A stretch of DNA of 64,000 nt. Origin: Elusimicrobiota bacterium (lineage in GTDB: Bacteria > Elusimicrobiota > Elusimicrobia > UBA1565 > JACRDR01). A program made the position numbers and the translations under genes. Below, piece by piece: positions 1 through 64,000 of this stretch (position 1 is its first letter; each line of letters starts with the position of its first letter). The DNA is taken from assembly GCA_026388115.1 (NCBI GenBank), contig JAPLKK010000015.1, positions 2,988 through 66,987 on the forward strand. The letters are read 5' to 3'. The notes beneath the pieces were generated by a model. The model searched no databases. It saw nothing but the letters and a program-made list of their open reading frames with translations, and was not told the DNA's origin.

Positions 1-705
1 AAGAAGATCCTCGAGTACCACGAGATGCCGACGCCGCGCTTCGATTACGTCTTCGACAAAGACGAGGAGATCCGCGAGGACCTGCGGTACCCGCTGATCG
101 TCAAGCCGGCCAACACCGACAACTCCATCGGCATCTCGAACAAGTCGGTGGTGACGAGCCTGAAGGACTTGAAGGACCGCGTGAACTACATCCTCGACGA
201 GTTCCACCGCCCGGTGCTCATCGAGGAGTTCATCGAGGGCGACGAGCTGGACGTGAGCATCATGGGCAACGAGGAGCGGGTGAAGGTGCTGCCCCTGTCG
301 CGCAGCGTCTTCGACCAGATGCCGGAGGGCTACTGGGGCATCTACCCCTTCAAGGCGAAATGGTCCAAGGACCCCATCTACGAGAAGATCCGCGTCGAGC
401 GGCCGGCCAAGTACTCGCAGAAACTGACGGCTCTCATCAGCGAGATCTGCTACGACGCCTATAACATCTTCGACTGCCACGACTACGCGCGCATCGAGGT
501 GCGCGTGGACAAGCTCGGCAACCCCTACATCCTGGAGATCAACCCGAACCCGTCGATCAACCGCGGCGACTGCGTCCCCAACTGCGCCGAGATGATCGGC
601 CTGAACTACGAGGATTTCATCCAGGAGATCCTCAAGGAGGCGATCCTGAGATATCGGGAGCGGCCTCCCTATTACCACCTGCAGAGCTCGATCGCGCCGC
701 TATGA
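1..705 (+). CDS. ATP-grasp ligase of the D-alanine--D-alanine ligase family. The 5' end is truncated by the window edge.
   Basis: The frame is open from nucleotide 1. The C-terminal ATP-grasp region carries Ddl-type motifs (LIVKPANTDNSIGIS ... EINPNPS). Its stop overlaps the next gene's start (ATGA). Confidence 0.7.
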   Translation, partial: KKILEYHEMPTPRFDYVFDKDEEIREDLRYPLIVKPANTDNSIGISNKSVVTSLKDLKDRVNYILDEFHRPVLIEEFIEGDELDVSIMGNEERVKVLPLSRSVFDQMPEGYWGIYPFKAKWSKDPIYEKIRVERPAKYSQKLTALISEICYDAYNIFDCHDYARIEVRVDKLGNPYILEINPNPSINRGDCVPNCAEMIGLNYEDFIQEILKEAILRYRERPPYYHLQSSIAPL

Positions 706-2015
706 GAGCGCGCTGGCTGGCACTCTTGCCGCTGCTTGCCGGCGGCTGCGCGTCCGTGGTCCGGGTGACAACGCCGGACGGCCGGGCCGAGGATGTCTCG
801 AGCGCTGAGCTGCAGAAACACCAGCGCTGCTCTCTGCGGTTGTGCATCCTCGAGACGCTGAGGGATGGCGCGGGGCTCTTCGACATACAGGGCCAGGTCC
901 AGCGAGGGAAGATCGCGGACATCCAGCAAACCTTCCCCCAGGTCCGCGTTCAGCCCGAACTCGACGGCGGGAAGAACTGCGACATCGGCCTCAAGTACCT
1001 CGACGACTGGCAGGTCGACGTCTATTCGGCCTATTCCCCCGATCTGCAGGTGCACCTTCAGGCGCCGTGGGCCGAGCCGACCAAGGGGCGGCTATTGTGC
1101 CGTTGGCTGGAGACCACTGAGGCCGGCAAAGCCCTGCAGGCCCAGGCCGCCGCCAAGCGCGGGCAGCTTTCCGCCGCGATGGCCCCCGCTTCCGGCCCGC
1201 GCCTGGAGAAGGCGGCATCGGCGCCGGAGCCGGCCGATGTCGATATCCCGGCCTACCGGTCGCCGGAGGACCCGCATCGCTTCGCCGTGGTCGTGGGCAT
1301 CGAGAAGTACTCCGATCTTCCCGACGCTCAATTCGCCGAGCGCGACGCCGCGGCGGTCAAGAGCCACCTGCTGGCGCTGGGATTCCCCGAGCGCAACGTC
1401 GTCCTTCTCTCTGGCGCGAAGGCCGGCAGGGCGTCCTTGGCGAAATACATCGAGGACTGGCTGCCGCGGATGGTCGATGAGCAGAGCGAGGTCTTCTTCT
1501 ATTTCTCGGGGCATGGCGCGCCGGACGTGAAGACCGGGGCGGCCTACCTGGTCCCCTGGGACGGCGACGCGAATTTCCTCGGCACCACCGCCTATCCCGT
1601 CCAACGCCTCTACGGCAAGCTCGAGGCCTTGAAGGCCAAGCACGTCATCGTCGTGATGGATACTTGTTTCTCAGGCGCCGGAGGGCGCTCGGTCCTGGCA
1701 CAAGGCGCGCGACCCCTGGTGACCGCCATCGATACCGGCTCCGTCTCTCCGGGCAAGATCATCGCCTTTACCGCGTCAAAGGGGACCGAGATTTCGGGAA
1801 CGGTCGGCGATCTGGGCCACGGCGCTTTCACGTACTTTTTCCTGAAGGGCCTCAACGGCGACGCGGCAGACGCCTCGGGACATGTCACCGCGCGCGGCCT
1901 CTACGACTACCTGACCCCGAAAGTGCAGGACGCGGCGCGGAGACTCAACCGCGACCAGACGCCGCAGCTCTTGCCCGACGCCTCTTCGAGCTTGTCTGGC
2001 GCCATCATCCGCTGA
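702..2015 (+). CDS. Secreted or lipoprotein with a C-terminal caspase-like peptidase C14 domain.
   Basis: N-terminal signal peptide ending in LLAGGC. The caspase His/Cys dyad is present (YFSGHG ... VVMDTCFSGAG). It is translationally coupled to the upstream ATP-grasp gene. Confidence 0.75.
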   Translation: MRARWLALLPLLAGGCASVVRVTTPDGRAEDVSSAELQKHQRCSLRLCILETLRDGAGLFDIQGQVQRGKIADIQQTFPQVRVQPELDGGKNCDIGLKYLDDWQVDVYSAYSPDLQVHLQAPWAEPTKGRLLCRWLETTEAGKALQAQAAAKRGQLSAAMAPASGPRLEKAASAPEPADVDIPAYRSPEDPHRFAVVVGIEKYSDLPDAQFAERDAAAVKSHLLALGFPERNVVLLSGAKAGRASLAKYIEDWLPRMVDEQSEVFFYFSGHGAPDVKTGAAYLVPWDGDANFLGTTAYPVQRLYGKLEALKAKHVIVVMDTCFSGAGGRSVLAQGARPLVTAIDTGSVSPGKIIAFTASKGTEISGTVGDLGHGAFTYFFLKGLNGDAADASGHVTARGLYDYLTPKVQDAARRLNRDQTPQLLPDASSSLSGAIIR

Positions 2016-2082
2016 TCGCCAGGGTTTGCTTGACACCCCCCGCGCCTGCTACTCTATCGTCCCGCCTCAAGGGCGGACTGGC

Positions 2083-2454
2083 GTGAGCTACCGCATCCTG
2101 CTTGCAGACGACTCCCCCGGCATCACCGAGGCCTTGACGGACATCCTCGAGGCGCGGGGCTACGAGATCGCTTCGGTGGGCGACGGCATGAAGCTGATCG
2201 AAAAAGCGAAGGAGTGGCTGCCGCATCTGATCATAGCGGACCTGATGATGCCGGGGACCTACGGCTCGACCGCCTGCAAGGCCCTCCAGGCGGACCCAAA
2301 AACAGCGCATATTCCAGTCATTTTCTTGACCGCCGTCGAGGAAGCGAAAGCCCGGCGGCTGATCCCGGACTCGCTCCACGCGCGGCTGTTGACGAAGCCA
2401 ATGGATGTGACGCACCTACTGACGGCGATCACCGAGTTCCTGCCGCCGCTATAG
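2083..2454 (+). CDS. Stand-alone response regulator receiver domain (CheY-like).
   Basis: ILLADD ... IIADLMMPG ... LTKP receiver motifs. A GTG start at 2083 is preferred over the ATG at 2026, but the choice is uncertain. Confidence 0.7.
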   Translation: MSYRILLADDSPGITEALTDILEARGYEIASVGDGMKLIEKAKEWLPHLIIADLMMPGTYGSTACKALQADPKTAHIPVIFLTAVEEAKARRLIPDSLHARLLTKPMDVTHLLTAITEFLPPL

Positions 2455-2492
2455 GGCGACCCTTTCCCTTATATTACGCCCGCAGACCGCCG

Positions 2493-4256
2493 CTACTTGC
2501 CGGATACAAGCGAGGCAACCAGTTCGAGCACAAAACGCGCCCGGAACTTGACCGCCTGAAAGAAAGGGAGGTCGTTGAGCGCCGGGGTGTTGGGGTCGCG
2601 CAGGTGGCGCTCCGCCAGCGCCGCCTTGTGACGGTCCCAGAACGCCTCGAGCCTCGGATTGTACCGCACCCGCGTATAGACGGGCTTCGTCTTGAGCCAA
2701 TCCCAGAAATCCACCATCAGCGCCTGGAAGGCGAATCTCACCAGCCGCTGCGGCCCCAAAAGGCCGAGCTTAGGGACGTAAACCCGTTGGAGGCAGTTCG
2801 GACAGGCGATGCGGAACGAGCCGATGGCGTCGCGGGCGGAGACCGCCAGCCGGACTCCGTCGGACCGTTGGCGGCATAGCGGGCAGACGTACGCGATCGA
2901 ATACAAGTCGGGTCCCAGCTCCTTCGAGGCGGCCACGCGGCCGAAAACGCGGCCTTTCTTCACTTCGGCGGGAAGGATCTTCGTCACGAGCCGCTGGAAG
3001 TCGGCCTCGGGCATCTGCGTCATGTTGAGATAGCGCCCGCTCTCGTGCATGCCCGTCTCGTAGAAGCGCCGCAGATCTCCGATCTTTCCCTGCTCCTTGA
3101 GGTCCTGATAGAGGCGCGTGCCCGGGTACGGGATGATCGCCCCCAGCGAGACGCTGTTGCTGAAATCGAACCGGTGCTTGCGGTAGAAGCTCAAGGTCTC
3201 CTCGGCCGTCTCCCACGTCTCCGCGGGATCGCCGAAGATGAAGTTCCCCTGGATCGTGAGCCCGGCCTTCTGCGTCAGGAGCAATGCCTGCTCCATCTTC
3301 GGCACGAGGAGCCCCTTGCGCATGCTGTGCAGGACTCTCGGGCTCGCGCTTTCGAGCCCGTAGCTGATCCAGTTGCACCCGGCCCCCTTCATCGCGCGCA
3401 GGACCTCTTCGTCGACGACCGGTAGGCGCAGCTGGCAAGACCAGACCAAGTCCAGCGGCTGGACCTTGCCGCAGAACTCCATCAACCGCGCCTTCGTCGT
3501 CGAGAACAGGTCGTCCCACAGGGCGACCTCGTTGATTCCGTAGCGGGACTTCAGGTGCTTGATCTCCGTGATGACGTTGTCGATCGTGCGCCACCGGTAG
3601 GCCGTCGTCAGGCGGAAGCAGAAGGTGCACTTGGCCGCGCACCCCCGGCCTGAGATGACGGGCGCGATGCGGCGCTGCGGATACTTGCTCCAGCTCGTCT
3701 GGTCGAAGGAAGGGTGAAACTCGTTCAGGTAGCGTTCGAACTCGAACGCGTCGTAGTCGGGCCAGGGCAGCGTGTCGAGCTCGCCGACGGAGACCGGAGG
3801 CGCCGTGCGCACCATCCGGCCGTCCTTGAGATAGGCGAGGCCCGGGACCGAGTCCATCCCCTCGCCGGCGGCCAGGGCCAGCAAGAAAGCCGCCATGGGC
3901 AGCTCCGCCTCTCCGAGGATCAGATAATCCGGGCGCAGGGAGTCGAGCGCGAACTCGGCGTCCGCGGAAGCGATCGCTCCGCCGAGAACGATGACGGACT
4001 TCGGGCTTTCGCGGCGTACCGTCTCGATGATGGCCCTGTAGTTGGCGTACTGCGGGAACAGCCCCCCGGTGGCGACGACGTCGAAGTTCCCGGCCCTCAG
4101 CGTCTCGGAGAGCTTCCCCGGGCCATAATGGTTCAGGTTAAGGCCGGCGACATCGAATCCCTGCTGCTTCAGGTAGGACGAAAGGTACATGATGCCCAAG
4201 GAGATCATGTACGGCCCGCTGTAGCCGTAATTGGGCATCACCAGCAGGGTTTTCAT
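2493..4256 (-). CDS. B12-binding-domain radical SAM protein with a C-terminal Cys-rich extension.
   Basis: N-terminal cobalamin-binding-like domain, a radical SAM CxxxCxxC motif (GCAAKCTFC) and a C-terminal CPLC...CPNC motif. Start taken at MKTLLV. Confidence 0.75.
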   Translation of the reverse strand: MKTLLVMPNYGYSGPYMISLGIMYLSSYLKQQGFDVAGLNLNHYGPGKLSETLRAGNFDVVATGGLFPQYANYRAIIETVRRESPKSVIVLGGAIASADAEFALDSLRPDYLILGEAELPMAAFLLALAAGEGMDSVPGLAYLKDGRMVRTAPPVSVGELDTLPWPDYDAFEFERYLNEFHPSFDQTSWSKYPQRRIAPVISGRGCAAKCTFCFRLTTAYRWRTIDNVITEIKHLKSRYGINEVALWDDLFSTTKARLMEFCGKVQPLDLVWSCQLRLPVVDEEVLRAMKGAGCNWISYGLESASPRVLHSMRKGLLVPKMEQALLLTQKAGLTIQGNFIFGDPAETWETAEETLSFYRKHRFDFSNSVSLGAIIPYPGTRLYQDLKEQGKIGDLRRFYETGMHESGRYLNMTQMPEADFQRLVTKILPAEVKKGRVFGRVAASKELGPDLYSIAYVCPLCRQRSDGVRLAVSARDAIGSFRIACPNCLQRVYVPKLGLLGPQRLVRFAFQALMVDFWDWLKTKPVYTRVRYNPRLEAFWDRHKAALAERHLRDPNTPALNDLPFFQAVKFRARFVLELVASLVSGK

Positions 4257-4334
4257 GCGGAACTTAGTATAGCAGGTTGCACGTGGCCTTCCCACCCGCG
4301 GAGCGACTGGCCACCGGTGCCGGCCGGGCGGCGG

Positions 4335-5396
4335 CTACCAGGTCTCGGTGACTTTCCGCAGGCCCGCCGGATGGTCGGGGTCCAAGCCCTTGAGCCGAGC
4401 CAGCTCATAAGCGGTCATCTGCCCGAGCGCGGCAAGGGGCAGCGCGGAGAGCGGCTCCGGCCAGCCGGCCGCCGCGTCGCAGCAATAGTCGGCCGCGGCC
4501 CGCAAAGCGGGATCGGCGGTCACGGCGAGCACCTCAGCGCCCGCCGCCCGCAGCTTGACGGCCGCGGAGCGCACGGACGTCAGCCCCGGGCCGCGAGGGC
4601 CGAACATCAGGGCGGCGAGGCCGGGTCCCGCCGCGGCGATCGGCCCGTGGAGATAATCCGCCGCGGACGCGCCCTCCGCCGCCAAGGCGGCCGACTCCTT
4701 GAGCTTGAGCCCCGTCTCCAGTGCCGCCGGATAGGCGAAGCCGCGGGCGAGGACGATGCAGCGCTCCGCCGCGGCCAGCCGCCGCGCCAATTCGCCGGAG
4801 CACTTGCCTCGCCGCACCACCCGCGAAAGCCTGGCCGGGGCCCGCCGGAGCCCCCGGAGCACCGAGCCGCCACGCGGCCCGCGCGCCCACTCTCCGGCGA
4901 TCAGGGCCAGCGCCGCGACCTGCGCCGCGAACGTCTTCGTAGCCGCCACGCTGCGCTCCCTTCCCGCGCGGCACAAGAGCGTCTCGTCCGCGGCTCGCGC
5001 GAGCGGCGAGCGGCTTTCGTTGGTGACCGCGACGGTAAGCGCGCCGGCGCGCCGGGCCATGCGCAGGTACTCCACCACGTCGGGCGAGCGGCCGGATTGG
5101 CTCACGCCGATGACCGCGGCCCCGCGCAGCCGCAAGCGCGTGCCGTACAGCGTCGCCATCGAAGGGGCCGCGAGCGCCGCCGGGATGGCGCAAGCCCATT
5201 CGATCAGATACTTGCCGACCGCCGCGGCGTGGTCGGAGGAGCCGCGCGCGGCCAAAACGGCGAGGGCGACGCCGCGCCGGCGCAGCTGCTCTCCGAGCCG
5301 GGCGGCCGTGCGCGCCTCGCGCTCGACGACGCGGGCGACGACGTCGGGCTGCTCGGCGATCTCCGCGCGCATCCAGCGGCCGGGCTCGGTCCTCAT
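4335..5396 (-). CDS. SIS-domain sugar-phosphate isomerase or aminotransferase-like protein (GlmS C-terminal / AgaS-like).
   Basis: Tandem SIS-like regions: IAEQPDVV..., GVSQSGRSPDVV, ATKTFAAQ. Confidence 0.6.
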   Translation of the reverse strand: MRTEPGRWMRAEIAEQPDVVARVVEREARTAARLGEQLRRRGVALAVLAARGSSDHAAAVGKYLIEWACAIPAALAAPSMATLYGTRLRLRGAAVIGVSQSGRSPDVVEYLRMARRAGALTVAVTNESRSPLARAADETLLCRAGRERSVAATKTFAAQVAALALIAGEWARGPRGGSVLRGLRRAPARLSRVVRRGKCSGELARRLAAAERCIVLARGFAYPAALETGLKLKESAALAAEGASAADYLHGPIAAAGPGLAALMFGPRGPGLTSVRSAAVKLRAAGAEVLAVTADPALRAAADYCCDAAAGWPEPLSALPLAALGQMTAYELARLKGLDPDHPAGLRKVTETW

Positions 5397-5400
5397 ACCG

Positions 5401-6714
5401 CTACGGGCGCCGCACCTTGAGGGTCAGGCCCTCGACGCCCTCGATGATGACGGGGTCGCCCTCCGCCACCGCGCCGGAGTCGGCGACGGCGTCCCAGATC
5501 TCGCTGGCGACCCGCACCTTGCCCGCGGGGTTCAAGGCCGTCACGGCGTGAGCCCTCTGGCCGATCATGCCCTCCACGCCCACGGCTTTCCTCCGCCGGT
5601 GCGCCTGCAAGACGAGATAGGAGGCGAGGGCGACCAGCGCCAGCAGGCCCGAGAGCGTGGCGCCGATCACGCTCCAGGCGACCTGGAGCCCCCCCGTGGG
5701 CTGGTTCTGGAACAGCATCAGTATCCCGAGCACCGTCGAGGCGACGCCCGCCACCGCGAGCAGCCCGAAGCTCGCCACCTTCACCTCGAGCAGGAAGAAC
5801 AGCAGGCCCAGCAGGATCAAGAGCACGCCCGCGTAGCTGGCCGAGAGCGTTTGGAACGAGTAGAAGGCGAGCACCAGGCACACCGCGCCGACCACGCCGG
5901 GGAGGATCAGCCCCGGGCTGTACAGCTCGATGAAGAGGCCGGCCGCGCCCAGCGACATCAAGATCATCGCGACGTTCGGATCGCTGACGGCCGCGAGCCA
6001 CCGCTGGCGCGAGCTCATCTCGTAGCGGACGACGCGGGCCCCGGCGGTGCGCAGAGGGCCCGCGAGCCCGGGGATCTTCCGGCCGTCGATGGCGGTCAAG
6101 AGCGACTCGAGATCGGGCGCCTGGAGGTCGACGATGTGCGACTGGACGGCCTCCGCCACGGGCGCCGAGACGCTCTCCTTCACCGCCTTGGCGGCCCACT
6201 CCTCGTTGCGGCCGCGCTCGCGGGCCAGCGATTGCAGATAGGCGGCCGCGTCGTTGGCCATCTTGCCCTGCATCACCGCGTCCTCGCCGCCCTCCCCCTT
6301 CTTGCCGTGGTCGGGCAGGGCCCCTCCGATGCCGGGCAGCGTGACCGGGTGCGCCGCGCCGATGTTCGTGCCCGGGGCCATGGCGGCAACGTGCGCGGAG
6401 ACGGTGATGAAGGCGCCGGCCGAGGCCGCGCGCGCGCCGGAAGGATAGACGTACACGACGACGGGGACCTTGCTCGCCAAGATCGACTGGACGATGGCCC
6501 GCATGGAAAGGTCGAGGCCGCCGGGGGTGTCGAGCTCGATGACCAGGGCGTCGTAGCGGCCTTGCTGGGCCGCGGCGACGGCTCCCGTCAGGAACTCGGC
6601 GGCGACGGGGCTGATGACGCCGGCGAACGGGGCGACGAGGACGGCCGGCGCCTTGGGCGGCGCCGAAAAGGACGCGCCCGCGGCCAGCAATGCGGCCAGG
6701 ATCCCGGAGCGCAT
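5401..6714 (-). CDS. NfeD-family membrane-bound serine protease (ClpP-class) with a C-terminal OB domain.
   Basis: Signal peptide, a ClpP-like N-terminal domain (ELDTPGG, YVYPSGARAASAGAFI), several TM helices and a C-terminal OB-like tail. Confidence 0.75.
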   Translation of the reverse strand: MRSGILAALLAAGASFSAPPKAPAVLVAPFAGVISPVAAEFLTGAVAAAQQGRYDALVIELDTPGGLDLSMRAIVQSILASKVPVVVYVYPSGARAASAGAFITVSAHVAAMAPGTNIGAAHPVTLPGIGGALPDHGKKGEGGEDAVMQGKMANDAAAYLQSLARERGRNEEWAAKAVKESVSAPVAEAVQSHIVDLQAPDLESLLTAIDGRKIPGLAGPLRTAGARVVRYEMSSRQRWLAAVSDPNVAMILMSLGAAGLFIELYSPGLILPGVVGAVCLVLAFYSFQTLSASYAGVLLILLGLLFFLLEVKVASFGLLAVAGVASTVLGILMLFQNQPTGGLQVAWSVIGATLSGLLALVALASYLVLQAHRRRKAVGVEGMIGQRAHAVTALNPAGKVRVASEIWDAVADSGAVAEGDPVIIEGVEGLTLKVRRP

Positions 6715-6718
6715 GGCG

Positions 6719-7714
6719 CTATTGGACCCGGCCGATGCGCGACGGCGGCCAGTAGATCATCCAGGCCTTGCCCTTGACGTAATGGTCCTCGACCGGGCCC
6801 CAGAAGCGCGAGTCGCAGGAGCGGTCGCGGTTGTCTCCCATCATCATGAAGGAGCCCTGCGGCACGGTCACCGGGCCGAAGTTGTCGCGCACGGAGTCGC
6901 CGAGGCGCCGGTCGAGCTGATGGGACTGCCACAGCTTCTGGTATTCGTCCTTCGGCAGGGGCATCGGCATCGGCGGCTGGCGGGAATAATCGAGGTACTG
7001 GGTGTACGCCTCGGGCGTCAGCGACTTGCCGTTGATGATGACCTGCTGCCCCCGCACCTGGACCGTGTCGCCCGGAAGGCCGATGAGGCGCTTGATGAAG
7101 TCCTTGCCGTATTGCGGGCTGCCGCAGTGGGCGTCGTTGGCGTCGTCGGTCGGGAACTGGAAGACGAGGATGTCGCCGCGCTGGGGCTTGGCGAAACGCA
7201 GGAGACGCTTGTGCGTGAAGGGCACGCGCACGCCGTAGATGAACTTGTTGACGAAGAGATGGTCCCCCTCGAGCAGCGTGTTGCGCATCGAGCCCGACGG
7301 GATCTTGAAGGCCTGGACCACGAAGTACATGAGGATCGAGGCCAGGATGACGGCCGAAAAGACCGTTTCCGCCCACTCCATGTCCTCGGTCTGGAAATAG
7401 CGCCGGCCCTCGCGCGTGTCGCCCTTGCGGAAGGCGCTGATGGCCCCCCACAGCCCCACGAGGGCGCCGCCGATCGCGCTCGGGAACAGCTCGCGCGTCG
7501 AGATCGTGCCGAGGGCGATGCTCGAGAAGCGCGCGCGGCTCTCGATGGACATCATCGCGATCAGGCTGGCGGCGAAGCCCGCGATGAAGCAGAAGAGCGC
7601 GTGCCACAGCGCGGTGCGCGCGCGCGTCTCGAGGATCTCGGTCCTCGAACCGTAACGCGTCCCCCACGCGTAGAGTCCCATCGTCACGCCGATCCAGAAT
7701 AGCCGTTCTTCCAC
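6719..7714 (-). CDS. lepB: Signal peptidase I (S26 family).
   Basis: SGSM nucleophile region, KRLIGLPGD box and GDNRDRSCDSRFWG box. Extended N-terminal membrane region. Lies adjacent to lepA. Confidence 0.9.
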   Translation of the reverse strand: MEERLFWIGVTMGLYAWGTRYGSRTEILETRARTALWHALFCFIAGFAASLIAMMSIESRARFSSIALGTISTRELFPSAIGGALVGLWGAISAFRKGDTREGRRYFQTEDMEWAETVFSAVILASILMYFVVQAFKIPSGSMRNTLLEGDHLFVNKFIYGVRVPFTHKRLLRFAKPQRGDILVFQFPTDDANDAHCGSPQYGKDFIKRLIGLPGDTVQVRGQQVIINGKSLTPEAYTQYLDYSRQPPMPMPLPKDEYQKLWQSHQLDRRLGDSVRDNFGPVTVPQGSFMMMGDNRDRSCDSRFWGPVEDHYVKGKAWMIYWPPSRIGRVQ

Positions 7715-7738
7715 TTTCTCTCCTATCTGCCGCTTCGT

Positions 7739-9538
7739 CTATTGACTGATCTTCAAGACCGCCAGGAAAGCCTCTTGGGGCACCTCGACGGTGCCGATCA
7801 TCTTCGCCCGCCGCTTGCCCTCCTTCTGCTTCTCCAAGAGCTTACGCTTGCGCGTGATGTCGCCGCCGTAGCACTTGGCGATCACGTCCTTGCGCGCCGC
7901 CGGGATCGTCTCGCGCGCCACGATGCGCCCGTCCACCCGCGCCTGGATCGCCACCTCGAACTGCTGGCGCGGGATGAGCTCCTTGAGCTTCTCGCACAAG
8001 GCCTTGCCCATGCGGTACGCCTTGGACTTGTGGACGACCTGCGAGAGCGCGTCGACGACGTCGGCGTGGATCAGGATCTCGAGCTTGACCAGCTCGGACT
8101 CCTTGTACTCCGACGGGTTGTAGTCGAAGGACGCGTAGCCCTTGGAGATCGACTTCAGCTTATCATAGAAATCCAGCACCATCTCGCCCAAGGGCAGGTC
8201 GTAGCGGATGATCATGCGGTCGGAAGAAAGGTATTCCACCGACTTGTGCGTTCCGCGCCGGTCCTTGAGCAGATTCATCACCGACTCCTGGAAGCCCACC
8301 GGCAGGACGATGGTCACCGCGACGTACGGCTCGCGGATGGATTCGATGTCGCCGTAATGCGGGAACTTGGCCGGATTGTCGAGCCGCTTGTACCCCGGCT
8401 CGCCGCGCTTCTTCACCTCGAAGACGACGTTCGGCGCCGTGACGATCAGGTTCATGTCGAACTCGCGCTCGAGCCGCTCCTTGATGATGTCCATGTGCAA
8501 AAGGCCCAGAAAGCCGAGGCGGAAACCGAAGCCGAGCGCCTGCGACGTCTCCACCTGCCAGACGAACGAGGAGTCTTCGAGGTTGAGCTTCTCCAGCGCG
8601 CCCTTAAGAGCGGGGTAATCGGCCTGATTGATCGGGAAGATGCCGGCGAAGACGACCGGCTTGGCCTCGCGGTAGCCCGGCAGGGGAGCCGACAGCGGAC
8701 GGTCCGCCTCCATCACCGTGTCGCCTACGCGGACCTGGTGGATGTCCTTGATGCCGCAGACGAGGTAGCCCACCTCGCCGGCCGAAAGCTGGCCGGTCGC
8801 GACCTTGGCGGGCGCGAACGTGCCCACCTCCTCGATGGTGAACGGAAAGCCGGTCGAGAACATGCGGATCTTCATCCCCTTCTTGAGCGTCCCGCGCGTG
8901 ACGCGCAGGAAGACGATCACGCCCCGGTACGCGTCGTACTGGGAGTCGAAGATCAGCGCGGCCAGCGGCGCATCCACCTCGCCCCCGGGCGGCGGCACCT
9001 CCCGGATGATCGCCTCGAGCACCTCGCGGGTGCCCCGGCCCTCTTTCGCGCTGACGAGCACCGCGTCCTCGTAGATCTTGAGCACCTCGAGGATCTGCTC
9101 CTCGGTCTTCGCGACGTCCGCGGCCGGAAGGTCGATCTTGTTGATGACAGGGATGACCTTGAGCTTCAGCTGGGCGGCCAGGTCCGCGTTGGCGAGCGTC
9201 TGCGCCTCGACGCCCTGGGTGGCGTCGACGACCAACAGCGCCCCCTCGCAGGCGGCCAGCGCCCGCGACACCTCGTAGGAGAAGTCCACGTGGCCGGGCG
9301 TGTCGATGAGGTTCAGCACGTACTCGTGGCCGTCGACGGCCTTGTAGCGCATGCGCACGGCCTTGGCCTTGATGGTGATGCCCCGCTCGCGCTCGAGCTC
9401 CATCGAGTCCATGACCTGCTCTTTCATGTGCCGCCGCGAGATCGTCCCGGTCGCTTCCAGCAGGCGGTCGGCCAGCGTGGACTTGCCGTGGTCGATATGC
9501 GCAATGATCGAGAAATTGCGGATGCGAGGAGACATCAT
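7739..9538 (-). CDS. lepA: Elongation factor 4 (LepA).
   Basis: GTP-binding motifs (AHIDHGKST, DTPGH, NKID) and a LepA-specific C-terminal domain. Conserved lepA-lepB arrangement. Confidence 0.95.
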   Translation of the reverse strand: MMSPRIRNFSIIAHIDHGKSTLADRLLEATGTISRRHMKEQVMDSMELERERGITIKAKAVRMRYKAVDGHEYVLNLIDTPGHVDFSYEVSRALAACEGALLVVDATQGVEAQTLANADLAAQLKLKVIPVINKIDLPAADVAKTEEQILEVLKIYEDAVLVSAKEGRGTREVLEAIIREVPPPGGEVDAPLAALIFDSQYDAYRGVIVFLRVTRGTLKKGMKIRMFSTGFPFTIEEVGTFAPAKVATGQLSAGEVGYLVCGIKDIHQVRVGDTVMEADRPLSAPLPGYREAKPVVFAGIFPINQADYPALKGALEKLNLEDSSFVWQVETSQALGFGFRLGFLGLLHMDIIKERLEREFDMNLIVTAPNVVFEVKKRGEPGYKRLDNPAKFPHYGDIESIREPYVAVTIVLPVGFQESVMNLLKDRRGTHKSVEYLSSDRMIIRYDLPLGEMVLDFYDKLKSISKGYASFDYNPSEYKESELVKLEILIHADVVDALSQVVHKSKAYRMGKALCEKLKELIPRQQFEVAIQARVDGRIVARETIPAARKDVIAKCYGGDITRKRKLLEKQKEGKRRAKMIGTVEVPQEAFLAVLKISQ

Positions 9539-9544
9539 CAGAGG

Positions 9545-9636
9545 GTGACGGCCATCAACTTATTCAACTTATCGAACCTATTTCTTCAGGAAGACAAACC
9601 ATAGTGAAATAAGTTGAATAAGTTGATGGCTGTCAC
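9545..9636. repeat. AT-rich palindromic intergenic element, copy 1. Arms are 28 bp with a 36-bp loop.
   Basis: Arms GTGACGGCCATCAACTTATTCAACTTAT and ATAAGTTGAATAAGTTGATGGCTGTCAC, with one mismatch. The element fills the ptsI-lepA gap. Confidence 0.8.
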
Positions 9637-9640
9637 CGAT

Positions 9641-11359
9641 CTATAAATCCGTGAGCAGGCGCTGGATCTCGTCGGAGTCCGCGAGCGTCAGCGCGCGGGC
9701 CACGAGCTTGGCGGCGTTCTCGTAGCGCAAGGACATCACGATCTGCTTGACGCGCAGGAACATCCGAGGCGTCACCGACAGAGTGTCCACGCCCAGCCCG
9801 ACGAGCAGGGGCACCGCCTTCGGGTCGGACGTCATCTCGCCGCAGACCGTGACGCGCTTGCCCTTCGACCGGGCCGTTTCCACGATCTGGTGCAGGATGC
9901 GCACCACCGCGGGGTGGAATGGGTCGTAAAGGTGCGCGACGTGCTCGTTGATGCGGTCGACGGCCAGGACGTACTGGATCAGGTCGTTGGTGCCGATGGA
10001 GATGAAGTCCGCCTCGCCCAGCAGGTGGTCGAGAATGAGCCCGGCCGACGGGATCTCCACCATGATGCCCAGCTCCACCTTCTTGGCCGCCTCGTTCCCC
10101 TCGGCCAGCAGCTCCTGCTGGACCGCGACGAAGATGCGGCGCGCCGAACGCAGCTCGGCCATCGAGGAGATCATCGGCAGGAGCACCCGCACCTTGCCGT
10201 ACTGCGCCGTGCGCAGGATCGCGCGCAGCTGCGTCTTGAGCAGATCGGAGTGGCGCAGGAACAGCCGGATGCCGCGCAGGCCCATGAAGGGGTTCGTCTC
10301 GTTCTTCGGCCCGTCGATGCCGAGCTGGGCGAGCCGGTCGCCGCCGATGTCGGCGGTGCGGATGACGACGGGCAAAGGCGCCAGCGATTTGACGGCGTGC
10401 AGGTAGGCCCGGTACTGCTCCTCCTCGCTCGGCGGCTCCAGCCGGTTCATGAAGAGATACTCGCTGCGGAACAGCCCGATGCCGTCCACCCGGAGCCCCA
10501 TGACCGTCTTGATGTCCTCGGCCGTGTCGAGGTTGACGGCCATCTCGAAACGCCGGCCGTCGAGCGTCACCGCGGGCTGCCCGCGCAGCGCCTCCAGGGC
10601 CTTCTCCTCCTGCTGCGTCTTGAGCTGGGCCTTCTGGTATTTGGCGATCGCCTCCGGGCTCGGGTTGATGATCAGCATCCCGTGCTCGCCGTCGAGGATG
10701 ATGAAATCGTCCATCTTGACGCGGTGGCTCGCGTCCGAGAGCCCCACGACGGCGGGGATCTGCATCCCCTGCGCCAGGATCGCCGTGTGGCTCGTGCGGC
10801 CCCCCAGGTCCGTCGCGAAGCCGAGGATCTTCGACTCCTTGAGGTTCACCGTGTCGGACGGCAGGAGGTTGCGGGCGATGAGGATGCAGGGATTGTCCAC
10901 CTCGGCCAGGCTGCGCTTTTCCTGCTTCAGCAGGTGCGACAGGAGCCGCTTGCCGACGTCGAAGAGGTCGTGGCGCCGCTCGCGGAAGAACTCGTCCTCG
11001 ATCTTCTCGAAGGTCTCGTTCACCGCGTCGAGCGCCTCGGAGAGGGCGAACTCGGCGTTCACCGACTCATCGAGGATGCGCCGCGGCACGTCTTTGGTGA
11101 TGAGCGGGTCCGAGAGGATGAGGCGGTGGGTGTCGATGAGCTTGGCGTGCTCCTTGCCCAGCGTCTTGAGCACCTTGGACTCGGCCTGGTCCAGGTCGCG
11201 GTTGGTGGCGTCGAGCGCCTGCTTGAAGCGCTTGACCTCGATGCGGATGCGCTCCTTCGCGATCTCGACGCGGTTGACCACGATCTCCTCGTCTTCGAGG
11301 ATGTAGGCCTTGCCCATCGCGATCCCTGGGCTCGCCGGCACCCCCTTGATGACGATCAT
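9641..11359 (-). CDS. ptsI: Phosphoenolpyruvate-protein phosphotransferase (PTS Enzyme I).
   Basis: Full-length EI homologue with N-terminal HPr-binding, phosphohistidine and PEP-utilising domains. Confidence 0.92.
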   Translation of the reverse strand: MIVIKGVPASPGIAMGKAYILEDEEIVVNRVEIAKERIRIEVKRFKQALDATNRDLDQAESKVLKTLGKEHAKLIDTHRLILSDPLITKDVPRRILDESVNAEFALSEALDAVNETFEKIEDEFFRERRHDLFDVGKRLLSHLLKQEKRSLAEVDNPCILIARNLLPSDTVNLKESKILGFATDLGGRTSHTAILAQGMQIPAVVGLSDASHRVKMDDFIILDGEHGMLIINPSPEAIAKYQKAQLKTQQEEKALEALRGQPAVTLDGRRFEMAVNLDTAEDIKTVMGLRVDGIGLFRSEYLFMNRLEPPSEEEQYRAYLHAVKSLAPLPVVIRTADIGGDRLAQLGIDGPKNETNPFMGLRGIRLFLRHSDLLKTQLRAILRTAQYGKVRVLLPMISSMAELRSARRIFVAVQQELLAEGNEAAKKVELGIMVEIPSAGLILDHLLGEADFISIGTNDLIQYVLAVDRINEHVAHLYDPFHPAVVRILHQIVETARSKGKRVTVCGEMTSDPKAVPLLVGLGVDTLSVTPRMFLRVKQIVMSLRYENAAKLVARALTLADSDEIQRLLTDL

Positions 11360-11399
11360 GGATGGTCCATTATGGCATTTCGACCGCGGTCAGCGTTCG

Positions 11400-11732
11400 T
11401 CAGAACGGCCGGAAAGGCTCTTCTCCCTTGCACACCGGGCATTCCTCGGTGGCATCCTTGCGCCAATGCTCGAAGAGCCGCTCGAGCGCGCCCATGGCCT
11501 GCTTGGCGTCCGGACCCTCGGTCGTCACGGTCACCTGGCTGCCCGTCGCCGCCTCGAGCGTCAGGAAGCTCAGGATGCTCTTCCCGTTGGCGGTCTTGTC
11601 GGCGCCCTTCGATACCTCGATCCTCGACTTGAAGAGGTTGGCGGTCTGCACGAAGAAGCCGGCCGGCCGCAGGTGCAGCCCCTGGTTCAGCGCCATCGTG
11701 AACGTCTTTTGGATCCGGACCGGACCGCTCAT
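11400..11732 (-). CDS. ptsH: Phosphocarrier protein HPr with a C-terminal Cys-containing extension.
   Basis: MALNQGLHLRPAGFF active-site His and regulatory Ser region (KGADKTANGKSI). A ~22-aa tail carries CPVC. The start overlaps the IID stop. Confidence 0.85.
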   Translation of the reverse strand: MSGPVRIQKTFTMALNQGLHLRPAGFFVQTANLFKSRIEVSKGADKTANGKSILSFLTLEAATGSQVTVTTEGPDAKQAMGALERLFEHWRKDATEECPVCKGEEPFRPF

Positions 11733-12514
11733 GGCCTCACCCACGCCCACGCCAGGCACAAGGCCAGGCCGGCCGCGTACAGGCGCGGCGTCGACCAGCC
11801 CATGGGCCGGATCGCGACGGCCGCCGCCAGCACCGCGACGTTCCACCAGCTCGCGGCGGGGCTCCACGGCGGCACGAGCAGCGCCGCCCCGGCCGCCAAG
11901 GCGGCGAGCGCCAGCCCCGCCCACCGCAGAGCCCGGATCCGCTCGTGCCATTTAAAATTCATGAGCTCCGAGGCCAGGCTCTCGCCGAACGCGTAGCCGA
12001 GCCTCAGCCCGCTCCACCGGATCCACAGCGCCGGCGCGTTATAGGCGGCGAGGTACGCGAGGGTGGCCCAGGCGACCGGATGGCGGCTCCCGGCCGTCCA
12101 CGCCGCGAGCCAAGTGAACAAGCCGAGCGCCGCGCAAAAGGGCCTGAGCGCGCCCCAGAAGAGCGAGTCGCCGACGCCGGCCAGCGCCGCGCCGAAGCCC
12201 GCCTTCAGGCGCTGGATGCGCGCCTGGGCCGCCGGGCGGGCCGGGGCCGGTTCGGCCGCGAGCTCTTCCTCCAGGCGCCCCGTCACGCCCAAGACGAACG
12301 AAGCCATGTACGGCTGGGTGTTGAAATACTGCAGATGCCGCCGCACGCCGTCGGCCTCGCAAGGACCGCCGGAGCGCTCGATGCGCTTGAGCCACGGCTC
12401 CAGCGCGAAGGCGAAGCCGACGTTCTGCATCCCCTCCTCGTTCCAGCAGGACTGCAGCAAGAGGCTCCGGGCGGCGACGCGGGCGCGAAGGCTCATGGGA
12501 GGAAGGCGGGTCAT
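11729..12514 (-). CDS. PTS mannose/sorbose-family IID component.
   Basis: MQNVGFAFALEP and YFNTQPY motifs. The start overlaps the IIC stop (ATGA). Confidence 0.8.
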   Translation of the reverse strand: MTRLPPMSLRARVAARSLLLQSCWNEEGMQNVGFAFALEPWLKRIERSGGPCEADGVRRHLQYFNTQPYMASFVLGVTGRLEEELAAEPAPARPAAQARIQRLKAGFGAALAGVGDSLFWGALRPFCAALGLFTWLAAWTAGSRHPVAWATLAYLAAYNAPALWIRWSGLRLGYAFGESLASELMNFKWHERIRALRWAGLALAALAAGAALLVPPWSPAASWWNVAVLAAAVAIRPMGWSTPRLYAAGLALCLAWAWVRP

Positions 12515-13131
12515 CCCCTCGGCCTCAGCGAATAGAGCAGCGCGCCGAGGCCCAGCCACGGCGCGTTCATGAAAGCGGGCTCCAGGCCGCGCCTCGCCGG
12601 CGCGGGGACGGCGTCCCAGCCCCACCCCAACAGCGGCGCCATCCAGGCCGCGGCGTAGAGATACGCGGCGGTCGCGGCCGCGTGCAGCCCGAGCCCGGAG
12701 AGCAGCCGCCGCCCCAGCCGCGCCGGCCGGCCCAGTTCCACCTCGTCCATCGCGCGTCGAGCGATGCGGACGCACGCCGTGCGCACCGCCCGCTCCACCG
12801 CCCGGTACGCCCAGGCCAGAAAAAGCGCGGCCGGGAAAGCCGCCGAGACGGGAACGGCCGAGGGGCCCGCGCAAAGCAGGACGAGAGACGCGACGGCGAC
12901 CGCGCCGTTGATGGGCAACGAGGCGCCGACGGGCAGGACGTCCACGCAGAAAAGCTCGACGAGCGCCCCGCCGGCCAGGCCGAGCCACGGCACGCCGCCG
13001 AGCGCGCCCAGCATCGGCCCAAGGATCATCGGACGCGACAGCATCCATTGGCCCACGTGGACGGCGTCGAGCTCAATGATCGCCGTGAAGGCGCACAAAC
13101 CCGGAAGCGCTCCGAGATACCAGCCGCTCAT
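12511..13131 (-). CDS. PTS mannose/sorbose-family IIC component.
   Basis: Polytopic membrane protein with IIC-Man-like glycine-rich segments. Overlaps IIB and IID. Confidence 0.75.
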   Translation of the reverse strand: MSGWYLGALPGLCAFTAIIELDAVHVGQWMLSRPMILGPMLGALGGVPWLGLAGGALVELFCVDVLPVGASLPINGAVAVASLVLLCAGPSAVPVSAAFPAALFLAWAYRAVERAVRTACVRIARRAMDEVELGRPARLGRRLLSGLGLHAAATAAYLYAAAWMAPLLGWGWDAVPAPARRGLEPAFMNAPWLGLGALLYSLRPRG

Positions 13132-13607
13132 GCGGCGATCAGGCTCGCCAAGTCGAGGCGCCGGTCGGATGGCACGGCGCGGCCCTCGAGCACGATGCCG
13201 CGCTGGACCAGCTCCCGGAGATCCTCGCGGTCCTCGTCCGACAGGTAGATGACGCGGCCGAGCTGGATGCGTCCCGCCGAGTAATGGAGGCCCCCGACGT
13301 TGAGGCTGGGAACCTTGAGGCCCGCCTTGACCAGCTCTCGCGCCTCGCGCGGGCTCGGCACCAGCACCAGCGTCCGCTTGCCCGACAGCACGGCGGAGGC
13401 GAGCAAGGCCGCGGCCTCGGCCGGGGCCAGCACATGGAGCTCGACCGTGTCCGGCAGGGCCATGCGCATGAGCGTCTTCTGAGTCTCGTCGGCCGCCGCC
13501 TGCGCCGACGCGACGACGACGGCCTCCGCGTTCAAGTGGGGGACCCACGCCTCGACCACCTGGCCGTGGATGAGGCGGTCGTCGATGCGCAGCAGTTCCA
13601 CGCTCAT
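13128..13607 (-). CDS. PTS mannose/sorbose-family IIB component.
   Basis: RIDDRLIHGQV phosphohistidine motif. Confidence 0.88.
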   Translation of the reverse strand: MSVELLRIDDRLIHGQVVEAWVPHLNAEAVVVASAQAAADETQKTLMRMALPDTVELHVLAPAEAAALLASAVLSGKRTLVLVPSPREARELVKAGLKVPSLNVGGLHYSAGRIQLGRVIYLSDEDREDLRELVQRGIVLEGRAVPSDRRLDLASLIAA

Positions 13608-14020
13608 CGGTGCGCCTTCGACAGCAGCGCGGCCTTCATGTCGCGGATCGAGCGCTGCCCGTCGGCCAGCATCTTCGCGGCCAGCTCTTCCAGGCCGAGG
13701 GTCCTGCGGTTTCCGAAACCGGAGATCAGCATATAGAGGTTCAGGCCGCTCAGGACGCGGACGCCCGGCATGTCCTTGGCGGCCAGCAGCACGACGTTGG
13801 AGGGCGTGCCGCCGGGGATGTCCGTCGCGACGATCACGCCGCCGGCCCCGTCGAGCTCGCGCAGAGCCTCTTCGACCCGGCGGCGCACCTCGTCGACCGA
13901 GAGCCGCGCGGAGATCGAGACGACGGCGACGCCCTCGCCCTGGCGGCCGACGATGCTCTCGGCCGCTTCCACCAGGTAGGCGCCGAACTCGCCGTGGGTG
14001 ACGATGACGAAGTTGACCAT
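13604..14020 (-). CDS. PTS mannose-family IIA component.
   Basis: IVTHGEFG phosphorylation-site motif. The domain is ~138 aa. Confidence 0.85.
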   Translation of the reverse strand: MVNFVIVTHGEFGAYLVEAAESIVGRQGEGVAVVSISARLSVDEVRRRVEEALRELDGAGGVIVATDIPGGTPSNVVLLAAKDMPGVRVLSGLNLYMLISGFGNRRTLGLEELAAKMLADGQRSIRDMKAALLSKAHR

Positions 14021-14023
14021 GGC

Positions 14024-14884
14024 TCAGCGGTGGATGTCGCGATGGAACTCGCGGACCGAGTACCCTTCCTTTTGCAGCTCGCGCGCGAGGCTGTGCGTCA
14101 CGAAAACGCTGCGGTGGTGTCCGCCGGTACAGCCGACCGCGATCGTGAGATACGACTTGCCCTCATGGATGTAGTGCGGCAGCACGGAGCGCAGCATCCC
14201 GGAGAAATCGCGCAAGAACTTCGTGGCCGACGGCTGACGGAGCAGGTACGTCTGCACGGCGCGGGCGAGTCCGTTCTTCCTCTTCAGGCTTGGGACGTAG
14301 TTCGGATTCGGCATGAAGCGCACGTCCACCACGAGATCGGCGTCGAGGGGCAGGCCGAACTTATAGCCGAAGGAGACGACCGAGAGGTTCATCTCCTTGG
14401 TGCCCTGCAGCTCCAGCGCCATCGACAGGGTCTCCTTGAGCTCGCCCAGCGTCATCGAGCTGGTATCGATGACCTTGTCGGCGATGGCCTTGATGTCGGT
14501 CAGGATCTTGCGCTCCTCGCGCACGGCCTCGACGATGTTGGTCCCCAAGGGATGGCGGTGCCTCGTCTCGGAGAAGCGCTGGACGATCGCGCGGTCGCTG
14601 GAGTCGAGGAAGAGGATGCGGTACTCGAAGCCCTTGGCGCGGACGACGGCCAGCGCGGCCTCGAGGTCCTTGAGGAACTTGCCTTCGCGGATGTCGATGC
14701 CCAGCGCGACGCGCGACATGCCGGGGCGCTCCGCGAGCAGCTCGGCGAAATGGTCGAGCAGCGCGATCGGGAGGTTGTCGACGCAGGTGAAGCCAAAATC
14801 CTCGAAGCACTTCAGCGCCTGGCTTTTCCCGGCCCCTGAGATGCCGGTGATGATGAAGAGCTTTCTTCCCCGTTGGTTCTTCAT
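14024..14884 (-). CDS. rapZ: RNase adapter protein RapZ (YvcJ/YhbJ P-loop NTPase).
   Basis: Walker A motif TGISGAGKS and a C-terminal GGHHRSV motif. Sits between hprK and the PTS genes. Confidence 0.9.
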   Translation of the reverse strand: MKNQRGRKLFIITGISGAGKSQALKCFEDFGFTCVDNLPIALLDHFAELLAERPGMSRVALGIDIREGKFLKDLEAALAVVRAKGFEYRILFLDSSDRAIVQRFSETRHRHPLGTNIVEAVREERKILTDIKAIADKVIDTSSMTLGELKETLSMALELQGTKEMNLSVVSFGYKFGLPLDADLVVDVRFMPNPNYVPSLKRKNGLARAVQTYLLRQPSATKFLRDFSGMLRSVLPHYIHEGKSYLTIAVGCTGGHHRSVFVTHSLARELQKEGYSVREFHRDIHR

Positions 14885-14889
14885 TTACT

Positions 14890-14977
14890 TAGGTGTCAGA
14901 CATCAACTTATAGAACCTATTCTTCAAAGGATAATACCCTATTTGAATAAGTTCTATAAGTTGATGTCTGACACCTA
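14890..14977. repeat. AT-rich palindromic intergenic element, copy 2. Arms are 27 bp with a 34-bp loop.
   Basis: Perfect arms TAGGTGTCAGACATCAACTTATAGAAC and GTTCTATAAGTTGATGTCTGACACCTA. Core and loop motifs are shared with copy 1. The element ends 6 nt upstream of the rapZ start codon. Confidence 0.8.
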
Positions 14978-14993
14978 GATTATACTTCGGGCG

Positions 14994-15935
14994 CTACTTT
15001 GCGGGCTTCTTCATGCGCTCGATGAGGCTCTGGTTGAAGGTGAGCGCGCTGACGTAGCCCTGGCCCCGCAGGCGCTGGTTGAGCGCCGCCACCTCGATGA
15101 GGACCGCGAGGTTGCGGCCGGGGCTCACGGGGATGTGCACCGTCGGGATCTCCACGTCCAAAATCTTCGAGGTCTTCAGGTCCATCCCGACGCGCTCGTA
15201 CTGGGTGGTCGGCTCCCATTGCTGCAGGTAGACCACCAGCTCGATGCGCGAGGCGTTCAGGATGGAGCCGATGCCGAAGAGCAGCTTGACATCGATGATG
15301 CCGAGGCCGCGGACCTCCATGTAATGCTTGAGCGGCTCCGGGCACGAACCCAGCAGGATCCCCCCGCGGCGCTTCTGTATCTCGACGACATCGTCGGAGA
15401 CGAGGATGTGGCCCCGCTTGAGGAGCTCGAGGGCGCACTCCGACTTTCCGATGCCGGAATCCCCCTCGATGAGCACGCCGAGCCCGTAGACATCGCACAA
15501 GACGCCGTGGACGCGCGTGACGGGCGCCAGGCGGGTCTCCAAGTAGGCGGAGAGCTCGCCGACGAAGGCGGCCGTGTCGAGGCTCGTGCGCAGCAGCGGC
15601 ACGTTGTACTTGCGGCAGGCCTGGGCCAGCGCGGCCGGCGTGGCGAGGTTGCGCGTGATGATGAGGCAGGGAAGGTCGGGGTGCCCGAGCATCCGGCTGA
15701 GCGCCGCGACCAGCGTCTTCTGCGGCGCCTTGGCGCAGTAGGCCTGCTCGCCGCGCCCGATGATCTGGATGCGCTCGGCGCGGAAATGCTCCAGGTGGCC
15801 CGCCATCGACAGCCCGGGCCGGTTCACGTCGGCGGTGGCGACCTTGCGGCCCGTGGCCTTCTCGCCGGTCACCAGCTCGAGCTTGAGCCGGGTACGCTGT
15901 TCCTTGAGAAGCTCGGCGACGGTGAGGGGCGTCAC
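14994..15935 (-). CDS. hprK: HPr kinase/phosphorylase.
   Basis: Walker A GDSGIGKSE and the HprK C-terminal domain. The GTG start overlaps the hpf stop (GTGA). Confidence 0.9.
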   Translation of the reverse strand: MTPLTVAELLKEQRTRLKLELVTGEKATGRKVATADVNRPGLSMAGHLEHFRAERIQIIGRGEQAYCAKAPQKTLVAALSRMLGHPDLPCLIITRNLATPAALAQACRKYNVPLLRTSLDTAAFVGELSAYLETRLAPVTRVHGVLCDVYGLGVLIEGDSGIGKSECALELLKRGHILVSDDVVEIQKRRGGILLGSCPEPLKHYMEVRGLGIIDVKLLFGIGSILNASRIELVVYLQQWEPTTQYERVGMDLKTSKILDVEIPTVHIPVSPGRNLAVLIEVAALNQRLRGQGYVSALTFNQSLIERMKKPAK

Positions 15936-16459
15936 TTTCCGTTCTTCTTGACGGGCTGCAGCACGGCGTAGCTGTCGTCTTCGCGGCGATACACCACCGA
16001 GATCTGGCCGGTGGACTGATCGACGAAGAGGCGGAAATTGTGGCCCAGCTCGTCCATCTCGTCGGCCGCCTGATCGCACGTCATCTCGCGCAGGACCTGC
16101 TTGACGACCATGAAGCGCGCCTGCCCCGTTTCTTCGGGCGCGGCGGCCGGGAACTCCTCGGTCCGTTCCTTGTGGTGGCCGCGCACGCGCTCCTTGTACT
16201 TCTTGAGCTGCGCGTCGATCTTATCGGAGACGAGGTCGATCGCGGAGTGCAGGTCCACGCCCTTGGCGACGCAGCGGAATGTCTGGTGGCCGGCATGGAT
16301 CATGATCTCGGCTTGATGGGCTTTTCTTTCCACGGAAAGCACGACCTGAGCCCAGACGATGTGGTTGAAATACTTCTGCGCTTTCGCGATCTTCTCTTCC
16401 ACATAGCCGCGAATCGGCTGGGTTAAGCGGATATGCCGGGCGGTGATATGGATCTGCAT
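15932..16459 (-). CDS. hpf: Ribosome hibernation promoting factor (long form).
   Basis: S30AE/HPF N-terminal domain plus a C-terminal dimerisation extension. Confidence 0.88.
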   Translation of the reverse strand: MQIHITARHIRLTQPIRGYVEEKIAKAQKYFNHIVWAQVVLSVERKAHQAEIMIHAGHQTFRCVAKGVDLHSAIDLVSDKIDAQLKKYKERVRGHHKERTEEFPAAAPEETGQARFMVVKQVLREMTCDQAADEMDELGHNFRLFVDQSTGQISVVYRREDDSYAVLQPVKKNGK

Positions 16460-16743
16460 TTAACGGGGCCTCCAGCCAGGGCGGATCAAGCGGTATTAAA
16501 TCTAAGCCGCGGCTGATTAAAACACATTGGGCCGGGGGTGTCAATGGCGGGGCGCAAAGCGTCGCAATAAGTTGACTCAACCGCTAAAATTACGTACGAT
16601 TCTAACGGCTGGAATCTCTCGATTTTTCTTCTTTCGTTCTGCGCTCATCAGTAAGATTTCAGCGAGTCACACGGTTATTAAAAGAGATTTAATTTAATAG
16701 TGTTTTTGGGTCCCTCAAAGTTATAAACACCTGTGGAAAACCT
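16460..16743. other. Putative oriC: an AT-rich unwinding region plus DnaA-box-like 9-mers upstream of dnaA.
   Basis: AT-rich stretch at 16620-16730. TGTGGAAAA at 16732 and TGTGAATAA at 16743 are each 8/9 matches to TGTGGATAA. Gene strand bias flips here. Confidence 0.6.
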
Positions 16744-18096
16744 GTGAATAACTGGTCCCCTGCCGATCTGTGGCAGCAAGTGATTGAGCGTCTTCGACCG
16801 GAGATCGGCAGCGACAACGTCGAACTCTGGCTCCGGCCAGTCGAGGCCCAGGCCTGCGACAACCACCTCCTTCGCGTCAAGGTGCCCAACAGCTTCTTTT
16901 TTGACCACATCCAGCGCAACTACCAGCGGCAGATCGAGGGCGCGCTGAAGAGCCTGGCGGGCGAGGAGATCGCCCTTGAATACCAGGTGGCGCGCGACTT
17001 GAAGTCCGTGCTCCCAAAGAACGACCCCGTTGAAACGCCGAGCGCGCAAGCGGAGTTCTCGCTGAGCGAACTGAACCCGCGCTACACCTTCTCAAGCTTC
17101 GTCGTCGGCACTTCGAACCGGTTCGCGCACGCGACCGCCGAGGCGATCAGCAAGGCCCCGGGCAAGCAGTACAACCCGTTCTTCTTGTACGGCGGCTCCG
17201 GGCTCGGCAAGACCCATCTCCTGTTCGCCATCGGCAACGCGATCCGCAAGGAGTTTCCGCGAGCCCGCGTGCTCTATACGACCTCTGAGCAGTTCGTCAA
17301 CGAGTTCATCGACTCGTTGCGCTACGACAAGCCCGACGCCTTCCGTTCCAGGTTCCGCAGTCTCGACGTCCTCCTTATGGACGACATCCAATTCATGGGC
17401 GAGAAAGGCCGCTCGGTCGAGGAATTCTTCCATACCTTCAACGTCCTCTCCGAGGCGAGAAAGCAGATCGTCTTGTCCTCCGATCGTCCGCCGAAAGAGC
17501 TGGTCGCCTTCGACCCAAGGATGATCTCGCGCTTCGAATGGGGCGTGGTCGTGGACATCAAGCCCCCGGATCTGGAGACGCGCATCGCCATCTTGCGCAA
17601 GAAGGCCGAGCTCGAACAGATCTCCATCCCCAACGACGTGATCGTCCGCATCGCCGAAGTGATCAAGACCAATATCCGCGAATTAGAGGGCTGCCTGACG
17701 AAGATGGGCGCCTTCGCCGCGTTGACCGGCAGCCACCTCACGGTCGACATCGCCAACGAAGTGCTGAAGGACTCCATCTCCAGCGACATCGATTCCCCCA
17801 TCCGCGTCGAGACCATCCAGAAGGTGGTGGCGGAAAAATACCACCTCGACCTCAAGGCGATGAAGGGCCACTCGCGCACGAAGGAGGTCGCGATGCCGCG
17901 GCAGGTCGCGATGTACTTGTGCTGCACCCTCAGCGGCGCCTCGACGACCGAGATCGGGCGGGCCTTCGGGGGCAAGGATCACACGACGGTGATCCACGCG
18001 AGGAAGAAGATACAGGCGATGATTGAGAAGGACACGTTCACCTCGGCGGCAATGAACGAGTTGATCGAACAGATACGCGTGAGGGAAAATTCATGA
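16744..18096 (+). CDS. dnaA: Chromosomal replication initiator DnaA.
   Basis: AAA+ Walker A GGSGLGKTHL and the DnaA signature C-terminal DNA-binding domain. Confidence 0.95.
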   Translation: MNNWSPADLWQQVIERLRPEIGSDNVELWLRPVEAQACDNHLLRVKVPNSFFFDHIQRNYQRQIEGALKSLAGEEIALEYQVARDLKSVLPKNDPVETPSAQAEFSLSELNPRYTFSSFVVGTSNRFAHATAEAISKAPGKQYNPFFLYGGSGLGKTHLLFAIGNAIRKEFPRARVLYTTSEQFVNEFIDSLRYDKPDAFRSRFRSLDVLLMDDIQFMGEKGRSVEEFFHTFNVLSEARKQIVLSSDRPPKELVAFDPRMISRFEWGVVVDIKPPDLETRIAILRKKAELEQISIPNDVIVRIAEVIKTNIRELEGCLTKMGAFAALTGSHLTVDIANEVLKDSISSDIDSPIRVETIQKVVAEKYHLDLKAMKGHSRTKEVAMPRQVAMYLCCTLSGASTTEIGRAFGGKDHTTVIHARKKIQAMIEKDTFTSAAMNELIEQIRVRENS

Positions 18097-18288
18097 CCGG
18101 CGACGTCCCGGTGGAGAGGCTGTGGAAAAGCTGTCAAGAACTCCGGTCTTTACGGGATCGTCGCGGCGGCCTGGGGATACTGTGAATACCTCTGGCGAGT
18201 TTTCAACAGAAAAGAAGGGCGCCGCTTCGATGATGAATCCACTTTATCCACAAAATGAGGCCGCCTATGAAGGCGAGGACTATGTTCT
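18097..18288. other. dnaA-dnaN intergenic DnaA-box cluster.
   Basis: Perfect TTATCCACA at 18244-18252, plus TGTGGAAAA at 18121 and TGTGAATAC at 18181. Confidence 0.6.
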
Positions 18289-19398
18289 ATGAAAATACAT
18301 TGTAGTAAGGCTGATCTGTCGAGAGGCGTACAGACCATCCAGTCCGCGCTCTCTTCCCGGACGACGCTTCCGATCCTCCTGAACTTCCTTGTCGAGACCG
18401 AGGACTCGAAACTCAAGCTGGTCTCGACGGATCTTGAGATGGGAGTCAAGCATTACATCCCCGCCGAGATTGAAACAGGGGGAAGCATCACGATCCCCGC
18501 TAAGAAGTTCTCGGACATCATCCATACCCTGCAGGACGAGCACGATATCGACTTGACGGTCGAGCCGGGCGGGAAGGTGCAGCTCAAGAGCGGCCGTTCC
18601 CGCTTTTCGATCATCGGGGCGCCAAAATCGGAATATCCGGTCCTGCCGGAGTTCAACCAGACCGGCTCCTTCTCGATCAAGGCGACGACCCTTGAGGAGA
18701 TGGTCCGAAAGACCCTGATCGCGGCCTCTTCCGATGAGAGCCGTCACGCCCTCAACGGCTGCTTCTGGGTGGGGCACGAAGGGAATCTTGAGATGGTGGC
18801 GACCGACGGGCGGCGGCTGGCGATCATCAAGCGCGCTTGCCTTCCAAAAGACAAGGAGTTCCGGGTGATCGTGCCGACGAAGATCCTTACCGAACTCTTG
18901 AGGCTGCTTTCCCAGGAGAAGGCGGGGGAGGACGATCAGGTCCAGGCCGGCGTGACCGATAATCAGATCGCCTTTCAGTATAAGACGACGACGCTGTTGT
19001 CTCGCCTTGTTGAGGGGAGCTTCCCGAACTACGAGCAGGTGATCCCGGTCAAAAAGGACCTTCAAGTCCAGCTGGATACCAAAGCCTTCGTTCAGATCAC
19101 AAAGCGCGCCTCTCTCTGCGCTTCCGACCGCGGGGGCTCGGTCAAGTTCACGCTTCGTCCGGGCGCCCTCCATGTGTACGCTTCAAGCCCAAATCTTGAG
19201 TTCGACGACGAGCTTGCGGTGGATTATAAAGGCGGAGAGTTCTCGGTTGCCTTCAACCCGCAGTTCATCCTCGACGGGCTGAAAGCGTTCGACTGCGATA
19301 AGGTGATGCTGAGCCTGACGGCGCCGGTGAACCCGGCTCTGTTCGAACCGCTAGGGGAGACCGATTATAAGTACGTCGTGATGCCGATGCGGGTTTAG
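18289..19398 (+). CDS. dnaN: DNA polymerase III beta sliding clamp.
   Basis: Three-domain beta-clamp homologue located immediately after dnaA. Confidence 0.93.
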   Translation: MKIHCSKADLSRGVQTIQSALSSRTTLPILLNFLVETEDSKLKLVSTDLEMGVKHYIPAEIETGGSITIPAKKFSDIIHTLQDEHDIDLTVEPGGKVQLKSGRSRFSIIGAPKSEYPVLPEFNQTGSFSIKATTLEEMVRKTLIAASSDESRHALNGCFWVGHEGNLEMVATDGRRLAIIKRACLPKDKEFRVIVPTKILTELLRLLSQEKAGEDDQVQAGVTDNQIAFQYKTTTLLSRLVEGSFPNYEQVIPVKKDLQVQLDTKAFVQITKRASLCASDRGGSVKFTLRPGALHVYASSPNLEFDDELAVDYKGGEFSVAFNPQFILDGLKAFDCDKVMLSLTAPVNPALFEPLGETDYKYVVMPMRV

Positions 19399-19403
19399 CG
19401 ACG

Positions 19404-23634
<4,231 letters not shown>

Positions 23635-23635
23635 G

Positions 23636-24051
23636 ATGAGGAAGAACGCGCTGCGATTCGCGGCGCTGGCCGCGGCGCCCTGGCTCGCGGCGCAGGCCGC
23701 CGGGGCCTCGGCGGGGCCGGTGCTGACGCTCACCGTCGGGGAGCTTGACCACGCCGGCAAGGCTTTCGAGTGCCGCCTCTACATCAACCACCCCGAGTTG
23801 AAAGGGCGCGAGCAGCAGCTGGACGGCTGGATCGCGGCCGCGGTCCGCGCCCCTTTCTTGGAAGAGAGGCATGTCGCGGCGACCGTACCCTCGGTGGAGT
23901 ATGCCGCCTACGCGCACCAGCCCGGCAAGAAGCGCAAACTGGCGCGCAAGAAGGTCGTGTTGTCGCTCGACCACGGCACGCTCAAGCACCGGACGGGACC
24001 TGAGGCGGAAGAGCTGATCGCTTTGACCAAACGATTGTGTCGGGAGAACCC

Positions 24052-24055
<4 letters not shown>
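23636..24055 (+). CDS. Hypothetical secreted protein.
   Basis: Signal peptide [13 protein letters not shown]. No recognisable domain. Confidence 0.45.
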
Positions 24056-26580
<2,525 letters not shown>

Positions 26581-26585
26581 GCGGC

Positions 26586-27002
26586 GTGGGCCGCGGCCGC
26601 TGGCGGGTCGTCGAGCACACGGCGGAGGTCGCGCTCGCGATCGAAGGCCCCGACTGGCCGGCCTTCTACGAGGCGGCGGGGCAGGGGCTCCTGGCGCTCT
26701 ACGACCCGCCGCCGCTCCCGCGCGCTGGTGAGTCCAAGACCGTCGACCTTGAGGCCGATACGTCAGAGGAGCTCCTCGTCCGTTGGCTCAACGAGCTCAT
26801 CTACCTCGTCAGCGCCAAGCGCTGGATGCCCGCGCGCGTGCGCGTGAAAGAGGCGGACGGGCGCCGCTTGTCCGCCCAGTTGGACGGCGCGCCTCTGGGC
26901 GACGGAGCGGGGGTCCGCGAGATCAAGGCCGCGACCTTCGGGGCTCTGGCGGTGCGCGCCGACGAGGGCGGCCACCAGGCGACGATCATCCTCGACGTCT
27001 GA
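26586..27002 (+). CDS. Archease family protein.
   Basis: N-terminal VVEHTAEVAL and C-terminal REIKAATFGAL...ATIILDV motifs. GTG start. Confidence 0.6.
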   Translation: MGRGRWRVVEHTAEVALAIEGPDWPAFYEAAGQGLLALYDPPPLPRAGESKTVDLEADTSEELLVRWLNELIYLVSAKRWMPARVRVKEADGRRLSAQLDGAPLGDGAGVREIKAATFGALAVRADEGGHQATIILDV

Positions 27003-27012
27003 TCTGTCGGCG

Positions 27013-27462
27013 TCAATACTGGTTCCAGACGCTGCCCTTGCTGTCGGTATGAGTGCACTGGATGTAGACCGTCCCCCAGTCGGTTCTCCCTGTTGTGTTC
27101 ACGTAGGCCCACGTGCCGGTGTCCTCCGTGTTCTCCTTCGCCTGGACGTAATTGACGGTCGCGGTCCTGCCGTGGGCGCCGGTGTAGAGAGGCATCACCG
27201 TGGTCAGGTACTTGCTTCCGGGCTGAAGCATCGGCGTCAGGTCGGAGGGGTAACTGCCCTCCGTGTCGGTATAGTAGATCTGCAGCGCGCCGCGCAGAGA
27301 GGCGAGCTTCGAGCGGGTGGCGTCCTCGTTGGCTGTCCTGATGCTGCCGCCGAACCTTTCCATGGTGATGGCGGCGAGCGTCACCAGCACGACTAAGACG
27401 ACCATCATCTCGATGACGGTGACGCCGTCCTGCCCTCTCGGACGACCGGCTTTAGGGGTCAA
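27013..27462 (-). CDS. Prepilin-type N-terminal cleavage/methylation domain protein (pilin or pseudopilin).
   Basis: ...RGQDG|VTVIEMMVVLVVLVTLAAI N-terminal motif. A TTG start gives a 13-aa basic leader. Confidence 0.65.
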   Translation of the reverse strand: MTPKAGRPRGQDGVTVIEMMVVLVVLVTLAAITMERFGGSIRTANEDATRSKLASLRGALQIYYTDTEGSYPSDLTPMLQPGSKYLTTVMPLYTGAHGRTATVNYVQAKENTEDTGTWAYVNTTGRTDWGTVYIQCTHTDSKGSVWNQY

Positions 27463-27821
27463 CGGAGGCCCCGGCCGGCCGTTGGAGCGCGCTTGCGGGA
27501 TCCCGTTCCGGGCGCCGATTCCCGAACAGGTCCGTGCGGTCAACGGCCGGCCTAGGGGTGGCGTCCAAGCAGAGCCGGCGAGCCGGCCCGCAAGGCGTCC
27601 CGCGCTCCGGCGCAAGGCCGGCGAGAGGACAAGCCGGGGGGCTGTCCATGCCGAGCGCTTCCGCGGCCTGCGGGAACCTTGCGAGCGCTGCTATCGCTAA
27701 ACGGCTCCGCTTCATCGCCATCGATATTAGGGTTGTTCGGGAGGGGAGTAAATTCAAGGGTTTAAATGTCAGAAAGGGTCAGAAAGTGTCTAAATATAGT
27801 CAGATATGGCGTTTTTATGGC

Positions 27822-28448
27822 TTAAACTACCCACACGTGGCGAGGTTCGGACAAGCGTTTTGGGTTCGTTTTGCCATTTTCGTCAGGAGTGACCGCCGTC
27901 TTGACCGGTGCCGCCGCCGGAACCGGGTTGACCACTTCATTGATCATCAAACTCCCGAGCACGACGAACGCGCAGTATGTCAACTGTTCCCCGAGGTCGA
28001 GCGGAGAGAGGGTCGACTGCATCAGGTAGCGGAACAGGACGAAGGCCGAGACTCCGCAAGCCATGGCGAGGGTCCGCGTCCGGCTTCCATAGATTGCCGT
28101 CGCCAGCGGCGTCAGCGCCAACAGCAGCCAGCAGGGGGTCCAGACTGCGCCGAGCAGCCAGACGATGGTGCAGTTGCAGCCAAGATTGACAGCCATCCTC
28201 AGGTTGACGAAAGCGGACTGGTGCGTCGTCGAGTGCAGTATCGAAGGACTCAAAAGGTTGAATAGCGCGCTGAAAATCAGCAACCCGATGCTCACACGGC
28301 CCGCGATGCCGACCGGGCTACCAAGAGCGACTCCCAGGCAGACGGTGAGGACAGCGAACGGCATCGCGTAGCGATTGACGACCATCGCACGGTTTGGAAC
28401 CGCGGATTCGCCTTCGATATTTTTTCGTGTGTTTTCCATCGGAACCAC
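27822..28448 (-). CDS. Hypothetical polytopic membrane protein.
   Basis: About 5 predicted TM segments and lower GC than the surroundings. Confidence 0.4.
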   Translation of the reverse strand: MVPMENTRKNIEGESAVPNRAMVVNRYAMPFAVLTVCLGVALGSPVGIAGRVSIGLLIFSALFNLLSPSILHSTTHQSAFVNLRMAVNLGCNCTIVWLLGAVWTPCWLLLALTPLATAIYGSRTRTLAMACGVSAFVLFRYLMQSTLSPLDLGEQLTYCAFVVLGSLMINEVVNPVPAAAPVKTAVTPDENGKTNPKRLSEPRHVWVV

Positions 28449-28526
28449 CCCGCTTCAAGGGACCAACAATCTAGGGTTGCTTGGCGCGGGCGCCGATTCA
28501 AGTGGCTGTGAGTCAGAGGGTGTCAG

Positions 28527-29528
28527 CTAGTGTCGGCTGTCGGAGGCGGCGGGCTTCGAACTCTTTAGCTGTTCCCGCGGCGGCGGCATGGCCGCCGCGA
28601 GACCCTCCGAAAAGTCCATGACGTCTGAAAAACGGGGCGGGATCAGCCAGTTCCCGGCTTTATCGACATAGCCCCACCCTCCCCCCGACTTCGCCGCGGC
28701 CGCCCCGGCGGAGAAATCGGAGCAGGCGGCGAAGCGAGGCTTGAGGACCCAGCGCCCGCGCCGGTCGATGAAGCCCCAGAGGCCCTTTTCGAGGACCGCG
28801 GCGGCGCCTTCCGAGTAGGAAGCGGCGGCTTCATAGCGGAACGCCAGGCGGCTAGACCCATACCGGGAGATGAACCCCCAGCGTTCGTGAGACTTGACCG
28901 CGGAGAACCCTTCCGAAAACCCCCTGGCGTCATCAAAGACGGCGGCGACGGCCCATTTGCCCGAGTGGTCGACGAAACCGCTCTTGCCTCCCGACTCGGC
29001 CCGAGCCAGGCCGTCGGCGAACGATCCCGCGAAATCGAACGAAGGCGGGATGCGGAACTCACCCGACTTGTCGATGAAGCCCCAGCGATTCCCCTGCCTC
29101 ACCCGCGCCAGCCCCTCGGAAAAACCGCCCGCGTCGTCGAAGCGCGGCTCGATGACAGCCGCTCCCGAACGGTCGATGTAGCCCCAGCGTCCGGCGAGGC
29201 GCACCGGCGCCAGGCCGTCGGAAAAGGACCACGCGTCCTCGAAGCGCGGCGCGATCACGGTGTTGCCGGCGTGGTCGATATAGCCCCAGATGCCCCCGGA
29301 CTTGACGGCGGCGAGGCCGGCCGCGAAGCCGCGGACCGATTCGTAGCGCGCGGGAAGGACCCATCTTGCCGAGCGGTCGATGAAGCCCCAGCGGCCGCCG
29401 GGTTCGCCTTGGGCGAGGGCCAGAAGCGGGGCGAGGACGAGGATCGAAGCGAGCGAGGCGGGATGCCGCACGGCAATACTGAGTTTGCGGCGGCGCGCCT
29501 GGATTGTCAAGCGTCTCTCAAGAAGCAT
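28527..29528 (-). CDS. WG-repeat (KWG-like) secreted protein.
   Basis: Signal peptide, then about 8 tandem ~38-aa repeats of the form G.WGYID.SG..VI.PRF..A..FSEGLA.V. Confidence 0.8.
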   Translation of the reverse strand: MLLERRLTIQARRRKLSIAVRHPASLASILVLAPLLALAQGEPGGRWGFIDRSARWVLPARYESVRGFAAGLAAVKSGGIWGYIDHAGNTVIAPRFEDAWSFSDGLAPVRLAGRWGYIDRSGAAVIEPRFDDAGGFSEGLARVRQGNRWGFIDKSGEFRIPPSFDFAGSFADGLARAESGGKSGFVDHSGKWAVAAVFDDARGFSEGFSAVKSHERWGFISRYGSSRLAFRYEAAASYSEGAAAVLEKGLWGFIDRRGRWVLKPRFAACSDFSAGAAAAKSGGGWGYVDKAGNWLIPPRFSDVMDFSEGLAAAMPPPREQLKSSKPAASDSRH

Positions 29529-29560
29529 AAGCTATTAGCCGAGGCCGGCAACCGGCTCCG

Positions 29561-31699
29561 ATGAGCTTTCTTCTTCTCGCGATCCTCCACGCCCGGGCGA
29601 CCTGGACGGGTTTGGTCTACAGCGGCTTTTCCGATTGGTCCGGCTGGGCGGCCGGCCAGATGTTCTTCCTCGGCGTCCTCATCCTCCTCGCGGTCGCGCG
29701 CCGGCAATGGTCGTGGACGGCCCGCGCGATGCCGTGGGCGGCGGCGGCACTCGGCCTTGGCTTGGCGGCCGCGGGCTGGGGCCTGCGCGCGAGCGGCGAC
29801 ACGTTCCGGGTGTTTGGCACCGACGCGGCGCAGACGCCGTTGCGGCTGCTGCGAAGCTCGCTGCTGGCGGCCGCCGACTGGTCCCTTTTACTCGACTTGA
29901 TCTTGGCCGCGGCTGCGGTCGCCCTCTCGCTGGCCGACCTGCGCCGCCACTACGAGCCGTTGGCGCGCAAGCGCGCGCTCGCGGCGGCGGCCGCCGGGGC
30001 GGCCATGCTTTTTGCGGGCGCTTGGCGGGCTCCGAGGGATACGCGGCTGGAAAGCCCCCTTCTCGCCATTCTGCGGTCCGAAAGCGAGAGCCCGCCTCGT
30101 CTTGGCCCGGAGCGTGAAGCGGATCTGCGCTCCTTGCGGTATGGGAGCCTGGCGCTTACCGATGAGCTGAGCCGCGAACTCGCGGCCCGGCGACAATCGC
30201 TCGTCATGCGGAAATACCGGCCAAATATCGTGCTCATTATCCTCGAATCCGTCGGCTCCGCGCAGCTCCGGCCCCTAGGACGCTTGGACCCGCGTTTCAC
30301 GCCGGCGCTGTTCGACTTAAGCCGTCACGGCGTGCTCTTCCCGTCGGTCTACGCCCCCTTCCCCGGAACGGTGCGCTCGCACGTCTCGGTCATGACGGGC
30401 GGCGGGCTAATCACCTGGGGCAGCGAATACAAGGAATTGTCGCGCCGCTACCTCGGTCCCACGCTGCCGGGCGAGCTCAAGAAGCGGGGCTACCGCGCGG
30501 CGTTTTTCTCCGCGGCCCGCCTGGACGGCGAGAACTCCGACGGCTTCTACGCGGCGCTGCCGTTCGACCGCGAGTTCTTGCCCGAAAGCCTTGACGTGGA
30601 TGAATGGAAAAGGCTCGAGCTCAACAGCTGGGGCATCGACGAGCGGGGCGCGGCTAAAAGAGCGCTCGCCTGGACGCGGGCAAGCCCCCGGCCCTTCCTG
30701 CTCGTCTTCAATACGGTCGCCACCCACCATCCTTACGCGGTCCCGAACGGCATGGCTCCTTACCGCCGCGGCGGCGACGCGAAGAGTCGGTACGAGAGCG
30801 CCCTGCATTTCACCGACTCGGTCGTCGGCGACCTGGCGAAAGCCCTTGGATCCGACGGACGTGGGAACACGCTCTTGATCGTCCTGGGCGACCACGGCGA
30901 GGCCTTCGGAGACCTCCACCCGGGCAACTTCAAGGAGAACATCCGCTCTTTCGTCCTGCTGGCCGACCTGAGCAAGAAGCTCCGGCCGCTCACGGCGGAC
31001 TATCCCGCCGGCAACGGCCAGATACTCCCGACGGTGCTCGAGGCGGTGGACGGCCGGGCCCAAGCCGGCTCGCTCTTCGACGCCCGGGGCCGCATCCAGT
31101 ACTTCTTCAAGAACACCCATCCGACCCAGCTCGGCCTGCGCGACGGCCAGTGGAAGTTCATCGGCCCGATGCTCGATCCGGCCCAGGCCGAACTCTACCG
31201 CCTCGACCGGGACCCGTTCGAGAAGGACAATCTGGCTTCAACGCATCCGCTGATGGTCCGGGATTATCGCCGGCTTGCGTCGCAATGGTTCATCGATACG
31301 CAAAACGAGTTCGTCTCGCGCCTCGAGGGCTTCCAGTACGAAGGCGGAGCGGCGCTCACCGCCGGCGAGTTGGGCACCCCGGGTCCCAAGAGGCTGATGT
31401 TCGGCTGGATGGGGCCCGACGACAAGTTCGTGCCGTCGCCCTCCGGAAAGGTCCCGGCGCGCGCGAAGATCGCGGCGTTCACCAAGGACGTGCCGTACCC
31501 GAACGGCCGCCTGCTGCGCTACTGCTGGAGGGCGCCCGATGGCAGCCGCCGTGAGTTCACGCTCTTCCATTCCGGCGAGTGGAGCGACGTGTACGCCTTT
31601 CCGCAAGCCCGCTTCGCCATGACGCCCGGCCGCTGGTCGCTTCGCATCCTCGACGGAAGCCGCGCGCTTGTCGGCGGCGAGCTGACCGTGCTTCCCTGA
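29561..31699 (+). CDS. Membrane-anchored sulfatase / alkaline-phosphatase-superfamily protein (LtaS-like).
   Basis: N-terminal multi-TM region followed by a sulfatase domain (NIVLIILESVGS ... VATHHPY ... LGDHGEAFGD). Confidence 0.75.
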   Translation: MSFLLLAILHARATWTGLVYSGFSDWSGWAAGQMFFLGVLILLAVARRQWSWTARAMPWAAAALGLGLAAAGWGLRASGDTFRVFGTDAAQTPLRLLRSSLLAAADWSLLLDLILAAAAVALSLADLRRHYEPLARKRALAAAAAGAAMLFAGAWRAPRDTRLESPLLAILRSESESPPRLGPEREADLRSLRYGSLALTDELSRELAARRQSLVMRKYRPNIVLIILESVGSAQLRPLGRLDPRFTPALFDLSRHGVLFPSVYAPFPGTVRSHVSVMTGGGLITWGSEYKELSRRYLGPTLPGELKKRGYRAAFFSAARLDGENSDGFYAALPFDREFLPESLDVDEWKRLELNSWGIDERGAAKRALAWTRASPRPFLLVFNTVATHHPYAVPNGMAPYRRGGDAKSRYESALHFTDSVVGDLAKALGSDGRGNTLLIVLGDHGEAFGDLHPGNFKENIRSFVLLADLSKKLRPLTADYPAGNGQILPTVLEAVDGRAQAGSLFDARGRIQYFFKNTHPTQLGLRDGQWKFIGPMLDPAQAELYRLDRDPFEKDNLASTHPLMVRDYRRLASQWFIDTQNEFVSRLEGFQYEGGAALTAGELGTPGPKRLMFGWMGPDDKFVPSPSGKVPARAKIAAFTKDVPYPNGRLLRYCWRAPDGSRREFTLFHSGEWSDVYAFPQARFAMTPGRWSLRILDGSRALVGGELTVLP

Positions 31700-31848
31700 C
31701 GGCCAGAAGCCGGTCCAGAATTCGGCGGTAGAGCCCTAGACTCGTCGAGGGAGGGTACGACAGTCCTGGGTTTGCGGGGGTGTGCCTAAATTGTCAAGCC
31801 GAATCCGGTTGACAAAACGCGTTATTGAGGTAAGCTATTGCGGCAAGC

Positions 31849-32238
31849 ATGAGGAGAGCCCTGCTTTTTGCCGCGGTATTGAGCATGGCCGTGGCGGCCC
31901 AAGCCGCCACGGCGAGATCCCGCGTGGTGGTCCGCGTGATGCCCGTCGAGACTTTTAGCCTGGCGCCGGTTTCTGCGGCCGGCGCCCAACTTTCTTTCGT
32001 CCACAACGCCGCCGCTCCGGTGAAGCTCACGGCCGAGTGCAGCGCGGGCATGAGCATCAAGAGCGGCGTGGGCGATTTTTCGTGCGTCCAAAACTCGGCT
32101 CGCGATGTCTTTACCCGGATTTCGAACGGCGTCCTCCGAGAGGCCGTTTCTTATTCGGCGCGAGCCGCGTCCTCCTCCGTCTCCTCCCAGGCCCCGGGCG
32201 AGGGCCTCACCGTCACCTACACCAGCGTCGAAGAGTGA
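31849..32238 (+). CDS. Small secreted protein, SCPU/Csu-pilin-like.
   Basis: Signal peptide. The C-terminal ...LTVTYTSVEE resembles the C-termini of the minus-strand subunit genes at 36-38 kb. Confidence 0.45.
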   Translation: MRRALLFAAVLSMAVAAQAATARSRVVVRVMPVETFSLAPVSAAGAQLSFVHNAAAPVKLTAECSAGMSIKSGVGDFSCVQNSARDVFTRISNGVLREAVSYSARAASSSVSSQAPGEGLTVTYTSVEE

Positions 32239-32255
32239 CTTCGTCCTCGACCCCA

Positions 32256-32318
32256 AGAGTATAAGCGACAACGGTAAAGTCAATTGTAAAACTAGTTGTT
32301 AAGAAGATTGTAACTAAG
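32256..32318. repeat. TTGT-rich imperfect direct repeat, left flank of the fimbrial cluster.
   Basis: AAGAGTATAAGCGACAACGGTAAAGTCAATTGTAAAACTAGTTGTTAAGAAGATTGTAACTAAG. Similar to 38037-38100. Confidence 0.5.
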
Positions 32319-32320
32319 CC

Positions 32321-35025
32321 TTAGGGTTCTTCGATCATCTTCAGCCGCCGCAGGCGCGGCCGGACGTTAATCCTCTCGGCGCGCGTTTGGCCCGGAGCGA
32401 GGTCGAGCTCGAAGCTCTCGCGGTCGGCCGCGTGCCGCTCAGGCAGCCCCGAGGCGTCCAGCCGCACCGTCCAGCGGCCGGGCCTGAGGTTGCGCAGCCG
32501 CAGGTTGCCGTCGGCATCGGTCGGATGGGCCACGGTTTCTTCGCCGCGCTTGAGCTCGATCCAAAGCCCCGCGACGCCGCCGGCCTCAATGAGCTTGGGT
32601 TCCTTGTCCTCCTCGGCGACGGACGGCGCGCCGCCCTCCGGCTCGTAGAGCACGACGCGGAGATCGACCTCGGCCTCGCGCACAACCCCGATATCGAGGC
32701 GCAGGGTCTTGCCTCCTTCGATGGCGGCCTTCAAGGGCATCGGGGCCTCGGTCACCAGGCCCGCGGGAAGCGTCGCGGGGTCCACCCACACGAAATGCTC
32801 TCCCTTGTCGAGCGAGCGGAAGGCGAAGCGCCCGCGACCGTCGGTCGCCGCCAGGGCGCCGCCCGCGTTGACGACCGCGTCCTTGACCCCGCGCCGGCCG
32901 GGGACGCCGGCTTCGTAGACGGAACCCGTCAGGCCGCCCACGTCGGCGCGCAAGCCGATCGGGATGTCGAACTCGTGCGAGTAAGAGCCCAGAACCGAGT
33001 CGATCCGCGGGCGCGTCGAGCCGAGATAGGCGAGGCGCTGGACCCGCACCGAGATCATATCGCTTCCAGGCAGAGTCCAGCGCAGGTAGCCGATGTAGCG
33101 CATGCTGGGCGGGGCGGGCGCCGTGGGCTCGCGGCGCTCGGCCTGAAGGTTGATCGAAAGCCCCTGCAAGGGAAGCAGGTCCGCGCCGAGCCCGGCCACG
33201 GTCTCGGGCTGGACGTCGACCGCCAGGCCCTGGGGACCGCGTTGGACGTAGGCGGAGTAGCTCTGGCTCGGGGTCGCGGCGAGCGAGAGGTCCGCCCCCC
33301 CTCCTCCCTGCTCGAAGGAATGCCCGCTCAGACGGTCCTCGAAGCGGATTGCGGCGGCCGAGAGGCTGGCGCGCAAGGCGCGCCACTGGTGTACGAGCCC
33401 CGCGGTGAGCTCGTGGGCCCGCGCGTCGAAAGAGGGCGTCGGGAGGCGGTCGATCTTGCTCTGCCAATCATAATCCAGCGTCCAGACGGTCTCGCGGCTT
33501 TGGGTGAAGCGCACCCCGGTCTTGCTCCGGTCCTCGCTGAGCGCGACGGACTTGGCCGGGTCGCGGTTCAGGTTGAACACATCCTTGTAGTACGCCTCGC
33601 TCAGCTCCCAGCGGGCGGCGAGAGGGGCGGTGAGCTGGGCGCGGGTGAGGTCGGAATCGTGATAGAAGCCGGTGTAGTCCGGTCCGCCGCGGATCTTTTC
33701 GACTCGAAGCGGAGCTCGGCCAAAAGCCCTGCCTTCAAGCGCCACGCTCCAGGCCCGGCTCCCATAAGGCGTCTTTTCCAGGGGCGCGTGGCCAAGCGCG
33801 TACTCCGCGCTGAGAGCGAGGCCCGCGATGGCGCCCGTCTTGGCCTGCAGGCTCGCGAGGTCCTGGCGCGTTGCGGCGTCCTTGCCGAGCCAGTTCGCCT
33901 TGAGCTCGAGCGGCTTGGCCGCGTAGCCGACGTAGCCCGCGCGCCCGCGTTCCGCCGCGCTTTGGCCCCGCGACTCGAAGGGGAATCCGCCGAGCTTGAA
34001 GCCTCCGGCTTCTGTCCTCCCCTGCCGTATTCGTATAGCTGGGTGAGCGGCGACAGCGAGTAGCCCAGGTCCCCGCCTTTGACCGAGCCGCGCTCAAAGC
34101 TCAGGGCGCCGTTGTATTCCTCGCGGAAGCCGAAAAGAGGCAAGTTCGGGTCGATGGGGCGCTGGAGGTGGAAATCGAGCCGCCGGCGCCCGGCGTCGTC
34201 GAGCGCGCCGCTGCCGGTCCAGTCGAACTGCGCGGCGTTCTTGTCCTGCTCCCGGCCTCCTTGCGCGGTGAGGCGCGACCTCAGGCGGCGGTAGGGGTCG
34301 AGCCTCTGCGAGATGCGAGGGATGATGTTGACCAGGGTCGCCGCCCTCGTCTCACCGCCGCGTTCCCCGGCCAGGCTCGCCGTGAGCCGGAGCTGGTGCG
34401 TCAGGGGCTGTACCGCCGCGGCGTCGGTGCGGACGATGACGGCGATCTCGTGCGATGCGCCCGGCGCGAGCGGGAAGGCCTTCGCGTCGGCCTCCGCCTT
34501 GAGATTGTCGGAGCTCGCCACGTCCACGACCGCTTGGCCGCCGACGTTGCCGCGGTTGACGAGCGCGAAGCGGGCCGTGTAATCGCGTCCGGCCACGACC
34601 AAGGAAGGGGAGGCGAGCGGCGTGAGCTCGAGCTCGAGCACCCGCTGGACCTTGAGGCCCACGGTCGCCTCGACCCACGGGTCCGTCCGGCGGTGGACGT
34701 GGACCCGGTAGGTCAGCACATACAGGCCCGCCGGAGCGAGCGAGGGCCGCGGCAGGCGGAAGGAAACGAGGCGGACCTCTTCGCCGCCGGCCGGCAGGCG
34801 GAACGGCTCCTCGATGGAGACGAGACGCCAGCCCTCGGGCAGGTCGATCTCGTCGTCGAGCAGGCGCGGCACGGGGCCGGCGTTGCGCACGACGAAGCCC
34901 AAGGTGACGATCTCGCTCGGCCGCGCCTCGCCCGGCGGTCCCGGGGAGGCGGAGACCTTCAGGCCCGTGATCTGCCCGTGAGCCGTCCCGGTCAACAGCG
35001 CGAGGAGCGCGAGGCCCTTTAGCAA
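32321..35025 (-). pseudogene. Large secreted protein, putative fimbrial usher-like. It is split by a frameshift near 34010-34030.
   Basis: The two ORFs 33601..35025 and 32321..33745 overlap. Good coding continues in the -1 frame upstream of 33745. The junction is LYEYGRGG | TEAGGFKLGGFPFE, and the N-terminal signal peptide is MLKGLALLALLTGTAHG. Confidence 0.45.
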
Positions 35026-35031
35026 GATGAC

Positions 35032-35841
35032 CTAGAGCTTGAGTTCGGTCCGGGCTCCGAAGACATCGTCTTCGCCGCCGTCGATGACGATGCGGCCGGT
35101 GTACTTGCCCGGCATGACGCCGGGGAGTTCTATCTCTTGCTTGACGCAGGTCCCCGGATAGACCCGCATCTTACGGCCGTGGAACAGGCCGGCCTTCGCT
35201 CCTCTGGAATCGAAAAGCTCCAAGGAGACCTCAGGCACGATCCAGCGTTGTCCCGAGTTCTTGATCTCCAATTCAAAGACGCTCTTGCCGTCTTTCTTGA
35301 CCAACTCCTTCTTGGGCAAGGTCACGTTGCTCTTGCCGCCCGTCCCGACTTGAGTCACGATCTGCACGCCGTAGCGGATGATCTGGCGTATGCCGACCTG
35401 GACCTGCTTCTCCTGGGCCCCGGGCGAGGGAGGCGCGGCGGCCTCCTCGATCATGATGAGCGACCAGTAGGTTCCGCTGAGAGTCGCCGTGGACTTTTGC
35501 GGGACGCGGATCGTGTAGTTGAAGGAGGCGGTCTCATTGGGCTGGATCGTCAGGAAATCGCGGCTCAACCCGATCCATTTGGCGTTGGAGCGCGGGTCCG
35601 TGCCCGGTTTGCCGTAGAGGTTGCGGCCGTCGCAGAAAAAGAGATAGTCGGTCTGATAGATCTTGGCCTGGGCGGGCGCGTCGCCCGTGTTCTTGAGGTG
35701 CAGAGTCCCGTCGTAGGCCTTGCCCGGCTCGACCGTGTACTCCTGCGTGAGCCCGTCCGCCACGGAAATGCCCGCGCGCGCCGGGCGCGCAAGAACGGGA
35801 AAAACCAGCAGCGAGACAAGGGCCGCCCGGCGCGCTCTCAT
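35032..35841 (-). CDS. Putative periplasmic pilus chaperone (PapD-like).
   Basis: Signal peptide and a two-domain size (~269 aa). GTLHLKNTGDAPAQAKIYQTDYLF resembles the PapD N-terminal strand. Overlaps the upstream subunit gene (ATGA). Confidence 0.45.
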   Translation of the reverse strand: MRARRAALVSLLVFPVLARPARAGISVADGLTQEYTVEPGKAYDGTLHLKNTGDAPAQAKIYQTDYLFFCDGRNLYGKPGTDPRSNAKWIGLSRDFLTIQPNETASFNYTIRVPQKSTATLSGTYWSLIMIEEAAAPPSPGAQEKQVQVGIRQIIRYGVQIVTQVGTGGKSNVTLPKKELVKKDGKSVFELEIKNSGQRWIVPEVSLELFDSRGAKAGLFHGRKMRVYPGTCVKQEIELPGVMPGKYTGRIVIDGGEDDVFGARTELKL

Positions 35842-36326
35842 GGCTGGATCACCGTGAACAGGAGTCCCGTCGTGTAGGTTCCGGGCGGGACCTGAAGCGA
35901 GAGGCCATCGAGCTTGACCTGGACTCCCACGGTGGGGTTTCCCTTCTCCGTGATGAAGGTCTGCGGCGAGGTCGTCACCAGCAGATAAGCCGTTCCTCCG
36001 CTGACGGTGCCGTTGTTCGAGGTCATCTGCACGTAGATGTTGAGGTTGGAGTTCCAGCCGGTATCCACCCGCTGGACGGTCACGTGGCTGTTGCCGCTGC
36101 CGCTGCCGCTGCCGCTGCCCACCGCGATGCTGAGCTGGTCGGTCGGGCTCGCGACGGGATTGGACAGGTTGCTGCCGGCCCCGGAGGCCAAGTTGGACGC
36201 TCCGACGGTCTGGCTCCACGAGCCCGTCACCGTTATCGTCACCGCCGCCAAGGCGGATCCAAGCCCGATGCCCAAGGCGACAGTCGTGAGCACCGTGACC
36301 ATGGACCCCCAAGCTCGCGTGCGCAT
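35838..36326 (-). CDS. Secreted fimbrial subunit-like protein containing a (GS)n linker.
   Basis: Signal peptide, a GSGSGSGSG stretch encoded by (GCCGCT)4, and the C-terminal LLFTVIQP. Confidence 0.45.
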   Translation of the reverse strand: MRTRAWGSMVTVLTTVALGIGLGSALAAVTITVTGSWSQTVGASNLASGAGSNLSNPVASPTDQLSIAVGSGSGSGSGNSHVTVQRVDTGWNSNLNIYVQMTSNNGTVSGGTAYLLVTTSPQTFITEKGNPTVGVQVKLDGLSLQVPPGTYTTGLLFTVIQP

Positions 36327-36823
36327 CAGTTCGTGCTCGTGAACGTCACCACAAAAGTAAAGTTAGTATTAGCCGAGACCGGGGTGCCGCTCGCCGTGCA
36401 GGAGGCGCCGTAGGTGACCGCCTTGTTCGAGTAGGCCCCGGCCGAGATGCCGGTCCAGACGCTCTGAGCGGGTTGGGCCGCGCCGCCGTTCACCAGCGTC
36501 ATCGTCCCCACTCCTCCGGCGACCGCCACCGTCAGGGTGATGTCGTTGCCGCTGGGTGGGGACGCCACCTGCGCGGTCACTTTGAGCGCCGTTGCGGAGT
36601 TGTGCGACAGGTTGAGCGCGGCGGCGGTGTCGGAGGCGCCGGTCAGGCTGTTGCTGCCCGCGGTTCCGGAGAGGCTGATGCCGGCGCCGTTGGTGACCGA
36701 CAGCTCGTTGATGGCGCTCAGCGTGAGGCTGATGTTGGCCGTGCCGCTGGTGGCGGCCCGGGCTTGCGGCGAGAACGCGGCGGAAAGCGCCAGCAGCGCG
36801 ACGGCGACGCGGAACGTTCTCAT
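36326..36823 (-). CDS. SCPU/Csu-like fimbrial subunit.
   Basis: Signal peptide MRTFRVAVALLALSAAFSPQARA. KVTAQVASPPSGNDITLTVAVAGG, and the C-terminal TNFTFVVTFTSTN. Confidence 0.5.
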   Translation of the reverse strand: MRTFRVAVALLALSAAFSPQARAATSGTANISLTLSAINELSVTNGAGISLSGTAGSNSLTGASDTAAALNLSHNSATALKVTAQVASPPSGNDITLTVAVAGGVGTMTLVNGGAAQPAQSVWTGISAGAYSNKAVTYGASCTASGTPVSANTNFTFVVTFTSTN

Positions 36824-37329
36824 GAGCTCACGCTCGTGAAGGTCACGGTATAGACGAAATTCGTCGAGGCGGAGACCTTCGTTCCGGTCACGGTGCATCG
36901 GGCGCCGTAGGTCACGGTGCGGTTGCTGAAAGCGCCAGCGGCGATGCCGGTGTAGACGTCCTGGCTCGCCTGGGCCGTCCCATTGCTGACCAACGTCTTC
37001 GTCCCGGCCCCGCCCGCCACGGCGACGGTCAGGGTGATGTCGTTGCCCGTCGGCGCGGTCGTCGCCTGCGCGGTGATCTTCTTAAGGCCGGTGCTGTTTT
37101 GGGTGTAGTTAAGCCGCGCCGTGGAATCGTTGACCGGCCCGAGCACCGCGCTCCCCGCCGGGTTGGCGATGGAACTGTCCAGCGTGATGGTCCCGCCGTT
37201 GGTGATGGCGAGGAGATCGAGCAGCGGGACCGTCACCGATTCGCTCGAATTGCCGCTGTTTCCAGCGAAGACCACGGAGGTAAGCCAGAGGAGGGCCGGT
37301 GCAAAAAGAAGCCCGAGGAGCGTCCTCAC
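36820..37329 (-). CDS. SCPU/Csu-like fimbrial subunit.
   Basis: Paralog of the previous gene. KITAQATTAPTGNDITLTVAVAGG, and the C-terminal TNFVYTVTFTSVSS. Confidence 0.5.
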   Translation of the reverse strand: MRTLLGLLFAPALLWLTSVVFAGNSGNSSESVTVPLLDLLAITNGGTITLDSSIANPAGSAVLGPVNDSTARLNYTQNSTGLKKITAQATTAPTGNDITLTVAVAGGAGTKTLVSNGTAQASQDVYTGIAAGAFSNRTVTYGARCTVTGTKVSASTNFVYTVTFTSVSS

Positions 37330-37458
37330 GTCACGGAGAATACAAAAATCTTGGGCGCGGGAGGGGCCGAGATCCTCCCGCGCCCGTCTGCGCGTCCTTG
37401 CCTCGTGCTTCTTACGTCTTACCTCCCGATCTGGCGCTGCTCAGCTCGCGTTCGCGGC

Positions 37459-38001
37459 TTACTGGTCGACGCTGGTGAAGGTGATGGTGAAGGCGAAGTT
37501 CGTCGCCGACCCGACCGGCGTTCCGGCGGCCGTCGCCTGCGCCCGGTATGTCACGACCTCGGTCGGATAGACACCGGCCGCGATGGCGGTGACGGCATCC
37601 TGGGCGCTGGCGGCGCTCCCGGCCTGGTACAGGGTCACGTAGGACCCCCCGCCGAAGCCGACCAGAGCATCCAGCTTGATGTCGTTTGTGCCCGAAGGGA
37701 CGGTCGTGGCTTGGGCCGTGATCTTCTTGTTCACGTTCTTATTGTGGATGTAGGACAGCCGCGCCGTGGTGTCGGTCGCCGGGCCCAGCAGCCCGCTCAC
37801 AGTCGGGTCCGCCTGGCTGTTGTCCAGGGTGATGGAGCCGCCGTTGGTCACGGTCATCTTATCCACCAGGCCCACGGACACGGTGACGTTCGAGGTCCCG
37901 CTTGCGGCAAGCGCGGGGAACCCGGAGACGATCAGCGACAACGACAGGACGGCGACGGCGAGCTTCTTCGCGAGGCTCTCGGGCTTCATGTTCTTGGTCA
38001 T
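37459..38001 (-). CDS. SCPU/Csu-like fimbrial subunit (first gene of the cluster).
   Basis: ATG preceded by a GAGGAGG SD. Signal peptide. KITAQATTVPSGTNDIKLDALVGFGGG, and the C-terminal TNFAFTITFTSVDQ. Confidence 0.5.
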   Translation of the reverse strand: MTKNMKPESLAKKLAVAVLSLSLIVSGFPALAASGTSNVTVSVGLVDKMTVTNGGSITLDNSQADPTVSGLLGPATDTTARLSYIHNKNVNKKITAQATTVPSGTNDIKLDALVGFGGGSYVTLYQAGSAASAQDAVTAIAAGVYPTEVVTYRAQATAAGTPVGSATNFAFTITFTSVDQ

Positions 38002-38036
38002 CTCGGCGCTCCTCCTCGGCTGAGGCAACTTCCATG

Positions 38037-38100
38037 AAGAGTATAGGCCACAATTGTGAACTAGATTGTAAGTCTAAATGTCAAATCAAGTGTTAAATAG
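38037..38100. repeat. TTGT-rich imperfect direct repeat and candidate regulatory region, right flank of the fimbrial cluster.
   Basis: AAGAGTATAGGCCACAATTGTGAACTAGATTGTAAGTCTAAATGTCAAATCAAGTGTTAAATAG. Sits in the divergent promoter region shared with rtcB. Confidence 0.5.
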
Positions 38101-38192
38101 ATGGACCGAACACCCCGCGCCGCCGCAGGCGCCCGATATATTGAGGAAAAGGGAACTTTTCAGGCGCTCGTTCGTATACTAAAGTAGGAGCC

Positions 38193-39623
38193 ATGATCCG
38201 GAAAATCGACGATTTTCGCTTCGAAATCCCGCAAGAAGGCGCCATGCGCGTGCCCGGCCGCATCATCGCCTCCGAGAAGCTCATCGGCAAGATCGACTCC
38301 GAGCGCGTCGCCGAGCAAGTGTCCAACGTGGCCACCCTTCCCGGCATCGTGGGCTACTCCCTAGCCATGCCGGACGCCCATTGGGGTTACGGTTTTTGCG
38401 TCGGCGGCGTCGCCGCCTTCGACGGCGTCGATGGGATCGTAAGCCCCGGCGGCGTCGGCTACGATATCGGGTGCGGAGTCAGGCTGTTGCGCACGGACCT
38501 GGAGGCCAAGAACGTGGCGCAGTACCTGCCGCGTCTTATGGACGGCCTGTTCCATGCCGTGCCCTCGGGCGTCGGGGCGGGCGGGGCTCTCCGTGTGCGC
38601 GCCGAGGAGATGAAGCAGGTCTTTCGCTTCGGCTCCAAATGGGCGGTGTCGCGCGGGCTCGGCGACGCGGACGATCTGACGGTCTGCGAGGACGGCGGCT
38701 TCTTGGGGGATGCGGGAGAGGACGTGCCCTCCGAGCGCGCGGTCGAGCGGGGTGCGGACCAGATCGGGACGCTGGGCAGCGGCAATCACTTCATCGAGGT
38801 GCAGGAAGTCGATGAAGTCTACGAGAAGGGCGTCGCGGCGGTCTTCGGGCTGTTCCCCGGGCAGCTGGTCGTCCTGATCCACACCGGCTCGCGCGGCTGC
38901 GGCTACCAGATCTGCGCGGATTTCCTGCAGGTCATGCGCAAGGCCGGACAGAAATATGGGATCCGCCTGCCGGATGCCCAGCTCGCCTGCGCGCCGCTGT
39001 CTTCCCCCGAAGCGCAGGAGTATTTTGCGGCGATGCGCGCGGGCTCGAACTTCGCGCGGGCGAACAGGCAAGCGATCACCCATCGCGTGCGGGAGGTGTT
39101 CGAGCGCACGCTCCAGCGCGGCCCGGCGGATCTCGGCATCCGCGTGGTCTACGACGTGAGCCATAATCTCGCGAAGATGGAGACGCACGTCTGGGAAGGC
39201 AGGGAGCGCAAGCTGTGCGTCCACCGCAAGGGCGCCACGCGAGCCTTCCCGGCCGGCCATCCCGATGTGCCCGAGCCGTACCGCGCCGTCGGTCAGCCCG
39301 TGCTGCTGCCGGGTTCGATGGGGACGCATTCCTTTGTCCTGATCGGCACCGAGCAGGCGCTGAAGGAAACGTGGGGAACGACGGCGCACGGGGCGGGGCG
39401 CAGGATGAGCCGCACGCAGGCGGCCAAGCGCGTGAGCGGCGCCGAGCTTATGCGGCAACTCGCGGCCGAGGGGATCATCATCCGGACCGATTCCTTGCGC
39501 GGGCTGGCGGAAGAGGCGCCGTTCGCCTATAAAGACGTCTCGGAAGTCGTCGACGCCTGCCATCAGTCGGGGATATCGCGCAAGATCGCGAGGATGAGGC
39601 CGCTGGGAGTGGTGAAAGGCTGA
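38193..39623 (+). CDS. rtcB: RNA-splicing ligase RtcB.
   Basis: The RtcB signature is present throughout (PDAHWGYG, GSGNHF, HNLA..E). An AGGAG SD precedes the ATG. Confidence 0.93.
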   Translation: MIRKIDDFRFEIPQEGAMRVPGRIIASEKLIGKIDSERVAEQVSNVATLPGIVGYSLAMPDAHWGYGFCVGGVAAFDGVDGIVSPGGVGYDIGCGVRLLRTDLEAKNVAQYLPRLMDGLFHAVPSGVGAGGALRVRAEEMKQVFRFGSKWAVSRGLGDADDLTVCEDGGFLGDAGEDVPSERAVERGADQIGTLGSGNHFIEVQEVDEVYEKGVAAVFGLFPGQLVVLIHTGSRGCGYQICADFLQVMRKAGQKYGIRLPDAQLACAPLSSPEAQEYFAAMRAGSNFARANRQAITHRVREVFERTLQRGPADLGIRVVYDVSHNLAKMETHVWEGRERKLCVHRKGATRAFPAGHPDVPEPYRAVGQPVLLPGSMGTHSFVLIGTEQALKETWGTTAHGAGRRMSRTQAAKRVSGAELMRQLAAEGIIIRTDSLRGLAEEAPFAYKDVSEVVDACHQSGISRKIARMRPLGVVKG

Positions 39624-39633
39624 CCGGGGCATT

Positions 39634-40173
39634 TTGCTAGAATCAAGCATCGTGCGCTTCGCTATTTTCGCCCTCAGCCTATTGCTCGCGCTCCCCGCTT
39701 CGGCGGAGCTGGTGCTCAAAAGCGTTTCCTGGCAGATGACTGCCGCGGGAGGCCCTCCCGGAGCTCATCGGTCGTTCAAGCCCATCGAGAAATGGGTCCA
39801 GCCGGCGGTGGCGCGTCTGGCAAAGAGGCCACGGGCGTTGGTCACCGTGGAGAACCGCGGCCCGAGCGCGGTGGACGGCATGGTGCTCCGCTACGCCCTC
39901 TCGGCGCGCTTGGTGAAGGCGGGAACCGAGGGACAGCCGGGCGTCTGGACCGTCCCCTTTTACCTGAATGAGCGGCGCGTCCCTCGCGTGCGGGCCGGCC
40001 AGGTGAAGGAGATCCCGCTCAACGATCTCGTGCTCGATGTTTTCTTGAAGAAGGTCTATCGCGCTGGCTACTGGCCGGACGCGCTGAAGATCGAAGTCAT
40101 GGTCGAGCCGCGCGCGGGCGAAGGCCTGGAGCAGCGCATGCTCGAAGAGACTCTGCCGGTGGTGCCGAAATGA
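39634..40173 (+). CDS. Hypothetical secreted protein.
   Basis: Signal peptide (FAIFALSLLLALPASA). Start is ambiguous: TTG at 39634 or GTG at 39652. Confidence 0.4.
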   Translation: MLESSIVRFAIFALSLLLALPASAELVLKSVSWQMTAAGGPPGAHRSFKPIEKWVQPAVARLAKRPRALVTVENRGPSAVDGMVLRYALSARLVKAGTEGQPGVWTVPFYLNERRVPRVRAGQVKEIPLNDLVLDVFLKKVYRAGYWPDALKIEVMVEPRAGEGLEQRMLEETLPVVPK

Positions 40174-41471
40174 ACGACCCGAAGCTCCTGCGCGCCGACC
40201 CGGACGCCGCCCGCAAAGGGATCCAGTCGCGCGGCGGCCGCTACCTGCCCGCGCTCGAGGAATTCTACGGCCTCGAGCAGAAGCATCGCGCGCTGCTCAA
40301 GGAGGTGGAGGAGCTGCGCGCCCGCCGCAACGAGTCCAGCGCCCGCATCGGCAAGGCGATGGCGGCCAAGGAGGAGGGCGTCGCCGCCTCCCTCAAGGCC
40401 GAGGTGGGCCGGCTCAAAGTCGAGATGGGCGCGAAGGAGAAGGAGCTGGAGGCGTTGTCGGCCAAGGTGCGCGACCTATCGCTCTCCATCCCCCATCTCC
40501 CCCACGCGAGCTGCCCGGCCGGGAAGTCCGCGGCGGACAACGTGGAGCGGCGCAAGGGCGGGCCGGCGCCCTCGACGGCAAAGGCGCTGGACCACCAGAC
40601 GATGGGCGAGAAGCTCGGCATCCTCGACATGGAGGCGGCGGCGAAGCTCTCCGGCTCGCGCTTCGTCCTGCTCAAGGGCGCGGGGGCCCGGCTCGAGCGG
40701 TCGGTGGTCAATTTCATGCTGGACCTTCATACGACCAAGCACGGCTACCTCGAGGTCGCGCCGCCTTACCTCGTGCGCCCCGAGGTGCTCGTGGGCACCG
40801 GTCAGCTTCCCAAGTTCCGCGAGGACATGTATGCCACCGCTGACTCCTCCTCCGAGGGGGGCGCCCGCGAGCTCTTCCTCATCTCGACCTCCGAGATCCC
40901 GCTGACCAACCTCGTGCGCGAATCCATCCTGGAGGAAGCCAAGCTTCCCTTGCGCTTCACGGCGGGCACGCCGTGCTTCAGGCAGGAAGCCGGCTCCTAT
41001 GGCAAAGACGTCCGCGGCATGATCCGCGTGCACCAGTTCAACAAGGTCGAGCTGGTATGGGTCACGCGTCCCGAGGATTCCCTGGACGCCCTGGAGCGGC
41101 TGACGAGCCACGCCGAGGCGGTGCTTTCCGCGCTCGAGCTGCCGTACCGGGTCCTCGAGCTTTGCACCGCCGACATCGGCTTCGCGTCGCGCAAGACTTA
41201 CGATCTGGAGGTCTGGATGCCGTCGGAGGGGCGGTACCGCGAGATCTCTTCGTGCTCCGATTGCGGCGATTTCCAGGCGCGGCGCATGAACGCGCGTTTC
41301 CGGCGCGCGAAGGGCGCAGCCGAGCTCGTCCACACGTTGAACGGCAGCGGCGTGGCGGCGGGACGCTTGGTCGCCGCGATCCTCGAGAACTTCCAGAAGC
41401 CCGACGGCTCCCTGGCCGTTCCGGCGGCGCTGGTGCCGTACTTCGGAGCCGACTCGATCCGGCCCGCGTGA
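40170..41471 (+). CDS. serS: Seryl-tRNA synthetase.
   Basis: N-terminal coiled-coil arm plus class II aaRS core motifs. Confidence 0.92.
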   Translation: MNDPKLLRADPDAARKGIQSRGGRYLPALEEFYGLEQKHRALLKEVEELRARRNESSARIGKAMAAKEEGVAASLKAEVGRLKVEMGAKEKELEALSAKVRDLSLSIPHLPHASCPAGKSAADNVERRKGGPAPSTAKALDHQTMGEKLGILDMEAAAKLSGSRFVLLKGAGARLERSVVNFMLDLHTTKHGYLEVAPPYLVRPEVLVGTGQLPKFREDMYATADSSSEGGARELFLISTSEIPLTNLVRESILEEAKLPLRFTAGTPCFRQEAGSYGKDVRGMIRVHQFNKVELVWVTRPEDSLDALERLTSHAEAVLSALELPYRVLELCTADIGFASRKTYDLEVWMPSEGRYREISSCSDCGDFQARRMNARFRRAKGAAELVHTLNGSGVAAGRLVAAILENFQKPDGSLAVPAALVPYFGADSIRPA

Positions 41472-41487
41472 GCGGCCCCCTCTCGCC

Positions 41488-42414
41488 GTGCCAGCCTTGA
41501 GCCGGCGAGCTGTGGCCGCCCTCGCCTGCGGCGCGGCGCTCGCGTGCGCGGCCGCGGGCGCCTTGGCGGCCGGCTCGCGCTGGGCGGCCGAGTTCTTCTA
41601 CCTCTTCGCCTGGGCGGGGACGCTGCTGTGCGTCGCGGGCTTTCAGGACGCCGTGCTCGGACGCTCCTTCCTCGACGAGCCCAGGCGGCTCGCGCGGATG
41701 GCCGCCCTGTCGGCGCCCTGGTGGCTCCTGTTCGAGGCGGTGAACTTCCGCCTCGGCGACTGGACCTACGACGGTCTGCCGTCGAACCGATGGATCCGCT
41801 GGGCCGGATACGCGTTCGCCTTCGCGACCGTCTTGCCCGCGGTCCTGGAGTCGGCGCGCCTCGTCGAACCGGCTTGCGCGGGCCTGCGCCCCAAGCCGAG
41901 GCCCCGGCTGCTCGGCGACGCGGCGCGAGGGGCGTGCCTCATCCTCGGGCTCCTGTCCGCCGTCCTGCCGCTGCTGTGGCCGCGCCTGTTCTTTCCGCTG
42001 GTCTGGGGCGCCGTCTTCCTGCTCGTGGAGCCGTGGCTGGCGGCGCGCGCGCCCGAGCGCTCTTGGCTCGCCGCCTGGGCTCGCGGCCGGGCCGGACCGG
42101 CCGTCTCGCTCCTTGTCTCCGGCGCGGCGTGCGGCCTGCTGTGGGAGCTGTTCAACTTCTGGTCGGGCGCCAAATGGCGGTACGCGGTCCCTTGGCCGCG
42201 GGGGCCCAAGCTCTTCGAGATGCCGTGGGCGGGCTATCTCGGCTTTCCCCCCTTCGCGCTCGAGTGCGCGAGCGCATGGGGGCTGGCCGAGACCGTGCGC
42301 GAGCGGATGAGCCCGGCGAAGAAGCTCGTCGCGGCGGCGGCCCTCGCCGGCTTGAGCCTCTTGGCCTTCGCGGGCATCGACGCGTGGACCGTAAAGAGCT
42401 TTGTTTCCTATTGA
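41488..42414 (+). CDS. Hypothetical polytopic membrane protein.
   Basis: Several Trp- and Leu-rich hydrophobic segments. No recognisable motif. Confidence 0.4.
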   Translation: MPALSRRAVAALACGAALACAAAGALAAGSRWAAEFFYLFAWAGTLLCVAGFQDAVLGRSFLDEPRRLARMAALSAPWWLLFEAVNFRLGDWTYDGLPSNRWIRWAGYAFAFATVLPAVLESARLVEPACAGLRPKPRPRLLGDAARGACLILGLLSAVLPLLWPRLFFPLVWGAVFLLVEPWLAARAPERSWLAAWARGRAGPAVSLLVSGAACGLLWELFNFWSGAKWRYAVPWPRGPKLFEMPWAGYLGFPPFALECASAWGLAETVRERMSPAKKLVAAAALAGLSLLAFAGIDAWTVKSFVSY

Positions 42415-42463
42415 ACCCTCACCCCGGCCCTCTCCCGCCGTAGGCGGGAGAGGGAGAAGGACT
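42415..42463. repeat. GC-rich REP-like hairpin repeat, copy A. It acts as a bidirectional terminator-like hairpin between convergent genes.
   Basis: GAACCCTCACCCCGG CCCTCTCCCGCC gta GGCGGGAGAGGG AGAAGG. The 12-bp perfect stem spans 42428-42454. Confidence 0.7.
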
Positions 42464-43382
42464 ACTGCCAGGAATCGGGGATGTTGAGCTTGCGGCGAAG
42501 GTCCGTGCGCACCTGCTCCATGCACTGGGCGACGGGAGCGGAGTCGCTCGGCCCCGCCCGATATAGTTCGGTGAAGCGGCTCCAGCCCTGGCGCGGCATG
42601 CCTTTCTCGGCGTGGTCGAAATACAAGGACAAGGCCGCGCTCAGATACTCGCCGGTGGTCTGCGTGGCGCGCGGATCGAGCGCCGCGAGCCTGCCCTCGA
42701 TGTCCGCGATGTGGCTGTCGAACCAGCCGGCGTAGCGCTGGGAGGCGGGCTCGAGGGCGCCGTTCTTGAAGGCGTAGATCGAGCTGCGATAGGCGAAGCG
42801 CGCCATCGTGTGGAATCCGCCGCACTCGACGTCGAAAAGCGAGCCGAGGGGAAGCGAGCGCGTCACGACCTCGGGCTGGCCGTCGCCGTCGAGGTCCTGC
42901 AGCCGCCCTTCCGGCAGGGGCGTCGATTCCGGCGACGCCTTTCCGGCGGAGAACCGCACCAGCCGCAGGGAGCTCGTTCCCAGCGCCGAGATCGAGTAGG
43001 CCAGCGTCGGCTTGCCGTCGCCGTAGAGCGCCGGCATCTTCCCTCCGTCGTGCACGTGCTCCAGCGCGATGCGGTGGCTCGAGCTGAGCTCCAGGTAGCA
43101 GAGCTGCGCCGCGCGCCCCTTGCCCAGCCAGACGCGGAGGCGGTCATGGTCGCCGGAGGGGTCTTCGAAGACATAGACGCCGTACCAGGAGCCGCCGCCG
43201 GCCGGGACGAGGAGCTTGCGCTTGACCGACCAGCCTTGCGAGACCACCTTCTCGGCCTCTGTCGCCATCGCGTCTTTCGCGGTGTTCGTGGCGGCGCGGG
43301 CGGGGAAAGGCGACGCGAGGCACGCGAGCGCGGCCCAGGCGAGGACGCTCCGCCTCACGGCCTCACCGCGAAGCGCTTCCAC
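42462..43382 (-). CDS. Hypothetical secreted protein.
   Basis: Signal peptide. No recognisable domain. Confidence 0.4.
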   Translation of the reverse strand: MEALRGEAVRRSVLAWAALACLASPFPARAATNTAKDAMATEAEKVVSQGWSVKRKLLVPAGGGSWYGVYVFEDPSGDHDRLRVWLGKGRAAQLCYLELSSSHRIALEHVHDGGKMPALYGDGKPTLAYSISALGTSSLRLVRFSAGKASPESTPLPEGRLQDLDGDGQPEVVTRSLPLGSLFDVECGGFHTMARFAYRSSIYAFKNGALEPASQRYAGWFDSHIADIEGRLAALDPRATQTTGEYLSAALSLYFDHAEKGMPRQGWSRFTELYRAGPSDSAPVAQCMEQVRTDLRRKLNIPDSWQ

Positions 43383-44269
43383 ATCTCTTCGGTGCTCAAG
43401 AGGGAGTCCGAGCCGTCGCGGTCATAGGCCAGCCACCCTTGCGGCGTGTCGAGGCAGCAGGTCCAGCCTTCGGCGGTCACCAGCTCGAGGCGCAGGCGGG
43501 GGTCCGGCATGCGCGGCACGGACTTCACCCACAGCGCGCCCTTGCCCGGCTTGTAGTAGCCGATCGCGCGGCCGGCCGCGCCCTCCTCCGGCACCGACCC
43601 GAACCCGTGGACGACGAGCGCGCGCCCATCGGGCGAGAGGGCGAACTCGTCGACGCGCTCCCAAGCCGTGTAGTCCAGGCGCAGGATCTCGATGCCGCCC
43701 GGGCTGATGACGCTGAGCAGCGGGCGGTTCCTCGTGTAAGGGTCCACGTCTTCGAGCAGGAGGGCCACGGTGCCGTTGGGCGCGATCTGCAGGTGCTGGG
43801 GGTCGGCGCTGCGGCCGACCTGCGTGTTGTCCGCGGTGCGCCGCTCCCAAAAGATGCGGCTCGACTCGTCGACAAGACGGAAGAGCGAGCGCACGACCGT
43901 CGCCTTCGGCTTGTCGCGGGCGCGGCGCTCGGCGAGGTGCAGGCCCACCTCGCTGCGCGTCTCTTCCACGACCAGGAAGCGGTGCCCGCGCGGCGGAAGC
44001 AGGGCGCGGTACGTCGCGCCTTTGGGCGGGCGCCGGTCGGGCCGGGAGAGCGGGAAGCGGTGCAGGACGCTGTCTTGGCGCGAGAGCACCTCGATGTACG
44101 GCGAGCCGGGGGTCCACCGGAGCCGCTCGGAGCCGGTGTCCATCACCATCGTCTCGCCCGAGGCGGCGCGGCCTTCGATGGAGGGGCTCGGCGGCAGGCT
44201 GAGCTCCGGCATGTCGTCGGCGGCCGCGGGCCAGGGGGCGAGCGCGAGGAGCAAAGCGAGGAGGCTCAT
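43355..44269 (-). CDS. Hypothetical secreted protein.
   Basis: Signal peptide MSLLALLLALAPWPAAA. Preceded by the conserved 46-nt leader element. Confidence 0.45.
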   Translation of the reverse strand: MSLLALLLALAPWPAAADDMPELSLPPSPSIEGRAASGETMVMDTGSERLRWTPGSPYIEVLSRQDSVLHRFPLSRPDRRPPKGATYRALLPPRGHRFLVVEETRSEVGLHLAERRARDKPKATVVRSLFRLVDESSRIFWERRTADNTQVGRSADPQHLQIAPNGTVALLLEDVDPYTRNRPLLSVISPGGIEILRLDYTAWERVDEFALSPDGRALVVHGFGSVPEEGAAGRAIGYYKPGKGALWVKSVPRMPDPRLRLELVTAEGWTCCLDTPQGWLAYDRDGSDSLLSTEEMWKRFAVRP

Positions 44270-44315
44270 TGCGTTTCTATAAGGTGCGTGCCTGGCTTCA
44301 GCCCGGCACGCTACC
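44270..44315 (-). promoter_or_regulatory. Conserved hairpin-containing 5' leader, copy 1 (with a -10-like TATACT just upstream).
   Basis: The reverse complement reads GGTAGCGTGCCGGGCTGAAGCCAGGCACGCACCTTATAGAAACGCA immediately before the ATG. It matches 42 of 46 nt of the copy at 50323-50368. Confidence 0.6.
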
Positions 44316-44369
44316 CCAGTATAGGCCGACTTTGTTTCGCCCGCCAGTAGCGGAAGCCGCTCGACCGAG

Positions 44370-44786
44370 CTAGCTCGAGCGCCGCTGCCTGAAGCGGTGG
44401 ATCTGCTGGGCCATGATCGGCCCCCAGGCGTTCTTGCCCGCGTAGCCGGTCATCGCCGGAAAGAACAACGCTCCTCGCACCGCGCCGGCGCTCGCATGCA
44501 GGATGGGAGGGACCGCTTCGGCGCGGGTCCCCTCCTGGGACTCGAACATCGAGAGGGCCGCGCCGCCGGCGGCGAAAGCGACGACCACCGGAGCGGTCCA
44601 GCCGTACATCGCGGCGAGCCCCGCGATGGCCAGGGGCGGCAGGCCGCAGGCGGCGTACGCCAGGGCGGAGCCGGCGGCCGCCTCCCGGCTTGTCGGCGCG
44701 TCGCGGTTCACCGGCGCCTGGATCGCCGGCGGCGCCGTGAACGGCATGAGGAGCGCCAGCCCCAGAGAGGCGACCCGTGGAGTCAT
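44370..44786 (-). CDS. Hypothetical small membrane protein.
   Basis: Hydrophobic, Ala- and Gly-rich ORF. Weak call. Confidence 0.3.
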   Translation of the reverse strand: MTPRVASLGLALLMPFTAPPAIQAPVNRDAPTSREAAAGSALAYAACGLPPLAIAGLAAMYGWTAPVVVAFAAGGAALSMFESQEGTRAEAVPPILHASAGAVRGALFFPAMTGYAGKNAWGPIMAQQIHRFRQRRSS

Positions 44787-44934
44787 CTCCCGGATCGTAC
44801 CGGCAAGAGGCCGTAGGAACGAGGGCTGGGCGACCCTAAAACGCCTGGGGCGTGGGTACCGTATTCCTTAAAACATCCGGCACCGGAGACCTTTTCGAGC
44901 CGGCAGCCCGCGCGAGATCCTTCGCGCTACGCGG

Positions 44935-46314
44935 TCACCACACGAAGGTGCCGGCCGCGCCCGGATTGAGCACGGCGGCGAAGGTCTTTCCTTCGTCGCT
45001 CACGCGGAAGGTCCGCGCCGAGGCTCCGTCGTTGAGTACGATCAGGGCGGTCTTCCCGTCCGGGGTCTTGAAAGCGACGTTCGGCAGGTCCGGCGGGAGG
45101 TTCGAGCCTATCCTCACCGAGCCGGGGCGGATGAACTTGGCGGCCTGGGCCACGATGTAATAGGCGGGGTTCCTCTTTATCCCCCCACCGATGGTGAGCG
45201 CCCCCAGGCAGGTCTCGCAGCCGCCGGGGGTGTGCGGATCGTATGCCGGATCCGAGGCCAGGTTCCATTCGAGGGCGGTCTTGCTCCAATTCCGCATGGA
45301 GCCGATGATGACGGTTTTCACATGCCAGCGGAAATCCTCGGCCAGGTTCCCCGGAGCGCCCACCCACTGCTCCGTGAAATAGACGTTCTTGTCCGGATGA
45401 GCGTCATGCACCACGGAGAGCGCCGAGATGTCGCCGGCATAGAGATGGAAGGCCGAGCCGTCGACGAACCGGCGAGCCTGCTCGTCTTCCAGTATGGAGA
45501 GCGGATAGCCGGGCTCGTCGCAATTGTGGTCGTAGAGGAGGATCTTCGTCTTGATCCCCTCCCGCGCGAAAGCAGGGCCCAGATCGTATTTGATGAAATC
45601 GCGCTGCTTCGCCGGGGTCATGATCATGCTGGGCTCATTGTCAGGGTTCAGCGGCTCGTTCTGGACCGTGACCGCGTCGATGCGTATCCCCTCTTCTTTC
45701 ATGGCCCGGAGGTAGCGGACGATGTAGCGGGCATAAGCCCCGCTATCGGCCAAGCTGCTGCCGATGAAGGTGGGCCGCGCCTTCATCCACGGCGGCGGCG
45801 ACCATGTCGAGGCCAGCAGCTTGAGGTCCGGGTTGATGGCAAGGATCCGCTTCAGCACCGGCACGAGATTTTTCTTATGCGGCCCCAAACTGAAGTTCTT
45901 CAGCCCCGGGTCCTTCTGGCCGGGCGGCATGTCGTCATACGAGAAAGCCGCGGGATCCAGGTCCGACGCCCCCAAACTGATGCGCAGATAGCTTGTCCCT
46001 ATGCCGTCGCCTTCGGGCGAAAAGAGTTCTTTCAGCAGAGCGCCGCCTTCATTGGCCTCAAGCGCGTCGATCATCATCGCGCTCCCGCCGGTGAGGGTGT
46101 AGCCGAAGCCGTCCACGGTCTGGAAGGTCGCGCCGTGGTCCACGACGATGGAGGCGGCGGCGCCCCCCGACGGCGGGGACGCATGCTGCTTGCGCAACAG
46201 GACGGACCCGGCCGGGTCCGTGAGCCAGAATTCAGGAGTGATCTCAGACCCGCTCGAACGGACCGCGGCCGCGGCCACGAGGGCGGCGGCGAGGAATAGG
46301 TGGAACGGTCTCAC
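44935..46314 (-). CDS. Glycoside hydrolase family 30-like secreted protein.
   Basis: Signal peptide, a TIM-barrel region with the VQNEP catalytic-acid motif, and a C-terminal beta domain. Confidence 0.7.
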   Translation of the reverse strand: MRPFHLFLAAALVAAAAVRSSGSEITPEFWLTDPAGSVLLRKQHASPPSGGAAASIVVDHGATFQTVDGFGYTLTGGSAMMIDALEANEGGALLKELFSPEGDGIGTSYLRISLGASDLDPAAFSYDDMPPGQKDPGLKNFSLGPHKKNLVPVLKRILAINPDLKLLASTWSPPPWMKARPTFIGSSLADSGAYARYIVRYLRAMKEEGIRIDAVTVQNEPLNPDNEPSMIMTPAKQRDFIKYDLGPAFAREGIKTKILLYDHNCDEPGYPLSILEDEQARRFVDGSAFHLYAGDISALSVVHDAHPDKNVYFTEQWVGAPGNLAEDFRWHVKTVIIGSMRNWSKTALEWNLASDPAYDPHTPGGCETCLGALTIGGGIKRNPAYYIVAQAAKFIRPGSVRIGSNLPPDLPNVAFKTPDGKTALIVLNDGASARTFRVSDEGKTFAAVLNPGAAGTFVW

Positions 46315-47339
46315 AGCCAGCGTTTCTTAAGAAGGGCTTCGGCGATCTGCACGGAGTTCAGCGCCGCGCCCTTGAGCAGGTTGTCGCTCACGATCCAGAA
46401 CGCCAGCTCGCGCGGGTTCGTGCCCTGCCGGATGCGCGCGACATGGACGGGCCAGCTTTCCCCCTCCTCGAGAGGGGTGGGATAGGAGCCCTCCTTCCAA
46501 AGCCGGACGCCCGGAGCGTTCTCCAGCGTCCGCCGAGCGGCGCCGGGCGAGAGGGGCCGGCGCGCCTCCAGCCAGAAGGCGAGGCTGTGGCCGCGGATCA
46601 CGGGCACTCGCACGGTCGTCGCGCTGACGGGCAAGCCGGGCAGGCCCCAGATCTTGCGCAGCTCCCCCCTCACCTTGACCTCTTCGGAGCACTCGCCGTC
46701 CCGGTTGAAGGAGCCGACCTGCGGGATGACGTTGAAGGCGGACATGCGCGGCAGCGCGCGGGCGGGCGCGAGCTGCGGGATGCCGAGAGGATCGCTCTTG
46801 CGCAGCACGCCCGCCGCGCCGCGAAGCTGGGCGCGGAACTCCTCGAGCGCCTCGCGGCCGGCGCCCGAGATCGCTTGGTACGAGGCGAGGCGCGCCGCCC
46901 GCGCTCCGGCCCGGCGGATGAGGGGCCACGCCGCGACGGCCGCGCCCGTCAGGGTGCAGTTCGGCCCGGCGATGAGCCGGCGGCGCGGCGAAAGGGCCCC
47001 GGCGTTCACCTCGGGGATGACGAGGGGGACGTCTTCGGCCAGACGGAAGGCGGAGGAGTCGTCGATCACCCACACGCCGCGCTCGGCGAGCGCCCTTCCC
47101 CACCGCAGCGAGACCTCGTCGGAGGAGACCATGAACACGAGCCGGGCCTTCGCCAGGGCGTCGAGCGTGACGCCGCGCGCGGCGACGGCGCGGCCCCGGA
47201 AGCGCACGGCGCCGGCCCTGCGGCCGGAATTGAACGGGAGCAGGGCCCCGACGGGGAAGCGGCGCTGCTCGAGCACCTGCAGGAGCACCCGTCCGACCAG
47301 GCCCGTCGCTCCGACGACGGCGATAGTGAGGCCGCTCAT
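46311..47339 (-). CDS. asd: Aspartate-semialdehyde dehydrogenase.
   Basis: VVGATGLVG NAD(P)-binding motif, the active-site Cys region (GPNCT) and a full-length 342 aa. Confidence 0.88.
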   Translation of the reverse strand: MSGLTIAVVGATGLVGRVLLQVLEQRRFPVGALLPFNSGRRAGAVRFRGRAVAARGVTLDALAKARLVFMVSSDEVSLRWGRALAERGVWVIDDSSAFRLAEDVPLVIPEVNAGALSPRRRLIAGPNCTLTGAAVAAWPLIRRAGARAARLASYQAISGAGREALEEFRAQLRGAAGVLRKSDPLGIPQLAPARALPRMSAFNVIPQVGSFNRDGECSEEVKVRGELRKIWGLPGLPVSATTVRVPVIRGHSLAFWLEARRPLSPGAARRTLENAPGVRLWKEGSYPTPLEEGESWPVHVARIRQGTNPRELAFWIVSDNLLKGAALNSVQIAEALLKKRWL

Positions 47340-48325
47340 GGCGCCAGCCACACGCCGTCGCAGTGGCCCTCGTTGTGCAGCTGGTCGCGCGCGACCGCGC
47401 GGACCCACGCGCCGCGCGAGGAAAGCTTCGAGCGCCGGACCGTCATCAAGAACGGCGGCTCGCGCCGGTACGCGGAGAGCCGTTCCCAGTCGAGCTGGTC
47501 CGTGGAGCTCTCCAGCCAGGCGGCTTCGATCCCATCCCCGTCGGCGGTGAAGCGGTAGACGAAATCCGCTCCGGCGGGCGCCGCGGCGCATTCGCGCACG
47601 GCGACCGTCGCGTCGTTCGGCGGCACGAGCTTGATGGCGAGAGCGGGCTTGAAGTTGTTGAGCGGCGTCTCGAGCGTCCCTTCAGCCCTTCGCGGCGCGA
47701 CGCCGCCGAGCGACCGGTTGTTCCAGGCCCGAGGCTCCTCGCTGGCGTTCGAGCGTTCTTCCAACGCCGCAAGGATCGGCGCGCTCGAGGACCCGACGAG
47801 ATAACGTGTGGTGGACCAGACGATCAGATAGTTCGGGCCCGAGAAGCTGATCATGCCTGCCGGCACTTCCGTCCAGAACCATACCGCGTGGCCCGTTCCC
47901 GGCATGTAAACGTGCGGGTCGTCCTCGAGAGGGATGTCGGCCGTCTCGGTCAGGAAGTAGCTCCGCTCGGCCGTGAAGGAAGGCGTCGGCGCGATGGCCA
48001 TGTAGATCTTGCCCGGGATCACTTCGCGTTCCCAGGGCCGCCCGCCCGGCTTTGCGCGGGTCTTGGCCCGCCCGATCTTCGCCCCGATGAACGCGCGCGA
48101 GTACTCGCCGATCGGCGCGGGCGGCAGCGCGACGATCCAAGCGTTGTTGAAGCCGATATACCAGTTCTCATCGGGCCCGCCGTCTGCGAAACGACCGAAG
48201 TCATTGATGTTGGAGTTCAAGGACACATAGACTGGCAATCGGCTCCGCTGCTCGGTCGAAGGGCCTTCCGTCAGTACTTCCTGCGCAAGGACTGAATATG
48301 CAAATAATGCTGTAAATATAATCAT
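47336..48325 (-). CDS. Hypothetical secreted protein.
   Basis: Signal peptide MIIFTALFAYSVLAQ. The stop overlaps the asd start. Confidence 0.45.
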   Translation of the reverse strand: MIIFTALFAYSVLAQEVLTEGPSTEQRSRLPVYVSLNSNINDFGRFADGGPDENWYIGFNNAWIVALPPAPIGEYSRAFIGAKIGRAKTRAKPGGRPWEREVIPGKIYMAIAPTPSFTAERSYFLTETADIPLEDDPHVYMPGTGHAVWFWTEVPAGMISFSGPNYLIVWSTTRYLVGSSSAPILAALEERSNASEEPRAWNNRSLGGVAPRRAEGTLETPLNNFKPALAIKLVPPNDATVAVRECAAAPAGADFVYRFTADGDGIEAAWLESSTDQLDWERLSAYRREPPFLMTVRRSKLSSRGAWVRAVARDQLHNEGHCDGVWLAP

Positions 48326-49200
48326 TTATTGATAATACCAACCACGCGCTCAAAGTCTTCGAGGCTATAGAAGTGGATGGTCAGAGTGCCCCTTCCCCCC
48401 TTCTTCGTCCTGATGGCCACCTTCGTCCCCAACCGTTGCTGGAGCGCGGCTTCCACTTCGCGCGTATCGGCGTCCTTGGCGGCGCCCGGCTTCTCGCGTC
48501 TTGGCTTGGGAGAAGGCATGCTTCCGTTCGCCTTAGCCACGAGTTCGTCTATGTCACGGACCGATAGCTTTCCCTCGATGGCGGCCATGAAGATGCGGTG
48601 GCGTTCCACCGGATCCGGGCACTTGAGAAGAGCTCGACCGTGCGCTTCCTGCAGGTCGCCATGCAGTATCGCCTTCTGCATTTCGTCAGGCAAGTCCAGG
48701 ATATGCAAGGTATTGGATATAGATTGCTTGGATTTTCCGACCATTTCGGCGACGCCATTCTGGTCTAGCCCGAATTCTTTCTGAAGACGGCAATACCCCA
48801 GGGCAGCCTCCACTGCGTTGAGATTCTCCCTTTGCAGGTTCTCCGCCAAGGATAGCGACAAGCGGTGCTTGTCCTCGGCCGGCTGACGGATCACGACCTC
48901 GATTTCGGTAAGCCCGGCAAGCTCGCAAGCGCGCAGTCGACGTTCGCCTGCGATGAGTTCGTAGGTCCCATCTGCGTCTGCAGAAACCACGATAGGTTGG
49001 GCTAGGCCGTGCAGCTTGATCGAGCCAGTGAGTTCGCTCAGCGCCTCGGCGTCGAAATGGCGGCGAGGCTGAAGGTGGTTGGGCCTGACTTTGGAGATGG
49101 GCACTCGCAGAGGTCTCGCCTCCAATGACGCCGGCTCGGCGGTCGCTACGGGTTGCGAAGGGATCAATGCTTCAAGTCCACGCCCTAGTGCGTTTCTCAT
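48322..49200 (-). CDS. parB: ParB/Spo0J partition protein.
   Basis: ParB box II (LIAGERRLRAC), HTH region, C-terminal dimerisation region. GC is ~58%, lower than the local average. Confidence 0.88.
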   Translation of the reverse strand: MRNALGRGLEALIPSQPVATAEPASLEARPLRVPISKVRPNHLQPRRHFDAEALSELTGSIKLHGLAQPIVVSADADGTYELIAGERRLRACELAGLTEIEVVIRQPAEDKHRLSLSLAENLQRENLNAVEAALGYCRLQKEFGLDQNGVAEMVGKSKQSISNTLHILDLPDEMQKAILHGDLQEAHGRALLKCPDPVERHRIFMAAIEGKLSVRDIDELVAKANGSMPSPKPRREKPGAAKDADTREVEAALQQRLGTKVAIRTKKGGRGTLTIHFYSLEDFERVVGIINK

Positions 49201-50033
49201 GAGATGTTCTCCAAAGGCCGAGCGGGTTCTTCGACGGCGAAGCTTGGCGGCGGCGTTTCTCCCGCGACGATTCCCCTTCGAAGGAGGAATTCGCGCGCCA
49301 TGGCCATATAAGCCTCGGCTCCCTTAGACCTCGAGTCGTACTGGAAGATATCTTTTCCGAATCCGGGGGCTTCGGCCAGGCGGATGCTCCGAGGAATTAT
49401 GGTATTGAAAAGCTTTTCTCCAAAGAACTTCTTGACTTCGTCCCTCACTTGGTTTGAAAGAATCATTCGGGAGTCGAACATCGTGAGCACCGCCCCCTCA
49501 AGCCTTAGCTTCGGGTTGAATGCTACCTGCACCCGTCGAACGGCATCCATGAACTGAGCCAACCCCTCCATCGCATAATACTCGCCTTGGATGGGGACAA
49601 TCACGCTTTCGGCGGCATTAAGAGCGTTGAGGGTGATGAGTCCTAGAGACGGCGGGCAATCCAGGATGATGAACCTGTATTTGTCCTTGATCGCTGGTAT
49701 GGCGCCCTTGAGCCGGCGCTCCCTGGCCAGGGCGGACAAGAGTTGTATCTCCGCGCCGGCCAAGTCGGAATTAGCTCCGGTCACATGCAGTTTTTGCAGG
49801 GCGGATGCTTTGATGGTTTTTTCTAGAGGCAGAAGTTCGACAAGGACGTTGTATAGGTTCGGAGAGAACGCGGCTTTGTCAAAGCCGCAACCAGTAGTGG
49901 CATTGCCCTGTGGATCGGTGTCTATCAAGAGCGTTTCGAATCCGAGCCCTGCTAGGGCGGCGGCCAGGTTAACGGCGGTCGTCGTCTTGCCAACCCCCCC
50001 TTTTTGATTCGCAATCGCTATTATTTCTGTCAT
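49197..50033 (-). CDS. parA: ParA/Soj partition ATPase.
   Basis: Deviant Walker A KGGVGKTT. Start taken at the internal ATG (MTEIIAIANQ). The stop overlaps the parB start. Confidence 0.88.
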   Translation of the reverse strand: MTEIIAIANQKGGVGKTTTAVNLAAALAGLGFETLLIDTDPQGNATTGCGFDKAAFSPNLYNVLVELLPLEKTIKASALQKLHVTGANSDLAGAEIQLLSALARERRLKGAIPAIKDKYRFIILDCPPSLGLITLNALNAAESVIVPIQGEYYAMEGLAQFMDAVRRVQVAFNPKLRLEGAVLTMFDSRMILSNQVRDEVKKFFGEKLFNTIIPRSIRLAEAPGFGKDIFQYDSRSKGAEAYMAMAREFLLRRGIVAGETPPPSFAVEEPARPLENIS

Positions 50034-50054
50034 TTTTGTGCCCTGGAGCGATAA

Positions 50055-50072
50055 AGTACAACCGATTGTACT
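50055..50072. promoter_or_regulatory. Palindrome AGTACAACCGATTGTACT upstream of parA (candidate operator).
   Basis: 7-bp inverted arms with a 4-bp spacer, 22 nt upstream of the parA start in an AT-rich ~330-bp intergenic region. Confidence 0.35.
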
Positions 50073-50322
50073 GCGTGGGCTGCTTCGGTGATGAACTTTA
50101 CCAGATAGTGCGCCTGGTGTCAAACCGTTGACATAACAGCGCCGACATATTTAGGTTGACTATGGTATTTAGTGCTATTAAACATCTTATTCGATTGTCT
50201 GGTATCATATAGTGTTTAATACTCTAAAAGTCGTGGCGCCTCGGCGGCCCCCCCCGCGCCATGCCAGGGCGTCAGATCGAGCGCACGAAGAATCCGGGCC
50301 GGTCAAAAACGCTAGAATGAGC

Positions 50323-50368
50323 GGTAGCGTGCCAGGCTAGAGCCAGGCACGCACCTCATAGAAACGCA
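50323..50368 (+). promoter_or_regulatory. Conserved hairpin-containing 5' leader, copy 2 (with a -10-like TAGAAT at 50313).
   Basis: GGTAGCGTGCCAGGCTAGAGCCAGGCACGCACCTCATAGAAACGCA immediately before the aguB ATG. Confidence 0.6.
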
Positions 50369-51220
50369 ATGAAAAGAGCGACGCTCTCCATCGGACTGAT
50401 CCAGTTGAAGCCGACGGAGGACCCGCGGAAGAATCTCGCGCACAGCCTGCGGCTCGCGAGCGCCGCGGCCGGCCGCGGGGCGAAGATCATCTGCTTCCCG
50501 GAGCTGTACCGCTCGCGCTACTTCCCTCAAAAAGACAAGGCGCGCGCGCGGCATCTGGCTGAGACGATCCCCGGCGAGTCCACGCGGGCGTTCTCGCGGC
50601 TGGCCGCCGAGCGCGACGTCGCGGTCATCGTGCCGCTCTTCGAGCGCGCCGGGGAGAGATTCTTCAATTCCGCCGCGGTGATCGACGCGGGGGGGAAACT
50701 CCTCGGGACCTACCGCAAGGTCCACGTCCCGCATGACCCGCTCTTCTACGAGAAGAGCTATTTCGCGCCGGGCGACCTCGGCTTCAAGGTCTTCCGCACG
50801 CGCTACGCGAGGGTCTCCGCGCTCATCTGCTACGACCAATGGTTCCCCGAAGCCGCGCGGGCGAGCGTCCTGGCCGGCGCCGAGATCCTGTTCTATCCGA
50901 CGGCGATCGGCGCCATCCGCGGGTACAAGCCTCCGGAGGGGGACTGGCGCGAGGCCTGGGTCACCATCCAGCGAGGGCATGCCATCGCCAACGGCGTGCA
51001 CGTGGCGGCGGTCAACCGGACGGGCGTCGAAGGCAGGCTTCGTTTCTTCGGCACGTCTTTTGTCGCCGACGCTTTTGGGAACGTGGTCAAGCGCGCGAGC
51101 ACGGGCCGCGAAGAGGTGCTCGTCGTCCCGGTGGACCTCTCGATGAACCGCGAGATCCGGGACGGCTGGGGCTTCTTGCGCAACCGCCGGCCGCGCTGCT
51201 ATCGCCCGCTCGTGGCCTAG
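50369..51220 (+). CDS. aguB: N-carbamoylputrescine amidase (carbon-nitrogen hydrolase family).
   Basis: Nitrilase-superfamily Glu-Lys-Cys triad context (CFPEL, RKVH, ALICYD). Confidence 0.85.
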   Translation: MKRATLSIGLIQLKPTEDPRKNLAHSLRLASAAAGRGAKIICFPELYRSRYFPQKDKARARHLAETIPGESTRAFSRLAAERDVAVIVPLFERAGERFFNSAAVIDAGGKLLGTYRKVHVPHDPLFYEKSYFAPGDLGFKVFRTRYARVSALICYDQWFPEAARASVLAGAEILFYPTAIGAIRGYKPPEGDWREAWVTIQRGHAIANGVHVAAVNRTGVEGRLRFFGTSFVADAFGNVVKRASTGREEVLVVPVDLSMNREIRDGWGFLRNRRPRCYRPLVA

Positions 51221-51221
51221 C

Positions 51222-52268
51222 GTGCCCTACCCAAAGATGACCGACACGCCGCGTTCGCTCGGCTTGCGCATGCCCGCCGAGTGGGAGCCGCACGAGGCGA
51301 TCTGGCTCTCCTGGCCGCATGACCCCGAATCGTTCGGCGAAGGTTTGCCCGGGGCCGAGCGCGCCTACGTCGAGATGATCCGCGCCATCCATAAGACCGA
51401 GCGCGTGGAACTCTTCGTGCTCGACGAAGAGATGCGCCGGCGCGCGTTGGACGTCCTCGACCGCGCCGGCGCCGACCCGGCGCGCGTGCGCTTCCACGTC
51501 CACCGTTACGCCGACGTCTGGTTCCGGGACTACGGCCCGACGTTCCTCGTCGGCGGCCGCCGATCGATGGTCCACTGGATCTTCAACGCGTGGGGGAACA
51601 AGTACGAGGAGCTCAAGTCCGACACGGAGATCCCGCGCCTGATCGAGAAAGAGCTCCGGATCGAGACCTTCCGCCCCGCCGTCGTGATGGAGGGGGGGTC
51701 TATCGACGTGGACGGACAGGGGACGCTCCTGACGACCGAGCAGTGCCTCCTGAACCCGAACCGCAACCCGAGCCTGTCCCGCGCCGATATCGAACGCGAG
51801 CTGTTCGAGAACCTGTCCGCCGCGCGGGTGATCTGGCTCAAGGAAGGCATCGCCGGCGACGACACCGACGGGCACGTCGACGACATCGCGCGCTTCGTCG
51901 CGCCGCAGACGGTCGTCTGCGCCCGGGAGGACGATGAATCCGACGAGAACTTCGCTCCCCTCGACGAGTGCTTCCGGGCCCTGGAGCGCGCGCAAGACGC
52001 TCGCGGACGCAGGCTGAACGTCGTGCGCCTGCCGATGCCGGAGCCCGTGTCAGCGGGCGGCCGCCGGCTTCCCGCGAGCTACGCGAACTTCTATATCGGC
52101 AACGGCGTCGTTCTGGCGCCGGTGTTCGGCTGCCGGCAAGACGACGCCGCGCTGAAAGTCCTGGAGGGGGTCTTTCCGGGCCGCCGCATCGCGCCCATCC
52201 CGTGCCGCGACCTCGTGCGCGGTTTGGGCACGGTCCACTGCGTCAGCCAGCAGCAGCCTAGGGGCTAA
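51222..52268 (+). CDS. aguA: Agmatine deiminase.
   Basis: Porphyromonas-type peptidyl-arginine deiminase fold motifs (PAEWEPH ... GTVHCVSQQ). Confidence 0.85.
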   Translation: MPYPKMTDTPRSLGLRMPAEWEPHEAIWLSWPHDPESFGEGLPGAERAYVEMIRAIHKTERVELFVLDEEMRRRALDVLDRAGADPARVRFHVHRYADVWFRDYGPTFLVGGRRSMVHWIFNAWGNKYEELKSDTEIPRLIEKELRIETFRPAVVMEGGSIDVDGQGTLLTTEQCLLNPNRNPSLSRADIERELFENLSAARVIWLKEGIAGDDTDGHVDDIARFVAPQTVVCAREDDESDENFAPLDECFRALERAQDARGRRLNVVRLPMPEPVSAGGRRLPASYANFYIGNGVVLAPVFGCRQDDAALKVLEGVFPGRRIAPIPCRDLVRGLGTVHCVSQQQPRG

Positions 52269-54280
52269 GGCTTCGCTGCGGGCGCCGGAGGCCGCTCGGG
52301 CGCGGGCAGCGGGTCGGACACGGGCTCCGAAGCCGGGGCGACGGGGTGCTCGATGTAGGTGTACTCCCGCATCGTCGCCTCGTACTGGTTCAGCAGGTCG
52401 ACGCCCTCGCGAGGCTTGATCGCGCCCGCTTTGACGTGCGCGTCGATGGCGGTCTTCACGTTCTTGACGAGCTCGAAGTCGCTGTATTGGATGCCCGCCA
52501 GGACGTCGCGGATGGTCTGCCCTTCGATCACGTCCTCGATGTAATAGCCGCCGGGCTCCTCATCGTCCTCGAAGACGTGCACCTCGTTGACGCGGCCGAA
52601 GAGGTTATGGACGTCGCCCATCGTGGCCTGGTAGGCCCCCATGAGGAACATGCCGAGATAATAGGGTTCGCCGGGCTTGAGCGGGTGCACGGGCAGGGCG
52701 CCGCCGGACTTGCGGTGGCAGGGGAACTGCGTGACCTTGCCGTCGGAGTCGCAGGTCGCGTCCGCCAGCGTCGCGCGGCGGGTCGGCTCCTCGTTGAGGC
52801 GCTGCAGCGGCATGATGGGGAAGAGCTGGCCGATCGCCCAGGAGTCCGGCAGGGACTGGAAGACCGAGAAGTTGCACATGTACTGGTCGAGGGTGGTGCG
52901 CGTCATCTCCCGAAGGTCCTCGGTCAGGTACTTGGCGGTCGGCATGAGCCGCCGGATCTCGCGGCAGACGCGCCAGAACAGCGACTCGACCCTGGCCCGG
53001 TCCTCCAGGCCCAGGTATCCCAGGTTGAAGAGGCTGAAGGCCTCGTCCTTGCGCGCCTGGGCGTCGTGCAGGCTTTCGGCGAGGTTGCGCGGGTCGATGC
53101 TCCCCAGGACCTCGCGCATCGCGGTGACGACCTGATGCTCGTCGGGCGACGCCGCCGGCTCCGGGCCCGCCGCTCCGGACTCGATCGCGCCGAAGACGTT
53201 GACCACGAGGACCGAGTGGTGGGCCACGACGGCGCGGCCGGACTCGGTCACGATGTTCGGCTCGGGCACGCCTTCCTGCTTGCAGACCTCCTGGATGAGG
53301 CTCACGACGTCGTTGACGTACTCGCGCAGGTTGTAGTTCGTGGAGCTGTCCTGCGAGGTGTGCGTCCCATCGTAGTCCACGCCGAGGCCGCCGCCGCAGT
53401 CCAGGTACTCCAGCTCGAGGCCGAGCTTGCGCAGCTTCGCGTAGAAGCGCGCCCCCTCTTTCACCGCCCCTTGGATGGCGCGGATGTCGGTCACCTGCGA
53501 GCCGAGGTGGAAATGGAACATCTTGACCGCGTCCGCCAGACCCGCGGCTTTCAAGTCGCGCACCGCGGCCAGGATCTCGGGCGTCGTCAGGCCGAATTTC
53601 GCCTTGTCCCCGGAGGAGGCGGCCCATTTGCCGCTGCCCGGGGCGAGGAGCTTGCCGCGCAGGCCGATGAGGGGCCGCACGCCCGATTCCTGAACGGCCT
53701 TGACGAGGAGGGGGACCTCGCCGGGCTTCTCGATGACGACGATCACCTTCTTGCCGAGCTTGACGCCCAGCAGGGCGAGCCGGATCATCGACTCGTCCTT
53801 GTAGCCGTTGATGACGGTGAGCGCTTCGGGGCCGTTCATGCCGAGCACGGCGATGAGCTCGCCCTTGGAGCCGGCCTCGAGCCCGAACTGGTAGGGCGCG
53901 CCCGCGTCGAGGATCTCCTCGACCACCTCGCGCATCTGGTTCACCTTGATCGGATAGACGCCGAGATAACGCCCCTGGTACTTGTGGGCGTCGATCGCCT
54001 GCTTGAACGCCGCGTTGAGCTGTTCGACGCGGTGGCGCAGGACGTCCTGGAAGCGGAACAGGACCGGCAGCTTGATCCCGCGCTGGGAGACCTCGTCGAC
54101 GACGCGCTTCAAGTCGAAGAAGCGCTTCGTCTCGCGCCGCGGGTGCAGCTGCAGGTTCCCGCCGGCGCCGATGTCGAGATACTTCAGGCCCCAGCCTTTG
54201 AGGTTGTAGAGGGCGGCCGAATCCTCGATGGTCCAGCCGCGGGGGCGCTCCGCCCCCCTGCCGTTGTCGCCCTGGCCCAT
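52265..54280 (-). CDS. speA: Biosynthetic arginine decarboxylase.
   Basis: PLP fold-III decarboxylase with SpeA-specific motifs (YPIKVNQ, HFHLGSQ, EYLDCGGGLGVDYDG). 671 aa. Confidence 0.9.
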   Translation of the reverse strand: MGQGDNGRGAERPRGWTIEDSAALYNLKGWGLKYLDIGAGGNLQLHPRRETKRFFDLKRVVDEVSQRGIKLPVLFRFQDVLRHRVEQLNAAFKQAIDAHKYQGRYLGVYPIKVNQMREVVEEILDAGAPYQFGLEAGSKGELIAVLGMNGPEALTVINGYKDESMIRLALLGVKLGKKVIVVIEKPGEVPLLVKAVQESGVRPLIGLRGKLLAPGSGKWAASSGDKAKFGLTTPEILAAVRDLKAAGLADAVKMFHFHLGSQVTDIRAIQGAVKEGARFYAKLRKLGLELEYLDCGGGLGVDYDGTHTSQDSSTNYNLREYVNDVVSLIQEVCKQEGVPEPNIVTESGRAVVAHHSVLVVNVFGAIESGAAGPEPAASPDEHQVVTAMREVLGSIDPRNLAESLHDAQARKDEAFSLFNLGYLGLEDRARVESLFWRVCREIRRLMPTAKYLTEDLREMTRTTLDQYMCNFSVFQSLPDSWAIGQLFPIMPLQRLNEEPTRRATLADATCDSDGKVTQFPCHRKSGGALPVHPLKPGEPYYLGMFLMGAYQATMGDVHNLFGRVNEVHVFEDDEEPGGYYIEDVIEGQTIRDVLAGIQYSDFELVKNVKTAIDAHVKAGAIKPREGVDLLNQYEATMREYTYIEHPVAPASEPVSDPLPAPERPPAPAAKP

Positions 54281-55335
54281 TACTTGCGGGCTTGGGCGAG
54301 CTCCTTCTCGTTGAGGAAGGCGTTGAAGCGGCGCTCGGCGCGGCCCTTCCAGGAGCCCTTGTGATAGGCGTAGCCCGCGAGGAGCGGGAAGGCCAACGTC
54401 GCCTCGGCGTACACCATCTGCTCGTGCACCACGTCGACCTTGCCCCAGGAGCAGGCTTCGCGCAAGGTCGAGCCCGAGAGGCCGCCGTCGCGCTCGTCGG
54501 CGACGGTGATCTGGACGGCGTATTTGTGCATCGGGGACTCGAGGCCGAGCATCTCGGTCGCGACCACGATATCCTGCGCGAAGTTCTTCGGCACCCCGCC
54601 GCCGATCATGATCAGGCCGGTCTCCTCGGCCTCGATCTTCAGCCTTGCGAGCTCGAGGAAATCCTTGGCGGAGTCGATCGAGACGTGGCGGTCCGGGCTG
54701 TGCCACTGATGGTGCAGGAGGCCCATCCCCGCCGAGCAGTCCGAGAAGGCGGGCACGAAGATCGGCACGCCTTTCTCGCAGCAGACGCGGACGACGGAGT
54801 CCTTGGCCTTCGGGCGCTTGGCGAGGAACTTCCCCATCTCCTCGATGAACTCGCGCGAGGAGTACGGCTTGGGCTCGAGGCTCTCGGCGATCTTGGCGAT
54901 CGTGTTGTCGCACTCGCCGAGCTCGTCCTCGTCGATGAAGGTGTCGTAGATGCGGTCCACGCGCACCGAGCGCAGCTCCTTGTCGTTGACGAAGGGCGTG
55001 CCGCGGTAATGCTTGTAGCCGAGGGCCTCGAAGAAGTCCTGGTCGACGATGTTGGCGCCCGTCGAGACGATGGCGTCCGCCATATTGTTGGCGACGAGGT
55101 CGTACACGACGCGCTTGAGCCCTGCCGAGAGGAGCGAGCCCGCGAGGCACAGGATGACCGAGCAGCCCTTGTCGGCCAGCATCCGGTCGTAGATCTCGCA
55201 GGCGCGCGCGAGGTTGCGGGCCTGGAACGCCATCTTTCCCATGGCCTCGACCAGCGGGACCACGTTGTGGCGGGCGATCTCGATGTGCTCGATGGGCTCT
55301 TTCAGGAAATCCTTCTTGCCGATGTTCTTCGCCAT
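54280..55335 (-). CDS. Deoxyhypusine synthase-like protein (putative homospermidine synthase).
   Basis: DHS-family fold motifs. A 351-aa protein whose stop overlaps the speA start. Confidence 0.7.
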   Translation of the reverse strand: MAKNIGKKDFLKEPIEHIEIARHNVVPLVEAMGKMAFQARNLARACEIYDRMLADKGCSVILCLAGSLLSAGLKRVVYDLVANNMADAIVSTGANIVDQDFFEALGYKHYRGTPFVNDKELRSVRVDRIYDTFIDEDELGECDNTIAKIAESLEPKPYSSREFIEEMGKFLAKRPKAKDSVVRVCCEKGVPIFVPAFSDCSAGMGLLHHQWHSPDRHVSIDSAKDFLELARLKIEAEETGLIMIGGGVPKNFAQDIVVATEMLGLESPMHKYAVQITVADERDGGLSGSTLREACSWGKVDVVHEQMVYAEATLAFPLLAGYAYHKGSWKGRAERRFNAFLNEKELAQARK

Positions 55336-55459
55336 GGTCCTCACCTTTGGAGCGGACGCCCGCGCGAACGCACGCGCGTACGAGGGGCCATGATAGCAAA
55401 GGTCTTCCGTCGACGACAAATCTCCTGCGAAGAAACGTCCAGTTTGGTACACTCGAACC

Positions 55460-56686
55460 GTGCTGTGGCTGGCTCTTGCGGCGTTCGCGTCCGCCGCGCA
55501 CGCGGCGGACCCGGTCAGGCCCTCGACCGCCGCCGCGGCGGTGGCGCTGCCTTCCCCCGGCCCGATCGTCCATCCGACCGGACGCACGCGCCGGCGCCGC
55601 CCGCGCTACAAGAACGGAGTGCCGGTGACGCAGGTCCATAAGGTCCGTCCGCGCGAGCCGGTCCTCAAGGCGACGGGCTGGACGCCCGAGGTCCGCAGGG
55701 CGCTGGAAGAGCTCATCGTCGCCCGCAGCTCGATGTCCAAGACTTACGACGCGGACCGGCCGCCGGTCGCCGTCTTCGTGGCCGAGGACGCGGCCATCGT
55801 CCATCATCCGGCCGAGGTCTCGTTCTTGCGCCTCATCGAGCGCGCGGAGTTCCGGTTCTCCCCGGCTTGGTGGGAGCTGATCCCGATGGAGCTGCGCCAG
55901 CGGGCCCGGCTCGATCACAAGCATTTCTCGTCCCGGCCGCCGGCGACCTGGCCGCGCGACGAGGACTATCTCGACTGGCGCAAGACGATGCTCGACGCCT
56001 ACGCGCTCAAGTGCCGCCGCGACGGCACGCGCAACTGCCGCGGGTGGCTGACCAGCCTGCTGATGGGGCCGAAGGAGCGGGAGGCCGAGCAGTATGAGCG
56101 CGGGGCGCTCGAGGACGCGTTCCACGAGCCGCTGGTCGAGGAAATGATCCGGGCGAACGCCGGAGACGAGCACCCGGCGAGGGTGGGCCGCGGGGTCCGG
56201 CGCGTGCCCGAGATGATCGAGCTGACCCGCGAGCTGAAAAGAGCCGGCTTCGACGTGTGGCTCTTCAGCTGGTCCAGCCAGTGGATGGCCGAGGCGATCG
56301 CGGCGCGCTACGGCATCGATCCCAAGCGCGTGGTCGGGGCGCGGGTGAAGATCGTCAATACCGTCCTGCAGTCCGACCTCATCGACCCGGTCACCGACGG
56401 CCCCGGCATGGCCGAGGCGGTGACGGTCTTCATCGCACGCGACCCCGCGCTCATCGTCGCAAGCCCGCACGAGCTCGAGCTGCTCGGCTACGGCAAGGGG
56501 CTGAAGATCGTCATCGACCGCGGAGACGGGCTGGCTGGAGCGCGCGCCAAGGAGCGCGGCTGGCTGCTGCAGCCGCCCTTGCCGCCGGCGCCTCCGGAGA
56601 CCGAGCCGGCACCCGAGGTCGCTCCGGTCAAGGAGCCGCCCGCGGCCGCGCCGAAGGCCAGGCCGGAGAGCCCCGATTTCCCATGA
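55460..56686 (+). CDS. Hypothetical secreted protein with a Pro/Ala-rich C-terminus.
   Basis: Signal peptide MLWLALAAFASAAHA. No confident domain call. Confidence 0.4.
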   Translation: MLWLALAAFASAAHAADPVRPSTAAAAVALPSPGPIVHPTGRTRRRRPRYKNGVPVTQVHKVRPREPVLKATGWTPEVRRALEELIVARSSMSKTYDADRPPVAVFVAEDAAIVHHPAEVSFLRLIERAEFRFSPAWWELIPMELRQRARLDHKHFSSRPPATWPRDEDYLDWRKTMLDAYALKCRRDGTRNCRGWLTSLLMGPKEREAEQYERGALEDAFHEPLVEEMIRANAGDEHPARVGRGVRRVPEMIELTRELKRAGFDVWLFSWSSQWMAEAIAARYGIDPKRVVGARVKIVNTVLQSDLIDPVTDGPGMAEAVTVFIARDPALIVASPHELELLGYGKGLKIVIDRGDGLAGARAKERGWLLQPPLPPAPPETEPAPEVAPVKEPPAAAPKARPESPDFP

Positions 56687-56755
56687 GCGAGCCGCGAGTT
56701 CCCCTTGCTCATTCCAGCGTAATTTGAGATAATCGCTCGCCCACCCGGAGGGGCT

Positions 56756-57076
56756 GTGAACTGGACCGACGAATTGAAGAGAAGATCGAACATCGAGGAA
56801 GTCGGGGATCTCTTCGTCACCGAAAGCTCCATCATGGTGAAGCTTCTTCCCAGCCGCAAGGCGGGGTCGAAGCCCATCGCCTGGTTCTCAAACGGGGTCG
56901 TCAAGAACGTCCGAGTCGCCGCGCGCGACATCTCCTTGCTCGTCGGCAAGGTCCGCCGCAAGACGAGCGTCGTGCGCGGGCTCACGGTCATGACCGACCG
57001 CGGCCTCCGCTTCGACCTCTCCAAGAGCCGGCTCCACAAAGCCGTGGCCCAAGCCGGCTTCGAGATGCTGAACTAG
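56756..57076 (+). CDS. Hypothetical small protein.
   Basis: 106-aa ORF with ordinary composition. No recognisable motif. Confidence 0.35.
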   Translation: MNWTDELKRRSNIEEVGDLFVTESSIMVKLLPSRKAGSKPIAWFSNGVVKNVRVAARDISLLVGKVRRKTSVVRGLTVMTDRGLRFDLSKSRLHKAVAQAGFEMLN

Positions 57077-57101
57077 CGCCCCCAGCGCTACCGAGTTGTC
57101 G

Positions 57102-57908
57102 TCATCCCGGCGGAAGCCGGGACCCAGCATCCATCCGGTACAGGTCCAGAGCGTTGCGCGTCGTCTGCTGCGCGACGAGGTCCACGCTGGTCTTGAGGGC
57201 TCCCGCCAGCCCCAGGGCGATCTCATGGAGCCCGCGCGAGTCGTTGCGCTTGCCCCGCGCGCTCTGGGGCGGAAGATAGGGGCTGTCGGTCTCCAGCACG
57301 AGCGCATCCAGACCCGCGGCGGCGAGGGCCTGGCGCAAGGCGTCGTTCTTGGGGTAGGTCACGGGGCCGTCCACGCCGAGGGCGAAGCCCAGCTCGCGCC
57401 CCCGCAGGGCGTCCTCGGTCCGGCCCGAGAAGCAATGAAGGACGCCGTGGAAGCGCCCGGCCGGCGCCTTTCCTTTATAAAAGCTCTCCAGCAGAGCCAG
57501 CAGGTCGTCGTAGGCTCCGCGGCAGTGGATCACGACGGGCAGTTCCGCCTCCCAGGCCGCCGCCAGCATCCCCTCGAGCGCGCGCTTCTGCTCGGCGCGC
57601 TCCGTCTTTCCCTTGACATAGTCCAGGCCGATCTCGCCGGCGGCGACCACTTCGGGGAGCTCCGCCCTGCGGCCGAGCCGCTCGCCCAGCTCTTGCGACC
57701 ACCGGTCCGCGTAGTAGGGGTGCAGGCCGAGGGAGCAGCGCACGAACGGCCTTGCCCGGCTCAAGGCGACGGCCTTGTCCCATTCCTCGGGCGCGTCGGC
57801 GATCTCGATCAAGCGATCGATGCCGGCCGTGCGGCAGGCGGCCAGGACGTCGCCGCGGTCGGCGTCGAACTGCGCGTCGTTGAGGTGGACGTGCGTATCG
57901 ATGTACAT
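57102..57908 (-). CDS. tatD: TatD-family metal-dependent hydrolase/DNase.
   Basis: IDTHVHL start motif and other TatD signatures (GEIGLDY, ETDSPYL). Confidence 0.88.
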   Translation of the reverse strand: MYIDTHVHLNDAQFDADRGDVLAACRTAGIDRLIEIADAPEEWDKAVALSRARPFVRCSLGLHPYYADRWSQELGERLGRRAELPEVVAAGEIGLDYVKGKTERAEQKRALEGMLAAAWEAELPVVIHCRGAYDDLLALLESFYKGKAPAGRFHGVLHCFSGRTEDALRGRELGFALGVDGPVTYPKNDALRQALAAAGLDALVLETDSPYLPPQSARGKRNDSRGLHEIALGLAGALKTSVDLVAQQTTRNALDLYRMDAGSRLPPG

Positions 57909-58685
57909 CTAAGGGGCGGGCGCGGGGTTGTCGTGAGGCCCCACCTCGGTGAGGCTCTGGAGGGTGTTGCGGAAGGTGTCGCTGTCTTTGCCCGCGGTCA
58001 GCACGTACATCACTTTCGTGCCGACGATGAACGCCTGCGCGAGCGGGAAGGGCTGGGAGATGTTCACCACGAAGCCCGGCAGGCCGCCGGCGGTCATCTC
58101 CTTCATCTCATAGGTATCGCCGCGGCTGTTCAGCGTCTGGGTGACGCCGGCTTTCAGCGTGTCGAAAGTGATCATCCCCGTCGCGATGCGCAGGGGGCTG
58201 ACCTCGAGCCGCATGATGCCCAGCTGGCCGTACAGGCCTTCGTTGCCGAAATTGGTCGGGTCGGTCTTCTCGGGGAACAGGTACACCACCTCGGTGCGGT
58301 TGCCGAGGTCCTTGAACGAGGTCTGCGTCGCGTAGCCCGCCGGCACCTGGAAGAGGTAGCCGTAATGGCCCATGAACGGGCCCTTGGCTCCGGCGGCCGG
58401 CGCCGGGGACGGCGGCGACGCCTCGGAGGCGGCGGCCCCGGTCTTGTCGCCCGGCGCCGGCGGCTTGTCGAGCGCCATGTACGCCGCGACCGCGCCGAAC
58501 ATCACCGCGCCGAAGATGGCGTAGAGCGCCGCGGGCTTTTTCCGCGCCGGCTTGGCCGCCGCGGCGAGGGCCTCGTCGATCTCGTCCTCGCCGAGGCCCT
58601 CCTCGAGGAGGTTCTCGCGCACCGCCTCGGCGCCGAACTGGGGGACCTGCTTGCGCAGGTAGGCGACGAGCTTGGGATCGGCCAT
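57909..58685 (-). CDS. Hypothetical membrane-anchored protein.
   Basis: N-terminal cytoplasmic region, one TM segment (AALYAIFGAVMFGAVAAYMAL), a Pro/Ala linker and a C-terminal domain. Confidence 0.45.
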   Translation of the reverse strand: MADPKLVAYLRKQVPQFGAEAVRENLLEEGLGEDEIDEALAAAAKPARKKPAALYAIFGAVMFGAVAAYMALDKPPAPGDKTGAAASEASPPSPAPAAGAKGPFMGHYGYLFQVPAGYATQTSFKDLGNRTEVVYLFPEKTDPTNFGNEGLYGQLGIMRLEVSPLRIATGMITFDTLKAGVTQTLNSRGDTYEMKEMTAGGLPGFVVNISQPFPLAQAFIVGTKVMYVLTAGKDSDTFRNTLQSLTEVGPHDNPAPAP

Positions 58686-58730
58686 TCGATGATAGTGTAA
58701 GGGACGCCGCCCGCCAGCGTCAATATCCCT

Positions 58731-59117
58731 TTACCAGGGACGGAACCCGCCGTCCGGCAGCAGCTCGCGGATGGTGCGCGCGAGCAGGGCCAGATCGAGG
58801 GGTTTCTTGAGGAACCGCACTTTGGGATGCGTCAGCAGGTCGCCGATGATGGAGGATTCGACCGACCCGCTCATGATGATGATCGGCACCTCGCGCGTGC
58901 GCCAATAGTCCTGCAGGCGGCGCGCGGCCGTCGTTCCGTAAAGCCCCGGCATCACCACGTCGGTGATGATCAGGTGCGGGTTGCTGCGCTCCGCCATCGC
59001 GAAGGCCTGGGCGCCGTCCGTGGCCTCCAGGACCTCGAGATGCAGTTCGGTGAGGAAATCCTTGAGAAGAGAGAGGATATTGGCGTCATCCTCCGCGATC
59101 AATATCCGCGCGATCAT
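58731..59117 (-). CDS. Stand-alone response regulator receiver domain. It is a paralog of the receiver at 2083-2454.
   Basis: RILIAEDD ... HLIITDVVMPGLYG ... LKKP. Confidence 0.7.
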   Translation of the reverse strand: MIARILIAEDDANILSLLKDFLTELHLEVLEATDGAQAFAMAERSNPHLIITDVVMPGLYGTTAARRLQDYWRTREVPIIIMSGSVESSIIGDLLTHPKVRFLKKPLDLALLARTIRELLPDGGFRPW

Positions 59118-59171
59118 GGCAGAGGACGTAACATACAAAAAAACGCGGCGCCGCCGTCAAAACCACTCGTC

Positions 59172-59200
59172 TTGAAATGGCCATGCGGTTGTGCCATAAT
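59172..59200 (+). promoter_or_regulatory. Sigma70-like promoter upstream of clpC.
   Basis: TTGAAA, a 17-bp spacer, then CATAAT. Lies ~58 nt upstream of the clpC ATG. Confidence 0.55.
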
Positions 59201-59257
59201 CAGTGTGATTCCTCCGGCGGTTTTTCTCGTCGGAGGGCTCGTCCGCCAGGGGAGAAA

Positions 59258-61729
<2,472 letters not shown>

Positions 61730-61735
61730 CGAGCC

Positions 61736-61760
61736 GGGCCGTTCGGCCCAGGTTGTTCCT
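61736..61760 (+). terminator. Putative intrinsic terminator after clpC.
   Basis: GGGCC gttc GGCCC hairpin followed by the T-containing tract AGGTTGTTCCTT. Confidence 0.35.
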
Positions 61761-61775
61761 TACCCCGTTGAGCTA

Positions 61776-61806
61776 GAATGCCGTTCCGATGAAAGGAACG
61801 GCATTC
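61776..61806 (+). promoter_or_regulatory. Perfect 12-bp inverted repeat with the start codon of the downstream gene in its loop.
   Basis: GAATGCCGTTCC gATGaaa GGAACGGCATTC. The ATG at 61789 lies in the 7-nt loop. Confidence 0.6.
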
Positions 61807-62523
61807 CTCTTGGTGGCGGCGTCGTTGCTCTCCCCTCTCGCGCGGGCCGAGCGCTGGAAGGCGCTCCGGCGGCCGGGCCCCGCGGTCTCGTCGTTTCCCT
61901 GCATCCCGCACGCTCCCGCGCAGGCGGGGGGGACCCAGGGCTACGCCGACTCGCTCTCCGGCGGCAACTGCTACGTCGACATCCACCCCATCGATAGCAG
62001 CCCGGTCTATCGCGACTACGCTTTCTTCGGCGACGGCATGCTGATGGTATTCAACTCCTACTGCCCCGAAGACAGCACCGTGAAGTGCACCTCGGCGCGC
62101 GAGTTCTACTTCTTCCCGCGCCGCAACGCCCCCGAGCTCCTCATCGATCCGGCCGCGCCGGCCGTCTCGGTGAAGATGCCGAACGGCGGCCTCGTCGTCT
62201 TCGAGCCGGCAAGCGCGCAGATCCGCTCGGTGGATCGCGGCGGCGTGACCGTCTCGCCGCGCATCGACCCCGCCGACCGCGGCGGCGTGGAGTTCCCAAG
62301 CTACAACGGCCTGATGCTCGACGCGGGCTTCCGCATGGGCGAGCTTCCCTCCGGCAAGCCCGACAACGAGTCGGTGTTCCGCAGCGCTTACGGCCAGCTG
62401 TGCAAGGTGAAGAACAAGGAGATCTTCTCTTACGCGAACGGGGAGTCCTCGTTCAAGTTCACGGATCAGCAGCTGTCGGTCTGGCTCAAGACGCGCTGCC
62501 CCGGGCTGTACGTGGAGTTCTAA
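61789..62523 (+). CDS. Hypothetical secreted Cys-containing protein.
   Basis: Signal peptide MKGTAFLLVAASLLSPLARA. Confidence 0.45.
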   Translation: MKGTAFLLVAASLLSPLARAERWKALRRPGPAVSSFPCIPHAPAQAGGTQGYADSLSGGNCYVDIHPIDSSPVYRDYAFFGDGMLMVFNSYCPEDSTVKCTSAREFYFFPRRNAPELLIDPAAPAVSVKMPNGGLVVFEPASAQIRSVDRGGVTVSPRIDPADRGGVEFPSYNGLMLDAGFRMGELPSGKPDNESVFRSAYGQLCKVKNKEIFSYANGESSFKFTDQQLSVWLKTRCPGLYVEF

Positions 62524-62532
62524 CCCCTCTGC

Positions 62533-62751
62533 TTAGAGGGCACGCCTCAACTCGTCGGCGGTCATGCGGGCCTGCCGAAGGACCGAGCGAAGCGTTTCCG
62601 GATTGAGATCGCCGGAATGGACGGGCACCGTAACAAGAAGAATGCCCTTCCGAAGTTGGGCGTGGCTTCCCTTCTGACGCGCGACGGCGAAGCCCAACTT
62701 CTCGAGCGCCCGTATGAGGCGACTTGGCTTGATTTGCGGAAGGTCAGGCAA
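62533..62751 (-). CDS. hicA: HicA-family toxin (mRNA interferase, YcfA-like).
   Basis: 72-aa protein with ...KPSRLIRALEKLGF...KGSHAQL... Confidence 0.8.
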   Translation of the reverse strand: MPDLPQIKPSRLIRALEKLGFAVARQKGSHAQLRKGILLVTVPVHSGDLNPETLRSVLRQARMTADELRRAL

Positions 62752-63028
62752 CGGCGCTCACCCGGAGATTGACAGTGAGATTGAACGATTCCGTGATCTT
62801 CGTTGGAGACGCGATTCGGGGATCGTGTTCGCGCGGCACAGGCCTCAGATACGGCAGATTGCTGTCGATGGCGGAATCCAGATAAAGCTCGACAGCTTCT
62901 CGAAGCATCCGCTTTGCCTTGGCCGGGGAGACACCCTCCGAGGCCACGTCAAGATCCAAGCAGAGGGCAGTGAATCCTTTAGGCTGCTTGATGATTATGC
63001 AGGAAAAAACCAGCTCAGAAGCGGTCAT
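62744..63028 (-). CDS. hicB: HicB-family antitoxin (UPF0150-like).
   Basis: 94-aa protein lying upstream of hicA and overlapping it by 8 nt. The region has lower GC. Confidence 0.6.
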   Translation of the reverse strand: MTASELVFSCIIIKQPKGFTALCLDLDVASEGVSPAKAKRMLREAVELYLDSAIDSNLPYLRPVPREHDPRIASPTKITESFNLTVNLRVSAVA

Positions 63029-63231
63029 TGTTCTTTCCGCGGTTAGCGACGATGGTGCTGATTGCGGCGAAGAATGGGTCCGAGTCGTCCAGCCATCCTC
63101 GCACGCAGCTGAGATGCGACGCGCCCTTCGTCTTCTGCCTGGCCTTAGCACCCCCCTTGCGGTGACGCAGGACTTTAGTCTCCATCGCTTACTGACTATA
63201 CGATGACTTCGTGCGTGCGTCAATGGCTGGC

Positions 63232-63936
63232 TCATGGCTTGAGCCCGCCGTCTTCCCGGAAGCTGAAGAAGCCGCCGTCGGCGACCACCACGTGGTCCAG
63301 CAGCGGCACGCCCAGTATGCGCCCGGCGCGCTCCAGCCGTGCCGTCGCGGCGCGATCCTCGGGCGAGGGCCGCGCCTCGCCGGAAGGATGGTTGTGCGCG
63401 ACGATGACGCCGGCCGCGGCGCGCTCCACCGCCGGTCCGAACACCTCGCGCGGGTGCACGAGGCTCGCGGTGAGCGTGCCGATGGAGACCGTTTCGGTAT
63501 GCAGCAGGCGGTTGCGCGCGCTGAGGTACAGCGCGACGAAATGTTCCTTGCGCTCATGCCGCAGGCCATGCAGATGCTCCCAGACCTGCCGCGGCCCGGT
63601 GAGCTCCGCGCCGTCGGCGGCGCGCAGGTCCCAGCGGTGCACCAGCTCCCGCGCCGCCGCGATCGCGCAAGCGCGGCCCGGCCCGAGCCCGCCGGCCCGG
63701 CAAAGCGCCGCGGCCGGCATCCGGACCAGCTCGCGCGCCCCGCAGCGCTCCAGCAGGCCTCGCGCGACGTCGAGCGAGCTCTTGCCGGGCCCGCCCGTTC
63801 CCAACAGCAAGGCCAGCAGCTCGTCATCGCGCAGGGCTGGTGGGCCGAGCCGCATCAGCCGCTCGCGCGGCCGCTCAGCGGGATCCAGGTCGGCGATGCG
63901 AATGCCCATACCACTTAGTACGAATGAGGAGAACAA
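63232..63936 (-). CDS. radC: RadC-family JAB/MPN domain protein.
   Basis: Helix-hairpin-helix N-terminal region, a JAMM-like HNHPSG motif and a TTG start. Confidence 0.85.
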   Translation of the reverse strand: MFSSFVLSGMGIRIADLDPAERPRERLMRLGPPALRDDELLALLLGTGGPGKSSLDVARGLLERCGARELVRMPAAALCRAGGLGPGRACAIAAARELVHRWDLRAADGAELTGPRQVWEHLHGLRHERKEHFVALYLSARNRLLHTETVSIGTLTASLVHPREVFGPAVERAAAGVIVAHNHPSGEARPSPEDRAATARLERAGRILGVPLLDHVVVADGGFFSFREDGGLKP

Positions 63937-63948
63937 AAGTTCCCTGAT

Positions 63949-63994
63949 GAACCCTCACCCCTCCCTCTCCCGCCGGAGGCGGGAGAGGGAGAAC
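63949..63994. repeat. GC-rich REP-like hairpin repeat, copy B.
   Basis: GAACCCTCACCCCT CCCTCTCCCGCC gga GGCGGGAGAGGG AGAACGG. Nearly identical to copy A at 42415-42463. Confidence 0.7.
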
Positions 63995-64000
63995 GGCGAC

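Follow-up and report, generated by a model that had tools for sequence, protein, structure and literature searches.

Two AT-rich palindromes separate adjoining genes in a housekeeping operon of an uncultured, high-GC species of Elusimicrobiota, which raises the question of whether they are RNA structures that regulate the flanking genes or DNA repeats that have become inserted between them. The initial annotation of the locus preferred an RNA-level device, namely a terminator or antiterminator, an RNase III processing site or a translational gate for lepA and rapZ.

Two palindromes in a minus-strand operon

The window, a 64-kb stretch of a metagenome-assembled genome, has a GC content of 66%, not ~69% as annotated originally for the genome, compared with 35–39% for the two elements. 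The operon in which both elements are located, a PTS operon for sugar signaling, is encoded on the minus strand and adjoins dnaA/oriC. The gene identities assigned at the outset agree with Pfam: hpf (15932–16459), hprK (14994–15935; also supported by a gene call on the independent assembly L001), rapZ (14024–14884), ptsI (9641–11359) and lepA (7739–9538). The ptsI product matches NCBI protein MCX5787068.1 exactly. The lepA gene starts with ATGATG, and the start in the conspecific strain L065 aligns with the second ATG.

Element 1 (9544–9637, minus strand) is a near-perfect palindrome of 94 nt with ~39% GC that starts 3 nt past the stop codon of ptsI, which lies upstream, and ends 5 nt ahead of the ATG of lepA, which lies downstream. 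Read on the plus strand, the left arm (9544–9572) consists of the 9-bp units GGTGACGGCC-ATCAACTTAT-TCAACTTAT and the right arm (9609–9637) of ATAAGTTGA-ATAAGTTGAT-GGCTGTCACC, separated by an asymmetric center of 36 nt (9573–9608). An inverted-repeat search returned arms of 29 nt that are 97% complementary around a 36-nt loop. Element 2 (14890–14977, minus strand) is a near-perfect palindrome with 35% GC between hprK (upstream) and rapZ (downstream), and spans 88 nt with an outer TA/TA pair or 84 nt from GGTG to CACC. Its plus-strand arms in the same search (14890–14922 and 14945–14977) are 33 nt in length and 97% complementary with a 22-nt loop. The element starts 16 nt past the hprK stop codon and ends 5 nt ahead of the rapZ ATG, or 7 nt when the outer TA pair is left out. 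The centers of both elements include GAAGAAATAGGTTCG, which fixes the orientation of element 1, and the two elements are oriented identically relative to transcription. Neither element contains an open reading frame. The two rank as the top inverted repeats of the window, so the presence of AT-rich palindromes at these two junctions was borne out. The stable folding that had been envisaged for the transcripts also was supported, with predicted RNA free energies of −52 kcal/mol (z = −7.8) for element 1 and −58.2 kcal/mol (z = −12.4) for element 2. The corresponding values for single-stranded DNA are −28.5 and −32.4 kcal/mol.

Because chimeric reads can yield palindromes and the sequence derives from a metagenome-assembled genome, the elements might be filler generated during assembly or binning. 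However, a separate Logan assembly, L001, includes both elements unchanged, with three mismatches in 11.1 kb and none within the elements, and a related element is present in an unrelated JGI metagenome (L064, see below). The probability of an artefact is practically negligible.

Homology of the elements and covariation in the stems

The core CATCAACTTAT, described previously as common to both copies, occurs four times in the window compared with 0.10 occurrences expected by chance, and all four are in the arms of the elements. The spacers that contain elements 1 and 2 align with a local score of 70 (15.6 ± 2.4 for shuffles), and covariance-model matches are 94.3 and 104.3 bits, respectively. 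Judged by this similarity, the two elements are paralogous copies. Changes on both sides of the stem affect 6 of the 27 stem pairs with 97.5% of cells paired, a level reached by none of 500 shuffles. Thus, the observation that the stems differ and yet remain self-complementary was correct: the covariation is genuine and palindromic symmetry has been maintained. The accompanying proposal that the pattern reflects RNA structure fared less well. The covariation keeps Watson-Crick pairing on both strands and nothing in it specifically indicates mRNA. The four non-canonical positions comprise two G.U pairs on the sense strand and two on the antisense strand. A DNA palindrome is expected to covary strand-symmetrically, and REPINs, which are known mobile palindromes, commonly have compensatory changes on the two sides of the hairpin (PMC3116915).

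The alternative is that selection retains the hairpins as devices that divide or adjust the polycistronic transcript, whether by RNase III processing, by unequal stability of its segments or by a stem ending 5 nt from the ATG that gates initiation at lepA and rapZ. The very stable sense-strand hairpins, the compensatory changes that maintain the stems and the like orientation of both copies relative to transcription are consistent with this proposal, as are the cleavage of Correia elements by RNase III and the alteration of mRNA decay by ERIC sequences (PMC10969869; PMC2649163). Against it, the antisense strand covaries just as well, and the wobble pairs favor neither strand. Moreover, no U-tract follows the stem at either element, where the sense strand reads CTCTGATG and TAAGTAAATG, and no terminator-like site was detected, so that neither element has the GC-rich stem plus U-tract of an intrinsic (Rho-independent) terminator. 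Neither element matched Rfam 15 at gathering thresholds; the sub-threshold matches were generic miRNA-precursor hairpins only, with 24–41 bits against cut-offs of 67–130. No sigma-70-type promoter was detected in either element. Weight also had been attached to the elements standing where a Shine-Dalgarno sequence would be expected. This argument has little force: a Shine-Dalgarno-like motif at a usable distance precedes only ~3 of 43 window genes, and as these motifs are nearly absent from this genome the notion that the elements replace them is moot.

Empty junctions in strains and related elements in neighboring lineages

Conspecific strains provide element-free versions of both sites. Strain L063 lacks element 2 and reads TAG-TCGCCGCGTAA-ATG at the hprK/rapZ junction with flanks of 96.8–98.7% nucleotide identity, whereas strain L065 lacks element 1 and reads TAA-CTACTGACCCG-ATG at the ptsI/lepA junction with flanks of 96.4–99.5% nucleotide identity. 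The empty spacer is 11 nt at both sites. The elements also are absent from all relatives examined at 79–85% protein identity in which the junctions range from −4 to 16 nt (6 and 16 nt in L002, 1 nt in L067, and a 4-nt overlap in both L068 and L069). Both elements are strain-level presence/absence polymorphisms, and their gain or loss was very recent because conspecific strains retain intact 11-nt junctions. As the elements are missing from conspecifics and from the 79–85% relatives, the flanking genes function without them. The description of the elements as exactly filling the intergenic gaps follows from the 11-nt length of the empty junctions. Similarly, the fixed placement near start codons, which was viewed as a sign of function, results from insertion into 11-nt spacers.

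Related elements were located in two neighboring lineages. In a 92% relative from a JGI metagenome (L064), the hprK/rapZ junction contains a 66-nt relative of the elements with a local score of 39 (14.5 ± 2.1 for shuffles) and a covariance-model score of 73 bits. In an 87% relative (L066), a covariance-model match of 28.6 bits (E about 1e-4) at L066 positions 3089–3160, in the ptsI/lepA junction, is probably a diverged member of the family; the palindrome at the hprK/rapZ junction of this organism is unrelated in sequence. At the level of sequence similarity, therefore, related copies exist in both lineages. To this extent homologues occur elsewhere, but exact-core scans of public collections did not add to them: chance single-arm matches alone were recovered from 185,579 species genomes and unrelated palindromes alone from JGI metagenomes. 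No further copy emerged from any public collection scanned, where an exact core would miss variants such as that in L064, and a plasmid collection yielded no matches to the elements.

These comparisons bear directly on the proposed RNA device. The 92% and 87% relatives again have hairpin-bearing spacers at these two functional boundaries, as the proposal would anticipate. In contrast, strains that are 96–99% identical at the nucleotide level in the flanking genes have neither element, all of the 79–85% relatives examined lack them, and the hprK/rapZ palindrome of the 87% relative is a different sequence. A selected RNA-level role, which the initial annotation favored, is thus considered unlikely.

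A DNA-level array of protein binding sites near the origin, whether weak DnaA boxes, parS or IHF sites, or an operator of inverted 9-bp NNAACYTAT units, also was considered. The elements are 2 and 7 kb from dnaA, their arms are composed of 9-bp repeats, and one AATAAGTTGA 10-mer also is present in the hpf-dnaA intergenic region. However, canonical DnaA boxes are confined to the surroundings of dnaA with none in the elements, no parS-like site (≤3 mismatches) was found anywhere in the window, L064 and L066 do not retain the 9-mer sequence of the arms, and conspecific strains dispense with the elements. Such an array is very improbable.

The two copies in the window are 5.3 kb apart within one operon. 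In the three organisms known to have the family, its four members are confined to two junctions of that operon, which is not what random transposition would produce; either site preference or old inheritance is required. The latter would entail that the junctions were filled in the ancestor shared with the 87–92% relatives, that precise deletion generated the empty strains, and that gene conversion keeps elements 1 and 2 alike. Related elements at the same junctions in L064 (hprK/rapZ) and L066 (ptsI/lepA) are compatible with this history. Long palindromes are deletion hotspots, and the 5-nt direct repeat around element 2 could mediate slippage deletion. Nevertheless, old inheritance needs vertical descent together with repeated precise loss and homogenization of both copies, including two independent precise deletions in a lineage that is only ~3% diverged. 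Furthermore, the sequence bordering the element in L064 is entirely different from that in the window, and element 1 resembles its paralogue, element 2, much more than its presumed orthologue in L066. Descent from ancient resident copies is therefore quite unlikely.

Relationship to mobile palindromes

[quoted passage not shown] The resemblance to MITEs noted initially holds for the small size, AT-richness, lack of coding capacity, intergenic location, predicted stem-loop transcripts, variable presence among strains with filled and empty orthologous sites, and terminal inverted repeats (29–33 nt compared with the required minimum of 10–15 bp). It does not extend to a consistent target-site duplication. 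By comparison with the empty sites, no target-site duplication is evident at element 1, L064 or L066, and element 2 is flanked only by TA/TA or by an offset AAGTA repeat, so that the 2–10 bp duplication expected of MITEs is not found consistently. The offset repeat (TACTT on the plus strand, AAGTA on the coding strand) is located at 14886–14890 and at 14983–14987, the latter 5 nt outside the palindrome; it is a possible target duplication or deletion substrate, and nothing equivalent flanks element 1 or the elements in L064 and L066. Pfam searches detected no transposase, RAYT or integrase among ~50 window proteins, and no parent insertion sequence was identified in the window or the plasmid collection. 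Unlike MITEs, the elements are nearly all stem rather than two short ends around unrelated DNA.

REPINs are REP doublets of Pseudomonas and enterobacteria that form hairpins and are mobilized by RAYT, a Y1 HUH transposase whose single-copy gene is flanked by the repeats. The elements match REPINs as extragenic hairpin palindromes of ~70–100 nt with compensatory changes (PMC3116915) and no target-site duplication, and in the existence of element-free alleles, which excision produces in REPINs. The arms here are AT-rich 9-bp units, whereas the REP stem-loops of REPINs are GC-rich and carry a conserved tetranucleotide as a tag; neither a sub-hairpin nor a GTAG/CGTC tag was found in the arms. Two copies also were seen in the window, compared with tens to hundreds for REPINs, and there is no RAYT gene in the window and no sequence similarity. 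Correia (NEMIS/CREE) elements of Neisseria are inverted-repeat elements of ~100–150 bp that vary in presence between strains, often are co-transcribed with neighboring genes and form stems that are RNase III substrates (PMC2649163; PMC10969869). In contrast to the elements described here, Correia elements duplicate a TA target, contain an IHF site, have ends that are promoter-like and include ~26 bp of specific sequence, and reach hundreds of copies per genome; TA flanks are present at only one of four copies of the present family which is unrelated in sequence and lacks a detectable sigma-70-type promoter. The family ends, GGTG(T/A)C(A/G)G(A/C)C, are presumably not Correia ends. ERIC sequences are imperfect palindromes of ~70–127 bp located in intergenic regions that are transcribed, some inside operons; they are present or absent at orthologous sites of close relatives and have size variants due to internal deletions and insertions. 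ERIC sequences belong to another phylum, differ in sequence, have less perfectly complementary arms and number 30–700 per genome (PMC10969869). Integron attC sites were rejected: the RYYYAAC...GTTRRRY boxes are only partial by eye (CATCAAC/GTTGATG), the stems are near-perfect and have no extrahelical bases, the flanks are a conserved housekeeping operon rather than gene cassettes, and no IntI integrase was found in the window. Small palindromic repeats in Elusimicrobiota are not described in the literature searched.

Overall, the elements are best read as mobile or unstable palindromic repeats and not as conserved regulatory RNAs. Probably they constitute a small, lineage-restricted, low-copy family of non-autonomous MITE/REPIN-like repeats. 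The palindrome would matter for propagation or persistence of the element itself at the DNA level, either as a single-stranded DNA hairpin or as paired ends recognized by a transposase supplied in trans; the absence of a target-site duplication leans toward an IS200/IS605- or RAYT-type route or recombination. Selection for mobility, or template switching within the palindrome, may restore the symmetry of the arms. Survival of the elements at these junctions may be due to self-folding of the insert, which draws its flanks together such that the upstream stop and downstream start codons would remain ~8–20 nt apart. The operon most likely is a single transcription unit, and each element would therefore contribute a 27–33-bp duplex to the mRNA that could be cut by RNase III, could impede exonucleases, and could partly uncouple hpf-hprK, rapZ-PTS-ptsI and lepA-lepB. 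RNase III cleavage of the transcribed hairpin is plausible as a side effect, and consequences for the mRNA would be a by-product of the elements rather than the reason for their existence. A more speculative and rather improbable extension is that the palindrome homes selectively to tight stop-start junctions of co-translated genes, minimally these two, and is tolerated or recruited as the hairpin loops out of the mRNA leaving stop and start adjacent, thereby acting as a reversible operon splitter in different lineages.

Filled and empty alleles in one species inside a housekeeping operon are a clean natural example, and they caution against reading a functional RNA from compensatory changes in the stems of DNA palindrome copies. 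In a genome with hardly any use of Shine-Dalgarno motifs, a ~90-nt hairpin of −50 kcal/mol can stand 5 nt ahead of a start codon, which offers a natural experiment in how Shine-Dalgarno-independent initiation and translational coupling cope with structure. If reuse of the two junctions reflects targeting, the family would possess an unusual insertion specificity.

Two palindromes within the hpf-nfeD operon

A tightly packed minus-strand array occupies ~5.4 to 16.5 kb of the window (66% GC). From Pfam matches and the gene call on the identical contig, the order is hpf (15932-16459), hprK (14994-15935), rapZ (14024-14884), genes for EIIA-Man, EIIB, EIIC, EIID and HPr, ptsI (9641-11359), lepA (7739-9538), lepB and nfeD. 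The PtsI protein is identical to NCBI entry MCX5787068.1, and homologues of RapZ and PtsI are found in named Elusimicrobiota or Elusimicrobia MAGs. Intergenic gaps across the window typically are ≤40 nt, and the only large gaps inside the operon are those between ptsI and lepA (102 nt) and between hprK and rapZ (109 nt), each of which is nearly filled by one palindrome. An inverted-repeat search confirmed the two palindromes that the initial annotation had placed in these gaps; the stated GC content and boundaries needed only minor correction. Element 1 at the ptsI-lepA junction possesses 29-nt arms (9544-9572 and 9609-9637) that are 97% complementary and enclose a 36-nt centre. The arms of element 2 at the hprK-rapZ junction (14890-14922 and 14945-14977) are 33 nt, also 97% complementary, and enclose a 22-nt centre. 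The elements have a GC content of 35-39% and are the best two inverted repeats of the entire window.

The core sequence CATCAACTTAT is restricted to the four arms, compared to a chance expectation of 0.1. Alignment of the two spacers yielded a local score of 70 versus 15.6 ± 2.4 for shuffled sequences, and at this level of similarity the spacers are unmistakably homologous. The arms are composed of 9-bp units (TCAACTTAT, TCAACTTAT and CGAACCTAT). As the asymmetric centres of both elements have GAAGAA(A)TAGGTTC in common, the two copies point the same way with respect to the operon. Either strand is predicted to form a long hairpin (−50 to −58 kcal/mol, z of −7.8 to −12.4 as RNA; −28.5 and −32.4 kcal/mol as DNA). 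An independent Logan assembly (SRR25046533; contig L001) differs from window positions 9353-20453 by three mismatches in 11.1 kb and carries both elements unchanged, so that an assembly artefact is excluded.

Canonical DnaA boxes are confined to the surroundings of dnaA (16744-18096, plus strand), which places the operon next to the likely replication origin. Boxes TTTTCCACA, TTATTCACA and TTATCCACA are located on both sides of the gene at 16460-16751 and 18097-18288, beside an AT-rich stretch (16566-16755). This region is the likely oriC and directly abuts the hpf end of the operon. The elements were considered as a DnaA-box or parS cluster tied to the nearby origin, but include no such boxes. 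Canonical parS sites were absent from the window when up to three mismatches were allowed. The parB (48322-49200) and parA (49197-50123) genes lie in a stretch (48266-50240) that by eye appears poorer in GC than the remaining sequence of the window and that is flanked by AT-rich islands with minima of 27-28% GC.

Filled and empty junctions in related genomes

In contig L063, which encodes a RapZ protein 98% identical to that of the window and has flanks with 96.8-98.7% nucleotide identity, the hprK-rapZ junction reads TAG-TCGCCGCGTAA-ATG: the spacer is 11 nt and the element is absent. The ptsI-lepA junction similarly is empty in contig L065 (PtsI 99% identical, flanks 96.4-99.5% identical in nucleotide sequence), reading TAA-CTACTGACCCG-ATG. 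By this comparison, the elements are strain-level presence/absence polymorphisms inside one species. The initial annotation regarded the fixed placement of the elements at start codons as a sign of RNA-level function. However, as the empty spacers measure 11 nt, any insert necessarily is only a few nucleotides away from the stop codon before it and the start codon after it.

More distant relatives, denoted by protein identity, were variable at both junctions. At hprK-rapZ, one relative at 92% has a gap of 37 nt. Contig L064, also at 92%, instead carries a 66-nt palindrome, GGTGTCAGACGTTAACTTATGGAACTTTTGCG-T-CGCAAAAGTTTCATAAGTTAACATCTGACACC, which ends 5 nt before the ATG and clearly is related to element 2 in sequence (alignment score of 39 versus 14.5 ± 2.1 for shuffles; 73 bits with the covariance model). 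An 87% relative (L003, L004 and L005) has a 119-nt gap with a palindrome, GCTTTTGGTACCGG...CCGGTACCAAAAGC, that was rejected as a family member because its alignment was not significant and the covariance model gave no match. The two genes overlap by 4 nt in the relatives at 83 and 82%, and are 6 nt apart in that at 79%. At ptsI-lepA, the gap is 110 nt in L066 (87%), 1 nt in L067 (85%) and 16 nt in L002 (83%). The first part of the L066 gap is a hairpin, GTGAAGTCATCGAACCT...AGGTTCGATAACTTCAC, that is a probable diverged family member: it scores 28.6 bits (E about 1e-4) with the covariance model, for which the three clear members served as input. The comparison of junctions across relatives indicates that the tight junction is both the ancestral and the commonest state. 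The covariance model detected no further copy in the window or in the ~50 kb of sequence available from the relatives' loci and, as far as can be seen, the family is confined to a narrow clade.

The four known family members come from three organisms and are all located at just two junctions of the same operon. This recurrence partly reflects ascertainment as the relatives were retrievable only through the genes of the operon. The flanks of element 2 differ completely from those of the L064 element, which favours independent insertions at the same junctions, a scenario that would need a strong site preference. Old vertical inheritance followed by later loss would instead demand two precise deletions in a strain diverged by roughly 3%, as well as homogenisation, since element 1 is far more similar to element 2 than to the L066 copy.

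Palindromes unrelated to the family also are present in the operon: that at hprK-rapZ in the 87% relative (L003, 3405-3468) and others at ptsH-ptsI in the 79-83% relatives (L002, 15508-15647) and in an 87% relative (L066, about 1265-1290). The intercistronic junctions of the operon generally seem permissive to, and repeatedly acquire, hairpin inserts. Separately, the GyrB protein encoded at 19687-23634 (plus strand) is 1315 aa, and its GyrB and Toprim domains are separated by an intein splicing domain (aa 479-903). The GyrB protein in relative L002 is 840 aa and lacks the intein which, by this comparison, is a second selfish element near the origin that varies between strains or lineages.

Affiliation of the elements with mobile repeats

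Further copies, which the initial annotation had proposed to seek, were not recovered in exact-core scans of public collections. A scan for CATCAACTTATNNAACYTAT across 185,579 species genomes produced 51 single-arm matches in unrelated, mostly AT-rich taxa; none was palindromic and the matches are due to chance. Two-arm scans of JGI metagenomes retrieved six palindromes, all unrelated, scans of IMG/VR revealed nothing relevant, and blastn against a plasmid collection gave no match. A widespread repeat family thus was discounted for the exact core. The scans cover the exact core only because the patterns are too strict for variants such as L064, which has GTTAACTTAT where the exact core has ATCAACTTAT.

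The initial annotation likened the elements to Correia/NEMIS-like MITEs. A resemblance to prokaryotic MITEs in general holds for size, AT-richness, inverted ends, non-coding character, a stem-loop transcript and filled/empty polymorphism; such MITEs are typically 104 bp long and number 7-8 in a genome, both values being medians (PMC10969869, PMC11602168). However, the elements differ from MITEs in that no consistent target-site duplication was evident against the empty sites. Pfam searches of the window proteins detected neither a transposase nor a RAYT. Element 1 is inserted directly past the ptsI stop (plus ATC) without a repeat, and the L064 and L066 copies also lack a duplication. Element 2 is bounded by a TA/TA pair that equally can be read as part of the palindrome, and by a 5-nt AAGTA repeat, one side of which is shifted by 5 nt. 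The lack of duplication and the near-complete self-complementarity recall REPINs, as well as other elements that are mobilised in the form of single-stranded hairpins, but the arms are not REP-like, and the elements accordingly were assigned to a new family rather than to any named one. They are best explained as a lineage-restricted, low-copy, strain-variable MITE/REPIN-like palindromic repeat. An integron attC or IHF site was discarded as the by-eye match was partial and the motifs are not kept in L064.

Other repeats were noted in the window. A GC-rich hairpin repeat, CCCTCTCCCGCC-GNAG-GCGGGAGAGGG, is present in two copies (42423-42465 and 63958-64000; 86% identical) just beyond gene ends; it resembles a REP or terminator and may represent a separate REP-type family. 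A 50-nt sequence at 44266-44315 recurs inverted at 50323-50372 (92% identical), and spans the leader and start of a pair of genes separated by 6 kb that encode an unknown protein (43355-44269, minus strand) and a CN-hydrolase (50369-51220, plus strand). Either a regulatory leader common to both genes or a duplication of the 5' region could account for it. AT-rich intergenic islands at 27741-27840, 32246-32345 and 38021-38115 contain the reiterated motifs GTCAGA and ATTGTAA / AGTTGTTAA and may be promoter or regulator-binding regions. No relation between the AT-rich islands and the palindromic elements was detected with the covariance model.

Stem symmetry and potential effects on the transcript

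Covariation was assessed by alignment of three members, with 500 shuffles and slid alignments as controls. Pairing was retained in 97.5% of stem cells, with changes on both sides in 6 of 27 pairs; none of the 500 shuffles matched the observed covariation, and pairing dropped to 26-43% in the slid controls. The covarying stems described in the initial annotation therefore are real, but do not point specifically to the mRNA. The compensatory changes include A-U/U-A swaps, and pairing is kept on both strands. Non-canonical pairs are found at four positions and favour neither strand: the sense strand has G.U at columns 26/69 of element 2 and columns 22/73 of L064, whereas columns 7/88 of element 1 and columns 10/85 of L064 are A.C or C.A in the sense orientation, equivalent to G.U in the antisense one. 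In the aligned members, this pattern is that of a DNA palindrome held symmetric, not that of an mRNA fold under selection. Compensatory changes are common in REPINs, which are mobile palindromes (PMC3116915).

The terminator/antiterminator suggested initially lacks a U-tract after either stem on either strand, and a consensus scan found neither a terminator-like nor a promoter-like (sigma-70-type) site in the elements, which discounts an intrinsic terminator or a promoter of this type. Rfam searches returned sub-threshold miRNA precursor matches only, which are generic long-hairpin artefacts, and a known RNA family was dismissed. A conserved riboregulator was rejected as the elements are missing in conspecific and more distant relatives. 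The proposal that the elements sit in place of Shine-Dalgarno sequences carries little weight: such a motif is at a usable distance in about 3 of 43 window genes, and is missing at the two junctions in relatives without the element. This scarcity suggests, from the gene starts, Shine-Dalgarno-independent initiation in this Elusimicrobiota lineage. Overall, an RNA device maintained by selection lacks support, although the elements may plausibly influence the mRNA as a side effect.

At the sequence level, the copies are shown to be paralogous palindromes of recent gain or loss whose symmetry is maintained. The palindrome would serve the propagation or persistence of the element at the DNA level, and symmetry would return through selection for mobility or through template switching in the quasi-palindrome. 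The operon would be read through the elements, each of which would form a 27-33-bp duplex in the mRNA. On general grounds of RNase III activity, and by analogy with Correia elements, the duplexes likely would be both RNase III substrates and barriers to exonucleases. Folding would bring the upstream stop and downstream start within about 8-20 nt, and inserts may be tolerated in coupled junctions because stop and start are reunited in this way. As putative cleavage sites and exonuclease barriers, the hairpins may partly uncouple hpf-hprK, rapZ to ptsI, and lepA-lepB from one another.

What the first reader, a model, noticed from the sequence alone, without database searches (positions are those of the whole stretch)
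31849..38028. Putative archaic (SCPU/Csu-like) chaperone-usher fimbrial cluster with a frameshifted usher
On the minus strand, four small signal-peptide proteins (37459-38001, 36820-37329, 36326-36823, 35838-36326) are followed by a ~269-aa two-domain periplasmic protein (35032-35841). After that comes a ~900-aa secreted protein (32321-35025). Most of these genes overlap by ATGA. Three subunits share N-terminal K(I/V)TAQ...GNDITLTVAVAGG and C-terminal TNF.(F/Y)T.TFTS(V) motifs. These resemble spore-coat-protein-U / CsuA/B pilins (compare CsuA/B ...FTVAIDGG... and C-terminal ...TLLVTVNF). A fifth similar small gene (31849-32238) lies on the opposite strand at the distal end. The large gene is split. 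Frame A reads ...SPLTQLYEYGRGG, and good coding resumes in another frame as TEAGGFKLGGFPFESRGQ... A single missing base near the CCTCCCC run at 34010-34030 would restore one ORF. The break may be an assembly error, a true pseudogene, or a slippage-prone switch.
Basis: partly seen in the sequence, partly recalled or inferred. Interest (0 to 1): 0.55.

Follow-up and report, generated by a model that had tools for sequence, protein, structure and literature searches.

The report
Uncharacterised pilus-like envelope gene cluster
This Elusimicrobia gene cluster looks organised like a chaperone-usher pilus operon, but its chaperone-like protein is a relative of the Gram-positive WxL-interacting protein and its outer-membrane component is not an usher, so it represents a widespread, undescribed three-part surface-assembly system; the break in its large gene is a 10-bp deletion absent from a near-identical independent assembly.

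Summary
There are four secreted small proteins (A, B, C, D), a 269-aa two-domain periplasmic protein (E), a split ~904-aa protein (F) and a fifth small gene (G).

No SCPU, PapD or Usher profile matches any protein, and profile-profile comparisons with Csu, Fim, Mrk and Pef proteins are negative.

- **E** is a remote homologue of the Gram-positive WxL-interacting protein (DUF916+DUF3324). hhalign gives 95-96%, and its best structural match is PDB 9i25.
- **Small subunits:** the model of subunit B weakly resembles donor-strand-complemented pilins. The single-copy subfamily next to E (D here) aligns with WxL domains at 75%.
- **F** has two Ig-like domains, a porin-like barrel and two CarboxypepD_reg domains. 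Relatives add SPOR or LysM modules at the C-terminus.

The order subunits-E-F holds in about 80 loci from many diderm phyla, and 434 species genomes encode E relatives. No Pfam or NCBIfam model and no paper I found covers it.

The frameshift is a 10-bp deletion (AGCCGAGCTT). An independent assembly with one other difference in 5.5 kb carries an intact gene. It is an assembly error or recent variant, not a slippage switch.

The parts
37459..38001 (-). Subunit A (180 aa). It is an S1-type secreted small protein, first in the operon, and the candidate major subunit.
   Evidence: ORF. S1 profile E = 7.5e-25. It is followed by a terminator-like hairpin.
37344..37385 (-). Terminator or attenuator-like hairpin between genes A and B. 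It has a 12-bp GC stem (37374-37385 and 37353-37364), a 9-nt loop, and then AAGAUUUUUGUAUU.
   Evidence: Fold. The same hairpin in L001 keeps pairing through a G-C to A-U double change. The simple scan missed it because the loop exceeds 8 nt.
36820..37329 (-). Subunit B (169 aa), S1-type.
   Evidence: AF2 model with pLDDT 80. Its best PDB matches are donor-strand-complemented pilins at weak E-values.
36326..36823 (-). Subunit C (165 aa), S1-type. It overlaps B by ATGA.
35838..36326 (-). Subunit D (162 aa, or 154 aa from 36302). It is S2-type, the single-copy subfamily that sits immediately upstream of E.
   Evidence: S2 profile E = 5.8e-45. S2 lies directly before E in 40 of 45 loci. S2 vs WxL domains by hhalign: 75%, 97 columns, with controls at 0.1%.
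35032..35841 (-). E (269 aa). It is a periplasmic two-Ig-domain, chaperone-like protein, a remote homologue of WxLIP (DUF916+DUF3324) without the C-terminal membrane helix.
   Evidence: Profile vs PDB sequences hits EfmWxLIP1 at 2.9e-5. AF2 pLDDT 91.9. Foldseek best match 9i25_C at 3.9e-14. hhalign 96.1%, and 94.8% without signal peptides.
34013..35025 (-). F, 5' part. It encodes a signal peptide, two Ig-like domains (NEW3-like, then a PapD-like-clan domain) and the start of the barrel region, up to the frameshift.
34012..34013 (-). Frameshift junction. 10 bp (AGCCGAGCTT) are missing relative to the intact allele.
   Evidence: Alignment with L091 (one other difference in 5543 bp). The window is also 10 nt shorter than L001/L002 at this site.
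32321..34012 (-). F, 3' part. It encodes the porin-like beta-barrel region and two C-terminal CarboxypepD_reg-like domains.
   Evidence: Porin_4 scores 39.7 bits against a cut-off of 27 in the L023 orthologue, residues 268-541.
31849..32238 (+). Subunit G (129 aa). It is a divergent S1-like subunit, convergent with F, and lacks about 20 residues of the N-terminal region.
   Evidence: S1 profile E = 3.4e-9. It is conserved at the same place in L001-L005. A same-strand subunit follows F in many Ignavibacteria and Bacteroidota loci.

Best explanation
The cluster encodes a three-component envelope system (S subunits, E, F) of a conserved but undescribed kind. It is found in many diderm phyla.

**Proposed mechanism**
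1. The small subunits are exported by Sec. These are the S1 paralogues A, B and C, the single-copy S2 subunit D, and the outlying G.
2. In the periplasm they are bound by E, a soluble two-Ig-domain homologue of the Gram-positive WxL-interacting protein.
3. E holds them by inserting a strand of its conserved hairpin (residues about 123-165) into the subunit beta-sandwich.
4. The subunits are then delivered to F.
5. F is an outer-membrane protein with two N-terminal Ig-like domains, a porin-like barrel and two C-terminal beta-sandwich domains. In relatives these domains are tied to peptidoglycan by SPOR or LysM modules.
6. F exports or anchors the subunits as a surface fibre or array. A is the abundant subunit, set by a terminator-like hairpin after its gene.

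**Shown:** the genes, their paralogy, the conserved gene order, the E-WxLIP homology, the domain make-up of F, and the absence of SCPU/PapD/Usher membership.

**Inferred:** strand complementation, polymerisation, export through F and surface location.

**The break in F.** In this window F is interrupted by a 10-bp deletion. This is most likely a local assembly or consensus error, or else a recent variant. It is not a regulatory switch.
For: **Conserved architecture.** S(2-8 copies)-E-F occurs in about 80 loci from Elusimicrobia, Planctomycetota, Desulfobacterota, Chromatiaceae, Ignavibacteria, Zixibacteria, Bacteroidota, Armatimonadota, Verrucomicrobiota and Spirochaetales. Only S, E and F are conserved across the loci.

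**E and WxLIP.** The links are the PDB profile hit at 2.9e-5, Foldseek at 3.9e-14 and hhalign at 96.1%, or 94.8% without signal peptides. WxLIP_PGBD matches 11 of 61 members and WxLIP_HBD 3 of 61. WxLIP is predicted to complete the WxL sandwich with a hairpin strand (PMC10599100), and a WxLIP-WxL complex is deposited as 9i25. The invariant residues of E flank the matching hairpin.

**Subunits.** The top PDB matches of the model are almost all donor-strand-complemented fibre subunits: PapA, CfaB, FimG, FimF, Caf1, CanA, the Sulfolobus thread and bundling pili. S2 vs WxL by hhalign is 75%, against 0.1% for reversed and shuffled controls.

**F.** CarboxypepD_reg matches 47 of 47 members, NPCBM_assoc 39 of 47 and Porin_4 8 of 47 (above cut-off in one). 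OmpG-type and OMP_b-brl hits fall in the middle region. SPOR x2 (89 bits) or LysM x2 sit at the C-terminus.

**Operon features.** The hairpin after gene A has a compensatory change in L001. The gene order matches the csu operon and WxL clusters.

**Frameshift.**
Against: - No experiment or structure of a complex exists for this family.
- The subunit model is only moderately confident (pLDDT 80). No Foldseek match reaches E <= 0.001, and the WxL chain of 9i25 is not in the top 50.
- S1 subunits show no significant sequence link to WxL: 9.5%, or only 17 C-terminal columns.
- No structure of F could be predicted, so barrel size, a plug and a translocation channel are unknown.
- WxL proteins are not known to polymerise, so homology to that system argues as much for a non-filamentous complex.
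Confidence: 0.52

Rival explanations
1. A non-filamentous, WxL-like envelope complex. S proteins are monomeric or hetero-oligomeric surface or peptidoglycan-associated proteins. E stabilises them, as WxLIP is proposed to stabilise WxL. F is the outer-membrane anchor tied to peptidoglycan. No pilus is made.
For: - E is a homologue of WxLIP, not of PapD.
- S2 aligns with WxL domains.
- WxL domains and WxLIP are described as peptidoglycan-binding surface proteins rather than polymers (PMC10599100, PMC9772566).
- F relatives carry SPOR or LysM peptidoglycan-binding modules.
Against: - The top structural matches of the subunit model are polymerising, donor-strand-complemented subunits.
- There are 2-8 paralogous subunits per locus plus one specialised single-copy subunit, and a terminator-like hairpin follows the first gene. 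These are typical of fibre operons.
Confidence: 0.28
2. A genuine but highly divergent archaic (sigma-type, SCPU/Csu-like) chaperone-usher fimbrial operon.
For: - The gene order is the same as csuA/B-A-B-C-D-E.
- CsuA/B is the top, but non-significant, PDB sequence hit of the subunit profile (E = 0.074).
- The E model resembles CsuC, FimC and Caf1M at fold level.
- There is a weak F-usher alignment in the first post-barrel domain (16%).
Against: - No SCPU, PapD or Usher Pfam or NCBIfam matches at meaningful E-values.
- hhalign gives subunits vs SCPU 1-2%, F vs ushers including CsuD 1.7%, and barrel alone 1%.
- E vs PapD-like chaperones is 1.9% once signal peptides are trimmed.
Confidence: 0.07
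3. An uptake or porin complex. F is a substrate channel and the small proteins and E are periplasmic or surface binding factors, echoing the original proposal that Csc/WxL clusters serve carbohydrate utilisation.
For: - Porin_4 and OmpG-type hits fall in the F barrel.
- NEW3 and CarboxypepD_reg domains are common in glycan-handling proteins.
- Siezen et al. 2006 (PMC1534035) proposed a carbohydrate role for the Gram-positive clusters.
Against: - No transporter, glycoside hydrolase or sugar-metabolism gene is conserved beside the cluster.
- Flanking genes differ between loci.
- The subunit fold matches are to fibres, not binding proteins.
Confidence: 0.07
4. The break in F is a programmed, slippage-prone phase-variation switch.
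For: The break lies in a variable loop after the conserved YSLSPLT..YGRG motif. Several other genomes have split F genes (L006, L012, L028, L052, L053).
Against: - The lesion is a 10-bp deletion, not a change in a repeat tract. The longest run at the site is G4.
- The other split F genes break at different positions.
- The only two differences from the independent assembly in 5.5 kb lie about 30 bp apart, which points to a local assembly or consensus problem or a one-off mutation.
Confidence: 0.04

Closest known systems
WxL / WxLIP (Csc) surface-protein clusters of Gram-positive bacteria (Enterococcus, Listeria, Lactiplantibacillus; PDB 9i25, 9i1y; PMC10599100)
   Same: - E is a detectable homologue of WxLIP across both Ig-like domains.
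- The gene order is the same: small protein(s), then the two-domain protein, then a large protein.
- The S2 subunit aligns with both WxL-motif strands.
- Both systems have a link to peptidoglycan, here through SPOR or LysM on F relatives.
   Different: - The hosts are diderm.
- E has no C-terminal membrane helix and is predicted to be soluble in the periplasm.
- The subunits lack the Trp-x-Leu motifs and match no WxL Pfam model.
- There are 2-8 subunit paralogues.
- The large partner is an outer-membrane barrel, not a WxL or LPXTG surface protein.
Archaic (sigma) chaperone-usher pili, for example Acinetobacter Csu and Pseudomonas CupE
   Same: - The operon order is subunits, chaperone-like protein, outer-membrane protein, extra subunit.
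- Both have a two-Ig-domain periplasmic protein with fold-level resemblance.
- The subunit model is pilin-like.
- The outer-membrane protein has beta-sandwich domains before and after a barrel.
   Different: - No SCPU, PapD or Usher membership by Pfam, NCBIfam or hhalign.
- The F barrel is porin-like by sequence.
- F carries CarboxypepD_reg, NEW3 and optional SPOR/LysM domains that ushers lack.
Other donor-strand-complemented fibres (archaeal threads, bundling pili, cannulae, TasA, Ena)
   Same: They appear among the best structural matches of the subunit model.
   Different: Those fibres assemble without a dedicated chaperone and outer-membrane platform. The matches are weak (E 4e-3 to 3e-2).

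Membership tests
Archaic (sigma) chaperone-usher fimbriae (Csu-like) | Subunits carry the spore-coat-protein-U domain (PF05229). | tested here: not met
   No SCPU hit for the 5 window subunits at E <= 1 or for 140 relatives at E <= 0.1. hhalign vs 7 Csu-type SCPU proteins gives 2.3% for all S and 1.0% for S2. The best PDB sequence hit is CsuA/B, but at E = 0.074.
Archaic (sigma) chaperone-usher fimbriae (Csu-like) | Periplasmic PapD-like chaperone (PF00345/PF02753). | tested here: not met
   No PapD hit for E. PapD_N matches 1 of 61 relatives at E = 0.072. hhalign reached 51-81% only while signal peptides were included and fell to 1.9% after trimming. Only fold-level resemblance remains (Foldseek about 1e-8, TM 0.4-0.59).
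Archaic (sigma) chaperone-usher fimbriae (Csu-like) | Outer-membrane usher (PF00577, with plug and PapC-type terminal domains). | tested here: not met
   Usher matches 2 of 47 F relatives at best E = 0.011. hhalign vs 5-7 ushers gives 16% over 53 columns, or 1.7% with CsuD. The barrel alone gives 1.0% and the C-terminal part 3.3%. The fold of F was not predicted.
Archaic (sigma) chaperone-usher fimbriae (Csu-like) | Operon order: subunits, chaperone, usher, tip subunit. | tested here: met
   The window order is A, B, C, D, E, F, G. This compares with csuA/B, A, B, C, D, E in L098.
Archaic (sigma) chaperone-usher fimbriae (Csu-like) | Subunits have an incomplete Ig fold completed by a donor strand from the chaperone or the next subunit. 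| tested here: inconclusive
   The monomer model (pLDDT 80) is a beta-sandwich whose best PDB matches are donor-strand-complemented pilins, but none reaches E <= 0.001. No complex could be modelled.
WxL / WxLIP (Csc) cluster | Two-domain WxLIP protein (DUF916/PF06030 plus DUF3324/PF11797). | tested here: met
   Met as remote homology. hhalign gives 96.1%, or 94.8% without signal peptides, over 227-229 columns. The PDB profile hit is 2.9e-5 and Foldseek gives 3.9e-14. The Pfam models are hit only weakly: best E-values are 2.7e-4 for PF06030 (11 of 61 members) and 3.6e-3 for PF11797 (3 of 61).
WxL / WxLIP (Csc) cluster | WxLIP is anchored by a C-terminal transmembrane helix. | tested here: not met
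   E ends directly after the second Ig-like domain (...FGARTELKL) with no hydrophobic tail. Relatives are also about 265-280 aa.
WxL / WxLIP (Csc) cluster | Partner proteins carry a WxL domain with two Trp-x-Leu motifs (PF13731). | tested here: inconclusive
   No WxL Pfam hit in 140 subunits. S1 subunits have K-I-T and T-F-T at the aligned places. S2 aligns over 97 columns with both motif strands at 75%, against 0.1% for controls. S1 reaches only 9.5%.
WxL / WxLIP (Csc) cluster | Monoderm host, with cluster partners that are LPXTG or large WxL surface proteins. | tested here: not met
   The third component is an outer-membrane barrel protein. Hosts are mostly diderm phyla.
Outer-membrane beta-barrel proteins (porin superfamily) | A central region matching porin or OMP barrel profiles. 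| tested here: met
   Porin_4 matches 8 of 47 F relatives, best at 6.7e-10 and 39.7 bits against a cut-off of 27 (residues 268-541 of the L023 orthologue). OMP_b-brl, Porin_OmpG_1_2 and PDB OmpG give weak hits in the same region. The window protein itself has no direct barrel hit.

The most novel reading that the evidence does not exclude
The S-E-F clusters are a previously unrecognised class of chaperone-assisted surface fibre of diderm bacteria. They use a WxLIP-type chaperone and a non-usher outer-membrane platform. They are the diderm counterpart, possibly the ancestor, of the Gram-positive WxL/WxLIP system. That would imply WxL proteins are themselves assembled by strand complementation.
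Probability: 0.4. Interest if true: 0.85.

Novelty: new variant of a known kind. Interest (0 to 1): 0.68.

Why it matters
If the reading is right, chaperone-assisted strand-complementation assembly is not confined to the PapD/usher lineage. A second lineage would exist in at least ten diderm phyla.

- **Scale.** 434 species-level genomes encode E relatives. The E profile finds 789 protein clusters (at 50% identity) at E <= 1e-30 and 2535 at E <= 1e-10.
- **Link to Gram-positive biology.** The system would tie the poorly understood WxL/WxLIP adhesion clusters to an outer-membrane system and give their partnership a mechanistic frame.
- **Annotation gap.** No Pfam or NCBIfam model covers S or E at present.
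- **Testable hosts.** Cultured carriers exist, including Thiocapsa and Thioflavicoccus.

The frameshift result is also a practical caution. A pseudogene call in a metagenome-assembled genome can be checked against independent assemblies.

Tried and rejected
- **Pfam and NCBIfam on all eight window ORFs** found no informative family except weak Ig-like and CarboxypepD_reg hits.
- **E vs PapD-like chaperones** first gave hhalign 51-81%. I rejected this after trimming signal peptides, when it fell to 1.9%. The E-WxLIP link survived the same control.
- **E as a bridge between WxLIP and PapD** was dropped for the same reason. WxLIP vs PapD-like is 2-3%.
- **Homologue searches for subunit B and for F** returned only 14 and 7 proteins. 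F therefore could not be given a useful alignment for structure prediction, and the second prediction went to a subunit.
- **F N-terminal region vs E** was weak (43-47%). Its second domain vs the PapD N-domain reached 69.7% over 67 columns, which I treat as a hint only.
- **The amphipathicity scan of F** suggests roughly 16-18 strands between residues 245 and 695, but it is too crude to count strands.
- **Sigma-70 promoter scan:** none found.
- **Literature searches** for a description of this diderm family found nothing.

Full report
**Observation**

On the minus strand of the window lie, in order:
- A, 37459-38001
- B, 36820-37329
- C, 36326-36823
- D, 35838-36326
- E, 35032-35841
- a large gene F, 32321-35025, split between two frames

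A convergent small gene G lies at 31849-32238 on the plus strand. All seven products start with Sec-type signal peptides and none has a lipobox.

D and G are more distant relatives. The window is an Elusimicrobia metagenome-assembled genome: E is 100% identical to the NCBI entry NTX64_01080.

- Pfam and NCBIfam give no SCPU, PapD or Usher hit for any of the proteins at E <= 1.
- Scanning 140 subunit relatives, 61 E relatives and 47 F relatives one by one changes nothing. SCPU matches 0 of 140. PapD_N matches 1 of 61 at E = 0.072. Usher matches 2 of 47 at best E = 0.011.
- I built reference profiles from real chaperone-usher operons: fim, mrk, an afa-like operon, pef, a Pantoea operon and three Acinetobacter csu operons.
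- hhalign gave subunits vs Csu SCPU proteins 2.3% and 1.0%, and F vs ushers 16% or 1.7%.
- E vs PapD-like chaperones gave 51-81%. That figure came from aligned signal peptides. With mature sequences it falls to 1.9%.
At E = 0.074 it is not significant.

**What E is**

A profile of 61 E relatives hits the Enterococcus faecium WxL-interacting protein (EfmWxLIP1, PDB 9i25/9i1y) at E = 2.9e-5.

The AlphaFold model of E (pLDDT 91.9) has WxLIP as its best structural match (Foldseek E = 3.9e-14). PapD-like chaperones follow at about 1e-8 with TM 0.4-0.59.

Against six WxLIP proteins fetched from Firmicute plasmids, hhalign gives 96.1% over 229 columns. Without signal peptides it gives 94.8% (E = 5e-8).

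E lacks the C-terminal membrane helix of WxLIP. The published analysis of WxLIP predicts that a hairpin strand of its first domain inserts into the WxL domain and completes its beta-sandwich (PMC10599100). In E the invariant residues (G123, W126, S127, M130, E132, R156, Q160) lie on the two strands of the matching hairpin, around a low-confidence loop.

**What the subunits are**

Across related loci the small proteins fall into two subfamilies:
- **S1** is multi-copy. A, B and C belong here, and G weakly (E = 3.4e-9).
- **S2** is single-copy and lies immediately upstream of E in 40 of 45 loci. D belongs here (E = 5.8e-45).

The AlphaFold model of B (pLDDT 80) is a beta-sandwich. Its best PDB matches are almost all donor-strand-complemented fibre subunits: PapA, CfaB, FimG, FimF, Caf1, cannulae, the Sulfolobus thread and bundling pili. 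E-values are only 4e-3 to 8e-2, and none reaches 0.001.

S2 aligns with WxL domains over 97 columns at 75%. Its W-R-V strand falls on the first WxL motif and its C-terminal Y-T-V strand on the second. Reversed and shuffled controls give 0.1%. S1 reaches only 9.5%.

The subunits therefore have a pilin-like fold and a plausible but unproven deep link to WxL domains.

**What F is**

The F family has the following parts:
- two N-terminal Ig-like domains. The first is NEW3-like. The second gives MSP, ASH, Cep192 and HYDIN hits.
- a central region of about 450 residues with porin-type hits. Porin_4 scores 39.7 bits against a cut-off of 27 in one orthologue. OMP_b-brl, OmpG-type and PDB OmpG give weaker hits.
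- two C-terminal CarboxypepD_reg-like domains
- in the longer relatives, two SPOR domains (89 bits) or two LysM domains at the very end

SPOR and LysM bind peptidoglycan, so the C-terminal domains should be periplasmic. F thus has the general layout of an usher, with beta-sandwich domains on both sides of a barrel, but no detectable sequence relationship to ushers. I could not predict its structure.

**Distribution and conservation**

- A scan of one genome per species found E relatives in 434 genomes. The 80 best loci come from Elusimicrobia, Planctomycetota, Desulfobacterota, Chromatiaceae (Thiocapsa), Ignavibacteria, Zixibacteria, Bacteroidota, Armatimonadota, Verrucomicrobiota, Spirochaetales and a few genomes labelled Bacillota.
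- In essentially all loci with enough flank the order is 2-8 subunit genes, then E, then F, often with one more subunit gene after F.
- No other gene is conserved. Two-component regulators are frequent neighbours.
- The E profile finds 789 clusters at E <= 1e-30, 2535 at <= 1e-10 and 7489 at <= 1e-3 among 1.84 billion representatives.
- Literature searches found no description of this diderm family.

**Operon detail**

Between A and B lies a 12-bp GC-rich hairpin followed by AAGAUUUUUGUAUU (37344-37385). In the 83%-related locus L001 the same hairpin keeps its pairing through a G-C to A-U double change. From general knowledge of fimbrial operons such as pap, a terminator after the first subunit gene raises the ratio of major subunit to assembly proteins. 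This suggests that A is the abundant subunit.

**The frameshift**

- Syntenic relatives have an intact F of 903-910 aa.
- Two independent Logan assemblies (SRR25046533 and SRR20698641) carry the same locus.
- The first spans the break and differs from the window at only two places in 5543 bp. One is a 10-bp indel and the other a C/T mismatch about 30 bp downstream.
- There F reads straight through: ...YGRGGQAELEAGGFKLGGFSFESRGQ...
- The window lacks AGCCGAGCTT between positions 34013 and 34012.
- There is no homopolymer longer than four bases and no tandem tract.
- The other split F genes in related genomes break elsewhere.

The two differences cluster in an otherwise identical 5.5 kb. That points to a local assembly or consensus error, or to a very recent variant. 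Without reads I rate a local assembly or consensus error somewhat more likely than a real variant, and a programmed switch very unlikely (about 0.04).

**Verdict**

It is wrong in family.

The best-supported reading is a new variant of strand-complementation assembly. It is homologous through E to the Gram-positive WxL/WxLIP clusters and pairs with a novel barrel protein. The main rival is a non-filamentous WxL-like envelope complex. Polymerisation, export through F and surface location are inferences that need multimer modelling and experiments in a cultured carrier.

Noticed in passing
window 37344-37385 (-): There is a terminator-like hairpin with a U-tract between the first and second subunit genes. 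It is conserved in L001 with one compensatory base-pair change.
   Followed up: partly
L056, L058, L061, L047 (F C-termini) and L070: Longer F orthologues end in two SPOR domains or two LysM domains. This places the C-terminus in the periplasm on peptidoglycan. The window F lacks these modules.
   Followed up: partly
alignments A6 (WxL) and A11 (Csu SCPU subunits): hhalign of Gram-positive WxL domains against Csu-type SCPU pilins gave 63% over 38 columns, around the conserved xFG motif. This may hint at a deep WxL-SCPU link. It rests on tiny alignments and had no controls.
   Followed up: no
L006, L012, L028, L052, L053: F is also split into two ORFs in five other metagenome-assembled genomes, at different positions. 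These are probably assembly frameshifts in a long GC-rich gene.
   Followed up: no
L003 5132-5836 and many Ignavibacteria/Bacteroidota loci (e.g. L051, L057, L061, L069): Response regulators and histidine kinases often sit next to the S-E-F cluster. None is adjacent in the window.
   Followed up: no
window 38193-39623 (+), 40170-41471 (+); L001 14106-14522: RtcB RNA ligase and seryl-tRNA synthetase flank the cluster here and in L001/L002. L001 also has an archease gene nearby. This synteny is with close relatives only.
   Followed up: no
window 28527-29528 (-), 29561-31699 (+): A secreted WG/KWG-repeat protein and a large membrane sulfatase-like (LTA-synthase-like) protein lie just beyond gene G. 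They are not conserved with the cluster in other loci.
   Followed up: no
window 4001-6000, 12001-14000, 16001-20000, 48001-50000: GC content swings from 0.72 to 0.58 against a window mean of about 0.66. These regions were not examined.
   Followed up: no
L010, L032, L033, L070: S-E-F clusters with a barrel-containing F occur in genomes labelled Bacillota or Clostridia. These are either diderm Firmicutes or mis-binned contigs.
   Followed up: no

Follow-up and report, generated by a model that had tools for sequence, protein, structure and literature searches.

Templated mutations that arise at quasipalindromes or by template switching, together with inverted duplications, form a known class of sequence change. 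The 5' UTR of E. coli ompA reportedly begins with a 5'-terminal stem-loop that acts as an mRNA stabiliser, an observation ascribed to Emory, Bouvet and Belasco in 1992. Stabilisers of this class are hairpins placed some 0-4 nt from the 5' end of the transcript, and they lengthen mRNA half-life. The GTAG-tagged REPs (Di Nocera et al. 2013, PMC3733652; Nunvar et al. 2010, PMC2817692) are imperfect palindromes of 20-40 bp with a terminal GTAG (PMC3733652), which are dispersed between unrelated flanks in tens to hundreds of copies per genome, mainly 3' of genes and between unidirectional or convergent ORFs, often as dimers, and are associated with RAYT/TnpA-REP. The Correia repeat-enclosed elements of Neisseria (PMC2649163) measure 100-155 bp, are bounded by terminal inverted repeats, duplicate a TA target, contain an IHF site and are processed by RNase III; they are co-transcribed as part of the 5' UTR of the downstream gene and are able to change its expression (PMC2649163).

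The 46-nt block considered here precedes the start codons of aguB and of a gene of no family match (gene X), and it resembles the GTAG REPs in carrying a terminal GTAG next to an imperfect palindrome rich in GC, G-GTAG-CGTGCC.GGC(4 nt)GCC.GGCACG, whose 12-bp stem contains one mismatch. The stem broken by a mismatch and the loop of 2-4 nt recall in particular the long-stem class GTAG-24, and the tolerance of G.U pairing, the species-specific distribution and the differences between close strains are likewise REP-like. Unlike REPs, however, the block was seen twice in 64 kb, with no third copy there or in ~85 kb of related contigs; each copy stands alone, with a -10 element on one side and a start codon on the other, both of them carry the same non-palindromic tail of 13-16 nt, and neither RAYT nor a transposase was found among the ~52 genes of the window. 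With the Correia elements and other MITEs it shares the character of a small non-autonomous palindromic insertion, polymorphic among strains and located in a 5' region, but it measures only 46 bp, its 13-bp stem falls short of the length needed by RNase III, and instead of a target duplication there is a replacement of 7 nt. As in the ompA 5' UTR, a stable hairpin lies within the first few nucleotides of the predicted transcript and is followed by a single-stranded translation initiation region; no SD lies downstream of the hairpin here, unlike in ompA, and a stabilising role would be ascribed to it by analogy.

The two copies and their genomic setting

The window, i.e., the whole 64-kb stretch of DNA that was analysed, represents the dnaA/parAB origin region of an Elusimicrobia MAG. 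A plasmid origin, suggested by parAB, was rejected, with no PLSDB match and with dnaA-dnaN-gyrBA present, which identifies a chromosomal origin region; no consensus parS site was found in the window. The product of aguB scored 281.7 bits against TIGR03381, under the curated cut-off of 410, and the gene is convergent with speA. Gene X was modelled (pLDDT 76.6) as a six-bladed propeller of a generic NHL/WD-like type, its TM score to PDB entries being about 0.4. The coordinates are collected in Table 1.

Table 1. Features of the aguB and gene X loci (window coordinates)
Feature	Position	Strand	Description
Gene X	43355..44269	-	304 aa, hydrophobic N-terminus, no family match, predicted beta-propeller
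Block copy 1	44270..44315	-	Whole predicted 5' UTR of gene X
Block copy 1, tail	44282-44270	-	UUAUAGAAACGCA
Block copy 1, hairpin	44315-44283	-	Loop UGAA, G.A mismatch
-10 hexamer, gene X promoter	44318..44323	-	TATACT, 2 nt upstream of block
Interval between copies	44316..50322		138-aa gene, GH30, asd-like, hypothetical, parB, parA, AT-rich parA promoter region
-10 hexamer, aguB promoter	50313..50318	+	TAGAAT, 4 nt upstream of block
Block copy 2	50323..50368	+	Whole predicted 5' UTR of aguB
Block copy 2, hairpin	50323-50355	+	GTAG tag and 12-13 bp imperfect stem, loop UAGA
Block copy 2, tail	50356-50368	+	UCAUAGAAACGCA, unpaired, SD-less
aguB	50369..51220	+	Carbon-nitrogen hydrolase, PF00795; best match N-carbamoylputrescine amidase
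aguA	51222-52268		PF04371; follows aguB

The sequence-only reading had reported a leader shared by both genes, identical at 42/46 positions upstream of the ATG and bordered by unrelated sequence, and both copies were recovered where it had placed them. Thus, a degenerate 49-mer has exactly two matches in the window, 44267-44315(-) and 50323-50371(+), with 0.00 expected from 100 shuffles, and in a repeat search the copies form the window's longest inverted repeat (50 nt, 92% identity, 6007 nt apart). The identity, 46/50 with ATGA included, continues through this ATGA and ends abruptly at both edges. The sequences that precede the two blocks are ~46% identical over 28 nt, which proved indistinguishable from composition, and a conserved small ORF on the opposite strand was discarded, its ATG at the aguB copy being ATA at the gene X copy. 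The same sequences were present in three independent Logan assemblies (the aguB copy in L001 and L002, the gene X copy in L003), and the block is, therefore, not an assembly artefact.

The imperfect hairpin described earlier is real, with MFE values of -28.3 and -29.0 kcal/mol and z of -4.7 and -3.5 for the two copies, and it is slightly larger than the 12 bp first given, with a stem of 13 bp (GGU.GCGUGCC.GGC / GCC.GGCACGC ACC) that is closed by a 4-nt loop and interrupted by a bulged A and by a 1x1 mismatch (A.A or G.A). It is followed in both copies by an unpaired tail of 13 nt, which runs to the AUG and contains no SD, in agreement with the sequence-only reading; the AUG is exposed in both predicted folds, in which neither an alternative structure nor an SD or terminator available for sequestration was found. 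A pseudoknot between loop and tail, seemingly compensatory in its pairs G14-C35 (aguB) and A14-U35 (gene X), was rejected on steric grounds, since the tail leaves the 13-bp helix at its foot and cannot reach the loop; moreover, strain L106 combines A14 with C35, against such covariation. The -10-like hexamers TATACT and TAGAAT are also present, though 2 nt and 4 nt upstream of the block and not at 3-5 nt as first given, and by this geometry the block takes up essentially all of the space from a genuine -10 element to the start codon, as had been proposed.

The other searches for further copies were negative. A covariance model built from three block copies and run on the window and the related loci found no additional copy; L103 gave a weak match of 15 bits (E = 0.064) in its aguA-parA spacer, which was attributed to chance, with a poor alignment and a fold z of 0. 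No Rfam family reached the gathering score in the window, and the best E-value of a permissive scan of 50130-50420 was 0.58. Other GTAG-tagged hairpins of the window were chance 8-bp stems only. The hairpin core matched 98 loci in 596 Gb of species-representative genomes, one per genome, all of them unrelated chance hairpins and none with the tail; the 3' arm with ACC was found neither in metagenome nor in viral contigs (0 matches each), while the tail with ATG gave three metagenome matches, all without the hairpin and in DNA of 40-57% GC, and none in viral contigs.

Leaderless promoter geometry in relatives and in the empty allele

The block is absent from the aguB orthologues (70-77% protein identity) and from the gene X orthologues (64-77%), in whose promoters 6-8 nt separate a -10 hexamer from the start codon, a spacing that corresponds to leaderless mRNAs. 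Thus, the gene X orthologues have TATACT, 6 nt and GTG (L107) or TATAAT, 7 nt and GTG (L108), the empty gene X allele of strain L116 has TATACT, aagccc and GTG, and the aguB orthologues of L110 and L111 have TAAAAT, 8 nt and ATG. In these five promoters (L107, L108, L116, L110, L111), the -10 lies within the range of ~6-9 nt upstream of the start that defines a leaderless gene by geometry, with no 5' UTR or SD. The hexamer of a further aguB orthologue without the block (L102) is TAGAAT, and that of aguB in strain L115 is TAAAAT. Additional genes of the window likewise show the leaderless geometry, and the leaderless -10s of this lineage all end in T (TATACT, TATAAT, TAAAAT, TAGAAT, TACGAT). 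It may be suggested from the distance between the -10 and the start codon that both genes were ancestrally leaderless.

The empty gene X allele of L116 and the filled one of L106 belong to strains that are 99.05% identical over 7.27 kb, with SNPs evenly spread and no divergent imported tract. The empty site, TATACT AAGCCCG TGAGCC, corresponds to TATACT AG(block)A TGAGCC in the filled one, so that 7 nt (AAGCCCG) are exchanged for 49 nt without target duplication, and the start codon, GTG in the empty allele and in the relatives, is ATG in the filled allele described here. The derived alleles thus combine an unstructured, A-rich and SD-less AUG region with a promoter whose ancestral form has the leaderless -10 geometry. 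We know of no described case of a natural indel that switches one gene between the leaderless and the leadered state in 99%-identical strains, and the literature search on leaderless mRNAs in Elusimicrobia returned nothing relevant. The gain and loss of 5' UTRs in bacteria is rarely caught in the act, and the lineage, which uses many leaderless promoters, offers the same gene in a predicted leaderless form and with a 46-nt hairpin leader. The pair L116/L106 may, therefore, serve as a natural isogenic pair to probe the effects of the stem-loop and the SD-less tail on mRNA stability and translation.

The aguB site is filled in every strain sampled, whereas the gene X site is polymorphic. Both loci are filled in two lineages differing by 2-8%, and the loop variant is locus-specific in both of them (UGAA at gene X, UAGA at aguB), so the duplication predates the split of the lineages. 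The block appears to be restricted to one species-level lineage only, as judged from the sequences compared. Its absence from the relatives and from one 99%-identical strain bears out the portability that the sequence-only reading had claimed and points to a young copied 5' leader, not to an ancient regulatory RNA.

Between the two lineages, the block is conserved at 44/46 and 45/46 positions (96-98%), the first 300 nt of the coding sequences at 97.3-97.7%, and the flanking intergenic DNA at 78.4% and 82.1% (Fisher p = 0.0018). Of the five variable columns, two lie in the loop, one is the internal mismatch and one belongs to the tail; the fifth shows a change from C-G to U.G, namely C6>T in the aguB block of L115, which preserves the pairing on the sense RNA strand only. 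The covariation that had been suggested as a check was not found: among the four distinct sequences of the two loci, 12/13 stem pairs are invariant and 0 pairs are altered on both sides, and the bias of the variable sites to unpaired columns is not significant (P = 0.10). The high conservation of the block could instead mean a recent recombinational spread among the strains, and not selection.

Origin of the leader and competing explanations

The reading that we prefer, and to which we give an even chance, is that of a palindromic cassette, young, REP-like and tagged with GTAG, which probably reached gene X as a copy from aguB and by which two leaderless genes would have become leadered, with a common 5'-terminal stem-loop and an SD-independent start region. 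The cassette of ~46-48 bp, consisting of the GTAG-tagged GC-rich imperfect palindrome and the A-rich tail of 13 nt, would have been written into the stretch that separates the -10 element of each gene from its start codon. If the ancestral -10 still drives transcription, the block would be the whole 5' UTR, and the mRNA would open with a stable stem-loop (~-25 kcal/mol), followed by the unstructured SD-less AUG region. Initiation at a 5'-terminal AUG would then be lost and replaced by SD-independent internal initiation at the exposed AUG, while the stem-loop should protect the transcript from 5'-end-dependent decay; through such shielding, the two genes may come under a common post-transcriptional setting.

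The aguB copy, 6 kb away in inverted orientation, is the most likely source of the gene X copy, possibly through microhomology-mediated templated copying, either a template switch or an ectopic conversion. This direction is favoured by the tract having brought the native A of the aguB ATG into a gene with a native GTG, by the right junction falling within a shared TGA, and by the distribution of the filled and empty alleles described above. The inverted donor and recipient 6 kb apart, the short hairpin tract and the 1-3 nt of microhomology at the junctions (TGA at the right one) are similar to those of template-switch mutations. However, the left junction of the gene X block is not a clean microhomology join, and one additional substitution, or the insertion of 1 nt, has to be assumed for it.

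This locus raises two questions, namely if ready-made leaders can come from small palindromic repeats, and if a copy event can place unrelated genes under one post-transcriptional regime. A bolder version, which we consider unlikely, is that a tiny non-autonomous element or a recurrently copied cassette targets the gap between the -10 and +1 of leaderless promoters, i.e., the single-stranded bubble of the open complex, and converts leaderless genes to leadered ones with a ready-made 5' UTR; this would represent an undescribed route to 5' UTRs and shared post-transcriptional control, still segregating in a natural population.

The strongest rival, possible though unlikely, regards the block as selfish or neutral DNA, namely a REP- or MITE-like palindrome or a one-off product of template switching, which landed harmlessly, has no regulatory role, and owes its conservation to youth and recombinational spread; it would then be merely a REP-like insertion in an unusual place. 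The GTAG tag, the 12-bp imperfect stem with its mismatch and the short loop fit this idea (PMC3733652), as do the presence/absence between 99%-identical strains, the relatives without the block and the lack of covariation. However, just two copies that share the non-palindromic tail and the position relative to the ATG are unexpected for independent REP insertions, REPs are mostly 3' of genes, the window is devoid of RAYT and transposase genes, and the block is conserved to 96-98% when the adjacent intergenic DNA is conserved to 78-82%.

The sequence-only reading had instead seen in the block a sign of an RNA element or of an operator for a common regulator that links polyamine synthesis with gene X. 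Such common regulation of aguB and gene X, by a shared regulator or a sensing RNA, is a candidate reading, which gained nothing from the analysis: neither an Rfam match, nor covariation, nor an alternative structure, nor any copy past the two was found, and no functional or structural tie to polyamines emerged for gene X, which models as the generic beta-propeller. The recent copying between two promoters 6 kb apart explains the shared leader better than membership of a regulon. GC-rich arms of 12-13 bp with a centre of 2-4 nt fit an RNA or REP hairpin better than a typical operator. A dimeric repressor bound to a 26-30 bp palindrome at +1 to +30, so that both promoters obey one transcription factor, is thus improbable, in spite of the near-perfect palindrome directly downstream of the -10 in both promoters and of the conserved stem; such an operator has no need of the 13-nt tail, which is equally conserved, its DNA symmetry is broken by C6>T of L115 where the RNA pairing survives as G.U, and no regulator gene adjoins either locus. 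Less probable still is a small riboswitch or other conserved sensing RNA coupling aguBA and gene X to a metabolite, e.g., a polyamine, and it may be regarded as highly improbable: a compact hairpin with a tail beside the start codon, and one gene of the two belonging to polyamine synthesis, are met by the absence of the block from the orthologues of both genes, the Rfam result, a fold in which the AUG is exposed and there is nothing to sequester, and the steric impossibility of the loop-tail covariation.

The tail itself might hold a promoter, (C/T)ATAGA at 6 nt before the ATG, which would leave the genes leaderless and make the palindrome a control site in the -35/spacer region. The spacing of 6 nt is indeed that of the ancestral leaderless promoters, but all the candidate hexamers (CATAGA, TATAGA, ATAGAA, TAGAAA) lack the final T with which every leaderless -10 of the lineage ends, and the ancestral -10 hexamers are kept upstream. 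Conservation within the -10 is highest at two positions, of which T at -7 is one, and this arrangement is very unlikely.

An invertible segment of 6 kb, with the block copies as the inverted repeats of a promoter-swapping switch, is extremely unlikely, even though a 50-nt, 92% identical inverted repeat does surround 6007 nt. A single orientation was observed in all assemblies, L106 and L115 overlap across the parA-aguB junction, and no recombinase was found within the segment or next to it. The relatives without the block have the same gene order, parA-parB-hyp-asd-...-gene X, and the 6-kb interval, being syntenic there, is thus neither an inserted nor an invertible segment; the orientation of the copies merely follows that of the two genes.

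Anatomy and distribution of the shared hairpin block

A 46-nt hairpin-containing block occupies the stretch between the -10 hexamer and the start codon of gene X, whose product has a hydrophobic N-terminus, and of aguB, and both copies were recovered where the sequence-only reading had placed them by a degenerate 49-mer with two matches in the window, against 0.00 expected from shuffles. The pair forms the longest inverted repeat of the window (50 nt, 92% identity, 6007 nt apart); the 42/46 identity claimed for the stretch before the ATG holds and extends through ATGA, and the flanks outside the block are, as had been described, unrelated. The same block sequences occur in three independent Logan assemblies (L001-L003) and are thus not an assembly artefact. 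Both ATGs are the first start codons downstream of an in-frame stop, and the N-termini of the two proteins align with those of their orthologues. The imperfect hairpin is present in both copies, with a stem of 13 bp by RNA folding instead of the proposed 12 bp (GGU-A-GCGUGCC-N-GGC, 4-nt loop, GCC-A-GGCACGC-ACC), interrupted by one bulged A and a 1x1 mismatch (A.A or G.A); folding of 68-nt windows gave MFE values of -28.3 and -29.0 kcal/mol (z -4.7 and -3.5) for the two copies. The hairpin is followed by 13 unpaired nt, U(C/U)AUAGAAACGCA, and the AUG, the Shine-Dalgarno (SD) sequence being absent from both copies as noted before, while the -10-like hexamers stand upstream at 2 nt (TATACT) and 4 nt (TAGAAT), not at the 3-5 nt given earlier.

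A covariance model run with the filters off found no third copy in either the window or ~85 kb of contigs from related Elusimicrobia. The hairpin core matched only unrelated single hairpins in 596 Gb of representative genomes, two scans each of metagenome and viral collections returned nothing related to the block, Rfam gave no match to it, and neither gene X nor aguB had a relative of 77% to 99% identity in the protein database. Within the reach of public data, the block is confined to one species-level lineage.

Features of the window and of related loci (window positions unless a locus is named; spacers run from the hexamer to the start codon)
Feature	Position	Strand	Description
Palindromic elements at lepA and rapZ	9544-9637; 14890-14977		AT-rich hairpins, ~90 nt
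Origin region	16100-26580		AT-rich stretch (GC 0.585-0.59), then dnaA, dnaN, dciA, gyrB, gyrA
gyrB	19687-23634	+	1315 aa
GC-rich hairpin repeat	42423-42465; 63958-64000		86-90% identical
Gene X	43355-44269	-	304 aa
Block, gene X	44270-44315	-	49-mer match 44267-44315
parA promoter/leader region	50040-50230		TTGACA-17-TAAAGT with TG extension
Palindrome in parA promoter region	50056-50071		GTACAACCGATTGTAC
Block, aguB	50323-50368	+	49-mer match 50323-50371
aguB	50369-51220	+	
aguA	51222-52268		
Mechanically called ORF	52265-56470	-	1401 aa
Leaderless-type promoters (examples)	44786(-), 61789(+), 58685(-), 11359(-)		
proA-proB	L106 6093-8532; L116 1137-3576		versus window 44316-44369
Mini-ORF	L102 566-600		MKTRM*
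Gene X leader, L107			77% protein identity; TATACT + tagccc + GTG
Gene X leader, L108			64%; TATAAT + agccggc + GTG
aguB leader, L110			77%; TAAAAT + 8 nt + ATG
aguB leader, L111			76%; TAAAAT + 8 nt + ATG
aguB leader, L102			75%; TAGAAT, then ~25-nt short leader with GAGGA
aguB, L103			70%; operon-internal gene

Putative leaderless promoters and the empty allele

The block is absent from the gene X and aguB orthologue leaders at six loci of 64-77% protein identity. Placement of the -10 hexamer 6-8 nt ahead of the start codon is, as far as sequence can tell, the geometry of leaderless mRNAs, so that the hexamers upstream of the block would be the ancestral promoters and the block would fill the former 6-8 nt spacer between the -10 element and the start codon. 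In many operon-first genes of the window a -10-like hexamer stands 6-9 nt ahead of the start codon, with no SD (TACGAT+7, TAGAAT+9, TACACT+8 and CATAAT+9), a pattern which suggests that this organism makes common use of leaderless mRNAs. At the L102 aguB locus, an ATG 7 nt after TAGAAT opens a five-codon mini-ORF overlapping the true aguB start (ATGTGATGATG), which may be what is left of a leaderless start, or else an upstream ORF that is itself leaderless.

Further strains were taken from 90% protein clusters. L115 (96.4% identical to the window) carries the aguB block with one change, C6>T, turning a C-G pair into U.G, and L106 (92-98% identical) carries the gene X block. L116 is 99.05% identical to L106 across 7.27 kb, its 27 mismatches being distributed over the full length with no divergent tract near the gene X site, and it has an empty gene X allele, TATACT-aagccc-GTGAGCCTCCTC, with the N-terminal protein sequence unchanged, which is most readily read as the ancestral leaderless arrangement. 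The filled allele has 49 nt in place of 7 nt (AAGCCCG), with no duplication and with the start changed from GTG to ATG; the empty allele cannot have been derived from it by deletion. Since the empty allele of L116 stands beside the filled one of L106, the block is a segregating indel in the population, and this, together with its absence in relatives, bears out the portability proposed for the element. In both strains a 2.5-kb proA-proB segment, oriented divergently to gene X, lies between a 133-aa gene and gene X, and its breakpoint falls ~35 nt ahead of the -10 hexamer of gene X; the segment is absent there in the window and in L107.

The gene X copy was likely made from the aguB copy, aguB being filled in all sampled strains and gene X polymorphic. 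The native start is ATG at aguB (ATGAAA or ATGAAG in relatives) and GTG at gene X; as the filled gene X has ATG, the copied tract would have carried the A along, with its end in the TGA common to both genes. The distance between the sites is 6 kb, their orientation is inverted, and the tract bears a strong hairpin; nearby inverted sites and a hairpin-bearing tract are conditions favouring template switching. The left junction is not clean: TATACTAAG + GTAGCG was predicted, and TATACTAGGGTAGCG and TATACTGGGGTAGCG were observed.

Conservation, predicted working and alternatives

In the window lineage as in the L106/L115 lineage, the gene X loop reads UGAA and the aguB loop UAGA, and the two copies thus predate the split of these lineages. 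Between the lineages the blocks match at 44/46 and 45/46 positions and the first 300 nt of gene X and aguB are 97.3-97.7% identical, against 78.4% for the 37 nt that precede the gene X block and 82.1% for the 289-nt parA-aguB spacer (Fisher p = 0.0018 for block versus flanks; p = 0.056 with the nearest flanks only), so that the block is either constrained or recently homogenised. The five variable columns comprise two in the loop, the internal mismatch, one in the tail and the wobble-compatible C6>T; 12 of the 13 stem pairs are invariant, none of the 13 is double-changed among the block copies of both lineages, and variable sites favour unpaired columns, though not significantly so (P = 0.10). 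Selection on the structure as such is without statistical proof.

In the likeliest working, the ancestral -10 elements remain active, and transcription would begin at one of the opening bases of the block and, with the ancestral spacing kept (6 nt and 8 nt), at its G5 in both genes. The mRNA would then carry a very stable 5' stem-loop followed by an unstructured, A-rich, SD-less AUG region; with no 5'-terminal AUG available, leaderless initiation would be lost, and translation would start internally at the exposed AUG. Bacterial mRNAs are classically protected from 5'-end-dependent decay by a hairpin placed right at the 5' end (the ompA paradigm). Gene X and aguB may thereby gain one common post-transcriptional setting. 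A trans-acting factor common to both is possible; the common regulation proposed earlier is not needed to explain the data.

A neutral REP- or MITE-like passenger is a possible, though rather unlikely, reading: the hairpin falls within the published definition of GTAG REPs, with stems of 6-13 bp, short loops, tolerated G.U pairs and a long-stem GTAG-24 type with mismatches (PMC3733652), but REPs are high-copy, lie mostly 3' of genes and carry along no common tail. The conserved tail and the wobble change are left unexplained by a DNA operator, which is improbable, and a promoter inside the tail is more improbable still, as the tail lacks the final T that is invariant in every -10 seen in the lineage. 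Very little speaks for a riboswitch, given the orthologous leaders devoid of the block, no expression platform and no family match; hardly credible are block copies bounding an invertible segment, with synteny conserved, one orientation in all contigs and no recombinase.

For the favoured 5'-UTR hairpin, the closest known kinds are the GTAG REPs and the Correia elements, small MITEs co-opted as 5' UTRs (PMC2649163). What is unusual is that the block replaces exactly the -10-to-start gap of two seemingly leaderless genes, brings its own putative SD-less initiation tail and still segregates against an apparently leaderless allele, found in a strain of 99% identity. It is of most value as a natural experiment that sets leaderless against leadered expression.

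Genomic setting and other palindromes

The window comes from the chromosomal origin region of an uncultured member of the Elusimicrobia, with exact protein matches to MCX5787107.1 and MCX5787100.1 (annotated 'MAG: Elusimicrobia bacterium'). The genes parA and parB sit between the two block copies, ~32 kb from the origin region, and aguB and aguA adjoin speA. Gene X has no family match and a generic beta-propeller as predicted structure, and thus no functional tie to polyamines is seen. The window genes were found to include no transposase, RAYT or recombinase, and no regulator close by. GyrB contains an intein (PF14890) between its GyrB and Toprim domains; the mechanically called ORF is an over-extension: speA accounts for the last ~670 aa at its C-terminal end and is followed in relatives by a deoxyhypusine-synthase-like gene.

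A second pair of palindromic elements is located at the minus-strand genes lepA and rapZ; the arms of these hairpins have in common CATCAACTTAT(T/A)(C/G)AAC (5 matches versus 0.03 expected). Both are placed between the upstream gene's stop codon (ptsI, hprK) and the next ATG, stop 5 nt short of that ATG and have the stem foot GGTG...CACC as in the block; the rapZ copy comes after TATAAT + 2 nt. The palindrome of the parA promoter region is kept in L106; the parA promoter and leader region also has an AT-rich block, whose inverted repeat is TATTAAACA/TGTTTAATA, a comparable block with TAGTGCTAT lies upstream of aguB in L102, and no parS consensus was found in the window. The GC-rich hairpin repeat reads CCCTCTCCCGCCG(T/G)AGGCGGGAGAGGGAG, and its first copy, between convergent genes, is terminator-like in appearance.
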